A model generated the notes under the pieces. The model was not told the DNA's origin. It saw only the letters and a list, made by a program, of their open reading frames with translations, and did no database searches. This document shows, in pieces, positions 1 through 32,000 of a DNA stretch of 32,000 bases. Both the position numbers and the translations under genes were made by a program. Source of the stretch: Vulcanisaeta distributa DSM 14429 (GTDB lineage: Archaea; Thermoproteota; Thermoprotei; Thermoproteales; Thermocladiaceae); contig NC_014537.1 in assembly GCF_000148385.1 (NCBI RefSeq), forward strand, positions 810,001 to 842,000. The letters are read 5' to 3'. The first letter of the stretch is position 1. Every line of letters starts with the position of its first letter.

Positions 1-2
1 GT

Positions 3-824
3 TACCTAGATTATGGCGACACACCAGCCTTTAAGGGTGTTCATGAGGCAGCGGCTATTAGGGTTGGCGGCACGTTACTCGTCACTAGGCTTGTTAATGA
101 GGGTAAGTACGTTCACGGCTTTAACCCAGGTGGCGGGTTCCACCACGCCAAGCCAAGCGAAGCCGCGGGGTTCTGTGTGTATAATGACATTGCCATAGCC
201 GTTAAGTGGCTTAGGAATCACGGCATTAAGCGTGTGGCGGTTGTTGACGTTGATGTTCATCATGCTGACGGTACACAGGCAGTTTTTAATAATGAGGACG
301 TTCTTTTAATATCAACGCACGGCTACGATGGTCGCTTTTACCCAGGCACTGGTTGGATTGATGAGGATGGTGTGGGTGCAGGTAAGGGGCTTAAGGTGAA
401 TATACCATTACCGCCCCACACGGGTGATGATGTGTACTCCATGGTGATTGATGAGATAATTAAGCCAATACTCGACAGGTACTCACCCGAATTCCTGGTG
501 CTTCAATTTGGTGTTGATGCTCATACAGGGGATGAGCTTGGGATCCTGGACCTAACCACCGAATCGTACCTTAAGGTACTCAGTGTGGTTCATGAGATAG
601 CCCATAGGCATGCTGGTGGTAGGTTAGTCCTAACCGGCGGTGGAGGTTATGATGTTTGGAATACCGTTAAGACCTGGTTCCTAGCCATAGTATTCCTCAC
701 GGACCCCAGTAAGCTCAGTCAGTATTCGAATTATTTCGATAAGGAATCCACAAGAACCCCAGAGCGTTATTATGAGGAGGCGCTGTACATAATTGATGCC
801 GTGAAGCAGAGATTTGGCGTGTAA
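3..824 (+). CDS. Histone deacetylase / acetoin-utilisation (AcuC-HDAC) family deacetylase; 5' end lies outside the window
   Basis: The frame is open from the window start. Translation reads ...NPGGGFHHAKPSEAAGFCVYNDIAIAV...VVDVDVHHADGTQ...FGVDAHTGDELG, carrying the HH pair and the D-x-H/D metal-ligand motifs typical of the HDAC fold. Confidence 0.85.
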   Translation, partial: YLDYGDTPAFKGVHEAAAIRVGGTLLVTRLVNEGKYVHGFNPGGGFHHAKPSEAAGFCVYNDIAIAVKWLRNHGIKRVAVVDVDVHHADGTQAVFNNEDVLLISTHGYDGRFYPGTGWIDEDGVGAGKGLKVNIPLPPHTGDDVYSMVIDEIIKPILDRYSPEFLVLQFGVDAHTGDELGILDLTTESYLKVLSVVHEIAHRHAGGRLVLTGGGGYDVWNTVKTWFLAIVFLTDPSKLSQYSNYFDKESTRTPERYYEEALYIIDAVKQRFGV

Positions 825-827
825 AAC

Positions 828-1070
828 CTACTCAATATGCGATATCCTCTTTGTCTGGAATGACCTTATTTTAACGATAATCCTATAACCGCAGTATGGG
901 CAGTGCACGCCGGGCGTTATCATATCCTCAAGCGAGAATACTCTGCCGCACCTAAGGCACATGTATATCTTTCGACTAGCAGCCTCACCCATCGCTTCCC
1001 CACCACCCTCCTCACCTAATGCTTTCGCTTGCTCCTCCTCATTACCCTCCTCAAAGAATTCCTCACTCAC
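828..1070 (-). CDS. rpoP: DNA-directed RNA polymerase subunit P (Rpo12/RpoP); start uncertain (GTG 1070 or ATG 992)
   Basis: The zinc ribbon CLRCGRVFSLEDMITPGVHCPYCGYRIIVKIR is typical of RpoP. The 80-aa ORF carries an acidic 26-aa N-terminal extension. A TATA-like AATTTAAG (1093-1100, minus strand) lies about 25 nt upstream of GTG 1070. Confidence 0.8.
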   Translation of the reverse strand: MSEEFFEEGNEEEQAKALGEEGGGEAMGEAASRKIYMCLRCGRVFSLEDMITPGVHCPYCGYRIIVKIRSFQTKRISHIE

Positions 1071-1098
1071 GCCAAATCGATGAAGTAAGCCCCTTAAA

Positions 1099-1614
1099 TT
1101 ATTTTTGCATTATCCTCCTCACCCTATCCTCAGCATTAATCCTACTCAGCACCGGCAAGACCCCTGTTGCCACGAGACTCTGCCACGACCTATCACCCAT
1201 AGCCATTAACTCCCTAATCCTCGTACCACTATAAACCTCCTTATTAAAGAGCGGCGTATTAAGGACCTTAATCCCACCATACTCAAGGCACAACTTAGTG
1301 AACTCATCATTCGTGTAAGCCACGTCAAATGACGGGCACCGCTCACGGACATAGGCATACCACAGCGCCGAATCACCCTTCGTATCAGGTACGGCGCAAT
1401 AAAGGACCCTATCGACCAGCTTTAACTCCCTAAGCATTGAATGAAGCATCTCGATTCTCTCACCAACGGTAAACGGATTCCTAGGCGTGAATGACTCGTT
1501 GGCAGACCCAATGGCGATAACTAACTCATCATGCCTACCCAACAACCACTTAATCACCTCCTCATGACCCCTATGCAGCGGTTGAAACCTCCCAACAAAT
1601 AACGCCCTAACCAT
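1099..1614 (-). CDS. nadM: Nicotinamide-nucleotide adenylyltransferase (archaeal NMNAT)
   Basis: The N-terminus MVRALFVGRFQPLHRGHEEVIKWL has the GRFQPxHxGH signature. The downstream IGSA...NPFTVGERIEM and YSGTRIR motifs match archaeal NMNATs. Confidence 0.85.
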   Translation of the reverse strand: MVRALFVGRFQPLHRGHEEVIKWLLGRHDELVIAIGSANESFTPRNPFTVGERIEMLHSMLRELKLVDRVLYCAVPDTKGDSALWYAYVRERCPSFDVAYTNDEFTKLCLEYGGIKVLNTPLFNKEVYSGTRIRELMAMGDRSWQSLVATGVLPVLSRINAEDRVRRIMQK

Positions 1615-1692
1615 ACAGCACTAATTAATGCTGGGTCATTTTATCTATTTCCCAGGGAATAATCACACTTAAATTAATGCGCCTAAAAATGC

Positions 1693-2673
1693 ATGAATAT
1701 GGTAAGTATTAAGGATACGGAGGTAACACTTGTCGAGGCAGTCCAGCCCTTTGATATAAACTCCTTAGGTAATTTATTCGGCGGTCGAATGCTTGAGTGG
1801 ATGGCAAATATAGGCACGGTGGCGGCCACGCGATTCTCAAGGGGCCCCGCAGTCCTTGCATACTTAGATAGGCACTTCTTCATTAGGCCCGTCAGGCTTG
1901 GGGAGTTCGTAATACTTAGGGCGAGGGTTGAGTACGTGGGTACTTCGTCAATGGAGGTGAGGATAGAGGCGTGGAAGGAAAGCCCAGGTGGTAAGCAGGA
2001 ATTGGTAACAATGACCACGGCGTCCTACGTGGCCGTTGATGAGTACGGCGTTCCGAGACCCATAAATAACGTACTTGAGCCTACAGATGATGAGAAGCAA
2101 CTCTATGAGGAGGCTAGGAGAAGGTATGAGGAGAGAAAGAAGAAGATTGAGGATAGGAAGTTCAGGAGGTTTGACCTGGCAGACCCAACCAAGGGGCTTA
2201 GGTGGCGAGTCGAGTCCAGTCGCTGGGCTACACCGTCAGATGCCTTCGTAGGTAACCTAGTGTCTGGTGGCAGATTGTTAGCCTGGCTTGATGAGATAGC
2301 AGGCTTATTAGCGGCTAGATACTCAGGTGGTGCCGCCGTGACTGGTTCCGTGGATGAGACAGCCTTTTACGCACCAATTAGAGTTGGAGATATTGTGACT
2401 GTGAGGGCTGGGATTACCTACGTTGGTAAGTCATCCATGGAGATAATGCTTGATGTAATTGCTGAGGGTACCTACGGCCAGGCTAGGCATGTGTGCACGG
2501 CGTATTACACATATGTGCACGTTGACAGTAGCGGAAGGCCGGCTCCCGTTCCTGAGTACGTCCCCAGTAATGATTATGAGAGGAGACTATTCATGGAAGG
2601 TGAGAGGAGGAGACAGGTTAGGGATGAGGAGTTGGCTAAGATTAAGAAGCTGTGGTTAAGCTCTGGGACTTAA
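1693..2673 (+). CDS. Acyl-CoA thioesterase with two hotdog (4HBT/BFIT-type) domains
   Basis: There are two internal repeats of the hotdog pattern: GGRMLEWMANIGTVAA...VEYVGTSSMEV and GGRLLAWLDEIAGLLAA...ITYVGKSSMEI. A basic linker joins them. Confidence 0.7.
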   Translation: MNMVSIKDTEVTLVEAVQPFDINSLGNLFGGRMLEWMANIGTVAATRFSRGPAVLAYLDRHFFIRPVRLGEFVILRARVEYVGTSSMEVRIEAWKESPGGKQELVTMTTASYVAVDEYGVPRPINNVLEPTDDEKQLYEEARRRYEERKKKIEDRKFRRFDLADPTKGLRWRVESSRWATPSDAFVGNLVSGGRLLAWLDEIAGLLAARYSGGAAVTGSVDETAFYAPIRVGDIVTVRAGITYVGKSSMEIMLDVIAEGTYGQARHVCTAYYTYVHVDSSGRPAPVPEYVPSNDYERRLFMEGERRRQVRDEELAKIKKLWLSSGT

Positions 2674-3379
2674 TGCTCACCTTCCTGGCCTTGTACTGAG
2701 TCACTATTGACCTGACCCTATCAGTTAATCCGCTTGTGTGGCTTTCACTCTCTATCAACTTTATTACCCTGGCAACAAATGATTCATCCCCAGGATCCCT
2801 ACACCTAATCCAAACCCTACCATTCTGACCAACAGTTACGTCACAACCAAGCTCCTCACTGAATATGCTAACCATAGAGCCCCTCCTACCAATCACCCTG
2901 GCAACCTTACTCGCATCAATCTCAACGAGCGTCCCACCCTCAATCCTACCAAGCCTAGCCTCCTTAAGAGTTAACGTTACTGGGTAATCCTTTGTCAGGT
3001 TAAAATCTATTATCCTGGCAAGCACTATATCGCCAATACCCAACAGGCTCTTTAGGTCAACGGTCATTAAATCAACAGGCTTAAGCGTGGCCTCCTGAAT
3101 GGGGAGGTATGCCGAGTATGGGGATTTAATGTCGATAACCCACCCAGTTAGTCCGATGTCAATTACATAACCAATGACTATGTCCCCAACCCTAGGCTTG
3201 TAAATGCCGCTGAGCGGTATGACCTCCACATCCCTCTCGCCCCTTATGTTTATGAGCCCAACAACTGCCGAGTAAGCCACATCACCATCCCAGTAAATAC
3301 TACCACTGACGTTATAGTCCTTCGTGGCTATCGCATCCCCGGGCAGCACTATCTGTTTGTCGTTTACGTACAGCGGCAT
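2642..3379 (-). CDS. rrp4: Exosome complex RNA-binding protein Rrp4 (N-terminal, S1 and KH domains)
   Basis: The sequence MPLYVNDKQIVLPGD...GDIVIGYVIDIGLTGWVIDIKSPYSAYLP looks like an S1 domain, and ...ARVIGRRGSMVSIF...VGQNGRVWI like a KH domain. I moved the start to ATG 3379 because the track ORF starts at TTG 3385. The gene is adjacent to SBDS, as in the exosome superoperon. Confidence 0.8.
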   Translation of the reverse strand: MPLYVNDKQIVLPGDAIATKDYNVSGSIYWDGDVAYSAVVGLINIRGERDVEVIPLSGIYKPRVGDIVIGYVIDIGLTGWVIDIKSPYSAYLPIQEATLKPVDLMTVDLKSLLGIGDIVLARIIDFNLTKDYPVTLTLKEARLGRIEGGTLVEIDASKVARVIGRRGSMVSIFSEELGCDVTVGQNGRVWIRCRDPGDESFVARVIKLIESESHTSGLTDRVRSIVTQYKARKVSIKSQSLTTAS

Positions 3380-3429
3380 AATCAAGATACCTTGATTCCC
3401 CTAATTTTATTTTTAATCCTAAATCATCA

Positions 3430-4128
3430 TTATGACGTGGAGATTATCTTAACATCGCCTGAACCATGAGTTAATTCATTAACCTTAGCAATTATCGTAT
3501 CCTGAAGCCCAGCAGGGACCTCAAGCTGCATTACCAGCGAGCCATCACCCTCAAACCTCTCCTTAACCACCCTACCCATCCTCGAAAGCGTGCTCCTAAC
3601 CTTATGGGCATGCTCAGCGGGCGCCCTAATTTCAAGGATACTAACAGCAACCTTAAGTGGTAAGACCTTCTGGAGGGCCTTTATTACGGCATTCACCTGC
3701 TCCTCAACGGGCTTAAACGGGTCTATCGCAACATCGACCTGCTGCATTGCAGCCTCAACCCTCTGCGGAGGCACTGGCGTCCTAGTCCTCGTGTCTATAC
3801 AGTTCCTACTAATCCAATCAATTATCTGCTTCCTCTTCTGCTCAATGAGTCTCCTTCTCTGCTCAGCCGTGAGTGGTAACTCACCGTTCCTAACGATAAA
3901 CTCGGCCACCTTCCTCGGGTCAGTGGTCTTGAAAACCCTCATTAACGACTCCTCACTCGCCCTAAGGCCCTTCCTCGCGTCTTTGTATATAGTGTCCGTT
4001 ATCAACACCTTATCAATACTCACAGGCTTGCCAAGCCTCATGTCCAGGGCTGCGTCTGGGTCTACAAGTATTTCGAAGACGTAACCATCCTTCTCATACC
4101 TGGCAATTACATAATTCCTTCTACTCAT
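3430..4128 (-). CDS. SBDS-family ribosome maturation protein (SDO1 homolog)
   Basis: The sequence YVIARYEKDGYVFEILVDPDAALDMRLGKPVSIDKVL...IYKDARKGLRASEESLMRVFKTTD matches the FYSH/SBDS N-terminal pattern. Length and position upstream of rrp4 also fit. Confidence 0.85.
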   Translation of the reverse strand: MSRRNYVIARYEKDGYVFEILVDPDAALDMRLGKPVSIDKVLITDTIYKDARKGLRASEESLMRVFKTTDPRKVAEFIVRNGELPLTAEQRRRLIEQKRKQIIDWISRNCIDTRTRTPVPPQRVEAAMQQVDVAIDPFKPVEEQVNAVIKALQKVLPLKVAVSILEIRAPAEHAHKVRSTLSRMGRVVKERFEGDGSLVMQLEVPAGLQDTIIAKVNELTHGSGDVKIISTS

Positions 4129-4175
4129 ATCATTTAGCCCTATGTAGGGGAATTTTTAATTCTTCCACACATAAC

Positions 4176-4943
4176 CTACGGAGTCCTCCACCTGGCAACC
4201 CTAAGGGTTAATAACGTACCCATAATACACCAAGCAATGTTAGAGATGTACGCAGTGACTATCTGTAATGTAGAATAATGCGCTATCCTAACAGCATTTT
4301 GTATAATCATTGCTGTGGCTGAAGTCGGCACTAAATACGCAACCCACCAAGCACTGCCTAAGTACGTAGCTGGGTAATAAACTGGGGGTAGTACGCCGAG
4401 CGCGAGCGTTAATAGGCTGACCACAGCCCAGGTGTACCTAATGTACGTGAATAGGGTCGATGAGTAGAAGGCTATGGAGGAAATAGCGTACCAAAGGAGC
4501 ACTAGCGAAGCCGCGATCTCCAGGGTATCCAACAAATCAACGGTCGTCTTAAGTGCCATTAATATCGCGAATAAGATAATGCCAGGCAGTGTAAATATGA
4601 CCTCACTAAGTGCTAGTCCTATAGTGTAGGCCAACGGGCTGGTTGGCGTAGCCACAATCATCTGCTGAAACTTAAGTTCAAGCCTATAATAGGCGGCGTC
4701 ACCTATTAGGGCTGTGCCACTTGATAGCATTGTCCAGACGAGGCCGCCTATTATGCCCATGACCATGCCAATGCCCCGGTAAAGCACCGTGAGCAGTATT
4801 AACAGGGAAATCGGCGTCGCCAGGGTGGATACAGTCCAAAGCGGCGACCTAAGTATCGGCAGTAATCCATTAAGCCAGGCAAGTACCAGGATAGCCCTCA
4901 ACTGATGACTTAGACCACCCTTAACCTTCCTCATTACCCTCAC
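4176..4943 (-). CDS. ABC-2 type transporter permease
   Basis: The product is a highly hydrophobic multi-span protein. Its gene overlaps the 3' end of the upstream ABC ATPase gene by 23 nt, implying translational coupling. Confidence 0.6.
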   Translation of the reverse strand: MRVMRKVKGGLSHQLRAILVLAWLNGLLPILRSPLWTVSTLATPISLLILLTVLYRGIGMVMGIIGGLVWTMLSSGTALIGDAAYYRLELKFQQMIVATPTSPLAYTIGLALSEVIFTLPGIILFAILMALKTTVDLLDTLEIAASLVLLWYAISSIAFYSSTLFTYIRYTWAVVSLLTLALGVLPPVYYPATYLGSAWWVAYLVPTSATAMIIQNAVRIAHYSTLQIVTAYISNIAWCIMGTLLTLRVARWRTP

Positions 4944-5790
4944 CCCAGGACCTTATAGTCACAAGCACATAATGCTCAAGGGACTTGGGCGAGACCCTAA
5001 TGGCTCCATCCCCAACCTCATCGAGGGAGTCCACGAAGGAGAAGCATGAAGAACCAACCCTAATGCACGGCTCGGTACCCGCGGATGCTGGGTACTCAAC
5101 AACATACTTACCAGGCAATTTATTAACGAGCTCGCTAGGCCTGCCTCGCGACACTATCAAGCCACTATCTATTAGGAAGACAATGTCCGATATTTGCTCG
5201 GCCTCCTCAATATAATGTGTTGTTAAAAATATTGATGCCCCACTATCACTATACCGCCGCAGTGAATTCCAAACAACACGCCTAGATGCTGCGTCAAGCC
5301 CAACAGTTGGTTCGTCGAGAAACACGACCTCGGCATTAGAGGCAAGTACAGCGGCGACTAGGACCCTCCTAGTCATGCCGCCAGATAATTGATAAATGGG
5401 CGTATTCCTAAAGTCCCACAGGCCAAGTTCCTCAAGCGAGTCCCTGGCGGCTTTCCTCGCATCATTCCTAGGTAGGCCACGGAGTAGTAGGTAGGAGTAA
5501 ACAAATTCGTGGGGTGTCATGTAGGATATGGGCCTGGCGTCCTGCGGAATCACGGCAATCCTACGCCTAACCTCAGAGGCTTGATTAACCACGTTGAAAC
5601 CAGCGACATAGGCCTCACCACCATGGGGCATTAACTCAGTTGTCAGTATCCTAATGAGTGTCGTCTTACCAGCACCGTTTGGACCCAGTAATGTGGCTAT
5701 CACGCCATAATCAACATCGAGGTCTATACCCCTTAAGACCTCCCTGGCCCCGAAACTCCTCCTTAATTCCCTAACCATTATCGCCTGCAT
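4921..5790 (-). CDS. ABC transporter ATP-binding protein
   Basis: Walker A is GPNGAGKTT, the signature motif is LSGGMTRR, Walker B is VVFLDEPTVGLD, and the H-loop is TTHYIEE. Confidence 0.9.
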   Translation of the reverse strand: MQAIMVRELRRSFGAREVLRGIDLDVDYGVIATLLGPNGAGKTTLIRILTTELMPHGGEAYVAGFNVVNQASEVRRRIAVIPQDARPISYMTPHEFVYSYLLLRGLPRNDARKAARDSLEELGLWDFRNTPIYQLSGGMTRRVLVAAVLASNAEVVFLDEPTVGLDAASRRVVWNSLRRYSDSGASIFLTTHYIEEAEQISDIVFLIDSGLIVSRGRPSELVNKLPGKYVVEYPASAGTEPCIRVGSSCFSFVDSLDEVGDGAIRVSPKSLEHYVLVTIRSWGEGNEEG

Positions 5791-5818
5791 TTACATGGCT
5801 TGTTTGGGAAACCTCAAA

Positions 5819-5826
5819 TTTAAAAA
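5819..5826 (+). promoter_or_regulatory. TATA box (TTTAAAAA) for the S4 gene, with spacing typical of a leaderless transcript
   Basis: TTTAAAAA ends 25 nt before ATG 5851. It lies in the 60-bp divergent intergenic region between the ABC ATPase gene and rps4. Confidence 0.5.
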
Positions 5827-5850
5827 GGGTTCTATGCATATGCCGCTTGA

Positions 5851-6399
5851 ATGGGCGATCCAAAGAAGCCAAGGAAGAAGTACCTGGGCGGTAAGCCAAG
5901 GAGGCTTTGGAATAGGCAGTTGCTTGAGGAGGAGCTTAGGCTAATTGGTGAGTATGGCCTTAGGAATAAGAGGGAGCTTTGGCTTGCGAGGACAATACTC
6001 AGGGAGATGAAGCATAGGGCGAGGTCACTACTATCAATGCCAACCGAGCAGAGGGCCAAGTTGGAGGCTGAGTTCAAGGCGAGGTTGTTTAAGGCAGGCT
6101 TCATACCTGAGCAGGACATACCATTGGACGCGGTACTTTCACTGGATGTTAGGGCGGTACTAGATAGGAGACTCCAGACGATAGTCTATAGGAAGGGCTT
6201 GGCAAGGACTATCTACGAGGCAAGGCAGTTGGTGACCCACGGCCACATAGCCGTCGACGGCAGGGTTGTTAGGTCACCAGGCTATCTGGTGCCCAGGGAC
6301 CTTGAGGATAAGGTGACCTACGCAATAACAAGCCCAGTACTAAAGAGGCTATTGGCACAGCCGCAGCAGGAGACACAACAGGCGCAGCAAAGTCAATAA
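5851..6399 (+). CDS. rps4: 30S ribosomal protein S4 (uS4), with a short Gln-rich C-terminal tail
   Basis: The sequence [44 protein letters not shown]... is classic archaeal S4. The S4 RNA-binding domain reads [35 protein letters not shown]. Confidence 0.9.
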
Positions 6400-6426
6400 G
6401 CCTAAGGAAGGTTTTTATTCAAGTTC

Positions 6427-7134
6427 ATGGAATACACATCGATGGATGTTTCGTTGATTTTGGGTGTTGTTGGGCCTGTTGTTACCATAGTTACGATTTT
6501 GGGTACGACGTTTTATTGGCTTGGTGGTAAGTTTAAGGGGATTGAAATGATATTTAGGGAGATAGACATGAGGTTTAGGGAGATTAATGAGCGTTTCGGG
6601 CAAATCGATGAGAGATTCAAACAAATCGACAAGAGATTCGAGGAAATTGACGAGAGATTCGATAAGCTGGAGAAGGATTTGAAGAGCTATGTTGATATGA
6701 GAATTACTGAGTTGAGGAATTACGTTGATGAGAGGTTTAACCAGGTTAATACGAGGATTAGTAGGTTGGCCGAGGCCTATAGCGATTACCAGGAGTTCTT
6801 CGTTGAGTACCTTAGTGCCGAGGGTTTGTTGAGGGCTGAGAAGGCGTCTATGCTTCGTAATGAGGCTAGGAGGGTCATGAGGCTGGCGGTTTCTGGTAAC
6901 CCATTGAGTAAGGAGGAGTGGGATAGGATTAAGGAGTTGCTTGATAAGGATGAGTTAACGCTGGAGGAGGCCCTCGAGCTTCGTGAGCTTGCGAGGAAGG
7001 TTGTTAGGGAGTACGGTGAGTACCCGGAGGCCTGGAAGCTTCATATATACGCGAGTATAATGGTTGGTGAGGCTATTAGGAAACAGTCACAGAAGCAGCA
7101 GGGGCAGGGTGGGCAGGAGGAGAAGAAGTGCTGA
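6427..7134 (+). CDS. Membrane-anchored coiled-coil protein of unknown function (N-terminal TM helix plus RFxxIDx heptad array)
   Basis: The TM segment is VSLILGVVGPVVTIVTILGTTFYWLGG. It is followed by IFREIDM RFREINE RFGQIDE RFKQIDK RFEEIDE RFDKLEK and further helical, charged sequence. Confidence 0.6.
   Translation: MEYTSMDVSLILGVVGPVVTIVTILGTTFYWLGGKFKGIEMIFREIDMRFREINERFGQIDERFKQIDKRFEEIDERFDKLEKDLKSYVDMRITELRNYVDERFNQVNTRISRLAEAYSDYQEFFVEYLSAEGLLRAEKASMLRNEARRVMRLAVSGNPLSKEEWDRIKELLDKDELTLEEALELRELARKVVREYGEYPEAWKLHIYASIMVGEAIRKQSQKQQGQGGQEEKKC
6547..6672 (+). repeat. Six consecutive 21-bp tandem units inside the CDS, each encoding one heptad (R-F-x-x-I-D/N-x)
   Basis: I read the unit boundaries directly: 6547-6567, 6568-6588, 6589-6609, 6610-6630, 6631-6651 and 6652-6672. 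Units 3-6 share the gagagattc...atcgac core. Confidence 0.85.
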
Positions 7135-7316
7135 TGCACCAGCCCTGGCGCTGATAAGGGTTGTGCTCTCTTAACTAAACCTGCCAGTGCCTTGATCGAA
7201 CTAGTATCAATTAGGGCGTTCACGATCCCTAACTTAGAGTCACCTAGCAGGTTAGCCATAGCCATGATCGTCCTCATTATTGATTCAATACCGTGAATAA
7301 AATTAATGAGCCCCAC

Positions 7317-7640
7317 CTAAAAGATCCTAATGGCATTCTTAAGGAACCACGCGTACGGCGGCTTACCCTTATCCCTGGCATTAACAACCTTAATATCAAG
7401 TAGGTGAACTACATCGCCGAGCCTATCCTCAACCTCCTCGAGGACCTTGACCTTAACCTCCAGTGGGTCACCATCACTGATTACCAGGAGGATATCCACA
7501 TCACTCGAGCCCGTGATCCTACCCGTGATTACGGAACCAAAGACATAACACTCAACCCCATACCTCCTGAGTATTGGTAAAACGGCGTTGACCAACGACC
7601 TCCAATCCCTAAGGAGCTTAATCCTCCTCACAGGCTCCAT
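7317..7640 (-). CDS. Minimal nucleotidyltransferase (MNT), antitoxin-like partner of the upstream HEPN gene
   Basis: The sequence VFGSVITGRITGSSDVDILLV carries the GS...DxD pol-beta NTase motif. The product is 107 aa. The gene overlaps the upstream HEPN gene by 13 nt. Confidence 0.8.
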   Translation of the reverse strand: MEPVRRIKLLRDWRSLVNAVLPILRRYGVECYVFGSVITGRITGSSDVDILLVISDGDPLEVKVKVLEEVEDRLGDVVHLLDIKVVNARDKGKPPYAWFLKNAIRIF

Positions 7641-8056
7641 AACCTCCTCACCAATTCAATTATGGACTCGGCAGTCCTCAAGGCAATCTCAGCCCTATCC
7701 CTATCGACACTAAGCATTCCGTACTGACCAAGACTCCTTGAATCCTCCAGTATTATTAATTCTCTACGATTATTACTCACGAATGCCCTAACCTCCTCGC
7801 CAGCATTACCCCCCAACTGATTAGCCACTAGACCCAGTAATGACCTAATGTTGTGGGTCCTTGGTGGTTCAATCCCAAGTTTAATGAGTAACGCCTTGAT
7901 TGATAATTGAGCAGCTATCTCGGCATTCACAGCTGCGGCATTGTAAAAACTCCTCTCGAAGGATACCCAGGCAACCACCATGTACTCCTCAGCCCTCCTC
8001 ATGAAGTCCTCAGCGGCGTCGAGGCTCATAGAATTAATCAAGGCATTAATCCCCAT
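7628..8056 (-). CDS. HEPN domain protein
   Basis: The product is a 142-aa helical protein with FERSFYNAAAVNAEIAAQLSIKALL...PPRTHNIRSLL, the HEPN-type R/H-containing motif. It sits in the canonical operon with an MNT gene. Confidence 0.75.
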   Translation of the reverse strand: MGINALINSMSLDAAEDFMRRAEEYMVVAWVSFERSFYNAAAVNAEIAAQLSIKALLIKLGIEPPRTHNIRSLLGLVANQLGGNAGEEVRAFVSNNRRELIILEDSRSLGQYGMLSVDRDRAEIALRTAESIIELVRRLWSL

Positions 8057-8070
8057 CCAGGGTAATAAAC

Positions 8071-8451
8071 CTATTGATATAGAGTTAAGAGTAGTACGCC
8101 GGTCCTCTCCAGCCTGCCTGTGGTTGGGTCTACCCTCAGGCCGAAGGCCCCCAGCGTGGTCACCCCAATGAGTACCTGCTCGACCTCATCACTTATCAGG
8201 ACCACGTTGGTCCTCTCCTCACCCATCAACCTAATAACCGCAATACCCTCCTCAAGCATTGCCTCACCCCTCGCAGTCATTACCCTGACGCGCCTACCAG
8301 TGCCGGCAATACCCAATTCCTCAACGACCTTCCTTGGGACTACAGTGTATGTGGCGCCAGTATCCACAAGAGCCCTGAACCTACCAATCCCCTTAACACC
8401 AATTAACTCAACATCAACATACACATGCCCCACAACTAACCTAGGGTCCAT
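8071..8451 (-). CDS. Retropepsin-like (clan AA) aspartic protease
   Basis: The sequence FRALVDTGATYTVVP carries the D-T-G-A active-site signature. The ~126-aa size is typical of single-lobe archaeal and bacterial retropepsin-like proteins. Confidence 0.75.
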   Translation of the reverse strand: MDPRLVVGHVYVDVELIGVKGIGRFRALVDTGATYTVVPRKVVEELGIAGTGRRVRVMTARGEAMLEEGIAVIRLMGEERTNVVLISDEVEQVLIGVTTLGAFGLRVDPTTGRLERTGVLLLTLYQ

Positions 8452-8487
8452 AATTCATTAATATGCGTTTCGGAAAACTTAAGTATT

Positions 8488-8519
8488 GGGGGTGATACTT
8501 AGTAGCGGGGGTGATACTT
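8488..8519 (+). repeat. Direct repeat GGGGGTGATACTT x2 (8488-8500 and 8507-8519) between a TATA-like box and the ATPase start
   Basis: The two 13-bp copies are exact, with starts 19 bp apart. The second copy ends inside the called TTG start codon (8518). The TATA-like AAAACTTAAGTATT lies at 8474-8487. Confidence 0.8.
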
Positions 8520-9600
8520 GCTCTTCAGCACTGAGCCCAAGACCTCACTGGACGAGCTCTTTGACAGGGAGGCAGAGATAGAGAGATTTAGGAGCGGCCT
8601 TAATGAGCGGTTGGTCCTTGTGCTTGGGATTAGGAGGGTCGGTAAGTCAAGCCTCGTGCTTTCAGTACTTAACTCCCTGGGCATTGACTACATATTCATC
8701 GACGTTAGGAAGCTCTATGATAATGTCTCGAGGAAGGTGCCCGCGGAGAGGATATACAATGAGCTAAGGATGTCACTGGGCAACCTCAGTTTTTGGGAGG
8801 GGGTTAGGAGGATCATTGACGAGATTGACGTATCCCTTGGCCCCATTAGGTTTAGACTTAGCGCCTCGAGGATTAGGGATGGGATTGCAAAGATCCTTGA
8901 GGCGATTAATAATGCCGGTAAGCACGTGGTGCTGATCCTCGACGAGGCCCAGTACCTCAGGTACTCAACGATTGGCCTCAGACCATTACTGGCATACGTC
9001 TATGACCACCTGAGGAACATAACCCTAGTACTCACGGGTAGTGAAGTTGGTCTTCTACACGACTTCCTAGGCATTAATGATCCATCATCCGAGCTCTATG
9101 GTAGGTATTACCACGTTGTTGAGCTTAGGCCATTCGATAGGGGGAGATCCATTGAGTTCCTGAGGAGGGGGTTCAGGGAGTTGGGCATTAACGTTGATGA
9201 TAGGGTCATTGAGAGGGCCGCCGATGAGTTGGGTGGCATTGTCGGCTGGCTTGTTTACTTTGGTAGGCTCTATCCTGAGAGGGGTGTGGATGCAATCAAT
9301 GAGGTTAAGGAGATTGGCGCCAACCTGGTTAGGTCTGAGCTTGAGGAGTTATTCTCGAGGAGCCAGTACTACCGGTACATAATGGAGGCGGTCGCCGTAC
9401 TCGGTAGAGCCAAGTGGAGTGACGTCATGAAGTACCTAATGGCTAGGGTGGGTGAGAGGCCAACCAATGCAACTCTCTCTAGGGACCTAAACAACCTGGT
9501 CAAAATGGGGTTCCTGACCAAGGATGGTGATTGGTACGGCATTCCAGACCCAATAGTTAGGTACGCAGTGCTTAGGGCCAGGTATTTCACGCGCTCATAG
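8518..9600 (+). CDS. Archaeal ATPase (Arch_ATPase/AAA, STAND-like) with a C-terminal winged-helix-like region
   Basis: The family-typical N-terminus is LFDREAEIERF. Walker A is GIRRVGKSSL and Walker B is VLILDEAQYL. The C-terminal DUF234-like segment reads SRSQYYRYIMEAVA. The start codon is uncertain (TTG). Confidence 0.8.
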   Translation: MLFSTEPKTSLDELFDREAEIERFRSGLNERLVLVLGIRRVGKSSLVLSVLNSLGIDYIFIDVRKLYDNVSRKVPAERIYNELRMSLGNLSFWEGVRRIIDEIDVSLGPIRFRLSASRIRDGIAKILEAINNAGKHVVLILDEAQYLRYSTIGLRPLLAYVYDHLRNITLVLTGSEVGLLHDFLGINDPSSELYGRYYHVVELRPFDRGRSIEFLRRGFRELGINVDDRVIERAADELGGIVGWLVYFGRLYPERGVDAINEVKEIGANLVRSELEELFSRSQYYRYIMEAVAVLGRAKWSDVMKYLMARVGERPTNATLSRDLNNLVKMGFLTKDGDWYGIPDPIVRYAVLRARYFTRS

Positions 9601-9828
9601 TCTTTCATAGATATTCTCCCGTTTACCAACCTCGTGATCTATTGAGTATATTATCCTGTAGTCACCAACCCTTGCCCTGCACAACCCCTGAAGCCTTCCT
9701 TTAAGTCCCTTCTCGCAAACAGGGTTGCTAGCTAATTCATTAATCCTATTGAGGATTCCATCGCGCACATCATTTGGAAGGTTCCTTAGCGACCTCTTGG
9801 CCTTTTACGAGAACTCCACGCCGTACAT
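9595..9828 (-). pseudogene. relE: RelE/StbE-family toxin gene disrupted by an in-frame TAA at codon 8, with a degenerate C-terminus
   Basis: The minus-strand translation is MYGVEFS*KAKRSLRNLPNDVRDGILNRINELASNPVCEKGLKGRLQGLCRARVGDYRIIYSIDHEVGKRENIYERL*. The stop is at 9805-9807. The RVGDYRIIY motif is typical of RelE/ParE-fold toxins. The expected C-terminal HR...Y segment is absent. Confidence 0.65.
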
Positions 9829-9830
9829 CT

Positions 9831-10568
9831 TCACTGCTTAATCACACCCTCCTCCACCAACGCCTCATAGGTCTCGTCATTGATTAGTAGATCTAGCGTG
9901 TCTATATATGCGTCGAGTTCATCCGCGTATTCCCTTGACCAGCGGGCAAGTAGGTCCCTATTGCCCTCCCTGTACTCCCTAACCATGCCCAATACCGCGG
10001 ATGTTGATGAGTACCAAGCAAATGCCGTGGCCATTAAATACGCCGATGCCTCACCGGCCTCGTTAAGTGCGCGTTCGTTTATCCTGCTTACTACCTCATT
10101 AAACCCGTACCTAACCACGTTATTCACAACCCACAGATCATACTCAATGAGCATGGACAATGCATAGACGAGGTCCTCAGCATGTGGGTAATTAGTGGAC
10201 CTAATTAACCTAGCCAATTCCCTACTGATTGCTAGTTCAGCCCTGTTAAAATCATTAATGGAAATCTTACTGAGACTGATGCCCCTAACCACATCCTGGG
10301 TAGACCTAATCATGAGGTTAATCACCCTACCCGTGAATATCGGTAGGTCTATTAAAAACGTGTTCGTAACATCCTCAGCATTTAAAACCGCGTAAACCTC
10401 GTTATCTAAGGCATCCCTAAAGGCGTTCGTAATATTACCTACTAAGTCGTTCGATATTCCTAAGGCCGTTACGTAATCACCGAGTCGCCCCATGGATATC
10501 GCTGCGGTCCCGACAAGTCCCACGGGTTTTGGGACTAAGTACTGCTGTAGTATAACTGGCGCTAGCAT
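9831..10568 (-). CDS. Hypothetical protein (245 aa); ends 2 nt before the relE remnant
   Basis: This is a long ORF with no motif I recognise. The C-terminal tail ELDAYIDTLDLLINDETYEALVEEG resembles the ...TLEILSDPE... tails of Phd/YefM-like antitoxins, but that resemblance is weak. Confidence 0.5.
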   Translation of the reverse strand: MLAPVILQQYLVPKPVGLVGTAAISMGRLGDYVTALGISNDLVGNITNAFRDALDNEVYAVLNAEDVTNTFLIDLPIFTGRVINLMIRSTQDVVRGISLSKISINDFNRAELAISRELARLIRSTNYPHAEDLVYALSMLIEYDLWVVNNVVRYGFNEVVSRINERALNEAGEASAYLMATAFAWYSSTSAVLGMVREYREGNRDLLARWSREYADELDAYIDTLDLLINDETYEALVEEGVIKQ

Positions 10569-10663
10569 ATAGTTGCTTAAAATTATGCCCCTTTAAATTA
10601 TTGCTTCAGAGCAATGCGCATCGCCGTAGTGCCTTATTAATTAAGTTGATAGTTATTCTATTG

Positions 10664-11815
10664 ATGAGGAGCAGGGGTTCACTATCGACAATACTCGCCG
10701 GGGTACTAGTGCTAATCGCCTTACTCATGGGTATTGGCATTGCCGTTGAGGTTATGTCCATGGTAGTAACCCTGGAGGGCATAGCAGCAAACCACGTAAA
10801 TACCGTGGGCAAGGCGGCCGCGACATACAGCGGATTAGTAACACAGGGAGGCGCGTTAATAAGCACCAAGGGCCCGGTGACAATAATAGGCGCAGTGACG
10901 CCAAGCGGTTTCGAGGTTATTAATAGCACGACTTATGAGTACGTGAGTAAAAGCACAGAACCCGAATTATTGTTAACAAGTGTAGGGCCGGTGATACTTG
11001 ACCCAGCGCAAACAGACGCAGGTAACCCAGCCCTAGGCGCTAACCCAATTAGTTACTACTTGTATCACTGGGTCTCGGCGGTGATAACCACGGGGCAGAA
11101 CCAACAAAACCAGTACCCAGGGGTCATAGTAACACTGGGTGACAACTACTACCTACTGCATGTGGATCCGAATTACCTGATTGGTCCATTAAATGGCTTA
11201 AACACGTACATAACGAGGGACTACGGAATAGGGCAATGGGGCTGCATAAACATTTACGGAAGCATTGGTGTTAATGGCGCCTACACCACATGTCCAGCTC
11301 CACCACCCGGCCCAATAGATACGGCTGTATACAACGGGTACTGGCCGCAAGTAACAATTAACCCCATTAACAGCACGGCAATAGGCATAAGCATAACATT
11401 CCTAAATGGTACAAGCTTCATCAGGCAACCCCAATACTTCACCCTCTACGTATTAAGCCAGGACAGCGCAGCCTGGCTAAACCCAATATGCAACGGCGCC
11501 CACTTAACGGCCCAGTGCGCCTTTGACATGACTTGGATACAATTCCCAGGGCTGCAGGGAAATACATGCTACTACGTGTACAATCAGTATAACAAGTTTT
11601 TTACCTGGTGCACACTACCACAACCAATAACCTACAACATAGTGATGAACATGAACCAACAAGTGCCGGGCAGGTACTACCTAGTGATGGTGATTACGTA
11701 CCCACAGGGATTCCCAAGTCAATGGTTCGTATGGAACATCACGGGCACGACACAGAACTATCCAACCTGGCTCGATACGCCGGGTCAGCCGGCCACAGTT
11801 GAGGTGCCTGGTTGA
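10664..11815 (+). CDS. Exported or membrane-anchored protein of unknown function, with a possible prepilin-like (class III) signal peptide
   Basis: I placed the start at ATG 10664; the track ORF begins at TTG 10601. The AT-rich TTATTAATTAA lies about 25 nt upstream. The N-terminus is MRSRGSLSTILAGVLVLIALLMGIGIAV. The protein is rich in N, T, Y and P with several N-x-S/T sequons. Confidence 0.6.
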   Translation: MRSRGSLSTILAGVLVLIALLMGIGIAVEVMSMVVTLEGIAANHVNTVGKAAATYSGLVTQGGALISTKGPVTIIGAVTPSGFEVINSTTYEYVSKSTEPELLLTSVGPVILDPAQTDAGNPALGANPISYYLYHWVSAVITTGQNQQNQYPGVIVTLGDNYYLLHVDPNYLIGPLNGLNTYITRDYGIGQWGCINIYGSIGVNGAYTTCPAPPPGPIDTAVYNGYWPQVTINPINSTAIGISITFLNGTSFIRQPQYFTLYVLSQDSAAWLNPICNGAHLTAQCAFDMTWIQFPGLQGNTCYYVYNQYNKFFTWCTLPQPITYNIVMNMNQQVPGRYYLVMVITYPQGFPSQWFVWNITGTTQNYPTWLDTPGQPATVEVPG

Positions 11816-11918
11816 TTTAAATATATATTTACCGTTAAATTATAAATATATTATTTATTTGTTCCACGACAGCCACTGAGTCCCACGGGTTATTCCAACG
11901 GGTCTTCCAAGCGAGTCC

Positions 11919-11926
11919 CTTATAAA
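11919..11926 (+). promoter_or_regulatory. TATA box (CTTATAAA) for the giant surface protein gene
   Basis: The box ends 23 nt before ATG 11949, consistent with a leaderless or near-leaderless mRNA. Confidence 0.5.
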
Positions 11927-11948
11927 CCCAGCCGTGCAGTGGAGTGCG

Positions 11949-14900
11949 ATGACCGGGTCAAAAACCAATTGGACTAAACTAATAATACCAGTAGTAACAC
12001 TAATAGTAGTAATAGGAGTAGTTGCTGGGCTGGGACACCCAGCCCTGGCACAGGTAACGTATGGACCCTACGGACCAGTATCAGTACCGGTACCGCCAAA
12101 GACGTACTCCTGGACGCTGTACTGGAACCTAACAGACGCAAGACTAACAAGTACATACACAACAACGAACCCAGTCTATCAATACCTAATTGATTATATG
12201 GTTCCCTGGTACTTCACAGCCGGTAAGTCCTTCAGCATATACATAGCCAATGCAAGTGACGTCTACTATTGGACAAGTAGTGGTTGGCAGCTTGGCTCAC
12301 CAATTGAAATGACGGCGACAGCCACGGCAAACTCAACGGGCGGTGTTACCTGGACCGTAAGCACAACACTAACCGGCGGAATACAACCAAACCAGGTCTA
12401 CGCCAACTGGACAATAGTAATAGTCCTAAACGGCTACGGAGGAGCCAACTGGCTGGTCTTCAACGTAACATCAATATTCATGGACCTGGCAGACCTAATG
12501 GGCAACCTAACAACAGTAAGCACCGGCAGCTACATACCAGTATCACCATCAATAGCCCAGAGCCTAGTACCATATGAATATACCGAGGCCACTTATTACG
12601 GAGTCACCACCCAGGACTACCCAGCACCAATACCTGGAACTACCTCCACTTCGCAGTACGCAATTGAATACCCACTCTTTAGGCCAGTCAATGGCTCTGA
12701 GACGACGCCGAGTGACCTATACGTTGTTTTACCGGACCTCTACTTCTTCTTCCTATACGTTGGCGCAGCCACCGACACAACATCAATATACCCATTACCA
12801 CCATCACCACAGCTGGAGGCCTCGGTGACCCTGGGCACTGGCGTTACGGTATTCGGACCAACCACGTACAACAGCACGGTATCAGCAGCATCACAGAGCA
12901 TTTATAGCGCCGCTTACACGGGCTTTGGTCCAATATACTACGTAACCAATGAATTTGGCGGCCTTAACTCAGCGGACCACAACTACCCAAGCATTACCGC
13001 CCAGCCAATTACAATAACCGTTAGCTACGTATACCCAAGCGGTCAGTCAGTAACGCTATTCAATTACACAACAGCCACTGCAAATAATGAAACGACGCCA
13101 GAATCCTTCAACGTTGCCGTGGCTTACAACTGGACTGTAGGCTCAATAGCCTTAACGGCAATAATCAACGGAACCACAGATCATGAAGACCCGGCGCTAC
13201 TCGTCGGCATACCTGTTGTGGAGTTTTACCTTGGTAATGTCACTGATCTAAAGGGCAATCTAATAATTGGCAATGCCACGTACATACCCAACCCAATACT
13301 TGCCGAGAAGCTCTACGTTAAGTGGTTACTATCAACAACACCAACCGCCACTGTGGTAAGTGAGAACTATCTACGCTACTACGAAACAACACCAGCCCTA
13401 CTACCAGTCGGTTACTTCAGCGGCACCGGTCCTGGAGCACCGACCTTAACAACCACCGGATTCCCAACGCCAGAGCTCTACATATTCTATGAGAACCAGC
13501 CTGTGTTCACGGCAACACTATCCGTGAGTGGAGTAACCAGCGTCACGATAAATAACATAACGGTAGCATTAATGCCGGTCTTCATAAACATAACCCAGTT
13601 TGCGGCAGGTACTAACGCAACCCAGCAGCTGCCTCTTAGCCCCAACCAAGTGCCTTACATAACCGCCTACTACATGTTCTCCTCTCAGTCACCAATAATA
13701 CAGCAATCACCACCAAGTGGTGCAGAGTCAGGAATGCTGTACTATGAGGAGCAGGTGTGGACTAACGAGACCACGTACGGAACCTACTACCCGGCCACAA
13801 TAGCCCAGTTCCCGCCGTTTGAGGAGTCATCAATAGCCGGTATACTAGTAACGCCTGAGGTCAATTGGTTACCAGCACCACCGCTCACCGCATCAATAAC
13901 TGCAAGGAGTAGTAATGTTGGTTTAACAGCAAGTAACTACACGACGGGTGCCCAGTACTACTACTACAGCTTCTGGCTTACATACAATGGGATGACGGTT
14001 GGCTACGGAGTTTATGAGGTTGGTTACAACGTCACAGGCTCCCCAGGGATCTTCAATGAACAATACAAGTTCACGACACCCGAGGTACCAATATTCCAAC
14101 CAGTCTATGGCAGTAATGCAACGCTGGCGCAGTTCTATGGAAGTGCCGGTGAACTAGCGGTCACAACACCAACTGGTGTAAATCCAAGTGCAGGTACCAT
14201 AGTGTTTGCCAACGTCACGGTGGAGAGGGCCTTCATAGCCGCCACGTACACGGTCTATAACGTGCAGTTCCTCAACCTATGCAATGAGACGATAACCTCC
14301 GGCACGGTTTACGTCAGTGAAATGACACCAAGCGGTGCATCAATAACACTAACACCGGTTACACTGAGTTCATCGGCCTACATAATGAAGATAACATCAC
14401 CAATCGGCCTAAAGATATCCTCGGTGTCTGGCGTACCGTACATAGTGGCCATGTCACCAACATTCAACTTCACGCTGAATTACTATGGCTACGTAATGCC
14501 AAGCGTTAGCTACACCACGAGGCAGCCTGAGTACAACTATGTGCTAACGCCCGGCATCATCAATGTGGTTTACTTCCCATTGATTGACATAAACATACAG
14601 GTACTGAGCCAAACAACGCCGCAGTACCCACTGTGGGGCTTCGCGGTGAGCGTCTACAACTACAACGGGACCTTCGAGATGTGGCATGCAATAACCAACT
14701 CGAGTGGTTTCGTGTATGTGATGAACGTGCCACTCAACGCCAGTTACATACAGCCGCAGGGCAAGGCGTATGTGATGCTTAAGGTTAGGACGATAAGCCC
14801 AGCCACAGACAGCGCCTACCCATATGCCCAGGTCTCATATGAGTACGGGCAGACCTATAGCCAGTACGCAAGCGATTTGAACATACCAAGTGGGTACTAC

Positions 14901-17900
14901 GCCTATACACTTGGTACTAGGGGTCCGTTTGATGAGGACTTGGTCATATACTACGAGCCACTGTCAGTGCCCGTGACGGCCACGTGCGGACAGGTATTCA
15001 ACGTGACCGTGCCCGTCGAGACCCTGAGGGTATACGTGACTGACCTGAAGGGCAACGTGTTGAGTAGCCAGCCCGTCTACCCATGCGCCACGCCGAGCTA
15101 CTGCCCAAGCTTCTACTACAACGTGACGTTGGTGATCGCCGACCAGTACAGCCCGTATGACTTGGCGAGCCAGTGGGCAACAACAACGCCCGCCTTCACA
15201 TTCTACTACAACCTAACCGACTTCAGGGTTGTTGGGCAGACATGGATGCAGCCCATCTACGAGAGCCTAGAGGAGAAGTTTGAGGCGTTAATGAGCGCCG
15301 CCCAGTCTGAGTACCAGAGTGGTTTAATAAGCCTACAGCAGTACGCGATGTGGTACACGGGCAACTACAGCTACTACATACTAGCCGCCACACTGGCTAA
15401 CTACAGCACTGCGTCGCCATACGCCGTATTCAGCTTCCCATCAATAGTGCCTCACGAGGGCACCATATTCGTGAGGCTATTCATGCCGGGCCAGGTATTC
15501 CCAATGAAGGTCTACTACCTAGGCCAGGAGGTATTCAACCAGTTAGTCCCGGTGCCACAGCCCAATGAGATAGCCGTGGTAAAGCCAAACGGGCAGGTGC
15601 AGTACGTAACGAACTACACGGTCTATGAGGGCGGCCAGGCAGTATCAGTACCGCCGGGTAGCGTAGTCATTGAGACCAGCGTATACCCAGTCACCTTCAA
15701 CATAACCAGCAAGAGCGGGCTATACCCAGTGGGCAACACCTACCTAGGCCTGACATTCACTGACGTGCTCTACAGGGAGTACGTAATGCCAGGAACATCA
15801 CTAGGCACATCGGTAGCCCAGCAGTACATAAGCAACATACTATACCCATTCAGCGCCGCGATTGAACCTAATTCACTAGGTTATTCCTCAGGAATACTAA
15901 CGCCGAATGATATCTATGTGATAATGAACAACGGCACCTACGCAATAGTTGAGACTTATGGCACGACAACCGTTGATTACAACCCAAGGGCGGTTGCTGG
16001 CTATGAGCCCGTCAATAATGTCTACTCAATGGCTGGCTACGTACTGCCAAACCTAATGGGCTTCTTCGTCAACTCCAGCTCACCAACAATAAGCCTAACG
16101 CCACTGTACATGACTAGTATCTACCCGAACGTATTCAGTACAACGCCGTCTACCGTGGTCTTCAACCTAACGATGGGCATACCCACATACTCCACGGTAC
16201 TTGGCACAACAGCCACTGCCTACCCGAACGACACATTCCTATACGCACCAAGCGCCTCCTACAGTGAGTATAGGTTGTTGATTAACGAGTCATTACTAGC
16301 GCCAACCCAGGTCCTGCTCAATGGAACATCAGTACAGGCTATGCAGCTAAGTGGCATTAGCCCAACGACGTATGCAGTGGAGGTTTCACAGCAGTACTAT
16401 TCGGTGCTGAACTTCACGTACTCAATAACGCCCAACATAGCCAGCTACAGGCTGTGGGAGGCCTACATAAACGCCACTGGAATGACCTCAATAACCAACG
16501 CCACGATAGGCATATACGCAGCCAACGCCACCGGCTGGTACTTCGTCTACAGAGTTAATGAGATCTCAACGTTCCAGGAGGCGATGACCAGGACAATACC
16601 GCTATACCTAACACTGAATGTGTCTGCCATAGAGAGTAAGGTGGAGAATGTGCAGTACGTCGCAGTGGTGCTCTACATCTACGGCAGCGGCTCACTGTAC
16701 ATACTACCGCCAGCCGCAGCCACGGACCACGTGCACGTGCAGTACCCAGTACTGAGCACTGGATTCGGCGGTACAATAGGTTACAATACCGAGAACCTGT
16801 ACACCAACTCGACCGGCACGGGCACAATGAGCATAACGTTCTCATACCCAGTTCCCAATAATGAGTGGTACCCGTACTTCGGAAGCCCACTGACAGTCGT
16901 AATACCAGTACCAAGCAGTGGTGAGGCGGTGTTTGACATACCATGGTGGGCACCAACGACTGGCGCCTACGGTACGAGGATTGCGAGGTTCTGGGTGATG
17001 GGTACAACAAGCACGCAGAACATTGGCTATGGAAGCATAACCACCGTCTATACGCCAAGCCAGTACACGCCAACAGCCCCATCACCACTACCTGAGCTGG
17101 CAATAAGCAGCTACGTGCTGCTGAACTACATAACGCCTGAGCAGGGAGCATCAACGGTGTACACTGGCGAGATACCGCCTGGCACAGTATCAAGCAGCGG
17201 CTCACTGTACATGACCGCGATTGGCGCCGGCACAGGCGGTACATCAGCCCCAATGCTGATGTACGACACACTATTCCCAGAGAACCTATGGAATGTGACT
17301 CTGAGCACTATGCCGGCCAATGGCGTGTATAACATTAGGACGACTGCCCTGGAGAGCGTTGACATATACAACAACGCCTCGTTCCCGATATTTGTGACAG
17401 GCTTCACATACTCATCAGCAGGCAGCAACTACCCACTGAGTGCGCCAACCACTGAGGTTGTCCCAGGAACACTTGCTGAGATACCTGCTAAGTACATCTA
17501 CGGCAGCAGCTACGAGTTCACATCAACGTGGTGCGACCTAGGCAACTACACGCCATACATACCGGATCTATCAGCAACATTCTACTACACACCGCCCAAC
17601 GCCACCTTCTACCTAGCCAACGGCACTGCACTGCCATTTACCGTGTACCCGAACGGCACAGTCGTCATTGGAACACACACCTACAGCATAAGCCAACTGG
17701 AGGCTCCACTGCAGTCGCCAAGCATTAACTTCACAACGCTATACGCAGGCAGTGAATTAGACAGTAGTAACACGACGGTGACGATACCGCAGTTTGGTGA
17801 GAGTGCCAGGAGTAGTGTGTATTATGAGTCGTACTACAACTACACAAGTTCAATAGTTGGTGCTCAGGCAATACTGTATGACCACGAGGCATACCCAGTC

Positions 17901-19496
17901 AATGGCGCCTGGGACATTGCCGGTTACGTAGGTGTTCCATCGGCACCGGAGTTACTGCCGAGTGCAAGTAATGATACTGAGGCTAAGATGGTATTCACAT
18001 ACCCAACAATACCACTGGCCGTCATTGAGGACTGGGATGGTAGGCCACTACCCAACCAGATGGTCGTTGAGTACGGAGTAGGCACGAAGCCGGTGCTCTG
18101 CGCAGGCACGGCGCCAATAGCCATCGACTTCAGCGGTACCAACGGCCAGCTACTACAGCCATTACCAGTGGGTAACAGGACTGTCGTGTACTGGTACGAC
18201 AGCTGCCTACTCTACACAATAACCGGCGGCGCCTATCCATACATCAATATCTACGACACCAACATAGCCACTGACGTGAGTACGCTGGGTAATGCCTTCA
18301 CGGCAACGTCAGTTGAGACCCACGTGGTGCCGGCCACAATCTACCTAAAGAGCGCCACGGGCACTGGAATACCTGGCGCCTTGGTTGTTGTGTTTGACCA
18401 GCCAACAATGGGCAATGAGCTCCTAGCCTTCAATGTAACCGGCACTGACGGTTCAATAACACCAGTTGACTACAGGATCTACCCACCAGCCACGAGCCAG
18501 CTACCACCAACCAACTACTACGTGGTTGCCTACTATGCGGCCAACGGAACACCGCTGACATGGCAGGAGATACAACAGGCAATAAGCAGTCACTCAACGC
18601 TGTACCTAGTGCCAGTGTTTGAGAACACCTTCAGTATACAGAGGACTGTAACTGCGACTGAGGCCATTGAGTCATTCACACTATCCAACATACTAACAAC
18701 GGCCAACATAGTAGTCGTGCTGTCCAGCTTCGGCCCAGCACCAGGCGTGACTCTAAGCTACAGCGTGTCTGAGCCTGAGTGCCCAGTGACGATAACAGCC
18801 ATATCACCAGCATCAACAATTGTTGGTTACACATACAGCGTGACGCCACTAATGCCATCACCAAGCGTATGTACGCCAACTACCGCAGTGACTGGCACAG
18901 GAACGACGAACGCTCAGGGCCAGATAACCACGGCCACGTTCGTGACGCCTGTAGCCCCATTCGCGGCTGAGGTGACGATAACGGTGCAGTCATGGAAGGG
19001 CATACCACTGGGCTACACCTACACCTACTACGTAACAAGCAGTAACGCAACGACACCAATACAGGTGTCAGTACCGGCTGTTGAATTAACTGTGACGCCA
19101 GTAAGCGCCAGTGGCGCTCCACTAACAACGCAGGCTACCGTAAACGTGACATGCAGTGGCGTACCAATTGCCAGCGGTGTCGGCCAGCAGACAGTTGTCG
19201 TACCAATACCAAGCAGTGGTTCAATAACATGTACAATAACTGGCTACAGCTACGGAAAGAGTGCAAGCACGACTGTGACGCTGACGAGTAGTCAGGCTGG
19301 GCAGACGATAACGAAGACGCTGACGATACCGGTGAGCGGCTACTACATACCGGGCGTGGGCTTTGTACCAGTGAGCACCTTCATACTGCTGGCTGTTGTG
19401 ATAATAATCATAATAATACTAATAGTGATATTGCTGATTGAGTACAGCAACTGGAGGAGGAGGAGACTAGCTGGTCTGCTGGGTCCGCCGAAGTAA
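11949..19496 (+). CDS. Giant (~2,515 aa) cell-surface glycoprotein candidate (S-layer or tethered envelope protein)
   Basis: The ORF is uninterrupted over 7.5 kb. The N-terminal signal is MTGSKTNWTKLIIPVVTLIVVIGVVAGLGHPALA|QV. The C-terminal TM anchor FILLAVVIIIIIILIVILLI is followed by NWRRRR. I counted about 60 N-x-S/T sequons by hand. The composition is rich in T, S, Y, V and P and beta-rich, with motifs such as VTDLKGN and DWDGRPLPNQMVV that recur in beta-sandwich domains. The track ORF starts at GTG 11934; ATG 11949 is the more likely start. Confidence 0.8.
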   Translation: MTGSKTNWTKLIIPVVTLIVVIGVVAGLGHPALAQVTYGPYGPVSVPVPPKTYSWTLYWNLTDARLTSTYTTTNPVYQYLIDYMVPWYFTAGKSFSIYIANASDVYYWTSSGWQLGSPIEMTATATANSTGGVTWTVSTTLTGGIQPNQVYANWTIVIVLNGYGGANWLVFNVTSIFMDLADLMGNLTTVSTGSYIPVSPSIAQSLVPYEYTEATYYGVTTQDYPAPIPGTTSTSQYAIEYPLFRPVNGSETTPSDLYVVLPDLYFFFLYVGAATDTTSIYPLPPSPQLEASVTLGTGVTVFGPTTYNSTVSAASQSIYSAAYTGFGPIYYVTNEFGGLNSADHNYPSITAQPITITVSYVYPSGQSVTLFNYTTATANNETTPESFNVAVAYNWTVGSIALTAIINGTTDHEDPALLVGIPVVEFYLGNVTDLKGNLIIGNATYIPNPILAEKLYVKWLLSTTPTATVVSENYLRYYETTPALLPVGYFSGTGPGAPTLTTTGFPTPELYIFYENQPVFTATLSVSGVTSVTINNITVALMPVFINITQFAAGTNATQQLPLSPNQVPYITAYYMFSSQSPIIQQSPPSGAESGMLYYEEQVWTNETTYGTYYPATIAQFPPFEESSIAGILVTPEVNWLPAPPLTASITARSSNVGLTASNYTTGAQYYYYSFWLTYNGMTVGYGVYEVGYNVTGSPGIFNEQYKFTTPEVPIFQPVYGSNATLAQFYGSAGELAVTTPTGVNPSAGTIVFANVTVERAFIAATYTVYNVQFLNLCNETITSGTVYVSEMTPSGASITLTPVTLSSSAYIMKITSPIGLKISSVSGVPYIVAMSPTFNFTLNYYGYVMPSVSYTTRQPEYNYVLTPGIINVVYFPLIDINIQVLSQTTPQYPLWGFAVSVYNYNGTFEMWHAITNSSGFVYVMNVPLNASYIQPQGKAYVMLKVRTISPATDSAYPYAQVSYEYGQTYSQYASDLNIPSGYYAYTLGTRGPFDEDLVIYYEPLSVPVTATCGQVFNVTVPVETLRVYVTDLKGNVLSSQPVYPCATPSYCPSFYYNVTLVIADQYSPYDLASQWATTTPAFTFYYNLTDFRVVGQTWMQPIYESLEEKFEALMSAAQSEYQSGLISLQQYAMWYTGNYSYYILAATLANYSTASPYAVFSFPSIVPHEGTIFVRLFMPGQVFPMKVYYLGQEVFNQLVPVPQPNEIAVVKPNGQVQYVTNYTVYEGGQAVSVPPGSVVIETSVYPVTFNITSKSGLYPVGNTYLGLTFTDVLYREYVMPGTSLGTSVAQQYISNILYPFSAAIEPNSLGYSSGILTPNDIYVIMNNGTYAIVETYGTTTVDYNPRAVAGYEPVNNVYSMAGYVLPNLMGFFVNSSSPTISLTPLYMTSIYPNVFSTTPSTVVFNLTMGIPTYSTVLGTTATAYPNDTFLYAPSASYSEYRLLINESLLAPTQVLLNGTSVQAMQLSGISPTTYAVEVSQQYYSVLNFTYSITPNIASYRLWEAYINATGMTSITNATIGIYAANATGWYFVYRVNEISTFQEAMTRTIPLYLTLNVSAIESKVENVQYVAVVLYIYGSGSLYILPPAAATDHVHVQYPVLSTGFGGTIGYNTENLYTNSTGTGTMSITFSYPVPNNEWYPYFGSPLTVVIPVPSSGEAVFDIPWWAPTTGAYGTRIARFWVMGTTSTQNIGYGSITTVYTPSQYTPTAPSPLPELAISSYVLLNYITPEQGASTVYTGEIPPGTVSSSGSLYMTAIGAGTGGTSAPMLMYDTLFPENLWNVTLSTMPANGVYNIRTTALESVDIYNNASFPIFVTGFTYSSAGSNYPLSAPTTEVVPGTLAEIPAKYIYGSSYEFTSTWCDLGNYTPYIPDLSATFYYTPPNATFYLANGTALPFTVYPNGTVVIGTHTYSISQLEAPLQSPSINFTTLYAGSELDSSNTTVTIPQFGESARSSVYYESYYNYTSSIVGAQAILYDHEAYPVNGAWDIAGYVGVPSAPELLPSASNDTEAKMVFTYPTIPLAVIEDWDGRPLPNQMVVEYGVGTKPVLCAGTAPIAIDFSGTNGQLLQPLPVGNRTVVYWYDSCLLYTITGGAYPYINIYDTNIATDVSTLGNAFTATSVETHVVPATIYLKSATGTGIPGALVVVFDQPTMGNELLAFNVTGTDGSITPVDYRIYPPATSQLPPTNYYVVAYYAANGTPLTWQEIQQAISSHSTLYLVPVFENTFSIQRTVTATEAIESFTLSNILTTANIVVVLSSFGPAPGVTLSYSVSEPECPVTITAISPASTIVGYTYSVTPLMPSPSVCTPTTAVTGTGTTNAQGQITTATFVTPVAPFAAEVTITVQSWKGIPLGYTYTYYVTSSNATTPIQVSVPAVELTVTPVSASGAPLTTQATVNVTCSGVPIASGVGQQTVVVPIPSSGSITCTITGYSYGKSASTTVTLTSSQAGQTITKTLTIPVSGYYIPGVGFVPVSTFILLAVVIIIIIILIVILLIEYSNWRRRRLAGLLGPPK

Positions 19497-19528
19497 GGGC
19501 CTTAAACACATAAATCGCCTTAAAATCA

Positions 19529-19572
19529 TCTCCTTTCCTTCAAATTCTTTTTCTTTTCTTTCCTTTTCCCTC
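19529..19572 (+). terminator. Pyrimidine/oligo-T tract, a candidate intrinsic terminator of the giant gene
   Basis: The run tctcctttccttcaaattctttttcttttctttccttttccctcc begins about 33 nt after the TAA at 19494-19496. Archaeal RNAP terminates at oligo-T runs. Confidence 0.4.
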
Positions 19573-19615
19573 CAGGACCAACAACCTTATATTTAACTCC
19601 ATGAATAAATAATCA

Positions 19616-21037
19616 GTGAGTAAGCAAGCAGATAAAATCAATAGGGATGAGTTGCTTAGGCTTCTTAGGGAGGATGAGGAGTTTAGGCTAGCCGTAATGG
19701 GTCTACTCGGTATTGTTGACATTCAATCCTCACTAAGGCAATTAATCAATGCCGTTAATAGACTTGCTGAGGCTCAGTCGAAGTCTGTCAATGCAATGCA
19801 GGGCATTGCCGAGGGCGAGGCAAGGATTACGGAGATGCTCGGTAAGGTCACGGACATGCTGGCTAAGATCAATGAGATGATTATGGACCTGGCGGAGACC
19901 CTGAGCAGGACCATCGACATGGTGGAGAGGCTTGCCAAGGGGCAGGAGGAGCTGGGCAACGCCATTAGGCAGTTGGCCGATGTGCAGAGGGTCACCTGGG
20001 ATGCGGTCAGGCAGTTGATTGATGGTGAGGGGAAGATACTCGACCTACTCAGGCAGTCCCTGGAGTCCCAGGGAAGGCTCTGGCAGGAGGTTAAGAACCT
20101 GCAGGAGCAGGTTAAGGCGCTGCAGGAGGGCCAAAACAACGTGTTGGTTGAGATAAGGAAGTTGACTGAGAACCAGGCAGGCCTACTGCAGGAAATCAAG
20201 AGGCTGGCTGACGAGCAGGAGAGGCTTTGGAGGGAGGTCAATGCGCTTAAGGAGGTGGAGAGTAAGTTGCTTGAGGAGAATAATAGGTTGTGGCAGGAGG
20301 TCAGGGCATTGAGGGAGGCGCAGAATAAACTCCTTGAGGAGAATAATAAGATTTGGCAAGAGATTAAGGCTCTGCGTGAGGGTTATGAGGCATTAAGAAC
20401 CGACGTAAATAAGCTGTGGGAGGAAAACAACAAGATATGGCAGGAGATAAGGAAAATAAACGAGAACATAGAGAAGATATGGCAGGAAATTAGTGCACTG
20501 AGGGAGGTGCAGAACAAACTTCTCGAGGAGAATAATAGGATTTGGCAGGAAATTAAGGCCTTGAGGGAGGAGGAGGCTAGGCTGCGTGAGGGTCAGGACA
20601 GGCTGTGGGAGAGGTATGATAGGCTTGATAGGAAGTTGTCGGCCATCGGCGCCAGGTGGGGCGTGCTTAGTGAGGATGCGTTTAGGAGGGCTGTCGAGGA
20701 GCTGCTCAGTGGTGCTGGTTATAGGGTTGAGAGGTGGAGTTACAATGATTCTGAGGGCTACGTCTTCGGCTACCCAAGCGTCGTGGACCTAAACGTGGTG
20801 GTTAAGGACGACAAATCCTTTGCCGTGGAGATCAAGTCCTCAGTGAGTAGGGGTGATGTCGTGGTGTTTAAACGCATTATTGAACTCTATGAGAGGGTCA
20901 CTGGCAGGAGGCTCGACGCCAGGTACCTAGTGACCTACTTTATTGGGGAGAGGGATGAGAAGGCAGTGACCGAACTCGCCAACTCCCTAGGAATAAGGAT
21001 TGTCTATCCCGAGGAACTAACGAGACGGCAGGCATGA
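19616..21037 (+). CDS. Long coiled-coil protein with a C-terminal PD-(D/E)XK nuclease-like domain (DUF1626/PDDEXK_10-like by recollection)
   Basis: About 340 aa form heptad-rich coiled coil with LLEENNRIWQEIKALRE-type repeats. The C-terminus reads GARWGVLSEDAFRRAVEELL...GYVFGYPSVVDLNVVVKDDKSFAVEIKSS..., with D...E-x-K spacing. GTG 19616 is preceded by TTATATTTAA at 19587-19596. Confidence 0.65.
   Translation: MSKQADKINRDELLRLLREDEEFRLAVMGLLGIVDIQSSLRQLINAVNRLAEAQSKSVNAMQGIAEGEARITEMLGKVTDMLAKINEMIMDLAETLSRTIDMVERLAKGQEELGNAIRQLADVQRVTWDAVRQLIDGEGKILDLLRQSLESQGRLWQEVKNLQEQVKALQEGQNNVLVEIRKLTENQAGLLQEIKRLADEQERLWREVNALKEVESKLLEENNRLWQEVRALREAQNKLLEENNKIWQEIKALREGYEALRTDVNKLWEENNKIWQEIRKINENIEKIWQEISALREVQNKLLEENNRIWQEIKALREEEARLREGQDRLWERYDRLDRKLSAIGARWGVLSEDAFRRAVEELLSGAGYRVERWSYNDSEGYVFGYPSVVDLNVVVKDDKSFAVEIKSSVSRGDVVVFKRIIELYERVTGRRLDARYLVTYFIGERDEKAVTELANSLGIRIVYPEELTRRQA
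20225..20602 (+). repeat. Six degenerate 63-bp (21-aa) in-frame repeat units, each starting (L/I)W, inside the coiled-coil gene
   Basis: The units are LWREVNALKEVESKLLEENNR, LWQEVRALREAQNKLLEENNK, IWQEIKALREGYEALRTDVNK, LWEENNKIWQEIRKINENIEK, IWQEISALREVQNKLLEENNR and IWQEIKALREEEARLREGQDR. I checked the codon phase at 20225 and 20603. Confidence 0.7.
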
Positions 21038-21822
21038 TGGTCATGAGGCTGAGGAGAATCCTCGACCTAGTGAGTAGGTACTTCGATGAATTCAGGGCTG
21101 CGCGCAGGGGTGGTGGGAGTATCTACGCCATTGAGAGGCTAGCCCAGTTAACAATACAGGCCCTGCTGGATCTAGGCGCGATGCTAGCCGTCGAGCTCAA
21201 GGATGAAAAGCCCGAGACGTATAGAGGCATCGCTGATTACATATCCAATAAGCTGGGCCTGGGCGAGGACCTGAGGAGGTTCCTTAGGGGGCTCGCCGGT
21301 TTTAGGAATGTGCTGGTTCATGGGTATGCCGAGATCAACAGGGAACTTGAGGAGGAGGCCTTTAGGGATATGGAGGAGAGGCTACCCTTAGTAATCGAGG
21401 GGCTCAGGAACTTCATAAGCAGCATTGGAGACCCAGGGCAAGTTAACATTGAGGAGCTGAGGGTTAGGTTAAGGCCCGTCTTCGAGAAACACGGCGTGAG
21501 GTTCGCCCTACTCTTCGGTTCGAGGGCTAGGGCAGGGGTTGGTAGGGACTACGACTTCGCCATCTCCGCAGACCTCAGGAGCGCCATAGAGCTCGGCGAG
21601 TTGATAGTGGATATTGCCGAGGCCCTAGGCGTGAATGAAGACTTAATAGACGTGGTCCACCTGGAGAGCGCCGACGCAGGGATCCTATACTCCGTGATTA
21701 ACGATGGTGTGGTGATCTACGGCGATGAGGAGGAGGCCATGAACTACCTATGGAGGAGGTACCTAGAACTCCTGGACATCAATGAGTACCTAAACCACCT
21801 GGAAAGGCACATGAGCCCCTAA
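21034..21822 (+). CDS. Fused HEPN (DUF86/HepT-like) and minimal nucleotidyltransferase (MntA-like) protein
   Basis: The N-terminal half carries FRNVLVHGY (R91-x4-H96-x-Y98; codons at 21304, 21319 and 21325). The C-terminal half carries LLFGSRARAGVGRDYDFAIS (GS...DxD). The start ATG overlaps the upstream stop in an ATGA junction at 21034-21037. Confidence 0.7.
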   Translation: MMVMRLRRILDLVSRYFDEFRAARRGGGSIYAIERLAQLTIQALLDLGAMLAVELKDEKPETYRGIADYISNKLGLGEDLRRFLRGLAGFRNVLVHGYAEINRELEEEAFRDMEERLPLVIEGLRNFISSIGDPGQVNIEELRVRLRPVFEKHGVRFALLFGSRARAGVGRDYDFAISADLRSAIELGELIVDIAEALGVNEDLIDVVHLESADAGILYSVINDGVVIYGDEEEAMNYLWRRYLELLDINEYLNHLERHMSP

Positions 21823-21923
21823 TCAAGTTAACCACCAGGGACTACGACTTAAGGGCTAATCCCTAAGTGGCAAGCGCGCCTCTTGGTAAGGTCGGGTAGG
21901 GGCTAGGGTGGTGGGTCATGTAG

Positions 21924-21964
21924 TTATTTGTGTTTTGGTTTGTGTTTAGAAATTTCTAAACGTG
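21924..21964 (+). repeat. Palindrome-repeat copy 1: TTATTTGTGTTTTGGTTTGTG-TTTAGAAATTTCTAAA-CGTG
   Basis: The perfect 16-bp palindrome lies at 21945-21960. By manual alignment this copy is 38/41 identical to copy 2. Confidence 0.9.
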
Positions 21965-22014
21965 GCGGGCATAGCCATGCATACGTGGCATGCCGCTGGT
22001 TGTTGGTTTGGTGT

Positions 22015-23019
22015 TTACGTAGATTCCTCCAGTGCCCTTCTCACGGCTTCCCTGTGTATTGGTGTTTGCCATGCTACGTATTTTCCGATCCCGAGTTCTT
22101 CATCCTTTTCTGGTGGTGGTGTGTCCACCCAGTAGTCTGGTTTTCTCTTGGGTAGGAAGTATGTGATGAGGTTCCTCTCGATTAACTCATTGATTAATTC
22201 CCCGGGTGCGTTAAACCACAGGTAATCCGGATCACCAACGGCCTCCCTAAGGTGACCCGCCCACCTCCTAACGAAGTCCGGTGAAAGCCCCTTCTCCCTG
22301 ATGAGGCTGTTTATGACCTCGTTCACGTCCCAATTCCTCATGTAAAGCCTCTCGAGTATTCTTGGGTTTCCACCCGTCAATTTCCAGACCTCCTCGAATG
22401 GCGGCTTATCGCCGGGCAACTGATCATACAACTGCCTGAACCCATCCCTAGGCATATTCCACATAACCCTTAGGTTAGCCCACGTGTGTCTTCCTATTTC
22501 CCTCCTCGACACGCCCTCGCTCGTGGCTGCTATCGTGACTATCCTCTCATAATGCTCGGGTGGGTATTCGATTAGGTTTAGCAAAGCCTTCACGTATAAT
22601 GCGGACTCCTTAACGCCAATCACCTGGAAGGCGTCGTCAACGATGACCGCGATCTTACCCCTGGTCGCCTTAATCACGTCATAAACCACATTATAGGCTA
22701 TCCAGGCAATCCTCGCTAGGGCATTCTGAGCAATGGCTTCCTTAATTAGTCTCAGGAACTCATCCTTAAGGCTGTTGATGCTTATCTCGGCGAGGGCAAG
22801 CCTATTGACGGGGTTAACATAAACAACCTCAAAACCAAACTCCCTAAGCAACTCAATGGACTGAAGCAACCAGGCGGTCTTACCACAACCCTCAGGCCCA
22901 TAAATGACCCTCGGAAGCCCGGTGCCCCTCCCGACCCAATCCTCAATGAGTTTAAGGGCCAAATCCCTATCAACAAAATCAACCCGCAAACCCGCAAAAC
23001 CAAGCCTAACCCTCCTCAC
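22015..23019 (-). CDS. Archaeal ATPase (AAA/STAND-like, Arch_ATPase family paralog)
   Basis: The N-terminal motif is VDFVDRDLALKLIEDW. Walker A is YGPEGCGKTAWL and Walker B is IAVIVDDAF. The start is GTG 23019, with TTG 22989 as an alternative. The TATA-like TATTTATA (23051-58, minus strand) lies upstream. Confidence 0.75.
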   Translation of the reverse strand: MRRVRLGFAGLRVDFVDRDLALKLIEDWVGRGTGLPRVIYGPEGCGKTAWLLQSIELLREFGFEVVYVNPVNRLALAEISINSLKDEFLRLIKEAIAQNALARIAWIAYNVVYDVIKATRGKIAVIVDDAFQVIGVKESALYVKALLNLIEYPPEHYERIVTIAATSEGVSRREIGRHTWANLRVMWNMPRDGFRQLYDQLPGDKPPFEEVWKLTGGNPRILERLYMRNWDVNEVINSLIREKGLSPDFVRRWAGHLREAVGDPDYLWFNAPGELINELIERNLITYFLPKRKPDYWVDTPPPEKDEELGIGKYVAWQTPIHREAVRRALEEST

Positions 23020-23143
23020 TCAGACCCCTGCAATTTAATGTGGAAAGCCCTATAAATACTCCACCACGTCGCCAAAAGCCATTACCAATAAGAATCACCA
23101 CGGCTAAGTCCGTGGTGCGGCCTTGCCGTGGCTGGGTTATGGC

Positions 23144-23184
23144 TTATTTTGTTTTTGGTTTGTGTTTAGAAATTTCTAAACGTG
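23144..23184 (+). repeat. Palindrome-repeat copy 2 (same orientation as copy 1)
   Basis: The sequence is TTATTTTGTTTTTGGTTTGTG-TTTAGAAATTTCTAAA-CGTG, with the palindrome at 23165-23180. A perfect 8-bp-stem hairpin (caccacgg-ctaagt-ccgtggtg, 23096-23117) lies about 45 nt to its left. Confidence 0.9.
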
Positions 23185-23221
23185 ATGGAAACAAGAATCA
23201 TAGGTCATGATCCTTCCTTGG

Positions 23222-24328
23222 TCATTGCATCTGCCCTATGTTTTCTATGAATTTGCTTGTTGCCTCTTTGATTAGGTCGTCCCACGTGAGCACCCTCTTG
23301 CCCATTAGTGCCTTTGTTATGTGGTCTATGCTTGCTGCCTCTTCGAAGGATTTGTTTAGTGCGTTCACTAATTCGTTGATTAGCCTGTTGAGGTTGTCTA
23401 TTGGTGTTGAGGATGCCCTCGGTATTATGAACATGCCCAGCCTCTTGATTCTCCCTGACTTCGTCATTGCCGCCAGGTTTTTCATCACGTACTCACTGGA
23501 TAATTGAATGCCCCTGGCCCTATCCATGAATCTCAACTCGGCGCGCCTGGACAGGAGGCCAAGTAAATGCTGCAATGCCCCACTCAGCACTGCCCTGATA
23601 CCCGCATTACCGCCCAGCCTAATGACCTCCCTCCTAATACCCGGGTGCCTGTAAAGGTCGTTGGCCAACTGCCTGTATAATCTTGAGTAGTAAATGGGTA
23701 GTGAGTGCGTGATGTTTCTGAAGTCCTCACCATTACTAATCCTAACCCAGTCAACGAACCTCGCGAGAGGCCTCGTTACCGGGAAGCCCAGTGCCGTCCT
23801 TACGTTTACGCCATAGTTCATATACGCCATGAAGTTATCGACCAAGCCCCTTAGGAGTTCCTCAGGCTTATTCACAAGCCTTATCAATGACATGAAGCTC
23901 TCAATCCTATACCCATCAACGTAGCCGAACACCGAGAGCGTCACGTTAGGCCCACCATCGAAGCCCAGGGCCTCAGATAAATCACGGCTTGGATAGACCG
24001 TCAGGAAAACACTGACATCAGCATTGCTTAACTCACCACCGATGACAGCCCTAAAACCACGGGTGATCCTAACCGCCCCACCCTCGCGAACCTTATCGAT
24101 TACGCCCTTAACATCGACATTATCGAGGCTCGTCGTTAATAAATTGATATTCACCTCCCCCACCTTATTACCTGGCTCGTGGTCCCACACATATGAGTCA
24201 ACACGTTCAAACCTACCCAATCTACCGATGGCGTTAATCATCGCTATTCCGAGGTAGAGCGATACCCTGAACATGCCCATCCTAGTCAAGCCATACCTAG
24301 GGCTCAGTACCTTAATACCAATGGTCAT
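23222..24328 (-). CDS. Hypothetical protein (368 aa) with no recognisable motif
   Basis: This is a long ORF. Its start overlaps the stop of the upstream 207-aa ORF by 4 nt, giving an operon structure. Confidence 0.55.
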   Translation of the reverse strand: MTIGIKVLSPRYGLTRMGMFRVSLYLGIAMINAIGRLGRFERVDSYVWDHEPGNKVGEVNINLLTTSLDNVDVKGVIDKVREGGAVRITRGFRAVIGGELSNADVSVFLTVYPSRDLSEALGFDGGPNVTLSVFGYVDGYRIESFMSLIRLVNKPEELLRGLVDNFMAYMNYGVNVRTALGFPVTRPLARFVDWVRISNGEDFRNITHSLPIYYSRLYRQLANDLYRHPGIRREVIRLGGNAGIRAVLSGALQHLLGLLSRRAELRFMDRARGIQLSSEYVMKNLAAMTKSGRIKRLGMFIIPRASSTPIDNLNRLINELVNALNKSFEEAASIDHITKALMGKRVLTWDDLIKEATSKFIENIGQMQ

Positions 24329-24948
24329 ACCATCACCACCCCAAGCACCGCATTATCGATCCTAACGGCATCATCCTTATCATCCCTCTTCACCGTAAAC
24401 ACCACGACTGACCCACTCAATCCCAATGTCTGGAACTCCCTGATAAACCTTATGCCGTGAAGCCTTAACCTCAACTTACGAATGAGCTTACTCCTGAAGT
24501 TATTATAGTCCTGCCCATGCAATACCACGATTAAATACTTAGGATTAATGTCCTTCTTAAGCACCCTACTTATCAACGATATACTACCGCGCAATTTATC
24601 CTCCAAATCCTCAACGGCAGAGGCACCGGTTGATATGCTCAATTTAAAATCGACCAAGACATCCCCACGCATGGTATCCAGGTAAACATCACAGTACCTC
24701 TCACCACGTACGTGACTTCCCACCGCCAAATCATCGAGACAATAAACACCCTTAACCCCAACACCCCTTATGAAATTCACAAACGTATTACTATTGGCAA
24801 TGCTTAAATAATCACTGGAATGCTCAGGATCATGCCTCCCGCATTTAATCACCTCATTAATAATATCACTATTCACAATAAGTAGTACCATCAAGACTTT
24901 TAAAGTACTACGGAGATAGGCACGTGGGCTATATTGTTCATGGGCCAC
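24325..24948 (-). CDS. Hypothetical protein with a possible PD-(D/E)XK-like core; start uncertain (GTG 24948, ATG 24891 or GTG 24876)
   Basis: The segment ERYCDVYLDTMRGDVLVDFKLS resembles the hhhD...(D/E)-h-K strand pair of restriction-endonuclease-fold proteins, but only weakly. The GTG 24948 start overlaps repeat copy 3. The TATA-like CTTTAAAAG (minus strand, ~24896-24906) lies 24 nt before GTG 24876. Confidence 0.5.
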   Translation of the reverse strand: MAHEQYSPRAYLRSTLKVLMVLLIVNSDIINEVIKCGRHDPEHSSDYLSIANSNTFVNFIRGVGVKGVYCLDDLAVGSHVRGERYCDVYLDTMRGDVLVDFKLSISTGASAVEDLEDKLRGSISLISRVLKKDINPKYLIVVLHGQDYNNFRSKLIRKLRLRLHGIRFIREFQTLGLSGSVVVFTVKRDDKDDAVRIDNAVLGVVMV

Positions 24949-24980
24949 ATTTAGAAATTTCTAAACGCAACCAAAAGAAA
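24946..24980 (-). repeat. Palindrome-repeat copy 3 (inverted relative to copies 1 and 2)
   Basis: The plus strand reads CACA-TTTAGAAATTTCTAAA-CGCAACCAAAAGAAA, with the palindrome at 24950-24965. Its reverse complement, TTTCTTTTGGTTGCG-palindrome-TGTG, aligns with the TTTTGGTTTGTG-palindrome-CGTG of copies 1 and 2. Confidence 0.85.
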
Positions 24981-25062
24981 ACCCACTACCTAACCCGGGC
25001 CGGGGTTTTACGATGGGTGGGTGTGGCCTGTGTTTTGATGATTGTTTTGGTTTTTAGTTCAT

Positions 25063-25446
25063 TCATTGGCTTTGTATTATCCTGCTCATGTACTCTATCC
25101 ATGGTGTTAACGCTGCCGTTGTTTCTGGGTATTTCTGTGTGGCCGTTGTTATTAGTTCGGCTGTTGCCTTCATTATCTCCTCCAGGGCGTTTATGACGTC
25201 CTCCCTGCCCAGTCTCTCCTCGGTTATTGCCTTGGTTATCTCCTCCATGTACTTCAACTCCCTATTAACGTCAATTGCGCCCCTAACCACTATCTTGTTA
25301 GTCCTAGTCCCATACTTATAATGCAGCGGACCCAGGTAGTGCTGCGTACCATCCATGTGAACAGCCACGTAGTATGTGTTCGACCTCTTACCAACCCTGT
25401 AAACACCCTTAATCGGCGCACCGCACCTGGGGCACCTGGCCTGCAT
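25063..25446 (-). CDS. Zinc-ribbon protein of unknown function
   Basis: The N-terminus is MQARCPRCGAPIKGVYRVGKRSNTYYVAVHMDGTQHYLGP, with one CxxC visible and a beta-hairpin-like YYVAVH...HYLGP segment. The C-terminal half is helical and acidic. TTTATAAA (25472-25479) lies 26 nt upstream of the ATG. Confidence 0.6.
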   Translation of the reverse strand: MQARCPRCGAPIKGVYRVGKRSNTYYVAVHMDGTQHYLGPLHYKYGTRTNKIVVRGAIDVNRELKYMEEITKAITEERLGREDVINALEEIMKATAELITTATQKYPETTAALTPWIEYMSRIIQSQ

Positions 25447-25471
25447 ACCGCCGCTTATTTTAACTAATGGG

Positions 25472-25479
25472 TTTATAAA
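25472..25479 (-). promoter_or_regulatory. TATA box (TTTATAAA) for the zinc-ribbon gene
   Basis: The element is palindromic, and its proximal edge is 26 nt from ATG 25446. Confidence 0.5.
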
Positions 25480-25762
25480 CCTTACTCATTAATTCAATTT
25501 TACATGAGTATAAATTATTAATAATCATTAATTAAATATATGGAAAGTTAATAGGAGTTAGTATAGATATCGTTGGATTAAGGATTACGGTAAATGCTCC
25601 ATCATGGATTACGCCATGCACGATGGTGGAAATGCCTGGCTAGGTCCAGCTACCTTAATTACTATGGCTAAGGGTATTCACGGCAGGCGTAGAGTTAGTA
25701 AGGCCAGGTTCATACTGAACTATACAGCAGGTCTGGTGCTTATCGCTTCATTAACGTATTTC

Positions 25763-26314
25763 CTAAGATCCAAGTTCTCTCTTTAGTTCCGTCAATGCGT
25801 TCTCGAGCTCATCGGTCCATTTTACCCTCGCCTTTAACTCCTCAATGCGCCTAATCAACTCCCTCATGAGTAGTTTCACGTCTACCGCGGCCTCCTCCCT
25901 ATTCCTGTACTTGCTCATTACCAAATCTGGGTCCGGCCCATTGTACTGATAATCATGTAGTTCTAGGGCCACCGTGGTCCATGGTAATACTCCGTGGTGG
26001 CCAACCTCCTCAAGCATTTGTGATAGTGCCTTCATCCTCGTGGTTGGTACCCTCGGCACAGCCTTATTTACTAGCCAATTCCTCTCCTCATCACTCCTTA
26101 CAACCCTTAGGAGATTATTAAGTTCGAGCCTCAATAACGCAGCCAGTAAAGCCCTCCATGCCTGGAAAGCCTTACCAGCCGCATTCCTGACAAGACCCTT
26201 GCTCAGGAACTCAAGGGCAAGCCTAGCCTCGACCAAGGCCTCCAAAAGCCTAGCACCCACGTAATCCTCAGTGGTTGGCTTGGGCAAGGGCCTCTCAAGG
26301 ACTTCCGCATCCAC
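25763..26314 (-). CDS. PaREP1-like helical protein
   Basis: The sequences ARLALEFLSKGLVRNAAGKAFQAWRALLAALL and ...ALELHDYQYNG resemble the two conserved helices (ASEKxWGA... and ...LHxNFYH) that I recall for the archaeal PaREP1/PaREP8 family. Confidence 0.5.
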   Translation of the reverse strand: MDAEVLERPLPKPTTEDYVGARLLEALVEARLALEFLSKGLVRNAAGKAFQAWRALLAALLRLELNNLLRVVRSDEERNWLVNKAVPRVPTTRMKALSQMLEEVGHHGVLPWTTVALELHDYQYNGPDPDLVMSKYRNREEAAVDVKLLMRELIRRIEELKARVKWTDELENALTELKRELGS

Positions 26315-26405
26315 GACTTACTTACTGTATTTCCTCCCTTAAATACTTATTGAGGACCGCCTTCCCAACCTATAATGAACCTACGTTCACGCAATTAATT
26401 AAAGG

Positions 26406-26948
26406 TCAGGCTCGTCCCTCATTAATTACTACCTTCTGGGCCTCCTGAACCATCCTCTTTATGTCCGGCAATCTCCTCCTAACCAACTCACTGTCCAGCT
26501 TTGCCTCATGAAACCCCCAGACGTGTAGGTAATTCGCGGCATCCCAAGCCCCCTCAAACCACTTACCCAACCTATCGGCTATCGACGCCACAGCCCTAGC
26601 CAAGTCAATGACTATCCACCTACCCCTACCCTCAACCCTTGCCAACACATCCCTCAAGTCGTAATGCATTGCTAAGGCCTTAACAACCTCCTCAGCGGCC
26701 TTGTAGAGCTTCTCGCTGGCCTGCACGGGGTCCTTATCGATTAAATCCCTACCCTCGTTCAGGTACTTAACCGCCAACTCAAGCCTAGCCCTAACAGCCA
26801 CCTCAGGGTCCAGGTTCAACACCTTAATCAACGTTGTTATTAACAACTCCTCAACATTGAGACCCCTCCTCACAGCCTCCTCATAAAGCGTCCTCGGCAC
26901 ATCAACAACCACAGTACTCATATGAAGCCAACCCAAACCACCAGACAC
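26406..26948 (-). CDS. PaREP1 family protein (probable true start at ATG 26921)
   Basis: The sequence ARLELAVKYLNEGRDLIDKDPVQASEKLYKAAEEVVKALA...GRGRW...AANYLHVWGFHEAKL matches the recalled PaREP1 pattern closely. Confidence 0.6.
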   Translation of the reverse strand: MSGGLGWLHMSTVVVDVPRTLYEEAVRRGLNVEELLITTLIKVLNLDPEVAVRARLELAVKYLNEGRDLIDKDPVQASEKLYKAAEEVVKALAMHYDLRDVLARVEGRGRWIVIDLARAVASIADRLGKWFEGAWDAANYLHVWGFHEAKLDSELVRRRLPDIKRMVQEAQKVVINEGRA

Positions 26949-27108
26949 AACCTATTAACCCTTACGCATGGCCTCAACCTAGCAACCAACGTGCTTAAGG
27001 CGAAGTCCCTAACGCCAAATCCACCCACAAATTCGTAAGGCTTACCTATCTCCTACTAATCAAAGATAAGCCTAAGACAACCATAACCATTCTCTTAATG
27101 CAATATGC

Positions 27109-28170
27109 TTAACTCGTTAGCACTAAATCGTCATGAGTCACAAATCTATTCCTTAGGAATGTTGACCTTATTGGGAAGAATACATGAGCCATCACTACAT
27201 AGGTTGGTAACTTAATATGCGGCGCTTTGTTCAAGTCGAGGAATCCATATCTATTCCTGAACCTCATCCCTAATTCCCAGCCATCAGTAACGGCTTTATA
27301 CATCGTGCAGTATTGTTTAAGGCCCACCTTACATAGTGTCCATGATAATGCCTTGATCCTAGCGTAATAAATGGATACTGTACTATAATGAATAGTCTTT
27401 ATGAAGGCATATGCTATGAATTTAGCCCTAAGTGGGTAATACTTAATGAGACCTGTGCCTCTCGTCGTTAATGATGCGTAGTGTATACCGGCCTCGACAG
27501 GTACGTAATGGGTGGCATAACCAAAATTCCAAAGTCTTATGCCCAGCAGCGCATCATCTGCGTAAAGAAAGGTCTCATCAATAAAAGGTTTGCCATCAAA
27601 ACCAAAACGTTTAACGGCATCCACCCTTACTAGATAATACGCGCCATCGGCATAGGTAACCTCATGAGGCCTATTTGCAGTGGGGCACCTTGTTAAATCA
27701 GCCTTACCGCATATATTTATTGCGGTAAGTATGTCATCAGTACTCCACCCCGCTGAGTATATTTTTCCGTTTGGGTATTTTATTAGTCCGCTTGTTGCTG
27801 CCACCTTCTCGTCTCCCTCCATGTACTCGATTAGCTTGGCCAGTGATTGTGGTGTGGCTATTAGGTCGTTGTTCACGAAGGCCACATACTTCGAGTCCGA
27901 ATCCCTGGCTTCCCAACCAACATTCATACCACCAGCATAACCAAGATTCCTCTCATTGCGTACTATCTTAACCCTAACACCGCTTGGCTTATGCTCCTCA
28001 ATGAACTTCTTAATACGCTCAAAGCTACCATCCGTGGAGGCATTATCAACAACAATCAACTCATAACCATCAAAATCAAGATCAAGAAAAGACCCAAGAC
28101 TCCTCAACACCACATCAATAAACCCCATACTATTATAATTAAGCCAAACCACAGACGCCTTAACCATCAT
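27109..28170 (-). CDS. Family 2 glycosyltransferase (GT-A)
   Basis: The sequence ASVVWLNYNSMGFIDVVLRSL...YELIVVDNASTDGS...NLGYAGGMNVG...FVNNDL carries the DxD-type motif. The pattern is typical of rhamnosyl- and GT2-type transferases. Confidence 0.85.
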   Translation of the reverse strand: MMVKASVVWLNYNSMGFIDVVLRSLGSFLDLDFDGYELIVVDNASTDGSFERIKKFIEEHKPSGVRVKIVRNERNLGYAGGMNVGWEARDSDSKYVAFVNNDLIATPQSLAKLIEYMEGDEKVAATSGLIKYPNGKIYSAGWSTDDILTAINICGKADLTRCPTANRPHEVTYADGAYYLVRVDAVKRFGFDGKPFIDETFLYADDALLGIRLWNFGYATHYVPVEAGIHYASLTTRGTGLIKYYPLRAKFIAYAFIKTIHYSTVSIYYARIKALSWTLCKVGLKQYCTMYKAVTDGWELGMRFRNRYGFLDLNKAPHIKLPTYVVMAHVFFPIRSTFLRNRFVTHDDLVLTS

Positions 28171-28188
28171 CCTAATTCCATGATTACC

Positions 28189-28196
28189 TTTATAAA
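28189..28196. promoter_or_regulatory. Palindromic TATA box TTTATAAA centred in a 47-bp divergent intergenic region; a second copy lies at 28206-28213
   Basis: The centre of the box is about 23 nt from ATG 28170 (minus-strand gene) and about 25 nt from GTG 28218 (plus-strand pseudogene). Confidence 0.45.
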
Positions 28197-28217
28197 GGAT
28201 TTTCGTTTATAAATGGC

Positions 28218-29055
28218 GTGCCCATTGTCACCGCGGTAATCGTTACCTACGACCCAGGTATTGATAAGTCTCCGGTGTTCTTAACTCGGTAATTGATGAG
28301 GTTGATCACGTGGTTATTGTTAATAATTATCCACATAAAAAGACTTAATTAAGGACTTATGCCGTGTGTCTGGCAGGTGCTCATTCATTGAGGTTGGCTT
28401 TAACTCTGGCGTTGCCTATGCCTTGATGAGGGGTGTTCGTTATGCCGTGGTTAATTACAGCCCTGATTGGTTGTTGTTTCTTGATGATGATACTGTTGTG
28501 CTTGATGGTGCTGTGAGGAGGGCCTTGGGTTTTTATGAGGGTTTGCCCAGGCCCGTTAGGGATAGAGTTGGCTTAATTAAGCTTGGCTCGGAAAATGGCA
28601 ATTGCAGGACTTATGAGATTCTTTATTTGGCATTCTCGGGAACCCTTATTAAAAGTGGCATAGCCCTGAAAACATGCTGTAGAACAAACTTCTTCCTAGA
28701 CCAGGCTCACGACCTATACACAAAGGTAAGAGAACTAGGCCACCTAACACTAAAAATAAACTGCAAACTAATAGGGCATAAACTCGAGAAATTCCAATAC
28801 CTGCATCATCAAGGATCCTGAGAAGAAAGGTGGTACTTTTATGAACCACCATGGAAATACTACTACATAGTCAGAAACTCAACAATACTACTGAGGGAGA
28901 GAAGATTAGATTTCTACTTCTATATGCGTCAATTATTTTGGGGCTTAAGGATAATATTTCGTGAGGGATTTAAGAAATTCCTAAAACCCCTGGGATTAGG
29001 CATCATGCACGTGATATTAAATCAAGAGGGATATGTAGGCAGTGAGTATCTTTAA
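28218..29055 (+). pseudogene. Family 2 glycosyltransferase pseudogene (two frameshifts plus one in-frame TGA)
   Basis: GT2-like sequence is spread over three frames. (M)PIVTAVIVTYDPGIDKS runs 28218-28292 and ends in TAA. SGVLNSVIDEVDHVVIVNNYPHKKT runs ~28268-28348 and ends in TAA. LIKDLCRVSGRCSFIEVGFNSGVAYA...WLLFLDDDTVV...FFLDQAHDLYTKVRELG...IGHKLE ends at TGA 28819-28821. The same frame then continues as EERWYFYEPPWKYYYIVRNS... to TAA 29053-29055. Confidence 0.7.
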
Positions 29056-30263
29056 TTTAATTCGAGGTACTTCCTTATGTTGTGGGAGATGACGTTTATA
29101 TTATATTTCGTCTCTATGTCCTTTCTCGCATTACCTCCTAAGTAATTCCTTAATTTTCTGTCATTTACTAGTTCTAGCATTGCCTGTGCCATGGCATTTA
29201 CGTCACCTAAGTTCACCATATATGCATTATACATGTGCTTTAAGACGCCTAATACACCTGGTGTTTTCTCGGCTATTATTGCCCCCTCACTGGTCATGTA
29301 TTGGAACATCGTGGTTCTCTCCGACAAGTACACTGGTAAGTACTTAGTGGCGGTTAATACCTTAATATCCATTGCACGCAGCAACGATAGCCTGAATGGA
29401 TCGTTAAACCTCGTTTGGCTTATGTATACATAATTCCTAATGCCGTACTTCTTAATCATTGGTATTACCGACCTCGATGTCTGCATAACAAGAACCGCAT
29501 CGCCCTTAACCCTATCCTCAATTAACTTGAATGCGCGTATTATCTTCTCAACGCCAATTCTCTCTTTGCCATTCACGATCCACATACCGCCACTATAGCC
29601 AATGAGCACCTTACCCTCAAGATCCCTATACCTCTCAAAGAATATGCTCGTCGATACCCTCATTGGATCGAATCGACCTAAGTCTATGCCGAAGGGCACG
29701 TACCTCACATTACTTATCCCGATTCTTCTAAGTAACGCCGTTATTGCCCTCGACCAAGCCCATACCTGCCATGCCCTCCTAAGCACATGGTAATCAAGGG
29801 CATTCAAACGCAACCCCTCAGCACTGCATGACCATAAATCCATCAAATCAATGACAACCCTTTTGCCAGTACTCATGGCCGCGAGTGCGCCCACGGTATT
29901 TAATATTATCACCGTTCTTTCACGTATTTTTCTAAAGAACGGCACATACAATGATTCTATTGACAAGGCTGTGAATTCATCGACCCTATCTATTCGTACA
30001 CAATCATGAACCCGTGGCAGCATGTAGATTAGATTTTTTCCTGCATGTAGGGCGTTATTAACGTAATTCTCCATTACGTCCTCGGTATTGATATTCACGT
30101 CTGTGAATTCATCCTCACCTCGTAAATGCCCAATTATCGTTCTTAACCTATAAAGTTTAAGGGAGTCTCCCAATGCGCGTTTAATGAATAGCGGTCTAGG
30201 ATATGTATTTATGTTGAGACCAGTTACGTATGCGATTGCTTCATTATTCATAATCCTAGTCAT
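29052..30263 (-). CDS. Glycosyltransferase, GT-B fold (group 1/GT4-like)
   Basis: The C-terminal half reads IGYSGG...LLRAMDIKVLTA...YMTSEGAIIAEKTPGVLGVL...AMAQAMLELVNDRKLRNYLGGNARKDIETKY and resembles the group-1 GT donor-binding domain. This gene is a paralog of the next gene. Confidence 0.6.
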   Translation of the reverse strand: MTRIMNNEAIAYVTGLNINTYPRPLFIKRALGDSLKLYRLRTIIGHLRGEDEFTDVNINTEDVMENYVNNALHAGKNLIYMLPRVHDCVRIDRVDEFTALSIESLYVPFFRKIRERTVIILNTVGALAAMSTGKRVVIDLMDLWSCSAEGLRLNALDYHVLRRAWQVWAWSRAITALLRRIGISNVRYVPFGIDLGRFDPMRVSTSIFFERYRDLEGKVLIGYSGGMWIVNGKERIGVEKIIRAFKLIEDRVKGDAVLVMQTSRSVIPMIKKYGIRNYVYISQTRFNDPFRLSLLRAMDIKVLTATKYLPVYLSERTTMFQYMTSEGAIIAEKTPGVLGVLKHMYNAYMVNLGDVNAMAQAMLELVNDRKLRNYLGGNARKDIETKYNINVISHNIRKYLELN

Positions 30264-31461
30264 TCATTACCTCATCCAGTATCTTATTCAGTTTAACCTT
30301 TAATGCATTATTCCATGAGTATTTAGTCTCCAATTCATACCTCGCATTCATACCTAGTTTCTTCATTAAATTACCATCGTCAATTAAGAGCAATATGCCA
30401 TTAGCCAAGTCCTTAACATTATTAAACTTGAACATATACGCAGTCTTCATGTGCCTTAATACTCCTAACGTTCCTGGCGTCTCCTCAGCCACTATGGCAT
30501 TTCCGCTGGCCATGTAATGAAACATTGTTGACCTCTCGGCTAAATATACGCCGGGTGATTCTGAAGCCGTTAAAATGAGAATATTACTGGCTCTAAGTAA
30601 TGATAGTCTTAACGGATCGTTAAATAACGTACCTGGTACTAATTCATAATGTCTTAGCCCATACCCCTTAAGTAGCGCCTTAACCCTCTGGTTTTGGCCC
30701 CAGGTCTGAATAACTAGGTAAATCTCGTCCTTATTGAATTTCTCTATTAATGAGAATGCTTGAATTAGTTTATCAATACCGTGATACCACTCACCACCGC
30801 CACTGTAGCCTATGATCACCTTCCCATTTAAATCTGGGTACCTCTCAAATAATAAGTTAGATGAGGATCTTAGGGGATCCATAAGGTCTAAGTCAATACC
30901 AAATGGTAGGTACTCCACGCACTGCCCTGGTAACGATCTACGTAATAACGCAGTTATTGCCTTTGACCACGCAATGACGCACCTAGCCCTTCTAAGTGTG
31001 TATAGGTCAATTGAGTTAAATATTACATAATTTCGTTCGCAATGCCATAGGTCCATTAAGTCAATTATCACCCTCTTCCCATTATTAATGGCGGCCAAGG
31101 CGCCTATCGTGTTTTTAATGATTACGTATCTCTCACGTAATTTCTTAAAGAATAGGATCCCATACATCATTTCCTTAGTTAATGATAATCCATCGAAGCT
31201 TCCATCCTGCCTATGGCATGGCTCAATTATTCTTAAAGGGTCTATTCCCTTTACGGCATTGATTAATCCGTGAGTAACACCCGCTTGCTTTGACCCACCA
31301 TTTGTTTCACCGCTTATTGGTTCATTATAGAACAGTGAACGCCTTAGACTTAGTAAATATATGTTTAGCCCAGGTATTGCCTTCTTCATGAATAATGGCC
31401 TTGGAAATATCATGGGATTGAACCTGGTAATGTAGGCTATATGCCCATCCATTATAATCAC
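30256..31461 (-). CDS. Glycosyltransferase, GT-B fold (group 1/GT4-like), tandem paralog
   Basis: The protein is colinear with the 29052-30263 product: FPRPLFMKKAI vs YPRPLFIKRAL, RERYVIIKNTIGALAAINNGKRVIIDLMDLWHC vs RERTVIILNTVGALAAMSTGKRVVIDLMDLWSC, and AITALLRR in both. The two genes overlap by 8 nt. Confidence 0.6.
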   Translation of the reverse strand: MIIMDGHIAYITRFNPMIFPRPLFMKKAIPGLNIYLLSLRRSLFYNEPISGETNGGSKQAGVTHGLINAVKGIDPLRIIEPCHRQDGSFDGLSLTKEMMYGILFFKKLRERYVIIKNTIGALAAINNGKRVIIDLMDLWHCERNYVIFNSIDLYTLRRARCVIAWSKAITALLRRSLPGQCVEYLPFGIDLDLMDPLRSSSNLLFERYPDLNGKVIIGYSGGGEWYHGIDKLIQAFSLIEKFNKDEIYLVIQTWGQNQRVKALLKGYGLRHYELVPGTLFNDPLRLSLLRASNILILTASESPGVYLAERSTMFHYMASGNAIVAEETPGTLGVLRHMKTAYMFKFNNVKDLANGILLLIDDGNLMKKLGMNARYELETKYSWNNALKVKLNKILDEVMND

Positions 31462-32000
31462 CAGTTATTCAATATGTCGCATATGTTACCGAGCTTAACC
31501 ATCGGGTATACGAGCCCAAGCATTGTGTAAAACACCAGGGCCTTAACCCACATTTCAATGCCTTTGCGTGGCCCATACCTAAATACCTGGTATACCAATG
31601 GCAAAAGCTCAATTGTTGATAATGGTGGTAGTAGGAAGAGTGAGACTATTGTGATTGAGTGCAGGGCTATGAATGCTCCACCCAAGCCCTTTTGCCTTGT
31701 TGACCCAGTATATGCGTATATCGCGGCCTTCTTGCGAATACCTCTCACATATTGCCTAAGTGATGTTGTTATGGGGACCTCGCTCCTAAACCTCTTATTA
31801 ATGTCATAAACGATTTCGTTCTCTATTAAGTATGACCAATAGCCGTGGCACATAGCTCTTAATCCAAAATCCCTATCCTCAGCTTGCGTTAATCGATTAT
31901 CGAATAACCCCACTTTCTTAAAGACCTCCTTCTTGAATAAATTCACGCCAAATACGGTGTATGGGACCTCCCTCATGATGGGTTCCCTAGGCCTTAGGTC
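31458..32000 (-). CDS. Family 2 glycosyltransferase with C-terminal TM segments; N-terminus lies beyond the window end
   Basis: The frame stays open upstream of Met 31976 to position 32000 (DLRPREPIMREVPY...). FGVNLFKKEVFKKVGLFDNRLTQAEDRDFGLRAMCHGYW is the typical GT2 ED motif region. Hydrophobic helices follow. The gene overlaps the downstream gene by 4 nt. Confidence 0.65.
   Translation of the reverse strand, partial: DLRPREPIMREVPYTVFGVNLFKKEVFKKVGLFDNRLTQAEDRDFGLRAMCHGYWSYLIENEIVYDINKRFRSEVPITTSLRQYVRGIRKKAAIYAYTGSTRQKGLGGAFIALHSITIVSLFLLPPLSTIELLPLVYQVFRYGPRKGIEMWVKALVFYTMLGLVYPMVKLGNICDILNNW

Follow-up and report, generated by a model that had tools for sequence, protein, structure and literature searches.

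A HEPN-first single-chain HepT–MntA-like fusion family of thermophilic archaea and its coiled-coil PD-(D/E)XK neighbour in Vulcanisaeta distributa

In a window of 32,000 nt from the chromosome of Vulcanisaeta distributa DSM 14429 (NC_014537.1, positions 810,001 to 842,000), two tightly linked + strand genes encode a long coiled-coil protein with a predicted PD-(D/E)XK nuclease core at its end (gene 1) and a single-chain protein that joins a HepT-type HEPN domain to an MntA-type nucleotidyltransferase (NTase) domain (gene 2). We found that gene 2 has homologues with the same domain order in many thermophilic archaea and that these share no conserved neighbour. The data favour, with a probability that we put at roughly 60%, an autonomous RNase switch of the type VII toxin-antitoxin kind, made as one chain and standing beside an unrelated gene 1 that would belong to an already described family of crenarchaeal nucleases.

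Gene 2 (21,034–21,822; GenBank ADN50252.1; 262 aa, or 259 aa if translated from 21,043) was analysed through its open reading frame, Pfam, NCBIfam, homologues, AlphaFold2 and Foldseek. Pfam places a HepT-like domain (PF01934) at aa 15–110 (3.1e-15) and a Polbeta NTase domain (PF18765) at aa 147–233 (3.6e-11); together with the AlphaFold2 model this gives the order HEPN (aa 1–130), linker (aa 131–138, IGDPGQVN; 21,424–21,447) and NTase (aa 139–262). The HEPN domain carries R91-N-V-L-V-H96-G-Y98 (21,304–21,327), in which the Rx4H RNase motif, at the end of model helix 78–96, is followed by a predicted AMP-acceptor tyrosine two residues C-terminal to H96 in an H-G-Y context. The catalytic motif of the NTase reads G162-S163-x8-D172-x-D174 (21,517–21,555; D172-Y-D174), with D206 (21,649–21,651) as the third carboxylate. 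Across an alignment of 56 sequences, R91, G162, D172, D174 and D206 never vary, 55 sequences keep H96 and 55 keep Y98, and position 163 is serine in 47 and glycine in nine. E34-R35 is also conserved across the fusion family, and in the linker conservation among homologues reaches 90% or more at both D133 and P134. Residue counts and profile assignment agree with the HEPN and NTase residues named in an earlier, sequence-only reading of this DNA (R91, H96, Y98, G162-S163, D172 and D174), and the retention of both active sites, invariant or nearly so over 56 homologues, is not a matter of chance. Scores against the NCBIfam equivalogs for canonical HepT/MntA (HepT_toxin, 52.2 bits; MntA_antitoxin, 47.9 bits) lie under the curated cut-off of 60 (NF047751, NF047752), PADLOC gave only weak PDC-S09 matches (~1e-4), and database entries already label the protein HepT-like.

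Both domains were modelled confidently by AlphaFold2 (pLDDT 87.5). The linker falls below a pLDDT of 50 at aa 133–136 and the pTM is 0.51; the inter-domain orientation is therefore undefined, and a model with no confident packing between the domains does not support contact between Tyr98 and the NTase site within one chain. Foldseek matched the model to solved MNT and AMPylated-HEPN chains (7ae9, 7ae2, 6m6u, 7bxo, 5yep, 8xeo), the NTase domain reaching 2e-7 against the MNT chains 7ae9_G and 7ae2_B and the HEPN domain a target-normalised TM of ~0.7 against the toxin chains 7ae8/7ae6/7ae9. By sequence as well as by fold, the best PDB matches are canonical type VII HepT/MntA proteins (Shewanella oneidensis SO_3165/3166; Aphanizomenon flos-aquae HEPN/MNT, PDB 7ae2/7ae8/7ae9; Legionella), whose folds, catalytic motifs and acceptor tyrosine gene 2 shares. 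Whereas those systems consist of two genes with mntA upstream, gene 2 is a single open reading frame with HEPN first, a reversal of order that the earlier reading had recognised, and its domain stoichiometry is fixed at 1:1.

This arrangement is widespread. Homologues of gene 2 fell into 91 clusters, 86 of which contain both domains in the order HEPN>NT, mostly at full length, and a scan of species-representative genomes found fusion loci throughout Thermoproteota and related archaea. Most HEPN-first fusions come from thermophilic archaea, and the loci retrieved represent 44 lineages. Among the best-scoring 148 representatives at 50% identity, the order is HEPN>NT in 53 and NT>HEPN in 45, the latter forming a set of matches apart from the former. 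Rx4HxY is kept in 42/53 HEPN>NT and 44/45 NT>HEPN representatives and G[SG]..DxD in 46/53 and 44/45, respectively, with fragments among the remainder. Judged from these sequences, the HEPN-first fusion is a real family. The 86/91 HEPN>NT clusters and purifying selection on gene 2 ruled out that the fusion arose from an error in sequencing or annotation. Gene 2 is split in Vulcanisaeta sp. JCM 16159 and in another assembly of V. souniana; since gene 1 is broken up there too, these cases look like frameshifts.

Single-chain toxin-antitoxin proteins of this kind have a precedent. The statement that the NTase is a separate protein in characterised systems, made in the sequence-only reading, has been overtaken by the work of Yao et al. 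(NAR 2026, PMC13000451), who described FhepTA (SO_1440, from the S. oneidensis prophage CP4So), a single-chain MNT-HEPN protein that tri-AMPylates its own Tyr beside RxxxxH intramolecularly and whose linker is essential. Since, in addition, DUF86 HEPN domains had been listed as 'occasionally fused to MNT' by Anantharaman et al. 2013 (PMC3710099), the concept of the fusion is not new: the principle is published and only the HEPN-to-MNT order is uncharacterised, our literature search having found no characterised protein with an N-terminal HEPN and a C-terminal MNT domain. Like gene 2, FhepTA comprises in one chain an MntA-type NTase (GS...DxD), a HepT-type HEPN with RxxxxH and acceptor Tyr, and a linker of ~8 residues. 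The two proteins differ in order (MNT N-terminal and HEPN C-terminal in FhepTA, HEPN N-terminal in gene 2), in motif spacing (GS-x8-DxD in gene 2, two residues shorter than the GS-x10-DxD of characterised MntA and FhepTA) and in setting (a prophage for FhepTA, a syntenic chromosomal locus of a thermoacidophilic archaeon for gene 2). The HEPN domain of FhepTA has two cysteines that provide redox control, whereas the 262-aa sequence of gene 2 contains none, so that disulfide-based control of this type cannot apply. Toxicity was not released in FhepTA when AMPylation was lost, and the chief brake is the N-terminal MNT, which blocks HEPN dimerisation (PMC13000451) and is degraded from the N-terminus. 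This brake need not apply to the C-terminal MNT of gene 2, which may not block HEPN dimerisation, and the regulation of gene 2 could therefore differ from that of FhepTA.

MntA oligo-AMPylates the Tyr adjoining RxxxxH in three species, and it is on this precedent, together with that of the fused FhepTA, that we base a mechanism for gene 2. With ATP available, the C-terminal NTase (G162-S163, D172, D174, D206) would place at least one AMP on Tyr98, which lies two residues past R91x4H96 and, once modified, would keep the RNase silent. The short conserved D-P linker probably sets the geometry for self-modification. Lapse or removal of the modification, or loss of the NTase domain, would switch the RNase on; a pair of unmodified HEPN domains would then come together, form a composite active site and cleave RNA, resulting in growth arrest. 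Self-AMPylation would be the obvious consequence of the fusion, and we infer by analogy AMPylation of Tyr98 itself, action in cis or in trans, RNase toxicity and the trigger.

Alternatively, gene 2 could have no toxin-antitoxin role and be a 'domesticated' nucleotidyltransferase that modifies some other protein, a small molecule or the 3' end of an RNA. Such a role would fit the statement of Anantharaman 2013 (PMC3710099) that a HEPN domain joined to MNT in a multidomain protein typically lacks activity and serves to bind substrate, and it would fit a gene that lies on the chromosome in a context syntenic among Vulcanisaeta species, with no mobile-element signature seen near genes 1 and 2 in the window. 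Family-wide conservation of the R91/H96 dyad, Tyr98 and E34-R35 is, however, the opposite of the inactive-HEPN pattern, and the closest matches in both structure and sequence are toxin-antitoxin proteins. Foldseek also returned two-domain ANT(9)/AadA structures (6sxj, 5lpa; E 3e-3 to 4e-2), and kanamycin/ANT-type enzymes do combine a Pol-beta NTase with a HEPN-fold domain as gene 2 does, but the structural match is weak (TM ~0.29), and these enzymes place the NTase before a HEPN that is without Rx4H, gene 2 being opposite on both counts. We consider domestication quite unlikely.

Gene 1 (19,616–21,037; GTG start, 473 aa), defined by its open reading frame, Pfam domains and homologues, begins with a conserved head (aa 10–33, RDELLRLLREDEEFRLAVMGLLGI; 19,643–19,714) that corresponds to the motif LLKEDEEFRYAVAGLIGL found at the start of most of its homologues in alignment. 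A heptad coiled coil of ~300 aa follows (19,718–20,635), built from amplified 21-aa units (ALRExQNKLLEENNxIWQEI); protein self-comparison shows repeat offsets of 21, 28, 63 and 84 aa, the coding DNA contains a repeat (D1) at 63/126-nt spacing as well as 21-nt tandem repeats, and Pfam reports many weak coiled-coil matches over aa ~35–340. The stalk ends within the DUF3782 segment (aa 311–387; 20,546–20,776; 8.9e-24), which also includes the LGARWG motif and the first helix of the catalytic core (E-x2-F-R); in family alignments A-x-G-A-R-W-G and the E, F and R columns are invariant. The predicted nuclease core, PDDEXK_10 (aa 388–461; 20,777–20,998; 8.4e-21), contains D393 (VVDLN) and E405-I-K407 (VEIKSS) and is modelled at a pLDDT of 84. 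Its top Foldseek matches are restriction-endonuclease folds (AF1548 1y88, MspJI, EndoMS/NucS, Card1/Can2 and Bax1), with weak E-values of 2e-3 or above, and in several homologues a threonine takes the place of the ExK lysine. The description of gene 1 as a coiled coil with a restriction-endonuclease-like end, including the quoted VVDLNVVVKDDKSFAVEIKSS, was borne out.

A crenarchaeal family of coiled-coil-stalk PD-(D/E)XK endonucleases (DUF3782 + PDDEXK_10, formerly DUF1626) was described by Hartmann et al. (eLife 2016, PMC4786415), and gene 1 has the same conserved head, a coiled-coil stalk, then LGARWG, then the E...D...ExK core. It departs from typical members (200–290 aa in total) in its stalk, which through repeat amplification has grown to ~300 aa compared with ~90–130 aa, a coiled coil two to three times longer, and which consists of plain heptads with no A-T-K-x-[DE] beta-layer motif seen, a motif that Pyrobaculum homologues show. 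Identity to the V. souniana orthologue is 94.5%, with a clean 42-aa indel in the coiled coil. Gene 1 can accordingly be classed, from its domains and motifs, as an ordinary member of this family apart from its unusually long stalk, and as a predicted nuclease; our literature search found no biochemical work on DUF3782/PDDEXK_10 proteins.

The two genes are closely spaced. A TATA-box-like TTATATTTAA lies at 19,587–19,596, ~25 nt 5' of the gene 1 GTG, and by archaeal promoter architecture would give a leaderless transcript covering both genes; no AT-rich promoter-like stretch precedes gene 2. An ATGA overlap at 21,034–21,037, on which translational coupling had been proposed, is present in the DNA (ATGATGGTCATG at 21,034–21,045) and the linkage is tight. 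Coupling of the overlap type is uncertain, however, since most gene 2 homologues begin with MR[LV][KR] and the RefSeq model (WP_245522566.1) has 259 aa, which point to a start at 21,043, 5 nt past the TGA of gene 1. The pair is kept in V. souniana under purifying selection, with dN/dS of about 0.15 for both genes (0.15 for gene 2, ~0.16 for the C-terminal domain of gene 1). The genes are probably co-transcribed yet functionally separable.

We therefore asked how often the two gene types occur together. Genomic contexts were inspected for seven fusion homologues and one gene 1 homologue; the flanks of fusion loci in species-representative genomes were searched with the C-terminal domain of gene 1; conversely, the flanks of gene-1-like genes in metagenome contigs were searched with HEPN and NTase profiles; and neighbours within 2.5 kb were clustered over the 44 fusion lineages. 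The inspected fusion contexts were mutually unrelated, and in the 2.5-kb clustering no neighbour family recurred in more than five of the 44 lineages, so that the fusion has no conserved neighbour at this distance. A gene-1-like gene lies within 6 kb of the fusion in 4/44 lineages (it is absent from 6 kb on either side in ~40/44) and is directly adjacent in two, whereas none of the 80 gene-1-like loci in metagenome contigs (359 kb) adjoins a fusion. Homologues of gene 1 usually stand alone among unrelated housekeeping genes. Direct same-strand adjacency recurs only in Vulcanisaeta, including Vulcanisaeta sp. JCM 16159, where the adjacent homologues are each broken into several ORFs, and in one Desulfurococcaceae lineage, where a DUF3782-PDDEXK_10 gene lies 80–90 nt downstream of the fusion and the gene order is thus opposite.

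These counts bear on the model put forward in the sequence-only reading, in which genes 1 and 2 form one three-activity system of a coiled-coil DNase-like sensor or effector and an NTase-governed RNase, for example a module for defence, with the HEPN RNase activated by the nuclease protein or serving as its back-up. That reading had itself named lack of recurrent co-occurrence as speaking against a joint system, and such a lack is what the survey found; the opposite gene orders of the two adjacency lineages and the housekeeping surroundings of gene 1 homologues point the same way. Against full independence of gene 2 stand the gap of at most 5 nt or 4-nt overlap with no promoter-like stretch between the genes, the conservation of the pair in V. 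souniana, its persistence in JCM 16159 and the independent Desulfurococcaceae adjacency. Two adjacency lineages also exceed the ~0.1 expected, a rough estimate that takes ~1 copy per 360 kb, a density derived from one extra copy. Chance or island-driven adjacency is nevertheless plausible, because thermophilic archaea carry multiple copies of both families and the region is rich in such genes: it holds PaREP1 twice, ATPase_2 and a second HEPN/MNT pair. The latter, at 7,317–8,056 on the minus strand, is real but not the conventional split pair it had been taken for, as its HEPN is PF05168 and not DUF86/HepT and lies 5' of the MNT. A weak signal of partnership remains in the two lineages with same-strand adjacency, but the position of gene 1 beside gene 2 is a lineage-specific arrangement and not a conserved partnership, and we regard a joint three-activity system as unlikely.

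A shared link to type III CRISPR systems could also have brought the genes together, gene 2 being in that case a CRISPR-associated ancillary RNase. One fusion homologue lies directly past cas6, another past a cas6 gene and ~4 kb without called genes, and gene 1 matches the PADLOC model PDLC01085 'C3a181' at 5.8e-33; the paper suspected as the source of this model makes no mention of the domains of gene 1. As cas6 appears in just these two inspected contexts, no cas gene or CRISPR-like repeat adjoins genes 1 and 2 in the window, and neither CARF nor any other cyclic-oligoadenylate-sensing domain is present, we consider this explanation very improbable. A bolder version of partnership, in which the HEPN-first fusion would be a mechanistically distinct switch, with dimerisation unblocked and AMPylation in trans within a HEPN homodimer, coupled in Vulcanisaeta and some Desulfurococcaceae to the long-stalk PD-(D/E)XK protein as an undescribed archaeal two-gene DNA/RNA-targeting defence module, seems to us quite improbable.

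HepT/MntA is regarded as the most abundant prokaryotic toxin-antitoxin family and is greatly expanded in thermophilic archaea; to our knowledge, no thermophilic-archaeal member has been studied in vivo. With its domain order opposite to that of FhepTA, gene 2 offers a ready-made natural comparison, beyond which the finding is incremental, the principle being published, the HepT-like label already in databases and the nuclease partnership unsupported. The size of the fusion family (~250 aa), its hyperthermophile origin and the Cys-free V. distributa protein favour structural work. Comparing gene 2 with FhepTA could tell whether self-AMPylation has to be intramolecular or is governed by the geometry of the linker, and whether chemistry is the only means by which the NTase silences the RNase or a block on dimerisation adds to it.

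Both open reading frames (ORFs) proposed by the sequence-only reading are present in the DNA of the window. Gene 1, encoding a coiled-coil PD-(D/E)XK protein, spans 19616-21037 on the plus strand (GTG start, 473 aa), and gene 2, encoding a single-chain fusion of a HepT-type HEPN domain to an MntA-type nucleotidyltransferase (NTase), spans 21034-21822 on the same strand (262 aa). An exact-sequence look-up showed the gene 2 product to be identical to ADN50252.1 (GenBank, 'protein of unknown function DUF86'), for which RefSeq carries a 259-aa model named 'HepT-like ribonuclease domain-containing protein'. The ATGA overlap previously described for the two genes exists in the DNA, but because RefSeq starts gene 2 at 21043 and most homologues open with MR[LV][KR], the junction may be a 5-nt gap instead. 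An TTATATTTAA element (19587-19596, plus strand) lies ~25 nt 5' of the gene 1 GTG, which fits a leaderless archaeal transcript; together with the lack of any AT-rich stretch 5' of gene 2 in the window sequence, it makes co-transcription of the pair likely.

Gene 2 is a member of a real, conserved fusion family. Pfam assigns aa 15-110 to a HepT-like domain (3.1e-15) and aa 147-233 to a Polbeta NTase (3.6e-11), with NCBIfam scores for HepT_toxin (52.2) and MntA_antitoxin (47.9) that both fall below the cut-off of 60. Counting along the translation verified R91-N-V-L-V-H96-G-Y98, G162-S163 and D172-Y-D174, the NTase motif being GS-x8-DxD. Homologues form 91 clusters in a search of 5.8 billion proteins. 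Almost all measure 250-280 aa and have the two Pfam domains; their sources are V. souniana (90% identity), Acidilobus, Nezhaarchaeales and numerous metagenomes of hot springs. Among species-representative genomes, full-length relatives turned up in Desulfurococcales, Acidilobaceae, Pyrodictiaceae, Thermofilaceae, Thermoproteus and Pyrobaculum, and further ones in Bathyarchaeia, Marsarchaeota, Brockarchaeota and thermophilic Nitrososphaerales. Across a 56-sequence alignment, R91, G162, D172, D174 and D206 are invariant, while H96 and Y98 are each kept in 55 sequences and E34-R35 in 54; an Asp-Pro in the linker is nearly invariant across homologues, and dN/dS between V. distributa and V. souniana is 0.15. 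AlphaFold2 predicts two confident domains (mean pLDDT 87.5), namely a five-helix HEPN domain, in which the RNase motif closes helix 78-96, and an alpha/beta NTase domain. Their relative orientation is undefined because the linker (aa 131-138) is of low confidence and the pTM is 0.51. The top PDB matches in Foldseek are the characterised MNT/HEPN proteins: the NTase domain matches the MNT antitoxin chains of 7ae9 and 7ae2 (~2e-7) and also MntA of 6m6u, 7bxo and 5yep, and the HEPN domain matches the toxin chains of 7ae9, 7ae8 and 7ae6 (~5e-4, target-normalised TM ~0.7). A PDB sequence search pointed the same way, more weakly.

The fusion concept itself is already known. The earlier statement that the NTase is a separate protein in characterised systems does not hold, as a single-chain system, FhepTA of Shewanella (276 aa, N-terminal MNT and C-terminal HEPN), has been characterised (Yao et al., NAR 2026, PMC13000451). 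FhepTA attaches three AMPs to the Tyr adjoining its own RxxxxH motif, and this AMPylation is intramolecular, since Y240F x D41E/D43E complementation gave no modification in trans; its 8-residue linker is essential, and silencing also needs an MNT block of HEPN dimerisation and two cysteines (PMC13000451). Anantharaman et al. 2013 (PMC3710099) had moreover noted that DUF86 HEPN domains are 'occasionally fused to MNT', and had predicted that the conserved Tyr is nucleotidylated. Gene 2 differs from FhepTA in its order, HEPN then NTase, and in containing no cysteine, which rules out FhepTA-type redox control for the V. distributa protein. When 1.84 billion representatives were searched exhaustively with a profile, 56 proteins scored E <= 1e-30, and among the best-scoring 148 representatives, 53 are HEPN-first and 45 NTase-first. 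Of the HEPN-first proteins, 42/53 keep Rx4HxY and 46/53 G[SG]..DxD, with fragments accounting for part of the shortfall; of the NTase-first proteins, 44/45 keep each motif. With these numbers and the motifs mostly retained, both orders are established natural architectures. Our literature search found no paper characterising a HEPN-first fusion, and gene 2 is a domain-permuted, cysteine-free, archaeal variant of fused HepT/MntA.

Archaeal genomes also hold single ORFs of the opposite, NTase-then-HepT order (L053 269-1123, L063 855-1697, L065 5923-6771 and L074 5950-6828), and the L053 contig carries a HEPN-first fusion ~1.4 kb away from its own. In other Vulcanisaeta assemblies (L023 4942-6839 of Vulcanisaeta sp. 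JCM 16159; proteins P0004, P0059 and P0092), gene 1 and the fusion appear split into several ORFs; frameshift sequencing error is the most likely cause, although genuine pseudogenes or a naturally split version are conceivable. The window also holds a split HEPN/MNT pair at 7317-8056 on the minus strand, which had been called conventional. The pair is there, but its HEPN gene (8056->7628) is PF05168-type (6.9e-27) and lies 5' of the MNT gene (7640->7317, 13-nt overlap). It is thus HEPN-first like gene 2, contrary to the rule of PMC3710099 that MNT is almost always 5'.

Gene 1 is a long-stalked, otherwise ordinary member of a known nuclease family. Pfam places DUF3782 at aa 311-387 (8.9e-24) and PDDEXK_10 at aa 388-461 (8.4e-21), and the ~300 aa N-terminal of DUF3782 match coiled-coil models only. 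The C-terminal 163 aa as query retrieved 44 clusters, all with DUF3782 and PDDEXK_10 and mostly 200-290 aa long, from Pyrobaculum, Vulcanisaeta, Bathyarchaeota and hot springs. The family alignment shows a conserved N-terminal head, LLKEDEEFRxAVAGLIGL (LLRLLREDEEFRLAVMGLLGI in gene 1), then a stalk whose length varies, the invariant A-x-G-A-R-W-G and an E...D...E-x-K/T core, represented in gene 1 by E, D393 and E405-I-K407. The AlphaFold2 model (pLDDT 84) matches the restriction-endonuclease folds of AF1548, MspJI, EndoMS/NucS, Card1/Can2 and Bax1 weakly (E >= 2e-3). The family is the one described by Hartmann et al. (eLife 2016, PMC4786415), whose prokaryotic PD-(D/E)XK endonucleases carry coiled-coil stalks at the N-terminus and are prominent in Crenarchaeota. 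What distinguishes gene 1 is its stalk, in which heptads run for ~300 aa and 21-aa units are amplified; one clean 42-aa indel (six heptads) separates gene 1 from its V. souniana orthologue (515 aa, 94.5% identity). The PADLOC model PDLC01085 'C3a181' ('Diadenylate cyclase') matches aa 258-440 of gene 1 (5.8e-33); its provenance and the reason for its match to DUF3782/PDDEXK_10 were sought and not established.

A three-activity module, in which gene 1 would add a DNase-like activity to the HEPN RNase and NTase switch, is not supported, as co-occurrence was not recurrent across fusion and gene-1-like loci. When 63 fusion loci (538 kb, 44 lineages at 80% identity) were searched with a gene 1 C-terminal-domain profile, matches lay directly upstream of the fusion in Vulcanisaeta (the window, L001/L002 and L023), 3 kb upstream on the opposite strand in one Desulfurococcales lineage (L003/L012), directly downstream on the same strand (80-90 nt) in one Desulfurococcaceae lineage (L022/L025) and, weakly, 5 kb away in L057, with none elsewhere in the 63 loci. 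Inspected fusion homologues have mutually unrelated neighbours (among them PhoU/MazE with metallo-beta-lactamase; 2-oxoacid oxidoreductase; cas6 with ParE; glycosyltransferases; PALP/TauE), and clustering of neighbours within 2.5 kb across the 44 lineages found no family in more than five, the most frequent being generic ABC ATPases. Conversely, of 80 metagenome loci (359 kb) that contain gene-1-like genes, none carried a HEPN-first fusion, the MNT or HEPN matches there being scattered and weak; one gene-1 homologue, from four samples, is flanked by DUF134 and adenylosuccinate lyase. Against a rough background of our own, one extra gene-1-like copy per 359 kb, the 3-4 lineages with the two genes within 6 kb of each other amount to an unconvincing ~2-3x expectation, and direct same-strand adjacency in two lineages ~10x. 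This weak signal is compatible with both families gathering in the same variable regions.

Such a variable, paralogue-rich region is suggested around the pair by genes downstream of it, namely an archaeal ATPase_2 gene (22015-23019, 3.4e-69), two PaREP1/PaREP8 (HEPN-clan) genes (25763-26314 and 26406-26948, ~1e-29 to 1e-31) and a small ORF (25063-25446) with a weak Pyrobaculum spherical virus ORF131-like domain (4e-4), all on the minus strand of a window that also has the second HEPN/MNT pair. Operons that combine PaREP1-HEPN genes with genes for MNT and DUF1626 restriction endonucleases have been reported (PMC3710099). An 18-nt perfect palindrome, GTTTAGAAATTTCTAAAC, occurs in three intergenic copies within 3 kb (21944-21961, 23164-23181 and 24949-24966, the third with one mismatch), where chance would give none; a 41-nt repeat (21924-21964 and 23144-23184) spans the first two. 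One copy lies where gene 2 and the ATPase_2 gene converge, past the ends of both, another upstream of ATPase_2 and one immediately upstream of a minus-strand gene (24325-24948), and equivalent V. souniana positions keep it (L001 6911-6928 and 9214-9231). The palindrome may serve a dimeric regulator as its operator or form a bidirectional terminator hairpin. The immediate upstream neighbour of gene 1 is an ORF of 2520 aa (11934-19496), conserved in V. souniana (2519 aa). No Pfam model matches its product, in which Thr, Ser, Tyr and Asn-x-Ser/Thr sites abound; a hydrophobic segment lies at the N-terminus, and a transmembrane segment with RRRR after it at the C-terminus. The product is probably a giant glycosylated surface protein. 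Elsewhere, fusion homologues lie directly downstream of cas6 (L009 4046-5753) or downstream of cas6 and ~4 kb without called genes, possibly a CRISPR array (L005 1-6753).

Gene 2 is most likely an autonomous single-chain type VII toxin-antitoxin-like switch. Its NTase domain would use ATP to AMPylate Tyr98, either intramolecularly, as in FhepTA, or across a dimer, and thereby block the adjacent R91/H96 RNase site. The one real point on which the reversed order bears is HEPN dimerisation, which a C-terminal NTase domain may be unable to hinder. The RNase would be switched on once the modification is lost, because ATP runs out or an enzyme takes the AMP off, or once the NTase domain itself is lost; two unmodified HEPN domains could then form a composite active site.
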